From: Macrostomum lignano
Taxonomy: Eukaryota
Direction of reading: 5' to 3'
DNA length: 64,000 nt
Assembly: GCA_002269645.1 (NCBI GenBank)
Contig: NIVC01000236.1
Coordinates: forward strand, 496,001-560,000
Below are positions 1-64,000 of the stretch, one piece after another. The notes beneath the pieces are model-generated. The model ran no database searches. It was given only the letters and a program-made list of their open reading frames with translations, and had not been told where the DNA came from. The position numbers and the translations under genes are program-made. The stretch's first letter is position 1, and each line of letters starts with the position of its first letter.

Positions 1-720
1 TCGCCTGTCGCTTTCGGGATCGTTGCTGCAGCCGCTTGATTTGCCTGTCGCTTTCGGGATTGCCGCTGCAGCCGCTTGATTCGCCTGTCGCTTTCGGGAT
101 TGCCGCTGCAGCCGCTTGATTTGCCAGTCGCTTTCGGGATTGCCGCTGCAGCCGCTTGATTCGCCTGTCGCTTTCGGGATCGTTGCTGCAGCCGCTTGAT
201 TTGCCTGTCGCTTTCGGGATTGCCGCTGCAGCCGCTTGATTCGCCTGTCGCTTTCGGGATTGCCGCTGCAGCCGCTTGATTCGCCTGTCGTTTTCGGGAT
301 TGCCGCTGCAGCCGCTTGATTCGCCTGTCGCTTTCGGGATTGCCGCTGCAGCCGCTTGATTCGCCTGTCGCTTTCGGGATCGTTGCTGCAGCCGCTTGAT
401 TTGCCTGTCGTTTTCGGGATTGCCGCTGCAGCCGCTTGATTCGCCTGTCGCTTTCGGGATCGTTGCTGCAGCCGCTTGATTTGCCGGTCGCTTTCGGGAT
501 TGCCGCTGCAGCCGCTTGATTCGCCTGTCGCTTTCGGGATCGTTGCTGCAGCCGCTTGATTTGCCTGTCGTTTTCGGGATTGCCGCTGCAGCCGCTTGAT
601 TCGCCTGTCGCTTTCGGGATCGTTGCTGCAGCCGCTTGATTTGCCGGTCGCTTTCGGGATTGCCGCTGCAGCCGCTTGATTCGCCTGTCACTTTCGGGAT
701 CGTTGCTGCAGCCGCTTGAT
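1..720. repeat. 40-bp GC-rich tandem repeat (18 units in window, runs off the 5' end)
   Basis: Unit tcgcctgtcgctttcgggattgccgctgcagccgcttgat with cgtt/tgcc and tcg/ttg variants; period 40 is directly visible. Confidence 0.97.
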
Positions 721-3700
721 CGTTGCCTCTAGCGCTTGGAACCCGCGAATCGGCTGCAGAGGTGAGAGCTTTCAGCCGCAACAGCTGTTCTCGGCGCAGA
801 ATCTGGTAGCCGAAGGTTGCTCTGCCACAGCACTGGCAGCAGGCAAGTCGCAGGCTCGGCTGCAGATAGATTGCTAATTGGCCCCAGCACTGGAGGGTAC
901 ATGTCGTCTGCCTCTTCATCGTTTATCAGTCCTTTGCACAGAGGGTTGCTGGTCTATTTGAACGAGCCGAGGCAGCATCAACTCTTGGTGTGGGATTGCG
1001 TCCCAGCGAAAACAGATGTCTTGCACATCCGTGGCACTTTGTAAGGCAGCAGTAGGCCTCGTCCATAAAGTGCAAGCCGAACACACGGAGGCCCCGTGAT
1101 TTAATTGTTTATAAAGGTCAATATCCACGCTCCTGCAGTAGCTGCTGCCAGCGCTTCGCCAGTGTCATCTTTTGGTAATTAATGCATTCGCAACGGATTT
1201 TTCTTTCTCGGATGTTAATAGCACTAGTACAAAGCTCGTGCAAGTGGAGCACAGCAGTGGTTCGAATCAAAACATTTCTCGAGTACAAGATTAGATAGAA
1301 AAGCTAGTATGCACTCGAACTTTCTTTAACTCTGACTCTTGTCCTGTTCATCTATATAAGCTTGTATTTAAGCACGATTCGCCACCCCCAAATTTTCTAA
1401 CCCACAACCTCTCAACCCCCACCCCTAACCCAGGCTAGCTATGTGCAGTCCTTTATTTTCTATCCCACCACCAGTAGGCCTAAATTATTGATCCACTCAC
1501 CCTGCCTTATACGAAACTGATATTAACCCTATTCCAGACTACCCCCTTCCTCCACTTTGAAAGATAGCGGCATTGCACACTGTCTGTCGCGTCTTAATGT
1601 ACACCATTACTGCACAAAACAAGTTAGTTGTTTATGGCGTTAGCAAAACGATGTCTTAAAAACAGTCACTCGATTTGTCTAATTTAGCAAATAATACTTT
1701 TGCTTCCTTTCATTGCTACTAAGCAGAAAGTAGAATAAAAAACTTGCCCAGAAAATTAGCCTGAGTGGCCTATCTAGTGTTTATAGTATCTGTGGTTAGG
1801 ACTGGCCGCCCCGGCTATCTTAATGGCTGAATCACACTGGAGTAAAGTCTAGTCGAGGCCGGGGGTCATTAACATATGCAAATAAGGTTATGACTGGCTG
1901 ACTGAAGAGAAAGATATCGCATCTCGGGGCAGGCTTTGGGGGTTGGCGTGGGGTGGCGGGTGCGACGGGGGCTGCACTAAGAATCGACCGGGAAGGGGGA
2001 GAGGAGAGAGGCCTAACCGTCCGCACAACAGCGAATCCTCGCGGCACAAGTGATCACGTGACCATGATTAGTTCCAATTTAGCCGGAACAGGGGGTGTAC
2101 AAAGAAAAGTGAGAGAGTGGGAGAGCCGGGACCCTTCCAAAACTCCTTTCCCAGCTTCTGCTTTAGTAAGCTATTCTATTTAGGCAAAAAAAGGAAACAT
2201 CGGACAAGATTATGCCATGGGACACGGTCGCACAGACCCAGCCAGGGAATTTCCGGATCGATCCCGTCCTAGGCCTAGAAATCAAAGCACAAGGCTTTGG
2301 CCAATTCAGCTCGAATCAGGGTGAATCAGAGGGCCTATTCTGACAGTTGACACAAGGCAACACAGAAGTGGCAACTCACAACACAGAGCCGCGAGCCTCC
2401 AGTGCTTGCATTTTCACGGAATTTCACTAATTTTTGTCTGATGCGGCGGGCGAATTACCCAAGCTCAACATCACCATATATTAAGTATTCTATCGTAATT
2501 ATAGTCTAGTTCTGATGCCAGACTTATGATGGCAGCGTAGATTGTCTGATGCCGGCTGACATCGGGTGAAAAATTCAATGTCAAACTATCAATAAATACC
2601 AACATCTCTACCTTACCTCTACACTGCAGAGTCTGGTCCAAAGAAGTTGCAGAAGACTCCACTCTCCACTTCAGATTCCATTACTCGAATTTGACATTTG
2701 GTAGAAGTCTAGAAGTCTCAAGAATTATAAAATCATTGATCCTACAAAGGAACTCTTAAATTCGATAAAATAAATTGATGGTATTTGACATCAGTTTCTC
2801 AGAGCCGCCGACTCTGCCCAGCTGTACTGCCTAAAAGCGGTGCATGTGCTGCTGCCGACACTGCAGGCACCTCCCAGGCACTCATTGCAGCGGAAAAAGG
2901 CCTCCTATATAGAGTCCATGAACTAGAGGGTAAAAACTATGTATTGTACAGGATTAAAATGATCTCTCTTGTTCGTCTTGGCAATTGACCAGGCGTTGAA
3001 TGTTTGCCGGACAGTTTGATCGCACGTAGCTAAAAAATATATAAGCTACTTATAGTAGTAGACTGTATTTTAATTTAAAGCAGAGAGAAAGCAATCTCAG
3101 CATCAATACGTCACCTGATTCAGACAGATTACTCGTAGTTTAGACAAGCATATTTACATGTATTTAGCAGGCTAAACGAATAATTAAATTATATTACCTG
3201 CTGCTACTACCCCCTTACTACTGACAAGTAGGCAGCTATTCGAAGGAATGTCAGGTAAATGAGTCAAACAAAGCGGTTCGATCAGCAATTGAGCTCCCAA
3301 CTAATTCAGGAATCGCAAGCCTGCAAAAGCAGCAAACTTCATTAAAATTCAAGCAGCCGTTTGGTGAATCTCAAAAAGCAAAACTGAAATAATTGATTCC
3401 GAGTTTAATCAATGTTTAATATAATCAATTAGTGCAGAATAATAATCAATCTTACAGTATTATTACAGTAGAAGTCTGCAACAAACGTTTGATATTGCAG
3501 GCTCTGGGACACACAAAAACACCATCAAACTGACAGATAATTCGGGGCATTCGAGGCGATGACGAATTGAAGCTTTTAGTCAAAGACGCGACTTAGACTG
3601 TGATGTACATGAATATCTAGACGCAAAACAAGATGAAACAGCTATTTCTTGACTGAAAATATGAAACATTCTCGTGAAGTTGGCCTTCAAATTTTTCTAA

Positions 3701-4513
3701 GAAACAACATGTATTGTCATTCTACCAAAGCTGTCCCCTTGCTTTCTGCTTGATTTGAATTTCACATCGCCACCCCACTTAGTAGTTCTACAGTTGGGAA
3801 TGAAAGAAGTTCAGAGCAACAAAGATTTAAGAGCAGGAAGATCCTACAGTCTGCCAAAAGCCAAGAGGAAATGCATCGCTTTTACGGGGAGGCGGGCGAG
3901 CATCAAATACTGGCAATAAAATTAGCAAAAGTTTACAATCAAATTCGACGACTAACTAACCTAGTGTTAAATAAGTGCAGTAGCTGACAAGCTGACAATA
4001 GAATTCAAATGAATTTGAAGGTAGAAAATTGCATTCGATCAGGAGTGACGGCGGCCGCCCTCCATAGCGAGGCATGACGAGGATCGAGCATGGATGAGCT
4101 TCGGCTTTCATCCGATTCAAATACGGCAAATCAAGACCGATAAAACAAACAACACTCAGCTTTATAGGAATTCAAATCCCAGCGAATGAATTTTTATTTA
4201 GCAAGTGACAAATCTTGAGGTTCGCGCGCACTACGCTACTGTCAGTAGGCGATAGCGAGCAAAACGGCAGCCAATGAGAAAAACAACAGGAAGTGAAAAT
4301 GTGCTCGCTACATATGTCCATGGTAATTAAAACAAATTAACTGATAACAGATTTGAAAGGTGCGAGGGAATATGAAAGACTCTGGTAAAAAAACACCTGA
4401 CTGCCGGGCCGGGGTGAGTTGCAACAGCCGAGCCGGCGTCAGAGCAGCTTCTGAAATGAGATGGGCGGGTGCGCTGATGGGAGCGGACTGGCTGCCTAAT
4501 GGGCTGAATGAGG

Positions 4514-4556
4514 GACAGACAGAGACAGACAGGCAGGCAGGCGGGCAGACAGACAC

Positions 4557-4617
<61 letters not shown>

Positions 4618-4651
4618 GACAGATACTAGGACAGACAGACAGACAGACAGA
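4514..4651. repeat. (AGAC)n microsatellite
   Basis: Long agac run; it produces the spurious CLSV/TDRQ ORFs. Confidence 0.97.
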
Positions 4652-4708
4652 CATGAGTAGTAGGAAAGTGGTACCCTCCACCGCCATCGCACCGGATTGG
4701 CCGGGGCA

Positions 4709-4860
4709 CAGATTCCCGGTGCCACCTAATCAATAATACAGCAGATTCTCGGTGCCACCTAATCAATAATACAGCAGATTCCCGGTGCCACCTAATCAAT
4801 AATACAGCAGATTCTCGGTGCCACCTAATCAATAATACAGCAGATTCCCGGTGCCACCTA
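4709..4860. repeat. 33-bp minisatellite, ~4.6 copies
   Basis: Unit cagattc(c/t)cggtgccacctaatcaataatacag; the ccc and ctc variants alternate. Confidence 0.95.
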
Positions 4861-4953
4861 AGCTAGTTCGGGAGATTGGTTCCATCTATCTGGTAAATGA
4901 TATTGCTGGCACACTCAAGACTAGGAGCAGACGCCAGAACGCCCAACCACCCC

Positions 4954-5598
4954 TCACATAACCAACGCACAAGTTCGATAACTCACGGCTCTACGCAGAA
5001 TTTGAGACTCGGGAATCTCCACGGAGATGAAGTAGGCCAGCTGCCGGTCTTGCACCCGGCTCACCGTGTACTGCAGGCTGTTCAGGCCGTCGGAGTGCCA
5101 GCGCTTTTTGCCGAATTTAATAAGCTTGAAGCTGGCCAGGTTTGATGGGGATTAAAAAATCGATTTGAGATTATGCAAGCCAGAGCAGCCGACTCATGAA
5201 AGTCGGGAATCTAGAGCAAACACAGGCATTAATCAGCTTTGCACTAATTAATGCAATGCATTTCGGCTTGCATTGCAAATACTGTGATATCTGCGCTGTG
5301 AACAAGCTCGCATCGGCTTGCCGGGTCGCTTTTGCAGCCCTAAATTTCACAACGCCTCAAGACACAAAATTTCATATAATCATATAAGCTCTAAATTTCA
5401 TAAACCCTAATTTTCATCACGTCGAAAAAGTCGTGCACAGAATTTCATACAAACTCTAAATTTCATCACAACGCCTAAGAGCTCTATGGAGATACGATTT
5501 GGGACTTGTAAAATATCGTATCTCTACAGTGTTATTAGGCGTTGTGAATTCTCTGCACAGCTTTTCGACGTTGTGAAAATTAGGGTTTATGAAATCTG

Positions 5599-5696
<98 letters not shown>

Positions 5697-8600
5697 CATC
5701 TATCTGCCTATCTATCTATCCGCCACCCCACCAGAACTAGCAGGCGCAGCTCACCGCATAGGGTTGGGCTTGTTCTTCTCCTCGGTCTTGTGCTTGATCA
5801 TGGTGTAGCGGGCGATGGACAGCGGGTAGCGGCTGATCTTGAAGCCGGACCAGACCACTCTGTTAGCAAAGTCGTCGTCCTCGCCGCCCCAGCCGAAGAA
5901 CAAATTCGAAAATCCGTTGATGGCCTCGAATTGCCGCGGCGTTAGGGCGCACGCGCCGCCGAAGATGGTGGCGTAAGGCAGGCGGTACTTGAACTTGTCC
6001 ACGGCCGCGCTCATGTGCCTGGGGTGGGCGCCGCACCTGTACATGTTGTGATCGTGCTCGGGCAGCAGGTCAACGTCGTGGAAGATGAAGCAGTTGGGCT
6101 TGAACAGCCGCATGGCCTCCTTGAAGCCAATGTTGAACAGCATGGCCCGATTGAACCGCGTGGTGCCCGCCTGCGAGTGGCGAGTGCGGCTTCAATTAGA
6201 TGAGCGGGTTTAGTGCAAACGGGTGGAAGCGCGCACTCACACAGCTGACGGGGTACAAGTCTTAGTAGTGATTCTATTTGCCTTCTGCCCGACAGGTACC
6301 AGGTAGCTTCACCTTGACAACTTCAGGACAGGTAGCTTTTACCCAGCTACTTCACGACAGGTAGCTTTTACCCGGCTACTTCACGACAGGTAGCTTTTAC
6401 CCGGCTACTTCACGACAGGTAGCTTTTACCCGGCTACTTCACGACAGGTAGCTTTTACCCGGCTACTTCACGACAGGTAGCTTTTACCCGGCTACTTCAC
6501 GACAGGTAGCTTTTACCCGGCTACTTCACGACAGGTAGCTTTTACCCGGCTACTTCACGACAGGTAGCTTTTACCCGGCTACTTCACGACAGGTAGCTTT
6601 TACCCGGCTACTTCACGACAGGTAGCTTTTACCCGGCTACTTCACGACAGGTAGCTTTTACCCAGCTACTTCACGACAGGTAGCTTTTACCCGGCTACTT
6701 CACGACAGGTAGCTTTTACCCGGCTACTTCCCGACAGGTAGCTTTTACCCGGCTACTTCAGGACAGGTAGCTTTTGCCCGGCTACTTCACGACAGGTAGC
6801 TTTTGCCCGGCTACTTCACGACAGGTAGCTTTTACCCGGCTACTTCACGACAGGTAGCTTTTACCCGGCTACTTCACGACAGGTAGCTTTTACCCGGCTA
6901 CTTCACGACAGGTAGCTTTTACCCGGCTACTTCACGACAGGTAGCTTTTACCCGGCTACTTCAGGACAGGTAGCTTTTACCCGGCTACTTCACGACAGGT
7001 AGCTTTTACCCGGCTACTTCACGACAGGTAGCTTTTACCCGGCTACTTCACGACAGGTAGCTTTTACCCGGCTACTTCACGACAGGTAGCTTTTACCCAG
7101 CTACTTCACGACAGGTAGCTTTTACCCGGCTACTTCAGGACAGGTAGCTTTTGCCCGGCTACTTCAGGACAGGTAGCTTTTACCCGGCTACTTCACGACA
7201 GGTAGCTTTTACCCAGCTACTTCACGACAGGTAGCTTTTGCCCGGCTACTTCAGGACAGGTAGCTTTACCCCGGCCAAGTCCCTCAAACAGCGCATTCCT
7301 AGATCGAATAGGGAAAGAAAGGCAAAGCAAAGGCAGCTGTGGGGAAGGAAGCCTACGAGTATCTACTGACAACCGACAGTAAGAATTAGCGGAATGCACA
7401 GGCAAAGGCAGGCGCAGGGCGGGGCTCCGCTCTGAGCAGATAGGATAGAACAGAGCCAACCTGGGCGGAAGGGGAGCTCAATGCACTGCCTGGCAATGAT
7501 TTAATAACATAAGCAGCCGGCCGGCTTTCATTGGCAGCCGATTATCAGGATTACTAGCGACAAACAGTAAGCAAAAGGCTGCGCCAGACTGTCGCTGCCT
7601 GGGTAATGAATGGCATTAACTAACTGCAGCAAGATTTGATCAGGGCCGGAGAATAAGAACGGAGAACGCTTGCAATTGATAAGAGTCTTTGTCAAGCGAG
7701 TCATATTCCTTCTGGAAGGTGCAATTTTCTATATGAAACACAGGGCTTTTTTCGCACTTTATCAGCCATAACTTCTAAGCTTATCCCAAAATCCCGGAAT
7801 CCACCCCAAAAAATGTTAATCCCGCTCGATCCTGAAAATTCCCGGAAAACCAGACAGCTAATGTCGTTTGAGCACACCTGTGCTCTAGCAATTTTTTACA
7901 TTGAGTGAGATTGTAAAGATAAGTAGACCAGGGCTCATTAATTAATCCTGGCTCCATCTCCTGGCCCTACATAACCGTCTACATCAACAATTGGGTTTTT
8001 TTTCGTCAGATGCCATTATTTATTCGCCCACAGGCCTGAAAATCCCGATGCCAGAATGGCAGTCAAAAATCAATTGGCCTTTAAAAATCAATTTAAAAAA
8101 TTCTACTACCAACAGAGGCTGGCTCTTGCGTCACTGACAAAGAGCAGCTCGGGCAACAATTATTTGAGGCTCATTCTCACCTGCTCAATGGCGAACACCT
8201 TAAAGTGCAGCTGCTGCCGCTGCAGCATGGGCACCAGGTTGGCCAGGAACAGCCGCAGGTGGGCGTCCCTGTTTCTGAAGGGCACCACGATGGCCACCCG
8301 CTGCCGGGCCTGGCAGTCGGCCGGCCGGGACCCGCCGTGCCGGACGTCCGGGAACTGGGCGGCCAACTCGGACCAGGAGGGCGACCTGACCGGGTCGGAC
8401 AGGATCTCCGCCTTGGGCAGCAGGCCGCGCAGCTTGGGCGGCACGTTGGGGCACAGCGGCAGCTTGCTGGCGGCCGAATCGGCGGGGTCCAAGTCGGCCT
8501 CAGCCAGCGAGGCGCTGCTGTTGCCATCGAGCAGCGGCAGATCGATGAGGCTGCCAGCAGCGGCCGAAGTCGGCGCCGTCCCGTTGGCGATGTGGCGGCC

Positions 8601-8774
8601 GCCGAGTGGCAGGCCGGGCGTGTAGATGGCGGGCTCGGCGCGCTGGCTGAACAGCAGGGAGCAGACCAGGCTGGAGTTGATCATCAGCTGGGTGCAGGCG
8701 AACAGGGCCAGCAGAGCGCAGGCGCTGCGGTACGGGTGCCCGCGAGCCAGGGTGGCCAGCCTGCGGCACCACAT
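4954..8774 (-). CDS. GT7-family beta-1,4-galactosyltransferase / beta-1,4-N-acetylgalactosaminyltransferase (BRE-4-like), 395 aa
   Basis: Exons 8774-8181, 6170-5755, 5131-4954; all GT-AG, phases 0 and 2 match, total 1188 nt. N-terminal TM anchor and motifs AIVVPFRNR, FNRAMLFN, FHDVDLLP (DxD), IFGG, WGWGGEDDD-like FFGWGGEDDD, and DGLNSL. Confidence 0.93.
5395..5595. repeat. Imperfect inverted repeat (~60-bp arms) in intron 2 of the GT7 gene
   Basis: atttcataaaccctaattttca... at 5395 is the reverse complement of ...tgaaaattagggtttatgaaat ending at 5595. Confidence 0.75.
5596..5720. repeat. (TATC)n microsatellite
   Basis: Direct; intronic. Confidence 0.97.
6321..7272. repeat. 29-bp minisatellite, ~32 near-identical copies, in intron 1 of the GT7 gene
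   Basis: Unit gacaggtagcttttacccggctacttcac, period 29. Confidence 0.97.
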
Positions 8775-9851
8775 TGTGGCTGCGGGTGTGAGTCCAGGTG
8801 AAGAAAAAAGATTTGCCCTATAAGTTTATTAATTACTTTCTTATCAAAAGGTGACAATATTTGTTTTAAATTCATAGACAACATAATTATTCAGCCAACC
8901 CAAGTCAATTAAGTAAGCTATTTACTTTTAAAGATTGTCCATTGATAATCTTTGCTAAAACTCAACCTGGCAGTTTTAGACTGTACTAGCAATCTAGTGC
9001 TGCCCCCCTTCGGGATGACCAATAAGCAAGGAGCAAAAATAGTTCATGGAAAAACAATTAAAAAAGCACATTTTCTTAAACACCAATTCCTTCTTCACTT
9101 TTAAAAATCACCTCGTTCATATAAAATTGTCACGGACAATGATATTTGTTAGGAATCTCTTTTTTTCTAAAATTAACAAACAGACAACAAAATATAGCTT
9201 TCACAAAGATAACAGACATTCCCCCTAAATAGAAAATACTCCCAAGACAGCAAGCATCCCTCAAGAAAGCAAGCACCCCCTCCAAAAGTAAGCAACCGCA
9301 GATTAGGCTATATTGAAATTTTATAATAGACACTGATTGCAACAATCACTTATAAACTATATAATGTGATTTCTTTTTTTCGCATTTCTATGGTATATTA
9401 AACCATTAAATTAAAATCCAAGTGTTTTTGTTTACTACAATTATTAGCTAGAGGGCTCCCAATAGAAAACCCAATAGCTGCAGATAGCCATGGATTTAAC
9501 CTAATGAGCTTATGCATGTAAAAAATGTGCTGTTTCTTTGATGGCTGCTCTGCAGCCACAGTGGATTTTTTCAGAGTGAGTGGCAGGGTGCCACTTGTGC
9601 TGGCCATAGACAGCTGCAGCTGTAGACATTCAGCAGATGACAGATACTTTTTGGTAGCTCAAGACACATGTGCATAGGGGATGCACATGCCTATACAACT
9701 AAAAAAGTAGAAATAAAACACAAAAAAATTAATGTCTATTAAAAATTTTGAATCTTTTTATAGGTACAACAGGTAGTAATTATATCAAATTTGCATACAT
9801 TGCCTATTGGAGTAAGTTTCAAAAACTTGCACATATATAACACAGATGCAA

Positions 9852-10131
9852 TCTGCCCTTACTTCAACAAGGCGCGGCACAAATACCTCGGCCACCCCCA
9901 GCGGATGGACGAGCTGACCACCGCGGACAATATCCGAGACCTCCGCGCCTTCGTCCGGGACTCCGGCCGGATGAGGGTCGCCGATGCCTCCACTGCGGAC
10001 CTGCCGACTACTGGCGGGGACTGGGCGCACCCCCAAGGCTAATCCTTGTGCTCTTATACCTTGGGGTTGCGATAGGGGCCTCGCGGCCTATTCGCGGCGC
10101 CTGCGCCCCCCGTCAGTAGTAAGTAAGTAAG
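9852..10131 (+). mobile_element. 5'-truncated non-LTR retrotransposon (LINE 3' end) with (TAAG)n tail and 14-bp TSD
   Basis: TSD taacacagatgcaa at 9838-9851 and 10132-10145. GC-rich insert in AT-rich DNA, translating [14 protein letters not shown]...[10 protein letters not shown], which resembles the post-zinc-knuckle C-terminus of I-group LINE ORF2. Confidence 0.85.
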
Positions 10132-11640
10132 TAACACAGATGCAAAAAGTTGCCCAATGCATAACACATGAGACAAAAGAATGAAAAAGTGTGACATGAT
10201 GTAGCACTGATAGAAATTTTGTTTAGAAGTACTTCCGATCAGGATTTGAAATAACAATTTATAAAATTATTAAACATGGTAGAAAATGACAGATAAAGAC
10301 CAATATGAAAATCTAGAAAATAAAGTAGGCCTCAACATTCTAAAACTTAATATACAAAGTCTCAAACAATAACTAAATTACTCTAGCAGTGTTTTTTATA
10401 TGTTCCGTGCTATATGTGCTATAATGACTCTTAGAGAGAATTACTGAAATTTCAATGCTTTAGGGTTAGGGTTAGGCTAGGGTTAGAAAGTAAACAGATT
10501 TTTTTAAGATTTCAAGGCTTATGGGGGCATTGCTAAGATGTCAAGGGGGGAGTTGATATGTTAAGCCAGTTAAGGCTTATGGGAGGAATGGCTGACATGT
10601 CAAGGCTTACAAGGGACTGCTGGGGTAAAATGCAGAGATGCTACATGTAGTTTATTAAAACAACTTGTAATGCATTTTTTAGGCTCCCCAATGGGGGGCG
10701 CTAATTGCTAGTCACTACCCAAAAGTGGGTAAAGGTTTTAAGAACCACACCACAGTGACTTCTTAGCCAAAGATATATACCTAGATATATTACCTAGATA
10801 ATTTTGTGAAGATAAATTAAGTTGACTTTGATGCTCTTTGTATTACTTGGTTTTGATTTTTTAATTTGATAGTTTTTCAATATTTTAGAAAGCTGTTAAG
10901 AGCTAGTGCCATCAATAGCATGTCCAAACAAGTTTATTGCTTTGGATGAAGATGAGGATAAGAATTTGCTTATTGCTAATGTTGACTAGGACCTTGACAA
11001 GGCTGAGCAAACTGAACTAGCTAAAATGTACCAACCCAAGGCCAGCCAATTCAAGTTATTTTGTAAAAGGAAAATGAGCAATCAAATGACTTGTTCCATT
11101 CCTGAGTTTTGAACTCAGGCTTTATGCTCCACTATACTATGCAGCTATGTGTTTTTTATGGAGAATCCAAATTTATACACTTTTGCGAGCTGTGTTATAT
11201 TATCTCTGCATATATCAATTGTCTTGAATCTACGCATTTTTATAAGCCTCTGCATATCATTCAGCATTAGAATGTGAAGTTTTTTATTTCATATTCTAAT
11301 ATAGTATAAGAACTACTGCTTCTTGCATTGCAATAGGCAACTTAGGAGTTTTTGGATAATGTTAATTATTTCTTAAAAGGGTTGCTAATGTGCAACATTA
11401 ATAATTATGAAGTCATTATAGATAGGAAACAAATTTTGTTCTTGCAGTTGCAGATCCCAATTATTTTTATGCATAGGCATAGGAATGAGGGAAGGGGCAG
11501 TGGGGCCAAGGCCCCCATGTTTTAAAATGGGAGGCCAATAATAGTATCTGGCCCCTCCATATTTTAAATGTAAAATATAGACTTCTTGCTTATTTTTAGT
11601 TTTTTCTTCTTTGCATGAATGGTGACAAAACATAGCACCT

Positions 11641-11836
11641 ATAGCACCAAAATGAGTGCCTGTGGTGCCAAAATGAGTGCTTGCAGTGCTAAAATGAGTG
11701 CCTATGGCACTAAAATAAGTGCTTGTGGCACTAAAATGAGTGCCTATAGTACTAAAATGAGTGCATATGACACTAAAATGCGGGCTTGGCCCTACAGCAT
11801 TAAAATGAGTGCCTACAGGCTGTGGCACTTGATAAA
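11641..11836. repeat. Degenerate 21-bp minisatellite
   Basis: Unit aaaatgagtgcctatggcact, about 9 diverged copies. Confidence 0.9.
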
Positions 11837-14800
11837 ATGAGTGCTGACAAGATGGATTTTGAAAATAATAGTACATGATTATGCATTTTTCATATGAAAA
11901 ATCTAACTCAATAGAAGCGTGCACCCTATGTGTCCCCCCCCCTCTAAATCTATCACTGAACCTGGCCCTCTAGTTTTTGAAACATTCTTATACCTATTTT
12001 TTATGCCTATATCATTGACAATATATAGAGCAAAAATTGAAACACATTTATGGCCTTTTTCTAAATAATTGTCATAATTGAAACAATTTTTAGGGCAATT
12101 TTTTCAAAAGTTCAAAATTATTCAAACAAAAGCATGTCTTTGTCAAATGTATAAATATACAAATGTATAATCTTAAAAATGTGCAAAGACAAATATATTT
12201 GCAACCCTATTGGATCATTGCATATAGTATAGGGCCTATGCCTATGCAACTATAACCCTATCTCAGAGACATGTTTACAAGAGCTAGCCCCATAAAAAGA
12301 AAACTTTTAATAAATTAATATTCATAGGTCTCTAATTGTTATTAAATTAAATTTACATTGAAGCATTGTGCTCCATGGTATGACTTTTGCCAAAATGTCT
12401 TTTTGCTGATGTGACCTACACCCAAGAAAACTATTATTAAGACATTTTTATTTTGCTTTTCTATTTGAATTTGGTTAGAAGTCATATTTGGATACTTGGA
12501 TTAGGGCCTAGGCCTAATATTCAAACCTTTTTTTGGATATCCTAGCTAAAATTAACTAGTTCTTCATGGTTCAGTTAAATATTTACTACTTTTAATATTT
12601 TGGCCTACTATTTTTGCAAAGTTTATATTATAAACAAGCCTAAAATATAGTTTGCCATTTTTTGTTTTTGTCTTGGTACATTCTTTGTATGCGATATAAA
12701 TCCTTTGGCGTATATTGGGCAGAAGGGCAGATGCAGCATGCAGTAAAATTTCAAACTCAAGCAGCCAGGTAACTCAATTATCTTAGTACACCACCGAAAA
12801 ATTGTTGACGTTGAGGAAATACAACGACAAATGAGTATTGTATGGAAGGTTTGCAGTAATCTTGCCTTAGTGAATACAAAATTAACTAAATTGATGAAAT
12901 GACAAAAAAATGAGCATTCTTGTAGAAAGCAAAAAGCAAACAGCCTCCCAAAATTACAAAACTCATCATTGCAAGACTGACTGGTATGCGTTTTGTATTT
13001 TTTCCAGGAAACGAAAAGCCAATAGGATACAATTTTTTTTCATTTTTTGGCAACATACATTTACATCAGATTGTGTTTTTATTACAATTTAATTGACAGA
13101 CGCTATTTTTGTTTAAATGTTAAGCTGTACAGAACTGTACAGTTTGTTATACTTTTTGAACAAAAAATTTTCGAGGCCGCATACGAGCAATTATTTGCCA
13201 TGCTCCAGCCTCCAAGATCATTTCAAAAAAGCGGACGCTGAGCTGATATACTTATATAAAACTAAATACAAGTGTACGATTTTTATCTGTTCATATTCTG
13301 TCAAATTCGTCATCTTGCCTTGGCACTTTGTTACGCACCAATGTAATGCAAGCAATAGTGCATAACATCTTTTTACTTCACTTAAGTTTACCTTCTATAT
13401 TTTCATATGCCCATATATCCTTTTATGCTAGTTGGTAGTACTAGAATATATATTTCGAATTTAGTATTTTGGTAAGACACATTTTAGCTAAGGAATTGGA
13501 CGATTTCTTAGTTTGTTTTTCATGTGCACGCAATTGGACCACTTGCACGATTTTTAAGTTTTGCGTCCTTTAAGTCTTGTAGTCCTTGGTGCATGGTAGG
13601 TTGGTTTATTCAATATCGACCAATTTTATAACCCCCCCTCCCCCTTTACTTTGCTGCAAATAGAAATCGCCTAGAGAATTTTTTCAAACTTTCCAGCTTT
13701 TTTCGACTTCCGAATTGCATTAGTCTTCCTTTACAAGTGTCTAAGCGTAAGCAATACAGCTAGAGCAGGAAAGCTCGACGTACTACTAGGCGTGCAGCAC
13801 TAGAAAGAGGATTAAAGTTTAATTCGTATATTCGTATAATCGGCTAAAAAAGAAGCCAGGTAGATTCTAGGTAGACAGGTAGAGAGAGATGAGATTAAAA
13901 CTAATTATATTTTACTATATGCGTACATGTACATGTACGTACAATGTACATGCAAATTTACAGATTTTCATATGCAGTATAGGGATGAATTAAATGGGAT
14001 TAAACTGAAGCTGAAAACATATTTTGGAATGCAACAACGTGAACAGCAACGCAGCTGTAGTAGACTAATAAAACAGTATATTTAATTTTTACTTAATTGT
14101 TGTGAACATAATTAACAATATCCGTGTCGTGATTCTCATTAGACTTAACCTAGCTAATGGCCACAACACTGAATAAGGAGGCGAGATTGCTAGGTAGATA
14201 CGAGTACTTAAACGAGAGTAGGGTGCTGATTTATAAAATTTAAATAGGTCCAGAAAAAGTAATGCAAAATACTAAAATAATGCAGCAATTAAAACAGTCA
14301 AATAATCCTGCAACTACGAGTAATTATTTTTGCTATAATGTGCGGAATAAGAGATAGAAAGAAAAAACTAAAAAAGTTTGACTAGGTAAATATTTTTAAT
14401 AACAAATTGCAGACTTGCTTATAGAATGAACAGAAGCAACAACACTGCAGTAACTTGTAGAAGTTACCAGTCGTTGCTAAAAATATCGGGTAGGGAATAT
14501 CAATAGAGCTACTGAGCTGTAGGACTGCGAGACTATAGCTGATCGAATGACTATTAAAAATGATTGACACTCAACCAGATATTCAAATCTAAATAACTAA
14601 ATTTAGCTCATCAAACTATCATTCTATAGTTATCTATCATTCAAGCATTCATAAAGCGCCTTATTGCACAGAGTTACAAATTCAACAAAAGACTCAAACT
14701 TTTAAAAGTCAGAACTGATAAAGGGCAAGGAATGACTTAGTGATAACCAGAGTTCCCAAGTTCGGTTCTGGGGTAAAATGGCCTCAATTATTTGGGGTCC

Positions 14801-15045
14801 ACACACGGACAGTGCCAACTGGAAGGCCCAGAGTGTGCAGGAATACAAGCTTTGACATTGGCAATCAGGCCAGCAAAGCTGTACACCTGTGCGAGCGGCG
14901 CCTGCTCAGCGGAATGGGCTGACTGCGGGGATCCTAAACAACCTAAAATACTATCAACGCCTCGGTAATAAACTGGGTAATAAACTAATAAACGGTAATA
15001 AACTTAGTAAACCCATGCAACGTCTCGTTGCCAATGGCGACGCAG

Positions 15046-18000
15046 TCACATCTTCCCGCGCGAGAAATTCTCGTGCAGTCGGGGCTGCACATCGAACAGC
15101 AGAGTGAGCAGCCGGCGGATCGCCTGCTCCTTGTTCTGGCGCACGCTGCCGCTCAGCTCGCTCAGGCGCTGCCGGGTCTCCTCCTGCACCAGCTTCTCCG
15201 AGTCGGTGCGCGAGCCCAGGATGCGCGCCTCGTGCGCCTTGAACTCGCGCTCCCGCTCCAGCTTGAATGCCTCGATCTCGGCGGCAGCCTCCTGCTTGGC
15301 CTGCTTCAGGCGGCGCTGCTTGCCTGCGGACGACAGATGGAGTCTTCTTTTAGAAGAAGAGCGATGAGTTTGGAACTTATTCAACTTGCATAGTTGCAAA
15401 TTTGCAGCAATAGCAAATGCTAAAAACTGAAGACTTCAAAGTTACGGCTGCCATAAACTCGAGATTTGCAAATAAAAAAGCAAAACTTAAAATTGAAACA
15501 AAGTACACAAACAAATTTTCATGGGCTGACGCCATTGTCTAACCTTGAGGTTAAATCTGAGCCTGAGGTTGGACTGAAATTCAAGCCAGTCAGCTTTGTC
15601 CAGACCAAAGCTTTGTCCAGTCCACTCTGATTGCACTTCCCCACTGTGCCTACTGACAACAGTAGGGTATCAAGCGAATTACTGGCATGAAAGTTCTATT
15701 TTACAAGTATATGTAGGTATATGTACAAAGTAAATGTAGGAAGTCGAAGTCGGATTAATTTAAAGAAAAATATGCGATTTATTTTGAGTAAAAGTTACTT
15801 AGTGAAATACCGAACTGCGGGTTAGAATATTGATCGATAGGTTAATAAATTAGTGCTAAGCAGGTTCGTGACACAAAACCCTAGGCTCGCAAGAATACTC
15901 GTAGAAATTGGTTTGTTGGATCAGCGATTAGTGAATAACCAAAGAATTCAAACTGCAAAAAAATTAGTTTTATAGGAATCAGAGCAGTCAGCAGTTCAAT
16001 TAGTCAACAGGTATCAAAACTCAGGCTTTGCTGCCGCTTGGAACAGCTGTTGAACGAAGCTGACATTGAGACCACAGTGGGCAACTTCTTGTTTGTATGG
16101 AACTTCAACTGACACTTGTATAACCCAGCTGACACTTGTGTATAAATTGACACCCCAGCTGACACTTGTGTATAAATTGACACCCCAGTTGACACTATTG
16201 ACACCCAGCTGACACTATTGACACCCAGCTGACACTGTTGACACCCCAGCTGACATTATTGACACCCAGCTGACACTATTGACACCCAGCTGACACTATT
16301 GACACCCAGCTGACATTATTGACACCCAGCTGACACTATTGACACCCCAGCTGACACTATTGACACCCAGCTGACACTATTGACACCCAGCTGACACTGT
16401 TGACACCCCAGCTGACATTATTGACACCCAGCTGACACTATTGACACCCAGCTGACATTATTGACACCCAGCTGACACTATTGACACCCAGCTGACATTA
16501 TTGACACCCAGCTGACACTATTGACACCCAGCTGACACTATTGACACCCAGCTGACATTATTGACACCCAGCTGACACTATTGACACCCAGCTGACATTA
16601 TTGACACCCAGCTGACACTATTGACACCCAGCTGACACTATTGACACCCAGCTGACATTATTGACACCCAGCTGACACTATTGACACCCAGCTGACACTA
16701 TTGACACCCAGCTGACATTATTGACACCCAGCTGACAGTATTGACACTCAGGTGACACTATTGGACACCCAGCTGACACAGGAGATCTCTACACACTACG
16801 CACTGCATGCAGACTGCTGTACCCCGCAGCAAGCCTCGGTCAGCAGCGCCGGCCGGAGACCCAGTCGCCGCCCTTGAAGCTGCCGTAGCCGCAGTACCGG
16901 TGAGCGCGGCCCGACACCATCTCGGTGAGCACAGCCGAGTCCAACTTGATCCGGTAGCCGAACCACGAGCCGAACGTGGACTCGTCAGTCCAGCTGACCT
17001 CCAGCTTGGCAGGCGCCGAGGCGGCGAGGCTCCACCAGCCAGTGCAGCCGAAGACGCCGCGCTGCCGGGAGCCGGGACTCAGCCTGCGCTCATCGACAGC
17101 GAGTTTAACTGGGCCGCACTGCTTGCCGCCAGAGCTCAGCTGCACCTTCAGGCCGCCGGTTCGGCCCGACGGCGACTTGGAGGACAGGCGCAGGGTCACG
17201 TGATAGTGCACCACCGAGTACGGGGTGCAGGGACCCGTCAGCAGGTAGTAGCGATGGGGCAGCCGGGAGCCGGTGAACCGGGCCTTGTACTTTTCCGCGT
17301 CCAGGCCCATGACCGGGCAGCCGCCGCTGGGACAGTGGGAGCCGCAGTCGCCAGCCATGAACTTGTCGTAGTTGTCGCAGGGGAAAGCCGAGAACGCTTT
17401 CGATTTCGCGGTCTTCAGGGTGTCAATGTACAGCTGCGGGGCCCGGCTGTGATCGCAGGCGCCCAGCGAGGAGCAGCCGGGCTGGTGGCGGCCGCCGTTA
17501 ACAAAAAAATCCACGTGACCCACTGGAGACTGGATGCCGAAGCCGCCCTGCAGTGTCGGATGGGCAACCGATTCGTCGAGTTTTAGGCTGAAGAATCTGA
17601 GACTGGGAGCTGAAACCGCCCCATCTGAACTACAAGTTTGCAAACTGCGACATCATAAAAATCACAAGACGGCTGCGGCCACCCTGGCGCAACGCCTTCA
17701 GCAACATCGTCTCACAATCAGTGGTGAGGCCCTCAGGTTAGGTTAGGGTTGGCCCTCAGGCCTCACGGATGTGAATTGCACAAGCCGAAAATCCCAAATC
17801 AATGTGTTTGCGCACGGAATTGAGCCCGAAATCGTGGCGTGAGAGTCGAACCCGTTTACTGCTGAGCTGCTCAGCCCGGAAAACTGGCACAAACAAACGG
17901 AACCAAGGGACAAATCTGGAGTGGCAATCCCGCCAAGCACTCACGTTGAGCAGTGGCAGGCCGACCCGCCACAGCGCGCCGTCCGTGTGAATGGCGTCGA

Positions 18001-21000
18001 CAAACTTGGCGTCGGTGGGGTCCAGGCGCACCACCGGGTCCGTGCCCTCGAAGTACGGCCCAGCCGGGTCCAGGCCGGTGATGCGGCCCAGCGGGGTGCC
18101 CCTCTCCCGCAGGCGGCGGCCAACGTAGCCGGCGATGTGGCCACCCAGGCTGAAGCCGATGACGTGGACATTGTCCAGGTCAACGCCGAAGCGGCTGTGC
18201 AGCCAGCGAAGCATCCGGGCAACAACCGCGCCAACCACCCGAGTGTTGGACGTGGCCTGGTTGTACAGCGTGACGGATCCGCCGGCCCAGCCCACCTGAG
18301 AGGCAGGAAGAGCGGCGCTGTAGAGCTTCCACTGATTGAATACCATTACATATTTGCCTTGAAATCCATTGTCTTCACCACGCGTTAAACCTCTCGATGG
18401 TGTAAACAGACATCAGAATCTTTTAATTCGAGGCATGGATTATTCAACTGACAGCAGCGAATCGCACCTGAATCAAATTGCAGTCCACCCGCTTCAGCAT
18501 AGCCTGCCTGATGCGGTTCATCCAGCCCATGACGCCCTTGCCCAGGAAGCCGTGGATGACCAGCTTGGTCGGCCGCCTGTTGCTAAAGCGGGAGCGCAGC
18601 ACGGATTTGGCGTTTTTGTAGTGCAGCTCGGCCGGGCTGGCCGGATTCCGACGGGTGAACAGCAGGAACTTCGTGCCGATCACTTCTGGCGACTGCGGCA
18701 CGACAACCACGGGGCGGTGCAGCAGGTTGAAGTACTTTCCCTTGATGCTGAAGCAGCCCAGATCTCCGTAGCAGACGCTGGTCTTGACCAGGAACCTTTC
18801 GTCTTCATCGATGTCCTCATCGCCGTAGTCCGGAATGTCAGGCTCGACATACTTGTCCAGGTCGATGCTTAGGGTCGACAGCGGCGCGAACGTCAACAGC
18901 AGCGTCGACAGAAGCAGCAAAGGAAGGCGGCACTTCATCTTGAGCGTTTTGCTGGCGTCTCACTGGGTTTCTTCTATTCATTAGTTCATTATTTATAATG
19001 CGAGCTGGCGCCACTTAGCACCAAAGGGAGAGAGAGAGAACTCAAAAACACCGCGGAGTCCTAGACAACTCAGCTCTGAGCAACAAACTTAGCCATAAAA
19101 TTGCCCCATTAACGCATGAAAGATTGAGCAGATGAGTTGCTCAATTGAGATTGAGTTGACTGACCAAAGCATCTGATTCGTTTAACAAAAGAAGTGTGGT
19201 GCGTGGAAAAGTGAAAAATTTACAAAGTGCATTTCCCCGTACGGCTTGAAACCACCGGTGAGTGTTCGTACTAAACAGTACGCATGGTTACGAAAATAGC
19301 AAATACTAGCAATCTGCCCTGACCCCTTAGCAACTCCCCCATGAGCCTTGACATCTCAGCAACTCCCCCATGAGCCTTGACATCTCAGCAACTCCCCCAT
19401 GAGCCTTGACATCTCAGCAACTCCCCCATGAGCCTTGACATCTCAGCGATTCTCCTATGAGCCTTGACATCTCATTAATTCTTCCCGTGAGCCTTGTAAT
19501 CTTGCAGCAAATTCCAACGTAAATCATTGACATCCCAGAAGGACAACTCATTTTTAGTATTTGAACAGCAGTATACAAACTCTATAGTGGGTGGACTTTG
19601 TGGAAGTGTGCAGGGCGGCATTTTTTGTCAGGGGGAGGCAAGAGTCGCAAATCTAAGATACTGACCTCCTCGACCTCCCCTGAACGGATTCCCATAGCAG
19701 TCAATAAGCGATGATCTAAATGTAGGGGGGGGGGGGGCAGCTGCCCCTGTTCCTCGGTGCCTGTTGCAGTCCAGATCTCTAGCTTTAGGCGTCCCTGCCA
19801 GTAAAATGCAGCTACGTGCGCACGTTTTGTTGTTGCGCCAAAACAGCCCCCATTGAAACTCGATGCGCTTCGGTGAACACCTGCTCTGGTGAACAGCTTC
19901 TTCAAGCATGTTGCTTTAGCTTATTATCATATTAGCAGCCTCAGACCCCGGGCCTGTCTGCCTATTGTCCTGGCGAGACGGTTTTTATGACCCAGAGCTG
20001 CTTCAAACTTGGAGAGGGGGTCGCACGAGAGCATTGACGTTGCTGTTTACCACTATGGCCGCCCCGTCTTCAGGACTATTTTTGCCGTGCAGTGTTTTTG
20101 TTTAAATGTCGCCTTCAATAGGTTAAATAGATTAAATAGCTCGTAGATTCAAAACATTAAAAATGTATGCCGAAAAACATCTTATAACGTGTATCATAAT
20201 ACTTGTAGTAGGATACTACCAGTTATGCAATTAAGCAAGTTAAAAAGCAAATTTGCAGCATTTTGACAATAACCATGATTTGATGCACATAATATTAAAT
20301 TAACAAGGCCCATTTAGTAGCACTGCAAAAGTAACAAATATATTTTTATTTTATATTTGATTTGATAAACTTGAGTGAGAAAAAGCTCTTGTCAATTTTT
20401 TTAAGTTTTAGACCCTATGAAATATGTTAAATTCTTTTTTCAAAGGAAAAATATTATTTTCTAATTATAGGCTAGCCACCCAAATTCTAACTGATGACTT
20501 GCTACATGTACCTCCCTGTGCCTCCAAACTTAACAAAATTTCCCAGTTTAGGTTTACTACTTTGTCTTCTATTTAATCATAGGCATTATTTGTTTTTTAT
20601 CATTATCTAAATAATCTAATGCAACAAATACATTGTTATGGTAATAGTCTTTGAAAATTAATAAATAATATTATAAATTCTAGCTTTCTTTACACATGGG
20701 TAAAACAGCTCTACTACTAATTTTGCATACAAGGTCCCAGATAGTCTAATATTGTGTATGGCATTCATCAAATATTTGGCAAGGTTTTTTGGCATGTTCT
20801 AAGTAGTAGAATTATGTGTAACTTTTTTGTTGGCATGCCACAACTATCAGAGCTATGCAGAGGGCCAAAGAAGGTATTTTATTGTTGCAATTCCAAAAAT
20901 GTTTTTTTTATTAAAAAATGATTTGATAAAATGGTTTTTTATAGTTGCAACCATGAAATTTGTCCCATTGGTCTATTAGCACACACTAAGTGGATTTGAT

Positions 21001-23093
21001 CCAACCTTCTGGCATGCACTGTGTAAGGCAATAAAAATTCTCACATGCATATTATATACTCTGGACTATGGGCCTTAATTACTTTTATCACAGATAGAAC
21101 ATCTAGGCCTATTTAACTAGTCTTTAAAAAATAAAATAGGAGCAAATTTAATTTGCAAATGCTTGCTTTAAAATATAAAATAGTCAGTTTAACTGGTGCA
21201 TGTCTAAGGTGGCCATACACTAAGGTAGCCACAATATAGGCATTGCTTTAAATCAGCTTTTGCAAAGAGAAATAACTTTGTTTTAACTTCTTTAAATTAT
21301 ATTTGGCTTATTCTAGCTTCTAGCTAGGGTATAAAGAGGAGTCAAAAGACCATTTTGATGTCTAACTTTGACTATAGGCCTAATGAATAATTATAGGCCT
21401 AATTGTAAATAATATAGTATTGGTTATTCCAGTGTTGGGCACTTCCGTTACCGAGTAACTTGCAAATGGTAACGCAAGTTACTTTTTCGTAAAGCGTTCC
21501 TTACGCAAGTTACTTTTTTATTTTAGTAACGGAATAACGGTAAGTTACTCAAATTTCAGAAGTCCGTTACAGTTACTTTGCAACAATCGCAATATTTAAA
21601 TTTAAAACTGAAATGCTTAGCTATTACGCCGGTTGTCACATGTTTTTGCATTTTTCATTCCTAAATTCAAAACTAAGTGAATAGTATCATATGGTATTGC
21701 GCTTAATTAATGAAGGAATACTTGAAACATGTTTTACTTTGTTAATTTCGGTAAAATATTTTCGCCTTTCATTTTCGTTACTAAAAATTTTCAAGTTTGA
21801 TTCAAACAAACAACCAAAGAAAGAAATTCATCTGTAGCCTCCACAAGTCCCTCCACTGGCACTGCAGTACACTACACCATTTTATACAGTTCTATTTACT
21901 TTACTCTATTGAATTATTGATATTCGTTCATTTTATCATTTATAATTTTAATTATTGATTGCCATTGCCCATTGGTCCTTCTATTTGCCTCACATCGTGT
22001 CGCCAATTCCTGTCTCTGTCTGGTAATCGGTTAATCCCAATGCCCAATGGCAAATTTCGGTAACAACAATGTGAAAAAATGTGCAATGTGAAAAAAGCAG
22101 AAAATTTTGTTAATAACATGGGTAACGGAAGTGAGTAACGGACAGTAACTTAAAAGTTACCTGGTTTTTGTCTAAAGTTACTAGGCTAACGTAAGTTACT
22201 TATTAAAAATTGGTAACTTAAGTTACAGTAACGCAAGTTACTTTTTTTGAGTAACTTGCCCAACACTGGGTTATTCAAAAGCTAGGCCTATCCAAAACTA
22301 GATAGTTTGGCAAATAAGATATAGATTCAGAGATGAAGATAAGAGGAATTGATAAGAGAGAGAGCTTCTGTTTCTATACCCTCCTCTCAGCCTTCCCTCT
22401 TACTTCCCTCCCCTTCCCTCTTCCCTCAACATTGGTCTGTGCCCACCTTGGTCTGTCACTGTTTAACCAAGCATAGGCCTATAGCTAGAAATTTTCTTTG
22501 AGGCCACTAGAAATTATCTTTAGGGTGAGAGAAGATATATACTTAAAAAGCAGCCTTAAATTTTTTTGGGGGGGGGGAGTTACATCCCCTTTCCCCTCCC
22601 TACACCTCTGAGTTTAAACTTTTGGAACTTTTTATACTAGTTGAGATAGGCAACTTATTTCATAGAATAGGCCTAAAATGATATATGTATTAACTTTAGA
22701 ACTTTTTCTAGAAATGAAAAACTAGAAACATAATAAAATACAAACTAATAAATTATAAAAATGGTAGGCCTAGGCCCAAGCGGCCTAGGTTTAAAACAAA
22801 TAACTTACTTATCAATTTTATATAATTTAAAATATTAGTGTTAACTTATAATGTACACATCAATACTGCACTGGTATTGCTGGAAACCGTCAGCGAAAGT
22901 TATGCGTTAGAATTAAGTCTCTTCAGTCAAAGGATTTTCATGTATGCAATCCCAACCCAACGTCCTATTGTTTAGTAAAATTTACTTGTAAGTTGTAAGT
23001 TTCAGATTTACCTTTTCGAGCTTCCTCGATTTTTTCACGTGCTTTCTTCTCTGCTTGGAGAAGCTGTTGGATTCCACCAGTTTGAGTGTTCAT
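15046..23093 (-). CDS. ATP6V1G: V-type H+-ATPase V1 subunit G, 119 aa, 2 exons
   Basis: Exon 1 23093-23012 (82 nt, MNTQTGGIQQLLQAEKKAREKIEEARK+G|gtaaat) joins in phase 1 to exon 2 15323-15046 (tccgcag|GC AAG CAG; KQRRLKQAKQEAAAEIE...FDVQPRLHENF). Intron is 15324-23011. Confidence 0.88.
16109..16780. repeat. 20-bp minisatellite, ~30 copies
   Basis: Unit gacacccagctgacactatt, immediately 3' of the lipase stop codon. Confidence 0.96.
16840..18938 (-). CDS. Secreted pancreatic-lipase-family lipase/phospholipase with C-terminal PLAT-like domain, 509 aa
   Basis: Exons 18938-18468, 18295-17945, 17547-16840, all phase 0, GT-AG. Signal peptide, CYGDLGCF, IHGF, GFSLG (Ser), LDPAGP (Asp), VDAIHT, GHVDFFVNGG, ACDH (His). 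Confidence 0.95.
18991..18997 (-). promoter_or_regulatory. Candidate TATA box of the lipase gene
   Basis: TATAAAT on the minus strand about 53 nt upstream of the ATG; position is plausible but not proven. Confidence 0.45.
19327..19500. repeat. 29-bp minisatellite, ~6 degenerating copies
   Basis: Unit caactcccccatgagccttgacatctcag. Confidence 0.92.
21430..22268. mobile_element. Non-autonomous hAT-type DNA transposon (MITE), 839 bp
   Basis: 12-bp TIR CAGTGTTGGGCA / TGCCCAACACTG; 8-bp TSD ggttattc at 21422-21429 and 22269-22276; many subterminal gtaac/gttac motifs; no ORF. Confidence 0.92.
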
Positions 23094-23939
23094 TTTGTAT
23101 TGTTTAATTTTACGAATGCAGTTGTTGTTATTTAATACTTTAATATTTATTTAGGCAGTAGGGATAAGAATAAAAAAGAGTAATTAATCTGTCTGCTATA
23201 TACAATCACAAACATTAAAGTTAAACTTATAAAGCGAAGCAAATCTAAACGTTTAAACAAAAGTTCACAACCTTAACTGTAATAAATTTGCTTGACCTAC
23301 TTTAACTAGATAAAAAAAATTCTAAGGCTTTTAAAAAAAGAATGCAATAAGCTTAGTGGCGTGTATTCTATTAAGTTATTTTTCATTATTAAATTACCGG
23401 GCTTATTAAATTAAACTTGTCTCTTGCCAAAACTGCTTCGTACGTGTTTCTCTGGTCTCGACCGTGCCGGGGTTAAGTGATACGTACATTTACATGTACC
23501 ATTTATGTACATACGCTAGAGACTGCATGAATGACGAGTAGCAGCCGAGCCAGGATAAAATTACATGTAATTTATATTTAATTAGCCTTGAATAACACTT
23601 GCAAGATTCGCGTCGTTCTACCTTAAGTAGACGTGACTTTCATTTGAGACTGCAATCCATGCAATGCAGTCATAAATTTCAGTTTTCTTGACGCGCAGTT
23701 CCTGTAAGTTCCTGTTACAGGTTTGTACTGAAACACTGGGAGCTTAATGCCCTGAATATGCACCGTAGTACCTTCGGCCTTTCTTTTGCCGATGTCTGCT
23801 TGGCCACGTTTAACTTTACAGTATATTTATTCTACTTATTTCGAAGCGGTTTGCCTTTAGTTAGGCTCTTGTACTCAATACAGGCAAATGAAATAGTTTA
23901 TGATAATGCTTCAGTTAAAAATAAACTTACATCTGCTCT

Positions 23940-24168
23940 GGCAAAGCCATGCAGCACGCAGCACCTCTCCGCTTCAAAAGTTTACAGTTCATTCTTTGTA
24001 ATGTACTCTTGGCTCCAGATACGTTCCCTGGAGAACCAGAGCCGGTGCAGGAGCCGGAGCAGCAGCAACCTCGGAGAAGTGAAAGACTGTTGACTAAGTA
24101 AGAGTACATTACAAAGAATGAACTGTAAACTTTTGAAGTGGGGAGGTGCTGCGGGCTGGCTTTTGCCC
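23940..24168. repeat. Inverted repeat, ~70-bp arms with an 89-bp GC-rich spacer
   Basis: 23940-24010 is the near-perfect reverse complement of 24100-24168 (core cttcaaaagtttacagttcattctttgtaatgtactctt is identical). Confidence 0.9.
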
Positions 24169-25924
24169 GAGCAGTTCCTAGAGTACGAGAACAGATAAAT
24201 GAAGCACATGCACGTCGCACATACATACAGGGTACAAGGGAATAGCCAGCTTCCACCAGCATCAATTAATCTAACCGATCGCAATTCGGCGTACACATGC
24301 AAGCATGCCGGGCGGCCAAAAATTACGTGATACATTCTATAGATTTTAATTAAGTGCATGCCTAAAATATCAACAAGTTTAAAGTTAATTGGATTAAGGA
24401 ACAACTTTCATGTGACTTAATTGCATTAAGGAAGAACTTTCATGTGACTAACTACACAATTCTGTGCATTAATTTAACAAGTCGTGCTTCAGCTTACTTA
24501 CATCATGTACTTGCATGGCCTGTGGTGGCCCATGGAAGTTATACTGTAATATCAATGAGGATCCGTAGCACCACTTTTGTGTATGACCTTGAAATGAAGT
24601 TTCTCAGGGATTATTGTTTTTAGACCTAAAATCAATAAATTAACTCCCCTGAGTCCCCATGCTCCACAAAGTGAATATGGCGTGTCGCTGCCCTTCCTTA
24701 AAGTGCACATCCATGCAGGGACCACTCAATACACTACTGAATACTCTACTGAGTATCCCTGAATTCATGATAAGCGTTGGGAGCAGAAACTGGTCACTTT
24801 CCCTCAATATTTCAGCTTGTTGGATCCCTGCCAATTATCATTTTCGGCACGAGAAACTATCCTATGAAAATTTTGGATACTTACAGTATAGTGCTACTAA
24901 TTGTTTTTTTCTGAAAGCATTGAACAAATGTCAGTCAATAAAAGCAATAAGATCACAGTCAAGATAGGCACGCGGTTTGTTAAGAGTCTCGATCGGGATT
25001 GCGCTATTCGTGGCAGACATGGATTCAAAATTTATTTGTGATTGAATCACTGCTTTACTGCATAGCTACTGTCGGTAGAACATGAGACTCTTCAATTGCA
25101 TCAGCAGCCACAATTGAAATTGTGCCCAGCTTTCTGCTCAGTCTAATTTCAAGTTTAATAGCTTTATGATGGCTTAGCTGAATAGACATAAAGCTGATCA
25201 CTGATCACTCGGATGCGCACTTATTCTATTCCGATAATAGACTTGCTTTCACTAAGCAATCAAAAAGCTTGTCTTCAGGATTAACTCACGCAATTAAGCA
25301 TTAATATTAGTGTTGCGTCCCGTAAAAGTACGGCACTGCGGGAGCTCGGCAGCGTACGAAGCCACCAATTGTACATATAAAGAAAAAGACGGCGGATTCA
25401 TGCACAATCAAAATTGTTAATAATAGTTGCATGACTAATGCAAGTAACATTAATTAACGCCTTTGCTCCATACAGATGAGGGCACTAAACAAAGCCGAAT
25501 CCGCTAGCCGATCGTCAAGTTCGTCAAGTTGCAGTAACCATGGCAACAATAAATCTAAGGGATGCAGCTCAGCCGGAAAGCTAAACCGGGCATGTAAAGT
25601 GTAATGTGCTTTTTGGATTAAATTATTTAGCGAGTCAAATAGAGTCCAAGAGCGGGGCAGAAGCAATAGAGAGGATTATATTTAACTTAAGCCTGTCAAA
25701 TCTATGGGAGTGAAATAGAAAGCCGGATTTAAGAACGCAAGGAGCTACAGATAGGTAAGACAAAAACAAAGACAACAAACAAGAGAGGATACAACTATTT
25801 CTATCAGCATAGGAGCGCGAATCATTAAAGAGGGCATTTAGTGCGGGAGGCGGAAATCGGTGCCGTTAATCGCGAATCGGGCCAATCAGGGGATTCGGTG
25901 GCTTGGGCTCGCAAAATGCAGGGG

Positions 25925-28900
25925 CTAGGAGTCAGTGCTGGGGCTGTGCGTGGACTCCAGAGTGTTAATAAACACCTGAGTGGCGTCCTGAAGCTCCTTG
26001 CCGGCCTCCTGGTACCACTGCTTGAACGAGTCCTCGCAGATGATTGCGTTATCAAGGTAGGCGAAGAAGAGGTCGTTTATCAACTCTGCAGTGCATTTAG
26101 AAGGAATGCGCCGTTGAAACTACTGAAGCACAGTGAGTAGAAAGGTCAGAGCATTGCTACCAGCAAAGCAAAACTCACCAAGTGAAAGGCCTGCACTCTT
26201 TATGGTGTCGCAGGTGGCGCTGAGAACCCACTGCTGTTGCTGCTCATGGGTCTCGATGTGCCGCATAAGGACTGGCTTAACCAGCAGGAACAGCGGCTTG
26301 TTCAGCTTCTTGCTCTCTGCAAAGTGTGAGAATTCAAGTCACAACTGACCTGCCATAAAGATGCCCCATCACTGCAAATGCACATCACCGACTGCCCACT
26401 CACGAGTGCAGCCGCGGCAGACGCTGCGCACGAGAACCCGGATGAACTCCCGAGACTCCATCTGCTTCTTGTCCACCTCCTTCTCTATGAGGGCGATCAG
26501 CTCCTCGGACAGCAGGTCCTTCGCCGAGGCGTCGCCGTCTGCGTTGCCGATTTTCTGCTCGATCCGCTCGCCGACGACGTCCAGGGCGATGGGCGATGGC
26601 GACAGCGTCGTCTCATGCAGAGTGAACTCCAGCTTGTTGGCTGCAACGAAGTCCGCCGCGTCCGCCTGCGGCAGCTCCAGCAGGCTGTGCCACGCCATCC
26701 CTGCCTCCCGGAACGCCGCGCCCACCCGGTCGTGGCCGAGCCGCCCGCTGGCCAGGTGCAGCGCCCGCGACACCACCTCGCCCCGCAGAGGTCGCCGACT
26801 CGAGTCTCGCAGGTCGGCGGGGATCCTCAGCACCAGCTGCTGCACGCAGGACAGGTAGGAGGCCGCCTTCTGCACAAAGGAGGAGAAAATCTCTCCCAGG
26901 TAGCTGGACAAAAGCGGGAAGTCCGACAGGAAGTCGTCCGCCATCTCCATGATGGGTGAGAAGCTGCGGGGGAGCGGATGATGGGTGGGAGTCTGCAATC
27001 TACTGCAATCAATTCACAACCCAGGGCCCAGAGCCGCTGGTCCTCTCGGGTTGCTGGCAGCTGGGCCAAGTTGGGCCTCCCAGGCTGCTGGCAGCTGGGC
27101 CTCCCAGGCTCCTGGCAGCTGGGCCTCCCAGGCTGCTGGCAGCTGGGCCTCCCAGGCTCCTGGCAGCTGGGCCTCCCAGGCTGCTGGCAGAAGGGCCTCC
27201 CAGGCTGCTGGCAGCTGGGCCTCGCAGGCTCCTGACAGCTGGGCCTTCCAGGCTCCTGACAGCTGGGCCTCCTAGGCTGCTGACAGCTGGGATCGCGTCG
27301 AGCTTCAGACAGCAAAAACTTCGTCAGCCGGGGGCCTCACCGGGTCAGACGGTAATTCCAAAATTCATCCTGCTGACGCATCGCGGTGAGCAGCTTCATC
27401 ACCTTGCCCAGACTCACCCCTCAATAAGATCTTTCGAGCTGAGCAGCTCGCTGTGCAGCAACTCGAAGAGCAGCTGGCCGCCCCTCTCCCGAAGCTCTTT
27501 GCTGTTTTCATTCAGCAGGTGCTCCGCGTTCACCTCCACGAAGGCGCTGATTTCTGGGTGACGCGAGATTTCAATGAAGTTGGATTTGGTGTCCTGAATG
27601 GAAGAAGGTGAGGGAGAGGATGCGGTGCTTCAGATTCTTCAGACACATTCATGCAAAGCAAGAGCTTACTTCTAGCGAGCACAGGGAGCCGAGCCACTCC
27701 ATCATTATGTTTTTGCTCTTCCGCTCCAGAACGTCCCGCGGTATCGGCGGCGGCTCAACGGACCGTGGCGACTCAACGGCCCGCGCCGGCAGCTCCTGGC
27801 TGGACTGAGAGCGCGGCATCTTGCCGGAGGCCGCCAACGCTGCCACAGCGGGTTGCTGCAGCTGCTGCGGATCCAGGTGCGGCGAGGCCTCCCGACTGGT
27901 GCCACGACTGGCGCTGGACTCTCGCGAGTTCTTCTGACTGCCCAGCCTAGCGGAGGAGCGAGTTTGTGTTTAACAAATTCTAAACATTTCTGAGGTCCAG
28001 GACAGGAAAACTAATTGAGGACGCCAACTAATATAATCCAACCAACTAATTTAAAGTGAGGCTTGGATGTCAAAGCTCACATGGGTTGTTGATATCTTAG
28101 GGTAGAAGGTTTGGCTTCCAGAGCTGGTGCTGGTGCAAGAAATTGTTCTTTTCTTTCTTGCCCCCCCAACTGGGGGGCGTAGATGGCTAGTCTAACCATA
28201 TAATATTCTCACCTCGGCGTGCCACGGCCTCCGTCATCCTTGCCGCCGGGCCTTGCCTTGGCCACAAACGACGGTCGAGAGGGGCCCAGCCGAGTCTGTG
28301 ACTGGCCCTGCTCCTGGCTGCTGCCGATGACCATCTTGCGAGCGTCCATCTTCTGTGCCTTGCGAGTCGTTGTTACTGGGGTCCACTCGCTGTTGGCCGC
28401 AGGGGTCGGCCCAGCAGGTGGCCGACTGAAGCCGCCCTGCCGGCCACCTCGAGTCTGCTGCTGCTGCATGCCTGCCAGCTGCTGCTTCCGCGACTCATCC
28501 TGCCTGGCTTTCTGCTCCAGCTCCTCCTTCGTCATCGGCCTCTCGTGCAGCCGAATCTCCATCTCGCGCCGCTCCCAGTTCCGCTGCCGCATCTCTACGA
28601 TGTCCTGCAGGCGGAACCGAACCTTCGACTCGATCTCCTTGCTGTTGATCAGCTTCTTGATCCGCTCAAAGTACTGGTCGATTCGAGCCTTGGCGTTATT
28701 CTCACTCTCCAGCTTTTTGCCGACTGTCTTCAGCAGCTCGCACAGGCACTCCAGCGACTCCGTGAACATGCTCTTGCTGCTGTGGTCTGACTTCAGCTGC
28801 GATACAATGCACTGATGGATGATGTTTGCCGTCAGGATGTCCTTCATGAACAGCTCGCCGATGAATCTGCAGTGAGGCAGCATTAAATCACACAATACAC

Positions 28901-31900
28901 AATAAAGGACCCCATTTTATTAACCCTGCTTCTAACAGAAACTTACCTGATGTTCCCGTAATATTGGTCCTTTGCTTTCTTCATCTGCTCGTCCCTCTCC
29001 TCTTCCAGCGCCTTCTTCTTGTCTTCCTTCTCTTCTGCGTCGATCTTCTCTTGCCACTGCGCCCCCTTCTGCTCCATCTGCTCCTTCAGCGGAGTCTCGA
29101 ACATTTCCTGGCATTTCTTCAGCAGCAGAGACCGGAAACCGATGAACTGTTTGTTCTCCTGAGACTGCTCGGGAAAGTTCACCTTGAGCTGCAGGTATGA
29201 AAATGGAAAACATTAGCAATTAAGCTTACGAGCTTACAAAACGCCTCAGTGTTTGCATAATATTTGTGACTATCGCTTACAAAGGCCAGCCGCTTGCAGA
29301 TCTCAGCGAACACGGATGAGTAGGACTTCTCACGAGTGGCCTGCAGACAGAAAATGAGCGCATATTTAGCCAGGTGGGTGCAAGAGCAACTGCAGATTAG
29401 TTGAAATGAATTTTATTTATGGCGTAATCAGACATAAACTGTTTTCTGCATTGCATATAAGTCAGGGATAACGGTCATCATAGGAGAAGTAGGTACCAGT
29501 CTACTCTCTCAATACAAGACAGTTATTACCTTGTCAAAGATGATGTCAACGCAGGCATTGAGACCTTGGATGCTGCCGATATCGCAGGTTGTGGTCAGCT
29601 GAGAAAAGCAGGACTCAAAGTTCTGCGGAGCAATCTTGTTCAGGATGGACCGAATGTTCCGCTCGATCTCCACCTTCTTGAGCTGCTCCTGGTCGTCAGG
29701 CTTCTTCTGCAGGAATCCGGGCACATAGGCACTGTCGCTCTTGTGCAGGTCGACCTTATCCTTCCGCACTTCAATCACAAGCTGCGGCTTGGGCGCCGGT
29801 TTCGGCGGGCCGCCGCCGCCACCACCGCGGCCTCCACTGCCACGATGAGATCCGTAGATGGACTTCCCTTTGTCCTTCGCGACGTAGTTCGGCTGCACCA
29901 CGTATGAAGGCGTGAAATCGAAGCCGCGAACGGTTCGAGGCGGCTGCTGCTGCTGAAAAAGGTATCAAAAGTTTGAAAATGTGAATCTCAGTCGTAGAAC
30001 TGATGAAAAGAAACCAATGCAAAAGAATGAATGGTGACTCATTATTGCTGAAATTTGACGTCAAGCAATGCAAAAATTGCAATTATCTGACGGTAATTCC
30101 AACAGATCATCATTGATTTTATCTTTATAATAATAATTAATAATAAATGACTACACCTGTCCGAATGGGCAGATGTGCAAACAAAAGCTCAGCCGGAATC
30201 GGGATTCGAACCCCCGACCTTCGAGTCGTGAATTCGACGCCTAATAAGGTATCACTTTGGACCTTAATAAACGATATATACACATATCGAAAAACACTGC
30301 AGCACTTACGGAGTCGCTGCGGGGCAGCAGCTCAGGAATGTCTCCCGGTAGCTCGTTGGGCCGCTGGTTGCTGAGATCAGTAAACTGCAGGCTCAGCAGG
30401 AATCCCCGGTCGTACTTCAGCTTCTTTTCAAGCGTTGTCTTGTCAGACTCGCCCGGCTCTGGCTTGAACTCGTACTTGCCGCTTGCCGGTGGCTGAATGA
30501 GCGGCGGCGGCTGCTGCGTCCTGCGCTCCGGCCCAGCCGAGCCGCGTCCGGCATCGACAGACGCCTTGCGCGACGATGGGGCCACTGCGGGCGACTGACG
30601 ACTGCCGTCGGTTGCGTCCCCGTTGACTGGCGGCGACGCCACTGGGGACTTCTGCGCCAGCGCGGTCGGAACAGGCGAGTCCGCGGCGGGCGATTCGGCA
30701 GCGGAGGACTCCGACTTCAGAGCCGGAGCTGTTGCGCCTTCTTTCTTTGCCTCAGCGTCGGGCGCCGGCATCGGAGCAGCCTCCGACACCTCTGGTGAGG
30801 GCGAAGGCGTCGGCGGCTTGGCTGGTGGAGGCAAAGGGTCGACGCTGATCGACTCGGGCTGGGCAGCAAGAGCGGGCGCTGCTGCTGAAGCCTTGGCCTC
30901 CGCTGCGTCGGAGGGGGCGGCTGGGTGCGGCTCGACAGTAGCGGGTGGGGCAGCAGGTGTCGTGGATGTCGGCTGTTGGGCTGCTGCGGTCGCTGGCTTA
31001 GCGGTGGCCCGCAGCTTGAGGAGGTCCTTCTGAACCGTCTGGCCATCGGCCGGCGGCTTCTCGATTGGCAGACCGCGACTGGGCCGATGCGCTGGCCCGC
31101 TTAGCTGCGGCGGTGGCGACGGCTGGTGAATGCCGGCGGCTGCGGAACCGGCGGCGCTAGTTGAAGTCGCTGGTTTCTCAACGTGCACCTCCTCTTTCGT
31201 GTCCGGATTCACAATGGCCAGCCGCTTTCTTTCTCTTATTGGGGCCGCAGCCTCCTGTTGCTGCTGGCCAGCTTGCTGCTGCTGCTGTGGCGCAGGCTGG
31301 TGCTGCTCAGGGCCGGGCCCGCCGTGCTGCATGAATGGCTGATGAGGCGCGGGGGCGGGTCCGGACGGGTGGAACTGAGCCCTGGAGTGCAGCTGACCAG
31401 TCTGAGGCCGAGTGCCGCTAGCATAGGCGCCAGGCACGAACTGCTGAGGATATGCCGGATTTGGCTGCTGATGATGCGGCGGCGGCGGCTGCTGCTGCAT
31501 CGCCGGAATGCCGTAGGTTTGCGGGTTGGAGCCGGGGTAGTTGGCCATGGCGTTCCACGGCTGCATTGGCGGCTGTGTGGACGGGGTGAGTGTGGTTCAA
31601 TAGAATTTCAGCGGTTTGAGCACGGCGGCAGCAGTAGAAATTATTAAAATTTGAAGCACAATATGAAGCAATTTTTTCTTTAACTTCAATAATTTTATAC
31701 CAAGTCCTCAAACTATTAAGAAACTCAAAGAAACTTAAGACAATTAAAATTATTCGAAATAAACAGTTATAAAATATAATAATTAACAGGCACTAAAATC
31801 GAGCTCATAAAACGAACAAAACAGCCGAGCGGCAGAAAAAGCACCGAAACTGGAACGGCCGGTTCTCACTTTTGCAATCAGCGGAGCGGCCATTGTGAAC

Positions 31901-34562
31901 ACCTGGAACTGTGGCTTTAAGCAGATTAAGAATATGTGACAGCATGGGAAAGATAGGGAGTATTCATACTAGTGTTTGCACACTTCAGAAACTTGCACCG
32001 ACAATAGGTATAAAGAACCAACTTGGGCCTACTGTTTCTTAAAAAAACATTTTGGGTGCTGGTTTTGTGCGAAAAAAAACAGTGGAGATAGGCTTCTTTC
32101 CTACACAAAACGGCGATAGCTAATGCAGCCCTAAAACAGTTCCTCGTGCTTCTAATGATTTGTCCTCGCTGATATACACAACTCCAACAGTCTGTTTTTA
32201 ACTCACATAGCCTGGCGGAACTTGCGGGTGCTGCATGGGCATCATTGGCTGAACAGGCTGCTGCACATACGGCGCCATGTACTGCTGCTGCATCGAGCTG
32301 GACGGAAACTGGCCTGGCATGTTGCCAGCTGGCCAGCCAGGCTGAAGAGAGCCGGCTCCCTGCTGCTGGTAGGCGGCATTTGGGTTCTGGCCATAGATCA
32401 CCTGGGACTGCGGCTGTCCCTGTGAATACCGATAGTTCTGAGCCTGCACGTGAAAGTGGCAAAATGCTGTGCTGCAACCTCCAAGTTCTCCACAGCAGAG
32501 TTGATGCTGTTACCACAATTATAACCACAACTCATCAGCCATGGGTAATGTAAGTATTGTATGAAAAAAGTACTACAAAAATTTGGTTGCTTACCAAGTG
32601 CGCACGATTTCCCTCTTGAAATTCCGTTTGATAAGGACCTAAATGAATAAAATATATCAAGTTTGTAAAATTATGAAAATCAATATAGAAAGAAATGGAA
32701 TCTCAATATCTTACCTTGGATATAAGGGCTGTTTGGAGAGTTAGTTAATTTTGGCAGTTAAGGAAAATAAAGAACTTTAGAAAAAATAGTCACATTTATA
32801 TGCTAGCTTTTTAATTTTAAATTAAGTTAACTAATCTATAAGCTATTAACCTAAAAACTAAATTATCTTACAGTATACTTGTTTAAGTAAAGCTAATTCA
32901 ATTATCTCCTAGCTTGTGTTTTATATATAGCTACTTAGATTATACATTTGTTTTTGTAACATTTTCAGTAGTCTCATATGCCTAATTGCCAAAGAGAAAC
33001 AATATTAATTGTTTAAATAAATATTGCTTTTATAGACCATGAGCTTTAAAATTGCCTTTTATTTATGAGATATTCATTAGGCAAGCAAAACTTGAAAAAA
33101 AGAATAATTTCATGGCTAATAATAAAATAATAATAATAATAATAATAATAATTGTTTATTATACCTGCCCTAAGAGATATGCAACCAATAGCTTAGTAGC
33201 AACTATTATGTAGCACATCTAAAGGGTATATACATAGCTATTTAGTTCAAGGACTAGGAAGTTGCCATATATACCTTTATTTATCTTGGCTAATGTTGGT
33301 ACCCATGTTATAGGGGTCTCCCTAAAACACGCCCTGCACCACTACACATTCAAACAAATTAGACTATAACTGAAGACACTTCAAAATGTGTTTTATGTTA
33401 AGCTTTAAAGTTTTTTTATTAAATTTAGTTTTTTACTTTGAAATATAAAATTCGGTGAATAATAAGTGATATTAATAATAATATTAATAAAATAATAATA
33501 ATATAATTTAATAATGAAAATGAGAATATAAAAAATAATAATATTTATAATAATAATTAAAGATACTTATTCCATTACTCTTACAACAAATAGTTTTCCT
33601 TGCAATCAAATACTGCATTGACAAAAATTTTATAATGTATAGCAGTTTGGGGCAGTGCAATGCATGTTTTAGGAAGACCCATGTTATAGCTAGGCAAATT
33701 GAAACAATATATAGTTAAATGTCTTGCTTAAGGACACAAATTGTTACAAATAAGTCAGAAATCCAAGCCTCAACCTTTTAGTTATAAATCTAGCATTCTA
33801 ACTATAAGGCTATAACTTTTAGCCTTGTAACTAAATACTTGGAAAAATTGTTTTATTAATATATTGGTAAAGATCAAATTATTAATTTCAAATGATATAA
33901 AAATAATACTAAACCAAATTAATCAATAAAAAAAATAGTTGATTTAATTTTTAATGTGGTAAGGAATTGTTATTGTTTTATGTGTCATTAAAATATTGAT
34001 ACAAAACAATAGAAATTTTTAGTGATAATGCCAATGGTTTTTGTCTCTAACTTTAATTAGCTTACTTAATATAGTTATTAATTATTTATATTAATAAAAT
34101 CTATTTCTCCATAACTATAAAAATAGCCACTTTACCTTTTAAATCTAATGCATTTTATAAGTATATACAATGACTATAGTATAAAATTTATACAATATTT
34201 ATATACTATACGATATAATATAACCCTTTATTATTAATATCCCAAATCCCAAAATTTTATTTTTAATTTGATAATATTATGCTAAGTAATTCTACAAAAA
34301 TTAAATATATAAAAATCTACGAGTAATAAAGAAATCCTTCTGTCTATTTAAAATTGAAGTTCTTGTTTTGGAAATTTTCAAACCTTAGCTTACATAATTA
34401 CAAAGTACAAATATAGCTAAGATTTAGCTGGCCAATTCAAAGACCTTTGAATTAGATACTGGTAGGGTCGGCATGAAGCTACTTTAGCAGCATATAATAT
34501 TTTTTAAAGATTTTTAAGAAAGGATACGGTTGTTGGTAGTCTTGTTGATGCCGGTTATTCAT
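25925..34562 (-). CDS. EIF4G: Eukaryotic translation initiation factor 4G, 14 coding exons, 1427 aa
   Basis: Exons 34562-34528, 32728-32715, 32638-32595, 32443-32207, 31572-30310, 29952-29530, 29340-29281, 29188-28947, 28866-28213, 27946-27670, 27593-27418, 26963-26404, 26316-26179, 26085-25925; phases are consistent and total 4284 nt. PABP-binding-like RERKRLAIVNPD, eIF4E motif YDRGFLL, DFTPSY, MIF4G (RSILNK, NIRFIGELF, RVRFRLQD), MA3, and W2 (ICEDSFKQWY). The three most 5' exons are less certain than the rest. Confidence 0.92.
27053..27291. repeat. 24-bp minisatellite in an eIF4G intron, ~10 copies
   Basis: Unit gctgggcctcccaggct(c/g)ctggca inside intron 26964-27417. Confidence 0.93.
30122..30260 (-). 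mobile_element. tRNA-derived SINE-like fragment in an eIF4G intron
   Basis: Minus strand carries a B box GGTTCGAATCC in a tRNA-like context and ends in a (TAT)n-like tail; no complete cloverleaf. Confidence 0.5.
32729..34527 (-). other. Candidate U12-type (minor spliceosome) GT-AG intron of eIF4G
   Basis: Donor GTATCCTTTC at 34527; branch site TTCCTTAAC at 32765-32757, 28 nt before the acceptor; joins two in-phase exons. Confidence 0.75.
33117..33152. repeat. (AAT)n microsatellite
   Basis: Direct. Confidence 0.85.
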
Positions 34563-34696
34563 TTCCAGAAATATTGACGCTCTTTAAAATGACTCTCTAC
34601 AATTAGAAAACAGGTAATGCAAAATGAAAGCATGCATATCAAGTTAAGTAATTAATACAGAATTTAAGAGAAAAGGAAAAAAATGAATAATCTTAC

Positions 34697-34778
34697 CCAT
34701 AAGAGAGTACAAACAACTTTTCGGAGGAAGCAAAAATTTGTATCCTCGTGCGGTTGCACAATATAGGCAAAACTTCTA
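34697..34778 (-). other. Probable 5' UTR exon of eIF4G (5' boundary uncertain)
   Basis: Ends cttatgg|gtaag; a 100-nt intron leads to acceptor ttgtag|ag at 34596; the arrangement is conserved in the paralogous copy at 60.8-61.0 kb. Confidence 0.6.
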
Positions 34779-37700
34779 ATTTATATGAACTCTCAAATTA
34801 TAACAAAACCTAGGTAAATCGAAGATGCATGAATTTTACCTCTGCAAAGCAAAATAGAGCCAGACTTGGATGATTTTGGTAATTTTCGCATCTGATTTTT
34901 TAATAAATCGGCGTGTGCAGCCCATTACTTTACAAAAGAAAGGTCTACCGGTTAAAGTCAAAACTGGGGAGTCAGAAAATGTAGAAAAAAATTTGTTGTT
35001 TCAATTGGTAATTTTTTATACAATTTTTTATATTTCCGTTAAGTGGTCTCAAAAAAACATTTTTAAAGCACAAAATACACCTCTTAATAAATTTCCTACC
35101 CATTTGTTAATCTTCACTTTTACGGAACTGTACGGACGCAGAATCAGAAACTAAATATAGTATTCTAAAAATAAATGTTTTATACAAACCCGTAAAAGTA
35201 GTTTTTATCTGAAAAAAATAGGTAAATATTGCAATAGATATTTTTTAAATAAATATTAAGCTGGATTTTGTTAAACTGCTTACTTTGTTTACGTCGCGCC
35301 TGTTTGTGTTCTGAAATACTCTCGTTAATTTAGTTATCAGTTTCATGTTAATAAGTACTTTATTATTGATGTTTGGCCTGGTTCTTCTTACGGATGTGAA
35401 ATATCAGCAAACTTTTTTGGATTGAATTAAATATGAGATTTAGATATTGATTACTGACTTCTGTATTTCAAGCATTGCAAACGTCTAGCATCAATTTTCT
35501 GCTTATCTAATTTATGAACAATAATCGATCGAGGATTCTAGATATATGCTTTATTTTATAAGCCACGGCTTATGAATTGGCAAATGACTCATGAGACTGA
35601 GGTTTAAATAATTTTACTGAATAGAATGACAAATAAAGGTGTCTATCAAGTTTTTTTTATAAAATAGCTTTATCCACCGTCGCTCTTGTTTAACTATATT
35701 TTTGTTCTGAGGCATAATTTGTAGTCTAGTTCAGATTGCTATTTATATTTAACTGTCCGTGTCTTAGGCCTATTTGATTTTTTGCTAATGACGTAGTAAT
35801 AAAAAATATAATGTAAATATAAAATTTTGTACAGCTTTACAGCTTAGGATTACTTCGAAACTGATATATGCTTTTTTACAAAAGCCATTGGGCCTTAGCT
35901 AAGTGATAATCTACCTTATGATTACTGATAATGATACTGTTTATTATAGCCATCACTATGCACTTTTAAGTATATATATAATTTAAATTGCTAAATAATT
36001 AACAAGTAGCAAATAAAACTGGTAATAACTTTTTTAAACTTAAACTTTCTAGTTTCATATAATTTGCAATGTAAAAAGCTATATAAAATGTGACTTGCAC
36101 TATTCTTTAAAATGTATAATTGCAATATGTTTTCATTTGCATTATTTGTTACATTTATTTCATTTAAAGCTCACATTATGAGCTTTAAGAACTAAGAACA
36201 TGTTAAAAGTTAAAAATGCAAAACCTGATATATTTGCTTTTAAAAAAATTAGAATATAGCATTATTTTATTATATATTTTATTGTTTACAAACTGGCTTT
36301 AAATGCCTAGCAGGAGTGTTTCCTTTTATACTATAGTATATTTAATATACCAATAAATTCTTAACTTGCTTTAGTAGAAGTTTTTTAGACTTAAATGTAA
36401 GTAAAATATGTTAAATGTTTTTCACTTTAATTTATGCCATGCCAGAACTTCTTTGGGAGATCTTCTCAGCTGCATTTTATGATATGCCTTTCATTCTGAG
36501 CTCTAAACCTGAGGCCTTACTTAAACAATGAAACTGGTGGACTTGCTGTATGTTACCTTTACATTTGGTTGAGTGAGTCTAGTGCTTTCTCCATGAACCA
36601 ACCTGATCTGTCTGAGCAACCTGTTGCAATGTTGGCGACTCCTGCACCTAGCAGGCCACTTCTGCCCACAACTGGTTCAGGTGCTGCGCTGCTACTTTTG
36701 GATTCTGGCACCCAAGATTCTGGTGGCTATGTGGCCTACATTTTCTCTCAGACCACAAGACACACCTTTTTAGAACCTTATGTTTTATAGTGTGTTTTAT
36801 TGTATGGGCCTAGTGGCTATACCAAAAATCTTGTTTTGCATTTAAGTTAATAAAACTTCTGCTTCAGGAATTTATTACTTGTGCCTAAAAATTCTAAAAC
36901 CTATTTCTGTTGCCTGTTCATCTTTTTCACTAAATCAAGAGGCATTAAGAGCTTCATTTAGAGCTCTGTGAGATTCACATTTGTATTGAAACTGTTTGGA
37001 TAGGAGCATAACCATGCCCCCACCCAGATATCTTTTTTACCCTTCTTGAGGTAGCCATATTGATTTTCTGTTCTGGTCTGTGCAGACTGCTCTATACGTC
37101 CATGGCCATAGATTAAAATATTTGAGCTGATGCTGCTTTATTAATAAAACTTTTTATTATCAGATCAATGTGTTTGGGAAGTCGTGTTTTAAATTGTAGG
37201 CTCGTTTACTCGTATATTTGTTGAAATTAAGCAAGAGCTCATCAATCGTTTCGCGCTTGTTCCTGCAGTCTATCAATTGTGGGTCTGTAAGCCAAGCATA
37301 TACCCATAAACTAATACGTGGCTGCTGGCAGCCACACATCATAGGTACATAGCTGGTTGAGCTTAAAAAGCACTTATTAATTATATAAGGAGTATGCTAT
37401 AGTCAAAATAAAAGCATCCTAGCTTTCAAAGCTAGAATGTTACAACGCTACCACGCTGAAGAGGGCTCGTACTCTCATGCCAGAGCAAACGCAGAAAAGT
37501 CAATACAAAAGAGGCCAAATTGCAACGTCAAAGTGAAAATAAGGCAGCACATACTGCCAGTGTTCTCAAACTCTGCTCGAGCAGCTCAGATTGGCCCTGC
37601 TGAAACTGAAGTGCAGCATACTGCCAGACTGTGCTCAAAATCTGCTTGTGTTGAACAAAGCTGAGTGACAGAGTCCAACTTGCAGCGATGCGCCAGACTG

Positions 37701-40700
37701 GATTCTGATCGACTACCCGCCGAACATAAGAGGTGGGGTTCTCTACAATGGTTGTCAATTATGTCGACACAAGTTGTTGCTGCGTGTAGCGATTTGTAGC
37801 GATTTTTATTTTCATTCCGTTTTCGAACAGCTGAAAGGTACATCTGTGGAGATGAACATTTTATTATTAGAGAGATAATGAGTGAACGCTTTGTCTGTAT
37901 TTTTTGCTGTCTTCTTTCTATTCCAATAGGATTCTAGCACCATGCAGATTTCAAGATATTAAATTATGAGTTCCAAGTTATTTAAGCATGATTACATAGT
38001 CTGTTACAATGCTATAACCTTCATGATGCCCCAAAATTATTGATCCTAGGTAAATCTGATGTCAGTTAAGCAGACCAATGAATTTAAAGTAAATTTAAAG
38101 TCAATCAGACCTGATTATTTGGTGTTAGTAAGTGAAATCTGATTAATCTGGTGATCTTAGACTAGAATTGCTAGTCATAAAAAAATTTAAGTGATGGTCA
38201 ATAAAAAGATGTTCAAAGTAATTTTTACAAAATTTACCTCAACTTATTCAGTATGAAATAAGCATAATAACTATCATTAAAAATAACTAAAGCCTAATTC
38301 ATTACAAATTATACATTAAATGGCAATAAAATTATATTAGGTTGTCCCTGCTGCAAAGCCAAAAAAATGCTTCTTTATAGGGTTCTTTGCAGTGCCTTGA
38401 TGAAATATCTAAGCTTTTCATTGTACATGCTCCATACAGTGGGCTTCCGGAGAAAAAAATCATGACAAAAACTAACATTTATGGCATTTAAGAGCCAACA
38501 AAGAGTACCATTTAGTAAAGAAAAAAAATGCTTCAAGCTTGATAGGTGTGTAATAACATATTTCAATTCTAAAAACTGGCAATTATTCATTTTGATGCAA
38601 CAGACTACTGGAGAAAATCACTTTGTGCTCTCTAACTATTAAAAAGTATTTTTATATTGTTATAGAATGTTATACAATAAGTATTATATTAGGCTTTTTC
38701 AATAAAAAGCATCGATTTTATGCTAAATTATTTTCTAAAATGTAAAAGTGAATAATCCAATTGGATACATCAATCTAGATTAGTTTTTAACATATTCTCA
38801 TATGAGCATATAGGTGGGATGTCATAATCAATGTTTACTACCAAAACGAAGAATATTCGAACTACAGTAGGGTTTATACAAATAAAGCATTACTCATGCA
38901 TGCATTTAATGCAAATTAACTCAAAACTTTCACCATCTGTATTAATTCCTACATTTTTAGCCCTTATTTGTAAATTATATAGAATTTTTTTCACACGTGT
39001 TCAACGTGGTTGAAATTCCGCCAAAAAAATTATCGCTGAAAAGGACATATTTTGTCTTTTAGAGGAGCGAAAAAGACTAATTTTACTTAGATTATAGTAA
39101 AATTATTTATAATTCACAGTTTAATGCAAGATTTAACCGGCCATACTCATTAGAAAACAGATACAATTAGGTATTACAAAGTTTGAATGGTGTAAACTCG
39201 CGATGCCCTCGTTTTGACTTTGCCCCCTACTATCAAACTTTTTCTCGGCCTTTTAAACCTTTTTGTAGTTGTTCCGCTTACTGTCTACGTCATCTGCTTA
39301 TTTGTAAAATTAATAATTTCATTTGAATCCGCGAACTTAAGCTACTGCGCCTCATTATATTTTCAAAAACGAAACTTGAACATAAAACAATAAAAACCTA
39401 TAAAAGTATTATATTTCCGTTGCACTTGCAGCATAACATTACGCTTGTTTATTGATGTCGCATACATGCCCATGATAAGGAGGGCGCAATTTTCTATCTT
39501 CGTCTCCGTCTCTATTAGTTCTAGCAGCCCAATAAAAAAATTGTTTTTTTTCGCCAAGATTACTGCATGGATTTTAGATTAAGGTCACTGCGCGGACCAA
39601 GAAGCAACGCTGAAATGCAGTTACCAAGTCAATCAACCAACTTAATCATATGTATCAATATGCATCAATCATATAAGCTGCATGGTATGCAAATCATCTG
39701 CCAGTAATGTTCTTTAATACAGTCTCAGCTAGCAGCGAAGCGGCAAGAACCCAGTGATCTCCTGCTGAAGGCTCTGATCATCATCAGCGCTATCTGTCAG
39801 TCGACGATTGTTCAAATTTGAGGCCAAAAGCATGCAAATACATGTACATATGCTTCCTGGGAATTCAATAATGTAATTGCGCCCGTAAATTCAACGGTGC
39901 ATGTACAGACATCTTGCAGTAGTCCTCTCGTAGTCCCCAGCAGTGTCCTTTTAATTGGCTATGACTTCGCGATGGACAGTATAAAGATCGAGACACATCA
40001 TGCAGGCTATATTTTTATCGAAGTAAAACCAGTCAGTGCCCTTGTCGAAAATTCGATTTCGTAAGAATCTGGTTTGTTGAGCCAGTTCGCACGGATTGGT
40101 GGTGACGGGTTTGGTCAGTCTGCTCAGTTTGCTCAGTTTGATTCCTGTTTCAAATTCTCCAGCTGCTTGTCTCGCTGTCTTCTCTTAGACATTTGGTAGG
40201 ACCTACTCGCAAGGACTACTTAAGTAGTCCTTGCCTACTCGTAGCTGCTTGCCACGTACATCTTTGCTGACCATCTGACAGGAGTGGCGGGCCAAGAGCG
40301 CTCAGTTTTATTGCCGCGCCCTGAGGCCCGAAAAGCTCCGATGAAAGTGTTGTGTCGTGTAACCTGACAGACCAACTTAATGATAGATAATATTTTACGA
40401 ATATTTCTACTATAACGTAAATGCTACCTATATTATTATTATTGTCTATTACTTATACTGCCATTTTAAGTAGAGTAGTTGATAAATTATCTGTATAATG
40501 TATTATTAATCACGTGATATCTCTAGTTCTTGAATTTATCGATCGTGCAGTTTTTCTAGTGTAGTTAAAATATCGATCATGTAGTTTTTCTTAAATAACA
40601 AAAATATAAATAAAGCAACTGTGCGCACCTAGCACTTTACTTTTCAACTCAACTGGAAAACTTCAAGCCTTGGCTACACAACACAAAGGCTTAAGAAATT

Positions 40701-40774
40701 AGCCGAACCCGAGTCAATGGTATGCAGAAGTTTATGATCAAAGACCACTTGGAAGCTATCGTTTCTATAGAATG

Positions 40775-41450
40775 ATCATCAACACGCTGAAGATCGAGGT
40801 GCTGACTGTGCCGGCCGACATTCCAGACCTTTTGACGTGCCGCGGCGCAGACGCGCAGACGACCAAGCTCGCACGCTGCCAGCGGTTCACCTACATCAGC
40901 GGTCTGGTGCCCCACGTGGAAGAGGACCCCCGCCAGCGCAGAGGACTTGCCTGGGCGGCCTTTCGTTCGATCCGAGCCGTCCTCCAGTCCGAAAGCGCTG
41001 CCTGACCGCCAGAGGGCTCGGCTGTGGCAGGCGGTGGTCGAAACCGTCCTGCTATACAACGCCGAGACGTGGACGCTGACGGCTACGCTAGAGCGGCAGC
41101 TGGACTCGGCGCACTCAGGGCTGCTCCGTGCGGCCTTTCGAGCTGACGAGAGCGTCGGGACCGAGGCCCTGTACGATCGGGCCAAGCTGCAGCGCCCGTC
41201 CATCATCCTGCGCCGGCGGCGACTTCAACTGGCGGGCCACGTGATCCGGGCCGAGGGCTACTGCCCCCAACCTGTTCGGGACGTCCTGCTGCTCACCTTG
41301 CAGGGTCCGTTCAGGGGTTTCAGGCCTGAACCCGTCGATACGTGGACTGCCTGCTGTGCGATGCTGGGGCGCCCGACACTGCCAACGGAGCGGACTTTGT
41401 TCGCTCCCAGGCTCTGCGGCGCGCCATCTGAACCGCCCTGTTCTAACTGT
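40775..41450 (+). mobile_element. RTE-clade LINE, 3' RT fragment, frameshifted
   Basis: Translates to FTYISG, RRGLAWAAF, VVETVLLYNAETWTLT and RRRRLQLAGHVIR, typical RTE reverse-transcriptase C-terminal motifs. Confidence 0.88.
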
Positions 41451-41959
41451 GACCTTTGCTTGCGGGGCCGCGTATTTTGTTGTTATTTTTGTTGTTATAG
41501 AGTTTTTGAAATTTAGTACTCTCGTATATGAAAAATCTTTTTTTTCATATCCATTGTGCATCACCAACAGAAGTCAACCTTTAATTTATAACTTAAAACG
41601 CTTTCGTACCATCTACCATTTGCCGTTTACACATAGCCAAACTACATTCATTCTATGTTCACAAGTTTCCACTCCGAAAGCAGTGGTCAAGATTTCTCAG
41701 ATCGCAGCTAGAAGTAAAATGAGTGCAATGATCCTGCAGGCTGCAGTTCAAGAGTAGGACTCAAATTAGCGCGGGTAAAACAAACTCAAGTTCCTATGCA
41801 GAACTGAAAAGCTGCTTCTCAATTAGCCGCTCAGGTTGTATGGACTTGGAAAGGTTTTGAGAGTTTTTAATTGTAATTTTGCATGAGCGCTGGCGTTAAC
41901 CGTTGGCTCTAAGTCTGATGTCGGCAGCGGTGCACTGCAGACAGGTATGAATTTGCATG

Positions 41960-43807
41960 TACACCAGTCACCATGCTCATGTGAATTCATATGCCTTTTG
42001 TGTGCCTACGTACGCCATCATCGGCAGGCAGAGGAACACTGGGATTGACGTCCTGCGAGTCTGGCCACCACCGACAGCCGGCCAGCAGGTGCTGCAGGTC
42101 GCTGACGGCTTTCTCAGCGACACGAGATCTAGCGGAGTGCTCCAAGGACATATCGAGGACATCGGCAGGGTACTGCGTAGCACGCCAGCGTGTTCAGTGG
42201 CATCGGCTACTTCACCGGGCCGCTTCATCCACATCCACCTCACCGACAGCGCCCACCCGGTCTGCCATGCACCGTCGAAGGTGCCGATCCACCTGGCAGG
42301 CGCGGTAGAAAAGGAACTTCAGCTGCTGGAACAGCTCGGGATCATCAGGCCCGTCAACGCAGCGGCACCGTGGGTCGCGCAGATGGTCGTCGTGCCCAAA
42401 AAGAGCCGGGTGAGGTGCGCATCACATAGGATCCCCGCAATGTCAACCGCTACGTCATCCGCGAGCGGCACCAGATTCCGACTTTGGAGGAGGCGACCCG
42501 GGACATGGCCAGCAACGATAGCGGCGACGCAAGGGGGCCGGTGGGATACGGTCGCTCTGCGCGCTGCGAGAGGAGCTGTCTGCGGTGGACGGAGTTCTCC
42601 TTTGGCACCAGCGAATCGTCGTGCCAGCTGGTCTCGGCAGCAGATGCTCGAATTGGCCCAACCAAGGACATCAGTGCTCGCAGAAGATGATCGCCAGGCT
42701 CAGTGTGGTGGCCGAGGATGGCAACTTCGCACACACCAGCCGTTCGTGCTACGCCTCTGCAGCCGACGCCGATCCCCGTGGGCGCCTGGCTGTTGATCGG
42801 CGCCGACTTCGTAGGACCCATCAACAACAACATCGCTTCAGGATCCCGCAGGAGCTCGTGATAGACAATGGACCGCCCTTCTCTTCCAAGGAGTTCGGCC
42901 GGTTCTTGGCGAGCTACGGGACCAAGCACCGCCTCATCACGCCCTAACTACCCATCGGCCAACGGCATGACCGAGCGACTCAACTCCTCCATCAAAAAAT
43001 TCGTGCGAGCAGCCCTCGAGAAGCGGCGGAACTGAAGGGCCGCTCTGGACGAGTGGCTGCTGGCCTACAGGAACACGCCGCACACGGCCACCGCGCGCGC
43101 ACCAGCCGTTGGCCGGCGGCAAAACGACGTCATCCCCGCTGCCCGGCCATCCTAGCGAGTCCGCATCAACAAGCAGCGGCTAAGAGAAGCGGACACCGGC
43201 GCCAAGGCGGCACAACGTCCGGGTCGGTGCTACGATGGCGGGTCGGTGCCAGCAAGACGCAGACGTCATTCGAGAGCGGTGCCCGGACAGTCCAGCGAGC
43301 AACTCGCTGCTGCTACGACGGGATGACACGACCTGCTGGTGGCACTGCACGGCGGTCAAGGTCGTCAGTCCCAACTTGGCCGACGCTGGCGCCAGGCCGC
43401 GGACCGCTACACCGAGAGCTCCAGATGAGGCGAGCCGAGACCAACCCGCCTCCTATTCAAATATCTTATTTTCTCAATATTTTAATCTCCGCATTATCGC
43501 TGAGCCTTTCGAGTTTTGAAATTTTTTGTTCTTTTTAATCGGGTTTCTTCTCTCTCAGTCTCTATTTTAAGGGGGAGAGATTTAGTGTGCGTACGCACGG
43601 CATGTCGGCCCAAGTGTACGCTGATTGGCTGGGGAGTGGGTGGGTGTCGCCACCCCAATTCTAACTTTACCATATATAAATGCGTGCCCAGCGCAGCGAG
43701 AGTGTAAGAGTTTGGTGGCTTCACCGACTGGCGCTGTCTCAATGTCCTATGATGACATTGTCGTTCATGTACCTCTCGAGCTCGTTCGCTCAGATAGCTA
43801 TAGTACA
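41960..43807 (+). mobile_element. Degenerate Ty3/gypsy LTR retrotransposon remnant with probable 3' LTR
   Basis: RT-like (AVEKELQLLEQLGII..PWVAQMVVVPKK, RHQIPTLEE) and integrase-like (PQELVIDNGPPFSSKEF, LLAYRNTPH) fragments. Polypurine tract AAGGGGGAGAGA at 43569-43580 is followed by a ~225-bp segment with ATTGG and TATATAAA that ends in ACA at 43807. Confidence 0.8.
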
Positions 43808-44319
43808 GTTTCCTGACTTTGATTTTGCTTGTAGACATGGGGGAAGGATTATGATGGACAATGCTCTTTCCTGTTATTGGCTTCGAGCGAATATAAATAT
43901 CTCTACGCGGTAGGGCAAGATTTACTTGTACTCAAACTTCAAAATAATTTGCAGGCCAAGTAGGCATATTTTGGACTTACGACAGGGTCGCTATTAGCTG
44001 TTTCAGAGTTGCAATTATCTCTGTTGAGTGCTAAACAGCTATTATTATTAGTATTGGAGAGTGGGAAGAAATATATAGTGTTAAATCTATTATTAAAAAG
44101 CACCTAAATATTTTGCTAAACACCTCCTTTGTTACTTTACAACGCTTTCCAAGCCTCTTCATAAGCCAAAAATAGACAATAAAGACTCAAAGCATTACAA
44201 TTCAGCCAGTCAGCTTGCTACATCAATGGCGGTGTATATTTGCAGCGTTTAGGAAAAGCCGACGCGCTATCAGTCAGCGCCAGCAGCTTCGATGGCCCGC
44301 GAGGCTGGTATAGTCTGCA

Positions 44320-45051
44320 TCAGGGCGTGTCGGGCCTCTTGCCGAACCTGAAATTTTTTCATTTTTGAGTGGTATGGAAGCGGTGCGCGACAGTTGCTGA
44401 GGATTCTAAAGCTTTTCCTTTAAAAGGAAACGTGGAAACGTGGCTGCCAAAAAGGTTTCGAGCATTGATCAGAAAAATCTAAATGTAAAAAGCGATGCTC
44501 TTTGAGTTGCTCGCCTCTGCTTCTGGCATGAATGCTCATGTTTAGCGAACATTATAAAAACAGCAAAGCAGCAATTTTTCCATTGTCTCCGACTGAAACA
44601 ATGTCTATAGTAGGTTTTTTGCATTTTCCATAAAATCGTCTTTCTATATTGCGGGGCTGGCACTGCTGTGACAATCTGTCTATGGGGAACACTTCAGGGA
44701 CTCTCTGGTCCATCTGGAAGCTTACTACTTCAAGAGCGCTGCTATCAAGACAGTTTTACTTCACCCCTCAACAGCTGTGCTTCACGTACTGCAACCACAA
44801 GTGCACTTCTGATTTCTCACACAAACAGTGGCTCACCTGGGCCGGGCGATGAGGGTCATGTAGCCGCGCAGGTTCTGCAGGTATTCCTTGATCCAAGACG
44901 GCTTTTCCAGAGGGGGCTGCTGCTCGCGCTTACCAACGGGAGCTTCTTCTGAGGCCGGGCTGGCCGCGCCGCCCGAGGCCTGCAGCAGCACCAGCAGGTG
45001 CACGAGTCCCAGCAAGATTAGGGCCTTGGTATGGGCTGTCACTACCGGCAT
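44320..45051 (-). CDS. npf: Neuropeptide F/Y precursor, 80 aa
   Basis: Exons 45051-44837 and 44347-44320. Signal peptide, KR, then EQQPPLEKPSWIKEYLQNLRGYMTLIARPRF-GKR; Tyr at -10 and -17 from the C-terminal Phe; a phase-2 intron splits the last Arg codon (AG|G), a conserved NPY/NPF gene trait. Confidence 0.93.
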
Positions 45052-46252
45052 TGCTTGGCAAGTTTCTTTAGTTGACTCTTGACGGGAGAGGGTTCAAACT
45101 TGACTCTGAGCTGTTGCTCTGCTGTAAGGCTGCAGTTCGGAGGCCAGCAGCGGCAGGATCGGGTCGCACAGGCATTTAAAACCTGCGCCCCCCCCCACCA
45201 CTCCATAGGCTTTTGCGCAGCCAATAAGAAATGCTCGATACAATGATTTACTGTGTGAAGCATTTCAGCTTTGCTTCCTTAATTTCCCTACTGCAGAGAG
45301 CAGCTAGCTTGAGAAATCATTGATAGACCTGACTTAGCTAATTGTTCGAATTTGAGTAGAGACAGTGGCTCACGAACTCCTACAGACTTGAACTCCTCTG
45401 GATTGGTATGGCCAGTTTAACTGTCTGCAGTTTTAATCCCACAGGGATGAGATGAGCTTTCGTTTGCTATACAGCCCGGCCATCAACCGAAGCCGTCTTC
45501 TCCACCTTGAGCCCTACCAGTGCGGCTTGTTTTGCAATTAACAAAATTACATTTGTTTTTTAAATTCTAGAAAATTCTATCTTCTCTCAGAATTTTGAAG
45601 CCGACACGCTCGTCTGTTGCTCCAGTCGAAATAACATCTGCATGGGCTCGAATGCCTGATGAAATGCAATCAGTTTAATTGGAAGACCGACACACTTAGC
45701 CAACTGAACTATACATCAGACTGCCACGCATTTTCCCTTCTTGCCAATCAGCACGCCCACGCACTCTGAGCTCACTGCGGATACTCATTTGCCAGCAGAT
45801 TTTCAAGAGAATTGTCGCGCCATGTGGCTTAACAACGCAGCTATGAATGAGACCTGCATGCGGGCGGCTTGAAATGAGAATAAGCAACTGTCATTCCTTT
45901 TGTTTTGCTTTCAATATCTTTTCTTCTTAATCTATCACTTTGAGCTTTCTGACAATGGCAGAAGAAATTCGAGGGCTCTCAGCAATCTATCTGAGATGCG
46001 AGCGAGATTCAAATTCAGATTTGTCAATTCATTTGTAATTAATTAAACATGTTTAAGCATAGAATACAGGTGTAGCTCGTAGCCTCGAACCACTGTGAAA
46101 CTAGCTTGAATATGAGTAGTGTTTGAGCAGCGCACAGGTCGAGTGCCGAATTCAAAGACACCAAGTAGTCAGGGTGCCAGAAGCAAAACAGCGATTTTGT
46201 GTGCTTCGTGTAGTCTGAAAAAGAAAATGGTTGCTCAGATTTATTTCTGTGC

Positions 46253-49200
46253 CAAGGACAACTTGATAACTCAGGACCGGAAACGAGCCAATTCATGGCG
46301 AAAAAAGTATGAGGCTCGTTTAAAAGCATTGTTCTATGGCCCATCCAAAGCTACGAAAGCGAAGAAATCTGAGCTGAAAATTGAACTCTTCGCATGCACT
46401 TGCAATTGAGAAAGAGAACTTTTATTCTCGCTGAAACTAAATATCATGCCGAGAAAATGCAGCGTCATTTTTTGTTGTGCAAACTACAATAGTAACCGTG
46501 ATCGGAATTTTGCAGTATTTTCGTTTCCTAAGGATGTAACTGAACGAGAGGCTTGGCGGCTGTCACTGCCTAATCAACTGACGGTAAGACTTTCTTCAAA
46601 TGTGCTTTGTGAATCAGATTTAGCCTGGCCACATGAATTCATTAGCAATTTTGTTGTTGTTTAGACCGTGACAGACTACATGGGCGTGTGTGCTAAGCAC
46701 TGGCCTCAAGATGCACCAATGATAAAGGGAAGAAATGAAAGGCCGCTACATGGTTCTGCGGGTTTTCGTTTCACCAAACTATTCCGTGCGATGGTTTCGG
46801 TTACACTCACCAGTTGCGGCTTGAGATCTGCTTGGATTTCAACCAACATTAAAGTATTGGTCGCAACTTGAAGCTATCATAAATCGTTGTAAAAACTCTA
46901 CAGTGGACGTCGAAAGTGAGGTGAGGGCATTATCTAAGAACCTTTCTATTGCCTTTAACCACGATGGAGTTGTACCGGACACATCGGTTACATTCATCCT
47001 GAAGCTACTCGAGTTCGCCACAACGCACCCAAACAATCGACGATACGACATTGCCACTATGCGCCAATCTGCTTTGCTTTACCTGATTAGCAGTTCTGCA
47101 TACGCGCATGCACAGACGCTCCTTCCTTTGCCCCACCAACGCACATTACGCACTCAGTTGGCTGGTCTAGGAGAGATTGGCACTGAAAAGGATGCACACG
47201 AGATCGTAAAGGTCGCATTTGCCAAACTGAAACCGCAGCAGAAGTCTTGTGTGTTGATTTCCGATGAAATGTATGTCCAGCCATCGATTCGCTATCGGTG
47301 CCAACATCTGCTCGGCCAAGCGTCAGACAATCATAACAAAACTGCTCGAACAGTGCTCGCAATAATGTTGAAGCCATTGTTCGGCGGTAAGCCATTTGTT
47401 CTAAGGCTGATACCGATTTTTCTTCTTTCCGCCGACTTTTTGTACCATCAGCTTCGAAAGTGCATTCAACTCGTCAATCAACATGGAGGCCTCGTTGTAG
47501 CGCTTGTGTGTGACAACCATCCCACAAACAGAAAGTGCTTCTCGATGTTTGCTGCTCAACAGACAAAACCTTGGATCGGCAAATCTGAATCACAGGAGTC
47601 TACTTTCTTTTTGCTCCATGATGTTGTACACCTTTTGAAGTCAATTCGGAACAATTGGCAGTCTGAGTCTGATGGAATGCTAACCATTCGTTTGCCCAAG
47701 TCTACAACAGTCGTCACGGCTAAGTGGTCAGACATTGTAGAACTGTATAAATCTGAAGCAGATCACATTGTTAAGCGTACAGGCATTACATACGAAGCGT
47801 GTTTCCCAACAAATGTCCAAAAGACTAAAGTCAATTTAGCTCTTCAAGTTTTCTGCGACAACGTTGCTGCCGCCCTAAAATGCGACGGGAAGAATGGAAC
47901 AGCTGCATTCATTGACGTTATTTCAAAATTCTGGAAAATTGTGAACTGCAAGAACCCGCATCTTCATGTTAGACTTAATGACCCAGACAGACGGGCTGTC
48001 TATTCAGTTCAAGATCCAAACATCAAGTTCCTGCGCGCGCTTTGCGAATCGATTGAGGAGATGCGCAGTGGAAAGGGAAGAACAAGACACCAATCTCTGA
48101 CGTCAGAGACGAAGAGGTCATTAGCTTACACTATTCATGCAATCATAGAACTATGCGAACGACTGCTCTGCGAATCTGGTGCAACGTACATTCTCATAGC
48201 GGAGTTGCAAAGTGATCCTCTGGAAGCAGAATTTGGTGTTTATCGCCAAATGAGCGGAGGCAATTACTTTATCTCAGTAGAGCAAGTTCTTCTCAGCGCT
48301 CGACTCCGACGAATGAAACTCTACACAGTGTTAGAGCTGGATGGATTCGTGCACAACAAAGGACTTTGCTGCGACACGCCCCTTTCAGACGAAGAACTTT
48401 CGACGCTCGATGACTGCTACGTCAAAGCTGAGAGCCTATCAATTGCCGAAAAGGCATCTGTTTATTATATATCAGGTAAGGCATGCATTTGTGTTACTTG
48501 AACTTGGATGGAAATAACGATTGCTGAGGCGAAGGACAACTGAGGCATAATAATAACATTTCAGGCTACATAACGTTTAAGGAGAAAATTACCTGTGATG
48601 ATCCTGCCGAAAATTTAAACACCCCACTCGGTGAATTCACTGAAATGATTTCCCGGGGAAAGTTGAAGCACCCGCCAAAGTGGCTGTTCAATTTTGCTTG
48701 CCTTTGTTTCGGATGCTTCATTTCGCTGCGATCACCGTCATGTGCTTTGCGAGTGCGCAAATTGTTTTCTGCCGTTGGCGAGTTTTACTTCCCTGAAGCA
48801 GATGTTCTGGGATGCTGCGTGCGCCTCACCAACTGTTTCTTCAAGGGTTATGTTCAACGAGGAGCAAAGAGCGCTCCTTCACCGGATAAAGTGCACGATA
48901 GAAAAATACTGAAGCTGAGTGGACAGTGAGCGAACCTGGAGCAAACACTTCACTATTTATCATAGTCAGCTCTTGTCCCGTTCTGTGACTGTTATTTTCC
49001 TCTCTGTTTGTAGTTCAGATGAAGAAAAAATCGTAAATTTTTCTCGAGTTTCCTTATACATGTGCTGTGTGTACAGCTTTCCCATTGTGTATTTTCACGA
49101 CGGTTACTTTATGTAATAAAAATATTCAACATTTAAGAAAACCGACCCTGCACCCGCCTTCTGACTGCCTATCAAAAAGTCAAATATGATACGAGTATGC

Positions 49201-49320
49201 ATTGGCAACTGAAAGCATGCGCATACGGATGGGCCATAGAACAATGCTTTTAAACGAGCCTCATACTTTTTTCGCCATGAATTGGCTCGTTTCCGGTCCT
49301 GAGTTATCAAGTTGTCCTTG
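46253..49320 (+). mobile_element. P-element-superfamily (THAP9-like) DNA transposon, 3068 bp, defective
   Basis: 94-bp perfect TIRs starting CAAGG (46253-46346 / 49227-49320); encodes a spliced THAP + DDE transposase. No direct TSD found. Confidence 0.92.
46446..48929 (+). pseudogene. THAP-domain P-type transposase pseudogene
   Basis: Exons 46446-46583, 46665-48475, 48565-48929. THAP C..C..FP.D..W..C..H; catalytic region ISDEMY, VCDNH, HDVVHLLKSIRNNW, QSDPLEAEFG intact. Frameshifting internal deletion near 46750 and an in-frame TGA at 46822-46824. Confidence 0.88.
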
Positions 49321-51167
49321 GATACAGATTAAATCTTAGTGATTAGCAATCTGTAGAACTCAGCAGTATTTTTTTAATTTTTTGGTCTTCAATGATATGT
49401 TTTCAAAGCCTAATTGTCTCGAGTAACTTGTGACTGTGAATCTACCTTCGACAAAGGACACGCATGTACTTGCTATATTCCCGATAACCTTCAGCAGCAT
49501 CCGCAATTCTTTGTAGAAGTTGCGGGCCGCGTCTCTTTGGCAACGCCCTCTTTCTGATAGGAATTCAGAGTTCCTCTGGTGAAGAACTCACAAGACTTGT
49601 TATAATGACATCTAAGGTGGGAGGTGTTGTCGTGATTTGATTGAAAGAAATTTCTCTCCACTGTATTGTTTAAATGCTTTTTCCCCCCATACTTCTACTA
49701 TCAGTAAAGCACCAAATATAAGATTAATATAAATAACTTTATTCGCATAATGTTCCGCTATTTCTACTGTAAGTAAAGTATTGAATATAATGGAATGCTG
49801 CTCGTATGTATAGTAATTATATCTGCATTCTCTGTGAAAGTAATTCATGGCCTCCACAGATATGGATGTACTGGAGCGTCTACAACCACAAAAAACTACT
49901 AGAGTACTGTTTACATGTACAGGGCCGGCCTTGACAACTGGGTCCTCTGAGCGGCAAACCGAGAAAGAGAAAGAAACAAAGGGCAATGTGGCTCCCTAAT
50001 TGCAATGAGCCCGCTTAAGACAAACACAAGCAAACTGCAATCCGGCACTGAAAGAAGATTATCGAAATTGCGGCTCAAGCCATCGATACCGCTCTTGCTG
50101 CGTCTCTCGGTGTAGTTATGAAATTCTATTAGTTGAAGATATTGTTTTGTACTTTCTCGGCGGTGCGTGAACTATTAGGTTAAGTAGCATCAGTCTGAGC
50201 CAGCGACGCTTTGATTGGGTAGCAGGGATTTGCCCCCGCATGTACTCAAATTTCTCTCGCATGCTGATTGGTTGGAAAACTTTACAGCAGCCGTTTTCTG
50301 TCTTCTCGCCACGTTTTTTGATGCGTGACTGCCTGTTCGCGCTGTGTAGTGTGAGCATCTTTTGCGTATTCTATTAGTTAGGTTTTGCATTATTGTTATT
50401 GAATTGTTATTTTGCTTTAGTTTAGTCATACGTTTTTGGTGTACTTTTTCCTTGTTAGTTAGAATCAATTTTGCGTAAACAGGTTAGAGTTAGACGCCAA
50501 ATTTGTGACTCAGCGGAGGGTTGAGTTTGTCTGCGAACCCCAGCTTTGCGCGGCCAGCCAATCAGAACCGGCCTGGACCCTGGCACGCGGCAAGTTTCAA
50601 TTCTACCCGGCGCCGCGGGCACAGTGCAAGTCGGCTTAAGCAAGCGGCCGGCCAGACGACCACCACCCGGCTTGAGGGGGGGGTTTTGAGGGGTTGTGAC
50701 TCTGACTATATATGAAAGTGTATCTGGCAATCGGATCTCACTTCTCTCTCTCTTTCCCCGGTTTTGTCTTGTCCAGCTTCCCGGCCGGTGGCCTGTTCCC
50801 TTTGGTTCGCGCTTTGAGGCGTTTTGATTCATCACCCCGGTCCATAGCTTTGTCCCCCGCCCAACCGCTTCAGCCTTGTAGCGTAACGATTCGGCATTCC
50901 TGTCTGAAGTCGTCGCTGTCAAGCGCGGTTAGATAGAGACTGTCGGATCTGATCAAGTACGCGGCCTCGACCCCGAGGGCCTCAGTGTTACACTGAAGGG
51001 CAGTGCCGATAGAATTTAGTCGGTACTCCGTTGAACGGTCGATTCGGCAGGGCTCTCGTTTGAGAGTAGGTTCTGGCTTAGGCCAGGGGTTAGGAGTCTT
51101 CTCCGTGGTCCTGTGTTCGGTGCCTCCTTCTCCTTCTTCTTCAAGCTGAGATCCGCTTGTCAGTGCG

Positions 51168-51240
51168 TAATATAATCATTATTATTATAATAATATTACA
51201 TTATTATAATCATTAATATAATCATAATCATTATCATTAT
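51168..51240. repeat. (TAA/ATT)n low-complexity tract
   Basis: Direct. Confidence 0.8.
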
Positions 51241-52470
51241 GTTTTTTGGCTATTTACTGTTCTCAAGGGCTGACATCTTACGCTCTGCAAGTGAGACAAA
51301 AACGCTCCGACAGGGCAGAGTCCCAGAGCTGAGACACAGCGCGCCTTGAATAGAGAACGCCCCCCGCCAGCAACTTCAGTAGAACAAAGACACTCAGTAG
51401 AACAAAGTCGATCGAGTGGAGTTCGAACTCGAATCGGGTAGCGCCACCAGCGCTCGCCTCGGTTGCCGGTGGCGCGGTCGGCGCGCTCTCTGCGGCTGCA
51501 GTTCCCGTCGAGACAGCCAGCGGGGTGGCGCTGGCGGATGGCTGGAAAGTCTCGGCACGTCCAGCAAGTGCTGCTAGCAGCTGGCCAGTGTGCCGAGTTT
51601 GCACGATGGGCCCAGAGCCGACAGTGCAATGGTGGTCACCGCGGCGATGTCGATGACGACCTCAGCCCAGCGACTGCTTTCCACTGCTGTGGCTGAAGAA
51701 ACTGAAGTCTTGATAGAGCAGGCGGTCGCTGATTTGGAACTGGCAGGCCGCCCTCTGCTGCTCAAGTCGCTGCTCCTGCCGCTGTTGCACGGCGCTGGTC
51801 AGTGATGGCACCAGGAGACCCAAACGTCGGCTGGAAGCAGAGACTCTGACACTGTGTGGCGCATTGTAGTAGGCCAACAGCAGACGTTGGAGCTCCGCTT
51901 CGGAGTGGCCGCTCTTGCTCAGCTGCCGCTTCAGGACGGCCCGGCTGTTGGTCACCCGATGGAACGGCGCCGAAAATGCGTGCTGGATGCCGTTGGACTT
52001 GACGAACTCGGGGAACCCGGGGCGAATCGCGGCCCATTATCGGACACCAGAACTCTTGGCAGACCGAGGCGAGCAAAGATCTCTCTCATGCAGGTACTTG
52101 TGGCAGCTGCTATGCATGCGCTGGACCTCCATCCACTGCCAGTGCGCATCCACCAGAACCAGGTTGCTGTAGCCGTCCACAGGTCCCGCAAAGTCGATGG
52201 GCAGCCACTTCGATGGCTCGACTGGAGACTCGACCGGGTCCACTTGATTGAGCTGGCATGGATGTGCGACAGGCCTTGACCGCAGTCTTCAGGGCCTTGT
52301 CGATGTTCCACCACCAGACGTAGCTCTGGGCTAGTGCACGCATCCGGCTGATGCCAAGGCGGTCGTGAAGCTCGCTAAGCACAAGCTCTCCAATGCTGTC
52401 AGAATTGCGGCTCTGGTGCCCCACAGAAAGCAGCCTTGGTTGCCAGCAGCTGAGGTTGACTCCCGAGTGA
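51240..52470 (-). mobile_element. Degenerate Ty3/gypsy integrase remnant
   Basis: LHDRLGISRMRALAQSYVWW (zinc-binding region), IDFAGP, VLVDAH, LPRVLVSDNGPRF and LLAYYNAPHS, spread over several frames. Confidence 0.85.
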
Positions 52471-53479
52471 CGTACAGCAGCTTTGGAGAGACGGTTCGCA
52501 CAACTAAAAAAGTTGAGCTGGCACCTGAACCATGGCGATCGAACCTCTGACGAAAAACAGGATCAAAAACAGACCAAAATCGTAAGGGAAAGTGCGAGGG
52601 ATGCAGGAGAAAAATTAGTAGAAAATGAATTGTCAAACGAGATCAACAGATCGATAATCCCTTAAAAACATCGACAAAGGCGCGGGAAAATGTATAGTGC
52701 GCTCGTAAATTCATCAACAGTTTACAAAAGGCTTTCAAGCTGCAAAACTCTCATGATTTATGAATTCAAACACAAGGCTCAGGCTATAATATAGCCGAGG
52801 CGCCAAAGAGTCAAAACCACCGAACTGAGCACCAGGGTCGAAGCAAGGGCTTCTAGCTGACTATAAAAGATTTACACCATTCTACAGTAGAGCTAATTAA
52901 TGCGTATTTTTTTCAATCTTGTTTTGATTCTCTGAATTTCACACCGCGTTGAAACTAAAGTTGGTACATCGCGTACGAAATCAAGGATTGAGCGCATACA
53001 TGTATGCAATTGCATCGATTGTTGTGGGCCCCGACGATCGGGCTTCTATCGTTACTACACGTTTGTCAACCGGCAGTTTCAACTGATGACCCATATTATT
53101 GTACATGAATAATTAAACACTTACTTTGTCCCTTTCAAGCGCCTGAATATCTATGAGCTGCAGTATCTGACCTCACTCGTAGATAAATGTATGTACCGAT
53201 CTCAACACAACTGATTGTTCTGTAAGATTCTGGATTTGACCCCACGCAGGGACAACTAAAACCCTCGGGACGCGAAACGAGCCAATTCATGGCAAAAAAT
53301 CTGAGGGGCTCGCTTAAAAGTATTGTTCTATGGCTTTTTCAAGTCTTCTCTGCTATCAGGCATTAACGGTTAGATTAAATAGTAAAGCGAGGCAATGTCG
53401 AGTATTTAATTTAAAGAATAGGAACCAGTGATATAATTACAATGTAATTTACAATAAAGTAACCGCCATATCAACAAAA

Positions 53480-53645
53480 AACTCCAACGGCAAGAAGATA
53501 AAAGATGAAAGCAAAGATATAACTCCAACGGCAAGAAGATAAAAGATGAAAGCAAAGATATAACTCCACCGGCAAGAAGATAAAGGATGAAAGCGAAGAT
53601 GAAACTCCAACGGCAAGAAAATAGAAGCAAATACGGAACTCCAAG
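53480..53645. repeat. 41-bp tandem repeat (~4 copies) in the subterminal region of the P element
   Basis: actcc recurs at 53481, 53522, 53563 and 53604. Confidence 0.9.
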
Positions 53646-53733
53646 GACAAGACGACACAAACAGTCAGTAGCTCGTACATAAAGGTAACGCTGGAACTTC
53701 ACCTACTGAGCATCTAACTTCCGAAGCTTTCTA

Positions 53734-56483
53734 TCATGGGATGTCGTCGGTATTGGTGGGAGTTTTGACGAGCGTCTTACTAGTCCTTTGAAAAAAACGT
53801 TGGCTAGCCGACGGGACACTGTCCATGCTGAACTGTGTCTTAGTTGGAAAGTAAAAGTCCTTAATAACATAAAACAGCTTCTGCACGCGAGTTGCGCACG
53901 TAGGAGAGTGCAGAATAAAACTGCTGTAGCAGAGACAGGATAAGTCTAACAGCCATTGTGGAGGATGACAAAGCTTTCCGCGAGATAACTCTTCAGTGAA
54001 TTCGCTGGCTGGAATGCTCGTCTCTGATATCAAATCTGTTCCTTTGATGCCTGCCTTCTTTAGTCGCTGTATAACCTGTCAATTTCCAATTAAGCACGGT
54101 TTGAATTGTTTTTTATGAGATTGTGTAAAACCTCGTTGTGAATTAAATTTTAATTAATATCCAGCTTACCTGCGATATAGTGTAGAGCGAAGCCATCTCC
54201 GAAATGGAAAGCTCCTCTGATTTAGCGGCACAATTATCAATGGTCGCCAGTTCAATTTCATTCAGCTGTTCATTGCAACATTTGCTCCGATCGTGCTTGT
54301 AGTCTGCTAATTCAAGGGATGCCAATAATTTCATTCGTCGGAGTCGAGCACTGAGCAGCACTTGCTCCACAGATACATAGTAGTTGCCGCCGCTCATTTG
54401 GCGATATACGCCAGCCAGCCAGCAGAACGTAGCTGATTCGTGGGTCGGACAAAAGAACCTCACACATCTCACAGGCTCCGCGCAGTGAGTTTACTAGCGC
54501 TGACTTGGTCTCGGGCGTCAATGAATGATGGCGAGCTCGGCCTTTTCCACAATGTGTCGAATCAAACGAATCCGCGAGCGCGCTAAGAAATTGTATGCTT
54601 TCATCTTGAACGGAATAGACTGGTCGCCTGTCCGGATCCCGTAGTCGTGCGTGTAGATCAGGATTTTTACAATTGACAATTTTCCAGAATCTCACTATGG
54701 TTTTGATAAATTCCGCAGTGTCTGAGTATCCATCACACTTCAATGCAGCGGCAACCCTTTCATCGAGAACTTGGAGAGCGAGACTGACTTTAGTTTTCTG
54801 AGTGCTTGTGGGATAACAGGCCTCATGAGTTAGACATGTGCGCTTGACTACGTGGTCTTTCTCCATTTGGTACAGGCGTACCACGTCTGACCATTTAGCG
54901 GATATCTGTCTGTCAGCGCCAGGAGGTTGAATGCTTAGAATTCCATTCGCTTCCATTTGCCAATTGTTGCGAATGCATTTGATAATGTGAACGAAATCGA
55001 ACAGCATGAAGAATTCCGACTCCTGTGCAGCATCCGTTCCAATCCATGGCTTCTCTCTTCCATCGCTAAATAAAGCAAAACACTTGCGGTTGGTCGGGTG
55101 ATTGTCGCTGACGAGAGCAACGACACGGCTACCGTTGTTGTTAATTGCTTTAATACATTGGCTGACGCATTTTCGCAGAAACTCCGCAGACAAAATGTAT
55201 GTCGGCAATAGTCGGACTACAAACAGTTTTCCACCAAGTAATGGCTTTACCATTATGGCCAAAATTGTCCTAGCAACCTGGTCCGGATCGAACATATTAC
55301 GCAGTTTCGCTGAGCTCCTGATAGACTAGCAAAAACTGACTGGATCACATCGGCTGCGTCGGTTTCTGTGCCAACTTCTCCTGTACCTGCTAGTTGCAGC
55401 TGCAGCGTTCGGGGATGAGGCAATGGCAATAGCTTCCGTAGGTAAGAGTAAGCCGAACTACTGATCAAGTAGAGCAATGCTGACTGTCGCACTAGTGAAA
55501 TGTCATAGCGGCGATTGTTCCGATTTACTAATGTAAGGCTAAGTTGTCGAATCAAAAACTGAAGCGACCGATCCAAATCAGAGTCAGAATCTATATCGTC
55601 ACTGATTCTACTAACAAACGCTTCGACTTCACGTTGGGGATTGGCGTCGGAATTTTTGCACCGCACGACAACAGCATCCAGTTGCGACCAGCGCTTGAGT
55701 GTCGGTTGAAATCCCAACAAGTCTCGAACCGAAATCGGTGTATGCAGTTTGAATGCACGAATCAGAAAGTTGGGTGAGACAAAAATTCGAACAGACAGGT
55801 CTCCATCTTTATCTAACGTAAACAAGTAAACGTCTTCGTTCAGAATAGCTGTGTTCAGTGCATGTCGAGATACGACATCCGAATTTTTCACCTCAGCTCG
55901 AAAACTTTCCCATGCCGGCAAAAAATCAAGCAGCTGAAAAGCGTCCATCTCATCGATGTCGCTGCACCTCGCGTCAGAAAGAACACCGCGCTTTTCGGCC
56001 TGTCGGTCTTGGTCTAAAATAAGAGTAAAAATAAAAGTAAGATAATTGTGAGCGGCAAAATCGATATAGACGCTAAGTGTTGAGCAATCTTTAAGTTACG
56101 TACCTTGGTTCTGAACAAAACACGAGCTAGGAACTCCATTAAAAACAGAAGGAGGATTAATTGGCCTTTTGGTAGAGTTTTTCTTGACCATTGGAGCATC
56201 GCTTGGCCAATGCTTTACGCACACGCCCATATTGTCAGTCACTCTAAACTAATAAATTTTGGGTTTCAAGTTGTTTGGACGAGACTGGCATGCAGAATTG
56301 AAGCGGAATTATGCAGCAGTAATGACAGCAAATGATCTGGTTTCTTACCTGGAGAATATTTGGCAGCGCCTTTCTCCATCGCTCTCGCTCCTGTGGATCT
56401 CTGGGAAACGCAAATGTCCGTGTTCGAACGGCTTCAGAGTTGTAATTTGACGAGCACGGAAATACGCTGCACTTTCTTGGCAT
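53734..56483 (-). pseudogene. THAP-domain P-type transposase pseudogene
   Basis: Exons 56483-56349 and 56248-56104, exon 3 from 56013, and a last exon ending 53734. THAP intact through PPSVF. Frameshifting deletions near 55295 (first catalytic D) and near 54415 (catalytic E), plus small frameshifts near 54180 and 54050. Confidence 0.88.
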
Positions 56484-58231
56484 TTCATCAAGTGAATAAA
56501 AAATGCTTCTCTTGATATAGTTCAGCTTAGCTTCACTGCTGGCCGCAGCTAAAGCAATTTTAATTTGCCTGATAGCAGAGAAGACTTGAAAAAGCCATAG
56601 AACAATACTTTTAAGCGAGCCCCTCAGATTTTTTGCCATGAATTGGCTCGTTTCGCGTCCCGAGGGTTTTAGTTGTCCCTGACCCCACGCTGATGGCAAA
56701 GGGTCGGGGGTTGCAGCTAAGGGAACGCATTGCACCGAGTAACCTAAAGAAGGGACAACTTATAAGATCGACTCAACTCTTTGGTTTTTGCAATCTATTT
56801 TACCATTCTGTTAGACATTTGAGCCGTATGAATAAAGTGAGCAGTTACTCAAACTCAAACTCAATATTTTCAGAAATTCTCAGTTTGAGCATTTACTTCT
56901 GTCAGTATGAAAAATCGGATCATAAACTAAATTGCGAAGCATTTGCTCAAGATGCAGCGAGGCTGCCCTAGTCTGCCCTGCCCTAGTCACAGCAGACATT
57001 ATAAGAAAAGCCTTCGGACATGGCAGAATCATGCCCAAAAAGGCCCCAGCGCGCCGCAAAAGCTATTTAGTTTTCATTCTCACAAGCCACTCTCTTGGTA
57101 TATAAGCTTCAGATGCATGTAAAGGTCAATAGAATAGAGTGGGAAGACGTTTTGTCTATGGTTTAAAGTGGCTGAGGATTTGCTCCATGGTCGCGGAGGA
57201 AATTCTCAGAGCTTGATCGAGGACTTTCTTTATTCATGTCCTCTTTGAGCATTTGCTCGTACTCGGAGAATATTTGGCCGTATGAATAAAGTGAGTAGTT
57301 GCTCAAACTCGGCGAGATTCTCAAATCAGTATGAATAAAATGAGTGCGTCCTCCTGAGCAGTCTTGACTTACTTGACTTAGCTGCAGGGCTGTCCTGTGC
57401 TCAAAATCAATTTCCCAAGAGTTAGTGCTCTCCCCGTGAGCAAATGCTCGGTGGCTGAGTAGAGACTCGCTTCAGTATTAATAAACTCTGGTCATAGACA
57501 AATTGTCTTGAGATCTTGCTCAGCAAAAGTTGAGTCTCCTCTGTAGTAGACTCACTGGTTGAGCAGCATCCAGCCACTGCTTTGAAAGTGAATCTTCCAG
57601 CCACTGCCTGCCACTGGCTACTTGTGTTATTCCAGATGGCCGAATTCATTCCAGACAGAGTGCCAGCGGAGCAAAAACTATATATGGAGCGACACAGTAT
57701 GGACGTGTATCGGACGATGAGTATAAGCGGCTCTTTCGTTTCCCTCGTGAAAGCGTTGGGTTTCTGGGATCTCGTCGTCGTCAGTTTCTACCGGGCCCAT
57801 CTCTGTTGAATTCCTGTTGAAATCAAACTAACGCAAAGCTAAGCTAAGTCTACTTCTACTTCGAGACAGACGCTAGGATGAAAAGATAAGACGATGTATC
57901 CCCACTCGCCCCGGGCGAACGTCTATGGTCTCAGTGTAAATTTCATTTATTTGCATCGGTACAAATAAATGGTTTATTTCACTCGCCCAAAGACAATATG
58001 AAACGCTGCTTCTATAACTGCTCACTTGGCTACATAGAGAGAATTGTATAGAAATTCTGCTATAGACCATAGACATTCTTCAACGTGGGGGCACGTAGGA
58101 TATAAAATTAACATAGAATCCTAATTTTAAAAACAAAAGCCTAATGATTATGAAATAGAGCTATAAGAAAGGCAAGACATAAAAATATAATCCATAATAT
58201 GAAAAGTCTGCCTCCTAAAGCAATGGTAGAT

Positions 58232-59191
58232 TGTGTAGTATGTATTAGGCTAATATAGGATTTTTCGTTTGATTTCATAAAATTGTCATTTGATTTCGTC
58301 CATAGAAGTTGGCAGCGCGGCCATAGAGTCTATGGCAATAAAGTGCGCTGTTTTCCGATTGAATTCATAACTTTGCCACTAATTAATTTCGACATACCCA
58401 GTAGAAAGGCAACCGAAAAGTCGATGCGCTTGTCCAGTACAGAAAGAACTGTTAAAAACAGAAAGCTGTGTATTTAAGTCACATGAGGAAGTAGGCAGTT
58501 GCAACAGTGAAATCAGTTATGTCCGCCAAAGTTAATGCTCGTTCGCTGCAACAAGCTACAAATTTCACATTATCTGCTGCTCATTGATGCACAGGGGCAG
58601 AAACCGCATCACATGTCGTTCCCAGGCAAGGCACTTCGCGGCGGAAATTTCCTCTCGTGCAACGTAGCCGCAGCGGAAAAGCACCATGAGTCTCCACTGC
58701 GTTAGGTTGATGCCATCAGGCGGATTGCTAAGTTCCTGTTGAAGCTCAGGTGTTGCTAGCTGGCGTTTAAGCGAAGCCTTGAGACAACTGTGTGCCTGCT
58801 TCGCGGCGTTAAGAAATGGAGAGTACGGTGGCAGAGTTCGCAGTTGAATACGATTGGCCGCGTTTATACGTTTCCAATGGACGCGTATGCAGCCATTTTT
58901 AGGCACACAAGGAAGGTGACTGTTGCCCAAGAAGAGGACACGTTCATATAGGGTTTTCATTTCTATGAGAGGTTTGGCCATAGATATTCACCCACTGGTA
59001 TCCCAGCCCCCTCTGACAGTGTTTGAGTCACTCCGCGCGTCAAGTCGAAATGAAGTGGCAAAGTTATGAATTCAATCGGAAAACAGCGCACTTTTTTGCC
59101 ATAGACTCTATGGCCGCGCTGCCAACTTCTATGGACAAAATCAAATGACAATTTTATGAAATCAAACGAAAAATCCTATACATACTACACA
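58232..59191 (-). mobile_element. Tc1/mariner-IS630-like non-autonomous deletion derivative with ~140-150-bp TIRs
   Basis: 58232-58380 is the reverse complement of 59054-59191 (a few mismatches and one short indel). Internal ORF 58565-58981 contains LRTLPPYSPFLN, the DDE_3 motif preceding the catalytic Glu, which is here mutated. Confidence 0.85.
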
Positions 59192-59685
59192 CGCTCATTA
59201 CTCTATGGCCAAGAGTCCCGCGATCATTACGTACCGCATAGATGTTTTCATTTCGTACTGCTTAGAATTGTCTCGAAGGACTGGCCATAAACAATTTTTA
59301 GAGCTTGGATAGAATTTCTAGAGATGAGTAGAAGAGTAGAGGGCATACGGTCGACCATGCATAGACCAAGACTAAAGACTCGATCTTTAAGGGTCTGTTT
59401 TCTAAGGCACGACAAGAGAAATTTCACGCTTGTCTCAAGATGGCTTTGATCAATTGGAAACATCTTTCCTGCGAATCGTTGGACATGGAGTTAGCGACTG
59501 TGAACTGAGCTCTATTACTGAGCTAAGAATTATACTGATCACCACGACGACACCGATCTACAGAATTTTATTGGCTTCCTTTACGAATCTACAGGCAAAC
59601 TCTGAAGATTATGTTTCCGGAGTCAAATTGCCAGAATTACCAGAGTCTGTTGCTGCCGACATAGACAATTAAAGTCGAGTTAGAC

Positions 59686-60159
59686 TTGTTACCGCGCTTC
59701 ACCCAAGAACAAATGATGCAAAAGGGAGGACGATTCATTGACTTCATCCGCAAGCATACGGCCGAAGAAGTACAAAGCATGACAAACGAGAAGCTAGGAG
59801 AGTATCTTCGTTTCTATTACTTTGGACTAAAGAAATCTGATGGAAGTGTTATACTGATCATATTGCAGTGTCTGATATACGCATATTTCATATATACATG
59901 TATGTATTCTCAAATGCCTAGTGTATTTATGGTCCCTTCTGTTAAATAAACTGTTTTGTCTATGGTTGAAATGCGCGTAGGAAGCCTGAAATAATGGTGT
60001 TCCTTGGAAAATCATTATGACTCGGGTAGGCCATAGAATAATGATAGATTGTGTATATGGTTTTGGAGGTAGCTCGTAGACAATGATAAAATTTTCACGA
60101 GTGGCGAAGCCACGAGTGACTAAAATTTATCATTGTCTATGACAAAACCATATACACAA
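59686..60159 (+). mobile_element. Crypton-like (DUF3504-type tyrosine recombinase) fragment with a downstream palindromic end
   Basis: EKLGEYLRFYYFGLKKSDGS resembles the L..FY...RK.DG motif of CryptonA/DUF3504 proteins; a 111-bp palindrome lies at 60049-60159. Recognised by motif only. Confidence 0.5.
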
Positions 60160-61051
60160 ACACATTGTCTCATGAATGTATTTTTAGAAGCCTAAAATAA
60201 TGATTCCTAAGCGTGGAATAATGAGCGTACAGCATGACACAATGATAATTTTTGTGCTGAAGAAATGAAATGTACGAGTATAAAACGTTTTTCGGTGAAA
60301 ATGGCCTCCTAAAATTTTTCCAAGAACCGTAGTTTGTATTCCTTTTACTTGAATAGTCCTTTTACTCAATTAATTTCTTAGATAAAATGCTGGGAGACAG
60401 GTAAATGAAAGTATTTCTGTCGTATCGCTAAGTGCAGTTAGTATCTAGAGCACTTTAGCTGAATGGGGTTTCGCCCCATTTTCTAATCTGCGCTAGAAAA
60501 ATCCGATTTCTTTTGAGCGAAATTAATTGTATCGGTTGTACAAAGACTCTATTGACCAAACATGTTCATTCTGACACATGTACTTAATAATTTTTAAAAT
60601 CCCGGAATTGTTTCACTTTTAGAAATTTTAACACTCTTGCACCATTCTTATGTAAATAGTAAAAAATCAGCAAAAAGCAAAATAACTTTTATTGGGATAA
60701 TACATTTCATAATTATTCATTGATATTTTGATCTTTCAACTGATCTAGAAAACGAAAAGGCGCAAATTCATGTTACTGGTCATGCGGCAATTTTATTATT
60801 AATAATAAAGAATTGTTTATTAAATTCGTTAAGCTAGGAATGAAGTTTCGCTCCCTTAGAAAAGTTTTTGGTGCTTGTACTGTCTTATGGGTAAGTAAGA
60901 ATAATTATTTTCTGAAATTCTTTACTAATTACTTAAATAGAGTTAAATTCTTTCATTTTGCATTGCCTGTTTCTGCTGTTTTTTTATTGTAGAGCCTTAG
61001 ATGGTCATTTTAATTTTTAAGGAGTGTCAATGAATGACAATATTTCTGGAA

Positions 61052-61086
61052 ATGAATAACCGGCACCAACAAGACTACCAACAACT
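61052..61086 (+). CDS. First coding exon of a diverged eIF4G paralog (partial; the rest is not in the window or is lost)
   Basis: ATG AAT AAC CGG CAC CAA CAA GAC TAC CAA CAA CT|GTATCCTTTC, versus the minus-strand copy ...CAT...CAA CC|GTATCCTTTC. The upstream intron (60891-60992) and UTR exon are also homologous. Confidence 0.65.
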
Positions 61087-61397
61087 GTATCCTTTCTAAC
61101 TAGGGCCTAACTTTCTATTATTAACTGCTGCGAAATTAACTTCATGTTAAACTGTTAACCCTTACAGTTTGTAATTGATTTTTCAATAATCTTTTTTGCT
61201 TTTATTCTACTACTATTAATAATACTAAAGATTATTTATTTGGTTAACCAACAAGCAACATATTAATAGTTAATAACTTTGAACAAACTGACTTACTTTA
61301 ATACCTACTAATTGATTTAGGATGGTTCTTAGTCTTAGAAATATATTTCTAGAATTATTTGGTTAGCTATTAGTATTAGTTAGATTATAATAATGAA

Positions 61398-63710
61398 TGT
61401 CTATTTGTTAAGTATTGTATGCTTAAGTTGTCTTAAGAACTTTAAAATTTAATTTTGCAATATACTAGGAGTTGACTTTAATTCTACCACCAAGCTACAA
61501 GTTATGATAAAGATGTTTTTTCTTACTATAAGTATCTTAAAACTTAAAAGATATGTATGTATGTGCATAGTAGTTCAACTTAAAAAAATAAAGAGCAACC
61601 TGTGCTCAAATTCATATCTATGGCCAAGCCATAGCATCTTCCCCCTTTAGTTAATTCTGTTCAGGTCACGTCCTAGTCAGCCTTTCCCAATTAGGTCCTG
61701 TAGAAAACTCTTGGTTTCTATCTCAGTCTTTGGCTACGCCTTGGTTTGGGGCTGCACTCTGGCTCCGGTGATTGTGTTGGCTTGTCCAACTCAGCAATCT
61801 TTTCTGGTAGCGACTCCTAGGCCTGGTCCTAATTGACTTGTAGGGGTCTCTGGTCTGTAGCCTATTCACCCTTTGGCTCATCTTGCCAAAATGGTAGCAA
61901 TTAATTGAAGTGTGCCTTTTTGAACTTTGGATTTCTTTGTCCGTCTTGATCATTGCCATGCTTCTCCCTATTAGGAGAACAATCTTGGCTGGAATGGGTG
62001 CGTCGTGCAAGTTTTTGTAGAAAACCTCGTCCTGTAGGTTCACCTCTCTGGTAGTGAAGGGAACTTGCAACTTCTGACTAAACATGAGCTCTGCTGGAGA
62101 TTCTCCTGCCCTGTTGCTAGATGATCAGTAGAATAGAAAAATGCAATCGATGGTCTTTTGGCTGAATCCATTCACTTTTATTCCTTCTTTGATTGTATGA
62201 ACGAAGCACATTGCAGTACCATTACTTTGCGGATAGTAGGCAGATGATGTCAGATGTGCGCAATCAATCCCTTTGAACCATTCAGTGAACTCGTGACTCA
62301 CAAAACTTGGACCATTATCAGATATAAGCATGCAAGGAATTCCAAATTGAGCAAATGTTCTCCTAAGTCTCTGTATTACTGTTCAGGCTGTCATGTCATT
62401 TCTGATATGCACCTCCAGGTATCCAGAGAATGAGTCCATAATCACCAACAGATATTGTCCCTAAATCAGGCCAGCAAAATCAATATGGTTGCAATCTCAT
62501 GGTCCTGATGTCTCTGGCTACAAAGTGTAAAAATTTTGATTAGACAGCTTTGCCATTTGACATATCTGACACTTATTGATAGCACTTTCTATGTCCTTAT
62601 CTATTGCTGGCCACCAGAACTCTATCCTTGCTAGCAATTTCAATCTGGCAATACTCCCTATAGAAAAGTTGTAAATCCGCGGACAGCGTCCGACGCACTT
62701 TAGAAATTTTTTTAAAGTGCGGTGCACGCACAGGCGCGCAGTGCCTGCATGCGCTGCCTTTTCTTGCTGGCTACTGCTCTAGCAAATACATATGCATGGA
62801 AAGGGGTCATCTAATACCTCTGTGGAAGGGGCCTATACACTTATAATTTATAAAGCTTAGAGATGTTCCAAAATTTCAATTTGAATTTTCCAAAATTAGA
62901 ATTTTTATTAAGAGCAAATTTCAATTTCGAATAAAATTAGAACTTAAAATTTGGAAGCGTCTAAAAAATTGCTAAATATATACTAATTTCTGCTACATAT
63001 ACATGTATTTCATTTTGCATAAGCAGTAAATTGAATGTAAAAAGTGAGCATTGGTCATACTAAACTTTGTTTTTCTGCATTTTGATTTTGGAAAATTTCA
63101 ATTTTGAATTTGGAAAGTTAACAAATTTTGATTTCAAGGAAACTGCTCTTTCAGGACATCTCTAATAATCCTAAAGCGCGGGAAAATAATTTGACTTTAT
63201 TCTAAAGCACGCGTCTGCGGGTTTTCAACATTTATTCTAATAGGGGCAATACTAAGGTGGGTCTAGTGAACTAACTGCCTTGATTGCTCTAGCTCTCAGT
63301 GATCTTGGAATAACCATTCATTGTCCTTGTAGAATCACTCCAGCTTGCGTACTCAACTTTCCCTAGACATACTTATGAAGTTCCTTGGCACTGAAATCCT
63401 CCTGGACAATGGCCTTCCAGAGCTGAGACATTTCAGTGCATCTTCGTGTGGCTGAATTAACTTCCCTGTACGATAAAAGATTCTCTGGCAGGTCCACATG
63501 GCCTATCTCCAGCGTTGTTTTGTTCTCTTGTGCAATCACCATTCGGGACAGAGCATCAGATATCATGTTTTTTGTTGATTGATACTCGATCTTGTAATCA
63601 TATGCTGTCAGGAAGATGGCCCATCTCTGCAGTCTAGCCAAAACTTGCACTGGAAGTTCCTGGTCTGCTGCTAGTAAGAAGATGATTGGCCTGTGATCTG
63701 TAATCTGTTA
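61398..63710 (-). mobile_element. Degenerate Ty3/gypsy remnant (RNase H end, integrase, PPT, probable 3' LTR)
   Basis: LARLQRWAIFLTAYDYKIEY..DALSR; FWWPAIDKDIE..CQICQ; LISDNGPSF..YYPQSNG; PPT AAAGGGGGAAGA followed by TG at 61636. The LTR end is approximate. Confidence 0.85.
62661..63239. mobile_element. MITE-like insertion inside the gypsy integrase
   Basis: Imperfect ~30-bp TIRs (tagaaaagttgtaaatccgcggacagcgt / acgcgtctgcgggttttcaacatttattcta); it interrupts the integrase zinc-binding region. Confidence 0.6.
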
Positions 63711-64000
63711 TGTCCTAAGACAGACCAGCCAGCTTCGTCTCGCACTCTGTACAAGCAGGGAAACTCAGCCCCAGTCCTGCTGCTTGCCAACCCACTATTG
63801 CACAAATGCGCAGGCAGTAGGCTGGCAACCAGGGTCGCAGCAAATGCACAGGCCCTGGTGACGATAACCTAATCAGGGGCTAAGATCTGAGGAAAGTTGA
63901 CCATTGGTTTTGGGATAGAAACTTTAACATGTTGCTAAGTGTATATAGTTTTTATATCTATACATGTAGCATTGTCTAAATAATTAAGGACTATTATATA

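What the first reader, a model, noticed from the sequence alone, without database searches (positions are those of the whole stretch)
15046..23093. Complete lipase gene nested on the same strand inside the only intron of V-ATPase subunit G
Seen: the two halves of ATP6V1G join in phase across a 7.7-kb intron. That intron holds a full 3-exon lipase gene in the same orientation, with its own TATA-like box and a candidate AATAAA near 15780. Established: nested genes are usually antisense to their host. Inference: the housekeeping transcript must skip four lipase splice sites and its poly(A) site; tissue-specific interference or chimeric ATP6V1G-exon1/lipase RNAs are possible.
Basis: partly seen in the sequence, partly recalled or inferred. 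Interest (0 to 1): 0.7.

Follow-up and report, generated by a model that had tools for sequence, protein, structure and literature searches.

The report
Lipase gene nested inside V-ATPase G intron
In the flatworm Macrostomum lignano a complete three-exon secreted-lipase gene really does sit, on the same strand, inside the single coding intron of a V-ATPase subunit G gene; the pair is already in the public annotation and is an uncommon but well-known kind of gene arrangement.

Summary
The window is Macrostomum lignano contig NIVC01000236.1, and both genes lie on the minus strand. V-ATPase G exon 1 (23093-23012) and exon 2 (15323-15046) join in phase to give a 119-aa protein identical to GenBank PAA87382.1. 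The 7,688-bp intron holds an intact three-exon pancreatic-type lipase gene of 509 aa (PAA87381.1).

The public annotation is built from RNA-seq and already shows the nested pair, here and on a second contig. A third, separately assembled copy has the same layout. Exons, all splice sites, the TATA box and the single AATAAA are conserved across the copies, while intron sequence differs by 4-5%. A misjoin is therefore excluded, and both genes look functional.

No other exon-1-like sequence exists in the 64 kb. A paralogous V-ATPase G gene has the same intron position but only 2 kb of repeats and no lipase.

The most likely reading is two independent transcription units, with the host transcript reading through and splicing across the lipase. 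Interference, chimeric RNAs and tissue specificity remain untested.

Same-strand, intron-containing nested genes are a minority class but are well documented. Interest is low to moderate.

The parts
23012..23093 (-). V-ATPase subunit G, coding exon 1 (27 codons plus 1 nt, ends in phase 1). AT-rich, GC3 0.33.
   Evidence: It is 100% identical in all three copies and matches the start of the GenBank gene span.
15324..23011 (-). The single coding intron of V-ATPase G (7,688 nt), GT...AG. It contains the lipase gene, two minisatellites and a MITE.
   Evidence: A paralogue has an intron at the same position and phase (1,982 nt).
15046..15323 (-). V-ATPase subunit G, coding exon 2 including the stop codon. 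GC3 0.93.
   Evidence: tblastn with human G1 gives E 3e-24.
18468..18938 (-). Lipase coding exon 1 (471 nt), with a signal-peptide-like N-terminus.
   Evidence: The protein is 509/509 identical to the body of PAA87381.1.
17945..18295 (-). Lipase coding exon 2 (351 nt). It holds GFSLGGH (the nucleophile Ser) and GLDPAGP (the Asp).
16840..17547 (-). Lipase coding exon 3 (708 nt including the stop). It holds the catalytic His (CDHSRA) and the C-terminal domain.
18990..18997 (-). TATAAATA, 59 nt upstream of the lipase ATG. Candidate core promoter of the nested gene.
   Evidence: conserved in all three copies. The deposited lipase CDS in this contig starts only 9 nt upstream of the ATG ('partial'), so the RNA-based transcript model starts close to here.
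15778..15783 (-). AATAAA, the only canonical poly(A) hexamer between the lipase stop and V-ATPase G exon 2, followed by a T-rich stretch. It implies a lipase 3' UTR of about 1.06 kb and lies about 455 nt upstream of the host acceptor.
   Evidence: The surrounding 200 nt (15924-15727) are 99-100% identical in three copies, against 91-96% in the neighbouring stretches.
16176..16779 (-). 20-bp minisatellite (30 copies) in the presumed lipase 3' UTR. Its length differs among the three copies.
19329..19496 (-). 29-bp minisatellite, 400-560 nt upstream of the lipase ATG. There are 5.8 copies here and about 17 in the other two copies.
21430..22268 (.). 839-bp hAT-like non-autonomous transposon (MITE) in the host intron, with 12-bp perfect terminal inverted repeats CAGTGTTGGGCA and an 8-bp target duplication GAATAACC. 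It is present only in this copy.

Best explanation
This is a genuine same-strand host/nested gene pair in Macrostomum lignano, made of two separate, functional protein-coding genes.

The nested gene encodes a secreted pancreatic-lipase-family enzyme. The Ser-Asp-His triad is kept and the lid is deleted. It is most likely transcribed from its own TATA-containing promoter just upstream of its ATG, and its RNA is most likely ended at the conserved AATAAA at 15783.

The host gene encodes V-ATPase subunit G. It is transcribed from upstream of 23093. RNA polymerase II reads through the whole lipase unit, and the exon-1 donor is joined to the exon-2 acceptor 7.7 kb away, removing the lipase as part of the intron.

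Host transcripts that use lipase splice sites or the lipase poly(A) site would be out of frame or truncated, and are presumably lost. A second V-ATPase G paralogue without a nested gene probably lowers the cost of such losses.

Shown: the structure, its conservation, the coding integrity of both genes, and the RNA-based public gene models. Inferred: the independent promoter, poly(A) site use, read-through, and the fate of mis-spliced RNAs.
For: - In-phase join and family matches.
- The window is identical to GenBank NIVC01000236.1.
- Deposited models show V-ATPase G (PAA87382.1) containing the lipase (PAA87381.1) on the same strand. The same is seen on contig NIVC01002213.1 (PAA59909.1 and PAA59910.1).
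- That annotation was built only from RNA evidence: StringTie/TACO transcripts, a mapped de novo transcriptome, trans-splice and poly(A) reads, and TransDecoder (PMC5730564). The exon 1 to exon 2 junction therefore rests on transcripts.
- Three separately assembled copies are collinear.
- Differences between the window and the other copies: V-ATPase G exon 1 0%, lipase CDS 0.6-0.85%, V-ATPase G exon 2 1.8% (4-5 synonymous against 0-1 non-synonymous changes). By comparison, lipase introns differ by 3.9% and the AT-rich intron by 5.4%.
- All six splice sites, the TATA box and the AATAAA are conserved.
- No consensus SL acceptor [T/C]TNCAG lies within 300 nt upstream of the lipase ATG (motif from PMC8629364).
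- The deposited lipase model starts 9 nt upstream of the ATG.
- The catalytic triad aligns with human pancreatic lipase 1LPA at E 7e-81.
- The paralogue P0002 (three loci) has the same intron position but no lipase within 22 kb.
Against: - I saw no RNA reads myself. The transcript support is second-hand, through the published annotation method.
- With three near-identical copies, it is not known which copy or copies supply the reads.
- By first-come splicing logic, the strong acceptor of lipase exon 2 (CTCTTCCTGCCTCTCAG|G) should compete well with the host acceptor. How efficiently it is skipped is unknown.
- Lipase non-synonymous changes are about as numerous as synonymous ones among copies (3-7 against 3-6), which suggests relaxed constraint. 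The numbers are small.
- In the third copy (L001) the lipase is intact but was not called in the annotation.
- The TATA box lies 59 nt from the ATG and the transcription start has not been mapped.
Confidence: 0.72

Rival explanations
1. One promoter, two products. The lipase mRNA is cut out of the V-ATPase G primary transcript, either by spliced-leader trans-splicing (operon-like) or by sharing the host's 5' exon. Each primary transcript then yields either the lipase (cleavage at 15783) or V-ATPase G (read-through and splicing), as at the cholinergic ChAT/VAChT locus.
For: - M. lignano trans-splices about 30% of its genes and has about 15% in operons (PMC8629364).
- The lipase poly(A) signal lies upstream of host exon 2, so the two outcomes would be mutually exclusive for any one transcript.
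Against: - No [T/C]TNCAG acceptor and no pyrimidine tract lies within 300 nt upstream of the lipase ATG.
- A conserved TATAAATA sits at -59.
- The host exon-1 phase is incompatible with the lipase exons, so a shared coding exon gives early stops.
- The lipase ATG is 4.1 kb from host exon 1, far beyond the roughly 100 nt to 1 kb operon spacing reported.
- The two proteins have no obvious functional link.
Confidence: 0.1
2. The nested arrangement cripples this V-ATPase G copy. Most host transcripts are captured by lipase splice sites or its poly(A) site, and the real housekeeping supply comes from the paralogue with the 2-kb intron. On this view the nested-host copy is a low-output or tissue-restricted gene, possibly on its way to loss.
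For: - A paralogue exists at three loci, 82% identical in protein, with no nested gene.
- It carries a consensus trans-splice-type acceptor (GTTGCAG) 76 nt upstream of its ATG.
- In Drosophila, hosts of same-strand intron-containing nested genes are less often essential (PMC3814207).
- The lipase exon 2 acceptor is strong.
Against: - Exon 1 is 100% identical, and exon 2 changes are nearly all synonymous, across copies whose introns differ by 4-5%. That indicates continuing purifying selection.
- The RNA-based annotation recovered the spliced 119-aa model at all three loci.
- All reading frames are intact.
Confidence: 0.15
3. Assembly or annotation artefact. Either a misjoin placed an unrelated exon 1 upstream of a lipase plus exon 2 block, or exon 1 belongs to another gene copy.
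For: There is a striking composition break inside the gene: exon 1 GC3 is 0.33 and exon 2 GC3 is 0.93.
Against: - Three separately assembled contigs with different transposon and minisatellite indels share exactly the same order and splice sites.
- There is no second exon-1-like or exon-2-like sequence anywhere in the window.
- The paralogue also has an AT-rich exon 1 (GC3 0.41 against 0.62), so the break is a trait of the gene family here.
Confidence: 0.03

Closest known systems
Same-strand intronic nested (host/nested) protein-coding gene pairs, as catalogued in Drosophila (Lee & Chang 2013, PMC3814207), human (Yu et al. 2005 as cited in PMC3192792) and mouse/human (PMC11694760)
   Same: A whole protein-coding gene lies inside one intron of another, with no exon overlap, unrelated functions and a narrowly specialised nested gene inside a broadly needed host. 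The predicted hazards are mis-splicing, premature polyadenylation and transcriptional interference.
   Different: It belongs to the rarer sub-class. It is on the same strand (29% of Drosophila nested genes) and contains introns (only about 27% of same-strand nested genes there). The host is also very small, with two coding exons and 119 codons, so the nested gene fills the only coding intron. The organism uses spliced-leader trans-splicing, which has not been examined for nested pairs.
Cholinergic gene locus (VAChT inside the first intron of ChAT; unc-17/cha-1), PMC3053374
   Same: The nested gene lies in the 5'-most intron of the host. By my own knowledge, not tested here, the orientation is also the same.
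   Different: VAChT is a single exon, is functionally coupled to ChAT and shares promoters or 5' exons with it. That arrangement is conserved from nematodes to mammals. Here the nested gene has three exons and its own TATA box, and has no evident functional link to the host. The arrangement is absent from the paralogue. A shared 5' exon was not testable.
Spliced-leader operons of M. lignano and C. elegans (PMC8629364)
   Same: Neighbouring genes on the same strand, which one primary transcript could traverse.
   Different: Operon genes are arranged in tandem, about 100 nt to 1 kb apart, and the downstream gene has an SL acceptor. Here one gene lies inside the other's intron, 4.1 kb from the upstream exon, with no acceptor motif at its 5' end.
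Pancreatic lipase family members with a mini-lid (guinea-pig PLRP2, PS-PLA1/wasp venom PLA1-type enzymes)
   Same: PF00151 fold, the Ser-Asp-His triad, and an 18-residue deletion exactly where human pancreatic lipase has its lid.
   Different: Substrate preference was not tested. The C-terminal 120 residues do not reach the Pfam PLAT threshold. The link between a short lid and phospholipase A1 activity is from my own knowledge.

Membership tests
V-ATPase subunit G (PF03179) | Profile match above the curated threshold over nearly the whole ~115-aa protein | tested here: met
   107 bits against a cut-off of 28.6, residues 4-106 of 119. 47-67% identity to human G1 by tblastn. 46-54% identity to vertebrate G2/G3.
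V-ATPase subunit G (PF03179) | Intact reading frame and purifying selection | tested here: met
   Intact in three copies, with 4-5 synonymous against 0-1 non-synonymous differences.
Pancreatic lipase family (PF00151) | Profile match and the Ser-Asp-His catalytic triad in GXSXG / GLDPA / C-x-H contexts | tested here: met
   300.9 bits. GFSLGGH, ITGLDPAGP and ACDHSRA align with the triad positions of 1LPA at E 7e-81.
Pancreatic lipase family (PF00151) | Full-length lid loop between the two lid cysteines (classical triglyceride lipases) | tested here: not met
   There is an 18-residue gap in the alignment to 1LPA between GCSS and LGAC. It therefore resembles the mini-lid subgroup rather than classical pancreatic lipase.
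Pancreatic lipase family (PF00151) | C-terminal PLAT/colipase-binding beta-sandwich (PF01477) | tested here: inconclusive
   No PF01477 hit at E<=0.001 for residues 385-509. Many homologues carry it. No structure prediction was run.
Same-strand intronic nested gene pair | The nested gene lies wholly within one host intron, on the same strand, without exon overlap | tested here: met
   The lipase, from the TATA box at 18997 to the AATAAA at 15778, lies inside intron 23011-15324. Both genes are on the minus strand.
Same-strand intronic nested gene pair | Both genes supported by transcripts as separate mRNAs | tested here: inconclusive
   Separate RNA-based public models exist at two loci (method). 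I could not inspect reads, 5' ends or 3' ends.
Same-strand intronic nested gene pair | The arrangement is real and not an assembly artefact | tested here: met
   Three separately assembled collinear copies.
Spliced-leader operon | Downstream gene preceded by an SL acceptor ([T/C]TNCAG) within about 1 kb of the upstream gene's 3' end | tested here: not met
   No motif lies within 300 nt upstream of the lipase ATG, and the ATG is 4.1 kb from host exon 1. The motif and spacing come from PMC8629364. Only about 44% of known sites carry the motif, so this is not decisive.
Spliced-leader operon | SL-containing reads at the 5' end of the downstream gene | not testable with these tools
Cholinergic-locus-type nested pair | Shared promoter or 5' exon, functional coupling, and a single-exon nested gene | tested here: not met
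   The nested gene has three exons. The host exon-1 phase is incompatible with them. The functions are unrelated. Sharing of a non-coding 5' exon could not be tested.

The most novel reading that the evidence does not exclude
The nested lipase acts as a cell-type switch on its host. In lipase-expressing cells (for example gut or gland cells), promoter activity, splice-site capture or cleavage at 15783 shuts down this V-ATPase G copy, while the intron-poor paralogue takes over. The nesting would then have driven a division of labour between the two V-ATPase G paralogues in a trans-splicing animal.
Probability: 0.1. Interest if true: 0.5.

Novelty: new member of a known kind. Interest (0 to 1): 0.22.

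Why it matters
The result is mostly of local value. It is a clean, conserved, triple-copy example of the least common class of nested genes: same strand, with introns, inside an essential-type host.

It occurs in the only flatworm with routine transgenesis. Reporter or minigene tests of read-through, splice-site skipping and poly(A)-site suppression are therefore feasible there.

It also explains a chimeric 'V-ATPase_G + Lipase' entry in UniProt (A0A1I8GCF6) as a prediction artefact. It does not reveal a new mechanism.

Tried and rejected
- Alternative first exon. tblastn with the window's, the paralogue's and the human exon-1 peptides at E up to 100 found nothing but 23093-23010. Rejected.
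- Misassembly. Rejected by three collinear copies.
- A hidden RNA gene or exon in the intron. There were no Rfam hits at E<=0.1 in 14000-24500. The well-conserved GC-rich stretch 20082-19687 has frame-breaking indels among the copies and no convincing ORF. The whole GC-rich block is simply less diverged than the AT-rich part.
- Gene identifiers in the literature and in one paper's supplements (Mlig034080, Mlig012681, Mlig009743): no occurrences. No paper mentions both 'Macrostomum' and 'nested gene'.
It was reached instead through the cluster look-up.
- My third homology search was meant to learn the locus tags of the upstream eIF4G-like gene, to see whether it shares a transcriptional-unit name with the lipase model 'Mlig002264g1'. 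It returned nothing at E<=1e-30 and was wasted.
- Synteny in other Macrostomum species or other flatworms could not be examined.
Full report
**What is there**

All features lie on the minus strand. V-ATPase subunit G exon 1 runs 23093-23012 (82 nt, donor AAG|GTAAAT). Exon 2 runs 15323-15046 (acceptor TCCGCAG|GC). Joined, they give a 360-nt open frame of 119 codons. This matches Pfam V-ATPase_G over residues 4-106 (E 9e-31).

Inside the 7,688-nt intron lie three exons with GT/AG borders and phase-0 junctions: 18938-18468, 18295-17945 and 17547-16840. They encode a 509-aa protein with a hydrophobic signal-like N-terminus. It matches Pfam Lipase (PF00151) at E 1.8e-89.

Aligned to human pancreatic lipase (1LPA, E 7e-81), it keeps the Ser (GFSLGGH), Asp (GLDPAGP) and His (CDHSRA) of the triad. 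It lacks 18 residues at the position of the lid.

A TATAAATA sits 59 nt upstream of the lipase ATG (18997-18990). The only AATAAA between the lipase stop and host exon 2 is at 15783-15778.

**Where it comes from, and whether it was already known**

The V-ATPase G protein is identical to GenBank PAA87382.1 and PAA59909.1 of the flatworm Macrostomum lignano (BOX15_Mlig012681g1 and g2). The window is identical over 28,048 nt to contig NIVC01000236.1 of assembly GCA_002269645.1.

In that public record the 119-aa gene spans exactly the 8,048 nt of the finding. A 512-aa lipase product is annotated inside it on the same strand (PAA87381.1, 'partial', equal to my 509 aa preceded by TLK). On a second contig (NIVC01002213.1) the same nested pair is annotated (PAA59909.1 and PAA59910.1). 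On a third (NIVC01000003.1) only the host is annotated (PAA94716.1), although the lipase is intact there.

The annotation was derived solely from RNA evidence (PMC5730564). The sources were genome-guided StringTie/TACO transcripts, a mapped de novo transcriptome, trans-splice and poly(A) read peaks, and TransDecoder ORFs. The exon 1 to exon 2 join and the separate lipase model thus rest on transcripts, although I could not see the reads.

No paper in the searchable library mentions these gene identifiers, or nested genes in Macrostomum.

**Is it an artefact?**

No. Three separately assembled copies are collinear from the upstream eIF4G-like gene to the downstream glycosyltransferase gene. They differ by private insertions:
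- an 839-bp hAT-like MITE at 21430-22268, found only in the window (8-bp target duplication GAATAACC);
- a roughly 3-kb insertion 106 nt upstream of exon 1, found only in L001;
- different minisatellite lengths.

Differences between the window and the other two copies are as follows.

| Region | Difference |
|---|---|
| AT-rich part of the intron | 5.4% |
| Lipase introns and upstream region | 3.9% |
| Lipase coding sequence | 0.6-0.85% |
| V-ATPase G exon 2 | 1.8%, almost all synonymous |
| V-ATPase G exon 1 | 0% |

All six splice sites, the TATA box and the AATAAA with about 200 nt around it are conserved. Both genes therefore look functional in every copy.

A tblastn search of the whole 64 kb with three different exon-1 peptides finds only 23093-23010 (E 4e-15; the next best is about 1). 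There is thus no alternative first exon near exon 2.

**Origin**

A paralogous V-ATPase G gene (PAA51337.1 and others) is 116 aa and 82% identical. It is present at three other loci with different neighbours. It has an intron at the same codon and phase, but that intron is 1,982 nt of repeats. No lipase-like sequence lies within the 14.5-22 kb of DNA fetched around each locus.

The intron therefore predates the nesting, and the lipase was acquired by, or retained in, one paralogue only. The lipase keeps its introns, so it did not arrive by retroposition. Its nearest relatives within M. lignano that are not versions of this same gene are only about 40% identical, so no recent donor copy is visible.

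**How it most likely works**

The sequence supports two independent transcription units. The lipase has a conserved TATA box. No consensus spliced-leader acceptor ([T/C]TNCAG, PMC8629364) lies within 300 nt upstream of its ATG. The RNA-based model begins only 9 nt upstream of its ATG in this contig. It also has a conserved canonical poly(A) signal.

For V-ATPase G mRNA to be made, polymerase must read through that signal, and the exon-1 donor must skip two lipase acceptors. One of these is strong (CTCTTCCTGCCTCTCAG|G). This is inference from anatomy.

The host intron contains four more sense-strand AATAAA hexamers, so ignoring such signals is routine for it. Suppression of intronic poly(A) sites by U1 snRNP is established knowledge that I did not test.

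Every chimeric combination gives a stop within 44-280 codons. The combinations tested were V1+L2+L3, V1+L3, V1+L2+V2, L1+V2 and L1+L2+V2, where V is a V-ATPase G exon and L a lipase exon.

The paralogue without a nested gene may buffer any loss of output. This fits the Drosophila finding that hosts of same-strand, intron-containing nested genes are less often essential (PMC3814207).

**Rivals**

- A shared-promoter or operon-like model, as at the ChAT/VAChT locus (PMC3053374), is disfavoured. The TATA box, the missing acceptor motif, the 4.1-kb distance and the phase incompatibility all argue against it. It cannot be excluded without 5'-end reads.
- A 'crippled host copy' model is disfavoured by the purifying selection on both host exons.
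- Misassembly is excluded.

**Comparison with what is known**

Nested genes make up about 10% of Drosophila genes. Of these, 71% lie on the opposite strand, and 72.5% of the same-strand ones have a single exon (PMC3814207). In human, about 63% are on the opposite strand and about one third of protein-coding nested genes are tandem (PMC3192792). A 2024 survey of mouse and human found only a slight orientation bias (PMC11694760).

The present case falls in the minority class: same strand and multi-exon. It is a documented kind, and its expected consequences (exonisation, intron retention, premature polyadenylation) have been described (PMC3192792).

The one public 'fusion' protein is UniProt A0A1I8GCF6, with V-ATPase_G and Lipase domains. 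It joins lipase exon 3 to host exon 2 through cryptic sites inside both exons and partly retains lipase intron 1. It looks like an ab initio artefact provoked by the nesting.

**Verdict**

This is a new, already annotated but undescribed member of a known kind. Interest is 0.22. The most novel reading still open is a cell-type switch between the two V-ATPase G paralogues, driven by lipase expression. I put its probability at about 0.1.

Noticed in passing
window 23093-23012 versus 15323-15046: There is an extreme composition break inside one small gene. V-ATPase G exon 1 has GC3 0.33 and exon 2 has GC3 0.93. The lipase (0.86) and the neighbouring eIF4G-like exons (0.69-0.86) are GC-rich too. 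The paralogue shows a milder version (0.41 against 0.62), so an AT-rich first exon seems to be a trait of this gene family here, and exon 2 of the nested-host copy has been driven strongly towards GC.
   Followed up: partly
window 21430-22268 (target duplications at 22269-22276 and 21422-21429): An 839-bp hAT-like non-autonomous transposon with 12-bp perfect terminal inverted repeats (CAGTGTTGGGCA) and an 8-bp target-site duplication GAATAACC. It is absent from the two other copies of the locus, so it is a recent insertion into the host intron.
   Followed up: partly
L001 and L005 versus window 23011-15324: The three copies are mosaics. L001 and L005 are nearly identical (0-0.15% different) from exon 1 to the lipase introns, yet about 3.3% apart between the lipase 3' end and V-ATPase G exon 2, where all three copies are equidistant. 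This suggests recombination or gene conversion between copies, or haplotype switching in the assembly.
   Followed up: partly
UniProt A0A1I8GCF6 (P0021), mapping to window 18938-15046: A public 517-aa 'Lipase domain-containing protein' carries both V-ATPase_G and Lipase Pfam domains. It is a chimeric model that partly retains lipase intron 1. It then splices from inside lipase exon 3 (after ...VVHYH) to 8 nt inside V-ATPase G exon 2. This is very likely a gene-prediction artefact caused by the nesting.
   Followed up: partly
window 17500-17430 (lipase exon 3, residues ~300-310): The lipase lacks 18 residues where human pancreatic lipase has its lid loop, while keeping the catalytic triad. This is the pattern of mini-lid members of the family, which tend to be phospholipase A1 or galactolipase-like (family knowledge, not tested).
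   Followed up: partly
L001 6937-9895: A roughly 3-kb insertion with no ORF of 120 aa or more lies only 106 nt upstream of the V-ATPase G start codon in this copy. If the copy is expressed, its promoter is very compact, or the mRNA 5' end is made by splicing or trans-splicing from far upstream. A pyrimidine tract followed by TTAAAG or TTTAAG sits about 45 nt upstream of the ATG in all copies.
   Followed up: partly
window 16176-16779 and 19329-19496: Two minisatellites flank the lipase coding region. One has a 20-bp unit in 30 copies in the presumed 3' UTR. The other has a 29-bp unit in 5.8 copies upstream of the promoter, against about 17 copies in the other two loci. Both vary in length among the three copies.
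   Followed up: partly
L001 13788-16005: The lipase gene is intact in this third copy (509 codons, all splice sites present) but is not called in the public annotation of that contig.
   Followed up: yes
window ~1-800: A tandem array with a period of about 40 bp showed up as repeated weak tblastn hits (translated units such as RLQRQSRKRQANQAAAA).
   Followed up: no

Follow-up and report, generated by a model that had tools for sequence, protein, structure and literature searches.

The window, by which we mean the whole 64-kb stretch of DNA that was analysed, is identical in sequence to contig NIVC01000236.1 and carries on its minus strand BOX15_Mlig013413g2, the eIF4G gene of Macrostomum lignano. 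Upon computed splicing, the gene model comprises 14 exons with 4,284 nt and 1,427 codons, closed by one terminal stop, and its 1,427-aa product is the same as GenBank PAA87383.1 at every residue. When PAA87383.1 was threaded onto the window DNA, only one solution was found, with the junctions of the 14-exon model. The GenBank annotation of M. lignano is not ab initio; it was built from RNA-seq, through StringTie/TACO assemblies and Trinity transcripts, with ORFs called by TransDecoder (PMC5730564). The match to a transcript-derived CDS, together with the unique threading, is indirect evidence that the junctions of exon 1, the following 14-nt exon and the 44-nt exon are used in the mature mRNA. 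The cluster of PAA87383.1 holds six annotated proteins with the common N-terminus MNNRHQQDYQQPPYIQGPYQ; three UniRef-only cluster entries (A0A1I8..., provenance unchecked) have the same N-terminus as PAA87383.1. The window also contains a V-ATPase G gene, with its first exon at 23093.

The identity of the gene as eIF4G is supported, at the level of sequence, by Pfam matches to MIF4G and MA3 and by the eIF4E-binding motif YDRGFLL. The MIF4G domain (HEAT-1; PF02854) is matched at residues 629-868 with E = 2.5e-27, and MA3 at residues 1099-1174 with 25.2 bits against a Pfam cut-off of 23.2. The eIF4E-binding motif, of the form YxxxxL-hydrophobic, lies N-terminal of MIF4G as KKLKYDRGFLLSLQF in exon 5; the human motif is KKRYDREFLLGFQF. 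Pfam did not detect a W2 domain in the eIF4G product, and in a paralog of the gene the domain stayed below the cut-off; by eye, the C-terminal end of the eIF4G product is W2-region-like. In a word-indexed search, all matches to the MIF4G region were of at most 736 aa and at most 42% identity, and the N-terminal 310 aa returned zero homologs in a search that also missed the window's own 1,427-aa product. M. lignano proteins were recovered by an exhaustive representative search with exon 9. The NAGNAG acceptor of exon 6 would permit an eIF4G variant that is one Q shorter; an exact look-up of the protein collection gave no entry for it.

The features of the gene, all on the minus strand, are as follows.

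34528..34562, minus strand: exon 1, the first coding exon, 35 nt, with the ATG at 34562; encodes MNNRHQQDYQQ plus CC, ends in phase 2 and is part of the PAA87383.1 threading
32729..34527, minus strand: intron 1, 1,799 nt, 24% GC, GT-AG, most probably U12-type
34519..34527, minus strand: U12-type 5′ splice site GTATCCTTT after ACC (ACC/GTATCCTTTC from 34527)
32757..32765, minus strand: U12-type branch motif TTCCTTAAC, 28 nt from the exon; the intervening sequence ends in AG (32730-32729)
32767..32756, minus strand: branch 12-mer TTTTCCTTAACT, enclosing TTCCTTAAC
32740..32746, minus strand: U2-like AACTAAC, a candidate branch site between the U12 branch motif and the acceptor
32715..32728, minus strand: exon 2, the microexon CCCTTATATCCAAG, 14 nt, followed by GTAAGA; the reading frame depends on it
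32639..32714, minus strand: intron 2, 76 nt, GTAAGA...TTTAG, 20% GC, U2-type
32595..32638, minus strand: exon 3, 44 nt, followed by GTAAGC
32444..32594, minus strand: intron 3, 151 nt, GTAAGC...TGCAG, U2-type
32207..32443, minus strand: exon 4, 237 nt
25925..31572, minus strand: exons 5-14, exon 5 with KYDRGFLL; TAG stop at 25927..25925

The first three exons add up to 93 nt (35 + 14 + 44), so exon 4 and all later exons are in frame, and an in-frame TAA lies 24 nt 5′ of the ATG. Exon 2, flanked as AG/CCCTTATATCCAAG/GTAAGA and needed for the annotated protein, is with its 14 nt a microexon under the definition of at most 27 nt. It is very probably a real exon and is present in every annotated product seen. 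The original prediction had described exon 1, the donor, the branch motif with its 28-nt spacing, the 14-nt exon, 76-nt intron and 44-nt exon, and AACTAAC; upon recomputation from the minus strand all of these details were right, and the claim that these exons are in phase with the large eIF4G exons is borne out by the identity of the product with PAA87383.1.

Splice signals of intron 1

We observe that the donor ACC/GTATCCTTTC agrees with the U12 5′ splice site consensus /RTATCCTTT and that the branch sequence TTTTCCTTAACT, near the 3′ end of the intron, agrees with the U12 consensus TTCCTTRAY. Intron 1 is the sole U12-like intron of the gene, the other 12 starting with GTAAG, GTGAG or GTAAT. 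As a U1-type donor ACC/GTATCC is poor, having no G at -1 and none at +5, and every other donor, in the eIF4G gene and its paralog alike, fits U1 better. The last 28 nt of intron 1, tgccaaaattaactaactctccaaacag, are A-rich and without a polypyrimidine tract; several of the gene's U2-type introns (e.g. introns 2, 5 and 10) have T/C-rich 3′ ends. Minor introns show a bias away from phase 0, with which the phase 2 of intron 1 agrees.

The distance between a U12 branch site and its acceptor is usually below about 25 nt. The gap from branch motif to exon reaches 28 nt in intron 1 of eIF4G and 22 nt in the paralogous intron, as against 11-15 nt in five other species. The branch A of TTCCTTAAC lies approximately 29-30 nt from the junction, with the motif just within the -40 search window of MIDB; for this distance an optimum of 11-13 nt is reported, as quoted in PMC6717393. 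Two features of eIF4G intron 1 are unusual, namely this long branch-to-acceptor gap and the adjoining microexon.

Taken singly, the motifs occur at chance level, with the donor 8-mer GTATCCTT found 2 times in the window against 1.47 expected and the branch 8-mer TCCTTAAC found once against 2.1 expected. These whole-window counts, not being significant alone, were dropped as evidence, and a test of the ordered pair took their place. In the 2.76-kb 5′ region the exact motif pair arose in the observed order in 21 of 20,000 first-order Markov simulations, that is with a probability of about 1e-3, a figure that leaves out frame, flanking splice sites and conservation.

Conservation in a paralog and in other animals

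The paralog Mlig006204g2 is divergent, with 56% identity to eIF4G in the part of the MIF4G region that exon 9 encodes; its exon 1 measures 50 nt and ends in phase 2, its donor is ATC/GTATCCTTTT and its branch motif TTTTCCTTAAC. Its U12-type intron is followed by a 20-nt exon at the place of the 14-nt exon, an 82-nt intron and a 47-nt exon. Both U12 motifs are thus exact in two M. lignano paralogs that otherwise defy alignment in both their N-terminal proteins and their introns. Conservation among three near-identical M. lignano copies was set aside as uninformative, their alignable parts being 90-99% identical and the centre replaced.

Among other animals, the first coding intron is in phase 2 and U12-type in Argopecten (scallop; a record marked 'LOW QUALITY PROTEIN', of which the first two exons only were threaded), Anneissia (crinoid), Lytechinus (sea urchin) and the eif4g3 of Garra (fish). 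The first coding intron of Styela (tunicate) is likewise in phase 2 and has the degenerate U12 motifs GTATCTTTT and TTCTTAAC. In the eIF4G of Sycon (sponge) and the eif4g1 of Channa (fish), the first coding intron is U2-type and in phase 0. The exon 3′ of the intron measures 38-70 nt in the other phyla, which places the microexon outside the conserved feature; in Styela, a 17-nt exon 3 lies close by. Since the N-terminal peptides are unalignable between phyla, we base positional orthology on the rank of the intron, its phase and its type. A paper on insect U12 introns leaves eIF4G unmentioned.

Judging from these motifs and their distribution, we consider it highly probable that BOX15_Mlig013413g2 has a true U12-type intron of the GT-AG subtype as its intron 1, that the minor intron of vertebrate EIF4G3 is its ortholog, and that the flatworm intron was inherited from the bilaterian ancestor or an even earlier one. 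The EIF4G3 minor intron would accordingly be old, dating back at least to the bilaterian ancestor, and would have kept a fixed place as the first coding intron, in phase 2. The original prediction of a U12-type first coding intron holds up, with exact GT-AG U12 donor and branch motifs and with position, phase and type conserved, and the comparison of intron positions that it had proposed across metazoan eIF4G genes finds the same phase-2 U12-type first coding intron in molluscs, echinoderms and fish eif4g3.

Consequences of missplicing and alternative explanations

Upon computed skipping of the 14-nt exon the frame shifts and a stop appears at codon 157, in keeping with the frameshift that had been foreseen for the whole gene. 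Retained intron 1 would end translation after 27 codons and retained intron 2 after 26; with such premature stops, any of the three events would abolish full-length eIF4G. It had further been proposed that slow minor splicing of intron 1 limits eIF4G and that regulated skipping of the 14-nt exon serves as a switch of cap-dependent translation, a speculation that we regard as unlikely. Beyond the loss of product, it would fit the persistence of the intron in two flatworm paralogs and several phyla, the U6atac-controlled switch role proposed for minor introns (PMC3728624), and the tissue-dependent cryptic-exon use that MIDB records for the mammalian EIF4G3 minor intron (PMC6717393). However, the six annotated proteins all start with MNNRHQQDYQQPPYIQGPYQ and none of them represents a skipping or retention isoform, the conserved feature does not extend to the microexon, and neutral processes can explain the long retention of minor introns, according to a passage of PMC10639083. 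A wider speculation, which we hold to be doubtful, is that the U12 intron has been kept across flatworms, molluscs, echinoderms, tunicates and vertebrates because it ties the amount of the cap-binding scaffold to minor-spliceosome activity, and that in Macrostomum this step is rendered particularly inefficient, and hence tunable, by the long branch gap together with a 14-nt exon that is out of frame.

A different alternative accepts that the U12-like sequences have been kept, yet has the major spliceosome remove intron 1 through AACTAAC, for example upon loss or reduction of minor splicing. AACTAAC is a good U2-type branch consensus, placed 11 nt before the exon and with its branch A at 12-13 nt from the junction, the distance of the U12 motif from the exon is unusually large, and the degenerate motifs of Styela show drift towards U2-type at the same position. 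We nevertheless consider this alternative improbable, because exact U12 motifs in two otherwise unalignable paralogs are hard to explain without U11/U12 selection, and because the donor lacks the G that U1 prefers at both positions and no polypyrimidine tract precedes the AG. Furthermore, Schistosoma, another flatworm genus, is reported in a passage of PMC10639083 to have kept minor splicing, with both minor introns and minor snRNAs.

That the motifs are chance occurrences on a wrong 5′ gene model, with the mRNA starting elsewhere and the 35-nt and 14-nt exons being artefacts, is scarcely credible: the chance frequency of each 8-mer, the GC content of exons 1-3 (0.43-0.45 vs 0.52-0.67 in the other exons) and the N-terminal 310 aa without homologs in one search would suit it, but the model product is exactly identical to the transcript-derived CDS and to two other annotated copies, its threading is unique, the ordered pair is rare in simulation, a paralog has the same architecture and other animals the same kind of intron, and in the frame of exon 4 no ATG lies between the stop codon upstream and the exon's acceptor.

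Proposed course of splicing

For a genuine U12-type intron 1, we infer that the minor spliceosome is needed, as well as which branch point is used and in what order splicing proceeds. By analogy with the established mechanism of minor introns, the U11/U12 di-snRNP would recognise GTATCCTTT and TTTTCCTTAAC together, after which U4atac/U6atac.U5 would catalyse the joining of exon 1, with its 35 nt, to the acceptor AG at 32729. With only 14 nt, exon 2 falls short of what ordinary exon definition needs; it would thus probably be joined first to exon 3, through intron-defined removal of the 76-nt U2-type intron 2, or alternatively the two exons would be recognised jointly. We also considered a possible in-frame AC acceptor at 32743, 15 nt further upstream, which would add 5 residues and is not used by the annotated protein.

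What makes the arrangement a mechanistic oddity is a U12 acceptor approximately 29 nt from the branch site, in front of an exon that measures only 14 nt. Intron 1 also constitutes indirect evidence for minor splicing in Macrostomum. An Rfam scan of the 64-kb window found no minor snRNA, and a full-text literature search returned no paper naming both Macrostomum lignano and the minor spliceosome. M. lignano, a flatworm model able to regenerate, is accessible to transgenesis, and part of the literature on it reports RNAi knockdown phenotypes; minor splicing could be perturbed there and eIF4G read out.

Comparison with known systems

EIF4G3 is already a listed minor-intron gene, and the flatworm intron is a new member of a known, ancient minor intron. 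The EIF4G3 minor intron is recorded in MIDB at chr1:21089214-21176174 in human and at chr4:137994145-138045342 in mouse (PMC6717393 supplement), and the gene also appears in a U12 gene list (PMC6239176). The MIDB donors of EIF4G3 score 94-95 and the mouse Eif4g3 branch site scores 100 (PMC6717393). In both human and mouse the nine intronic donor bases, GTATCCTTT, and the GT-AG subtype are those of flatworm intron 1, the mouse branch site is identical to the flatworm 12-mer TTTTCCTTAACT, and the intron sits at the extreme 5′ end of the gene, as in the flatworm. The threaded eif4g3 of Garra rufa has its U12 intron, like the flatworm gene, as the first coding intron and in phase 2, with the donor ACA/GTATCCTTT, which is the MIDB donor of human and mouse EIF4G3. 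The N-terminal peptides of flatworm eIF4G and vertebrate EIF4G3 are not alignable, and the likeness in rank and phase is known from the fish ortholog. A placement of the mammalian U12 intron after MNSQPQT proved wrong; in fish, MN(A)QPQ is encoded by exon 4 of the long isoform, and it is an upstream exon, MSLPP..., that precedes the U12 intron of eif4g3. The dimensions differ, with an intron of 1.8 kb in the flatworm, 5.8 kb in Garra and 51-87 kb in mammals, and, for flatworm and Garra respectively, a first coding exon of 35 and 167 nt, a branch motif 28 and 11 nt from the exon and a next exon of 14 and 61 nt.

The switch model of Younis et al. (2013, eLife; PMC3728624), in which unstable U6atac controls minor introns and a single poorly spliced U12 intron amid numerous U2 introns could determine how much product a gene gives, was reportedly established for mammalian genes in cultured cells and applies to the flatworm gene by analogy only. 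In the prospero twintron of Drosophila, U2-type and U12-type signals compete within one intron; the flatworm intron resembles it in the U2-like AACTAAC inside a U12-type intron, near a shared acceptor, but differs in that no in-frame alternative U2-type donor was identified in intron 1. Most of the well-known regulated microexons preserve the frame, their length being divisible by 3, and are neuron-specific, whereas the length of the flatworm exon is not divisible by 3 and, to judge from the annotation, the exon is constitutive. With animal microexons at large (at most 27 nt), the 14-nt exon of the flatworm shares its AG/GT flanks and the requirement for it in the reading frame.

Exon structure of the 5′ end of eIF4G

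On the minus strand, the 5′ end of the eIF4G gene Mlig013413g2 reads exactly as the original prediction had described the region.

Features of the 5′ end of eIF4G (minus strand, from sequence reading)
34562: ATG of exon 1 (35 nt; MNNRHQQDYQQ + CC)
Directly 3′ of exon 1: donor of intron 1, GTATCCTTTC
32765..32757: branch motif TTCCTTAAC, 1.76 kb downstream of the donor
32730-32729: acceptor AG of intron 1, the first AG after the branch motif, closing the 28 nt that separate this motif from the exon
After this acceptor: 14-nt exon CCCTTATATCCAAG, then GTAAGA
3′ of the 14-nt exon, in order: 76-nt intron, 44-nt exon (then GTAAGC), 151-nt intron

Large GC-rich exons follow the 151-nt intron, and the completed model, of 14 exons, totals 4,284 nt; its 1,427 codons end in the only stop. 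The gene is assigned to eIF4G because its product carries a KYDRGFLL eIF4E-binding motif together with MIF4G and MA3 domains. Intron 1 is the sole exception among the 13 introns, the other 12 of which begin GTAAG, GTGAG or GTAAT. An in-frame TAA lies 24 nt 5′ of the ATG; upstream (34596-34700, minus), a GTAAGA (34696) and an acceptor TTGTAG/ whose last base is 34597 may mark a 5′-UTR intron or a spliced-leader acceptor. Within intron 1, an AC dinucleotide at 32743/32742 (minus), 12 nt past the branch motif, would as an acceptor make the exon 29 nt long and likewise keep the frame (…QQPNSPNSPYIQG…); this acceptor is unused in the annotated protein.

Two later introns have features of their own. 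Intron 5 contains a tRNA-like stretch (~30170-30245, minus; …GGTCGGGGGTTCGAATCCCGATTCCGGCTGAGC…), which is probably a piece of a SINE of tRNA origin. Intron 11 (27417-26964, minus) is 65% GC, unlike the others; a 24-nt unit (CCAGCTGCCAGGAGCCTGGGAGGC-like) is repeated there in tandem about ten times (~27060-27310, minus), and the repeats read as an open frame in a different phase.

Transcript support and gene copies

The spliced 1,427-aa model is an exact sequence match to PAA87383.1 (BOX15_Mlig013413g2), and contig NIVC01000236.1 (GCA_002269645.1) is the reverse complement of the window, base for base, over the 14,638 bases compared. Exact-match threading of this protein onto the DNA, with donors allowed to be GT, GC or AT and acceptors AG or AC, gave exactly one splicing solution, with the junctions originally predicted. 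Since the assembly's GenBank annotation was built from RNA-seq (StringTie/TACO assemblies and a de novo Trinity transcriptome, with TransDecoder ORFs; PMC5730564), these junctions are transcript-derived rather than gene-predictor output.

A search of 1.84 billion representative proteins with exon 9 returned matches at 94-95%, from Macrostomum lignano, and the N-terminus of PAA87383.1 recurs in three entries of its cluster that are found only in UniRef (A0A1I8...). Two further genomic copies, g1 and g3, have the structure of the window gene, and intron 1 is 90-99% identical across the three where alignable, with ~1 kb of its centre replaced. By sequence the three copies are recent duplicates, so their agreement carries no weight.

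Four annotated M. lignano eIF4G-like proteins (P0080, P0081, P0225 and P0226; 670-1,048 aa) match the window protein at 94-95% identity across exon 9, one of them being encoded on NIVC01000003.1, which also bears g3. All four lack the N-terminal third (PABP-binding and eIF4E-binding): P0080, P0081 and P0226 begin MRKTDCPYVPG… and P0225 later, at LGSQKNSRE…, while P0081, P0225 and P0226 have an unrelated cysteine-rich C-terminal module fused on. Each is either a truncated duplicate or a chimeric gene model.

Chance expectation and conservation of the U12 motifs

Neither U12 motif is significant alone, with GTATCCTT occurring twice in the window (1.47 expected) and TCCTTAAC once (2.1 expected). 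Both exact motifs in the correct order in the 2.76-kb stretch 5′ of exon 4 were obtained in 21 of 20,000 Markov simulations (~1e-3), a figure for the ordered pair only that leaves out frame, flanking splice sites and conservation. The second exact GTATCCTT of the window (61087-61094, +) has no branch-site-like motif 3′ of it on the same strand to the window end, and is therefore taken as chance.

For nine eIF4G genes, the annotated protein was threaded onto the locus that encodes it, and the results are tabulated below.

First coding exon and intron of eIF4G genes (exon 1 and phase; donor; branch motif and distance to the exon; next exon)
M. lignano Mlig013413g2 (window): 35 nt, phase 2; ACC/GTATCCTTTC; TCCTTAAC, 28 nt; 14 nt
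M. lignano Mlig006204g2 (paralog): 50 nt, phase 2; ATC/GTATCCTTTT; TCCTTAAC, 22 nt; 20 nt
Argopecten (scallop): 77 nt, phase 2; TGT/GTATCCTTTA; TCCTTAAC, 11 nt; 39 nt
Anneissia (crinoid): 83 nt, phase 2; TTC/GTATCCTTTA; TCCTTTAT, 13 nt; 49 nt
Lytechinus (sea urchin): 62 nt, phase 2; ACA/GTATCCTTTT; TCCTTAAC, 15 nt; 70 nt
Styela (tunicate): 65 nt, phase 2; ACT/GTATCTTTTT; TTCTTAAC, 13 nt; 38 nt
Garra rufa eif4g3 (fish, MSLPP... isoform): 167 nt, phase 2; ACA/GTATCCTTTT; TCCTTAAT, 11 nt; 61 nt
Sycon (sponge): 231 nt, phase 0; CCG/GTAAGACAAT; no branch motif; 96 nt
Channa eif4g1 (fish): 69 nt, phase 0; CAG/GTAACACAGG; no branch motif; 87 nt

In Styela, donor and branch motif each carry a single mismatch and are degenerate, and in genes with a U12 first intron the later introns examined are all ordinary GT-AG. 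Phase 0 is under-represented among minor introns, with which the phase 2 of intron 1 agrees. The paralog Mlig006204g2 shares the architecture, with an 82-nt intron and a 47-nt exon coming after its 20-nt exon, yet in the exon-9 segment of the MIF4G region it is only 56% identical to the window gene, and the two N-termini are unalignable. The exon after the U12 intron is 38-70 nt in non-flatworm phyla, and by these sequences the microexon is flatworm-specific. Separately, the third coding exon of the Styela clava eIF4G3-like gene (L010 2967-2984), two exons past its degenerate U12-like intron, is a 17-nt microexon.

Probable splicing mechanism and proposed regulation

The predicted U12 intron and 14-nt microexon are well supported by the exact motifs, the transcript-derived junctions and the conserved position, phase and intron type, and we consider this reading very probably correct. 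The major spliceosome might, with low probability, take part in removing intron 1, as suggested by the unusual branch-to-acceptor distance of the two flatworm genes (28 and 22 nt versus 11-15 nt elsewhere) and by another unusual feature, a U2-like AACTAAC 11 nt before the 14-nt exon; however, two old paralogs both preserve exact U12 motifs, and ACC/GTATCC fits U1 poorly.

For removal by the minor spliceosome, the sequence signals, exon structure and conservation are observed, and the steps follow established minor-intron biology. U11 would base-pair to the donor and U12 to TTTTCCTTAAC, whose T-run would let the pairing extend over the GGAAAA stretch of U12 (as in the human snRNA); U4atac/U6atac.U5 would then complete splicing at the first downstream AG. 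The AT-rich 76-nt intron 2 is probably removed by intron definition, before or in concert with intron 1, because the 14-nt exon is too small for U1 and a 3′ splice-site complex to occupy it simultaneously.

It had further been proposed that minor splicing limits the rate of eIF4G expression and that skipping the microexon acts as an on/off switch. The frameshift arithmetic is correct, with skipping computed to give a stop at codon 157; retention of intron 1 or intron 2 gives stops after 27 and 26 codons, respectively. The annotation contains no skipped or retained isoform, and the fact that a minor intron has been kept for a long time is not by itself evidence of function (PMC10639083). A switch or rate-limiting step is speculative and improbable.

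Other features of the window

15046-23093 (minus): V-ATPase subunit G gene (119 aa), exon 1 at 23093 (MNTQTGGIQQLLQAEKKAREKIEEARK), next coding exon at ~15335-15046
16840-18938 (same strand): pancreatic-lipase-like gene within the ~7.7-kb V-ATPase G intron, either nested or belonging to a transcription unit that is trans-spliced
~16000-16300 (minus): tandem repeat of a ~20-nt unit (GTGTCAATAGTGTCAGCTGG-like), in the stretch from the lipase gene to the next V-ATPase G exon
19346-19462 (+): 29-nt periodic repeat bearing CCTTRAC
46903-48501 (+), 54312-55948 (-) and 40690-43540: by eye, long ORFs resembling P-element/THAP9-type transposases (two diverged copies), plus reverse transcriptase/retroelement fragments

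Relation to the EIF4G3 minor intron

The EIF4G3 minor intron is already known and ancient, and the exon structure is already in GenBank; the flatworm instance is new. It is of value for dating the intron, as indirect evidence that minor splicing occurs in Macrostomum, and for its odd 3′ geometry. A full-text search found no paper naming both Macrostomum lignano and the minor spliceosome. By gene coordinates, the human and mouse EIF4G3 minor introns begin near the gene's 5′ end. In Schistosoma, another flatworm genus, minor introns and minor snRNAs are reported (PMC10639083), and EIF4G3 is among the U12 genes in a paper on Rnpc3-deficient mice (PMC6239176). The Minor Intron DataBase (MIDB; PMC6717393 supplement) lists the EIF4G3 minor intron in human (chr1:21089214-21176174, 86,961 nt) and mouse (chr4:137994145-138045342, 51,198 nt), with donor ACA/GTATCCTTT and branch sites TTATCCTTAACT and TTTTCCTTAACT, respectively. 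EIF4G1 is absent from the MIDB tables, in agreement with the U2-type intron of fish eif4g1. Because the Garra rufa eif4g3 intron has the identical ACA/GTATCCTTT donor, the vertebrate entry can be linked to the phase-2 first coding intron of the invertebrates tabulated with a U12 motif. The window gene itself shares nine intronic donor bases with both human and mouse EIF4G3, and its branch 12-mer is identical to that of mouse, a site with an MIDB score of 100.
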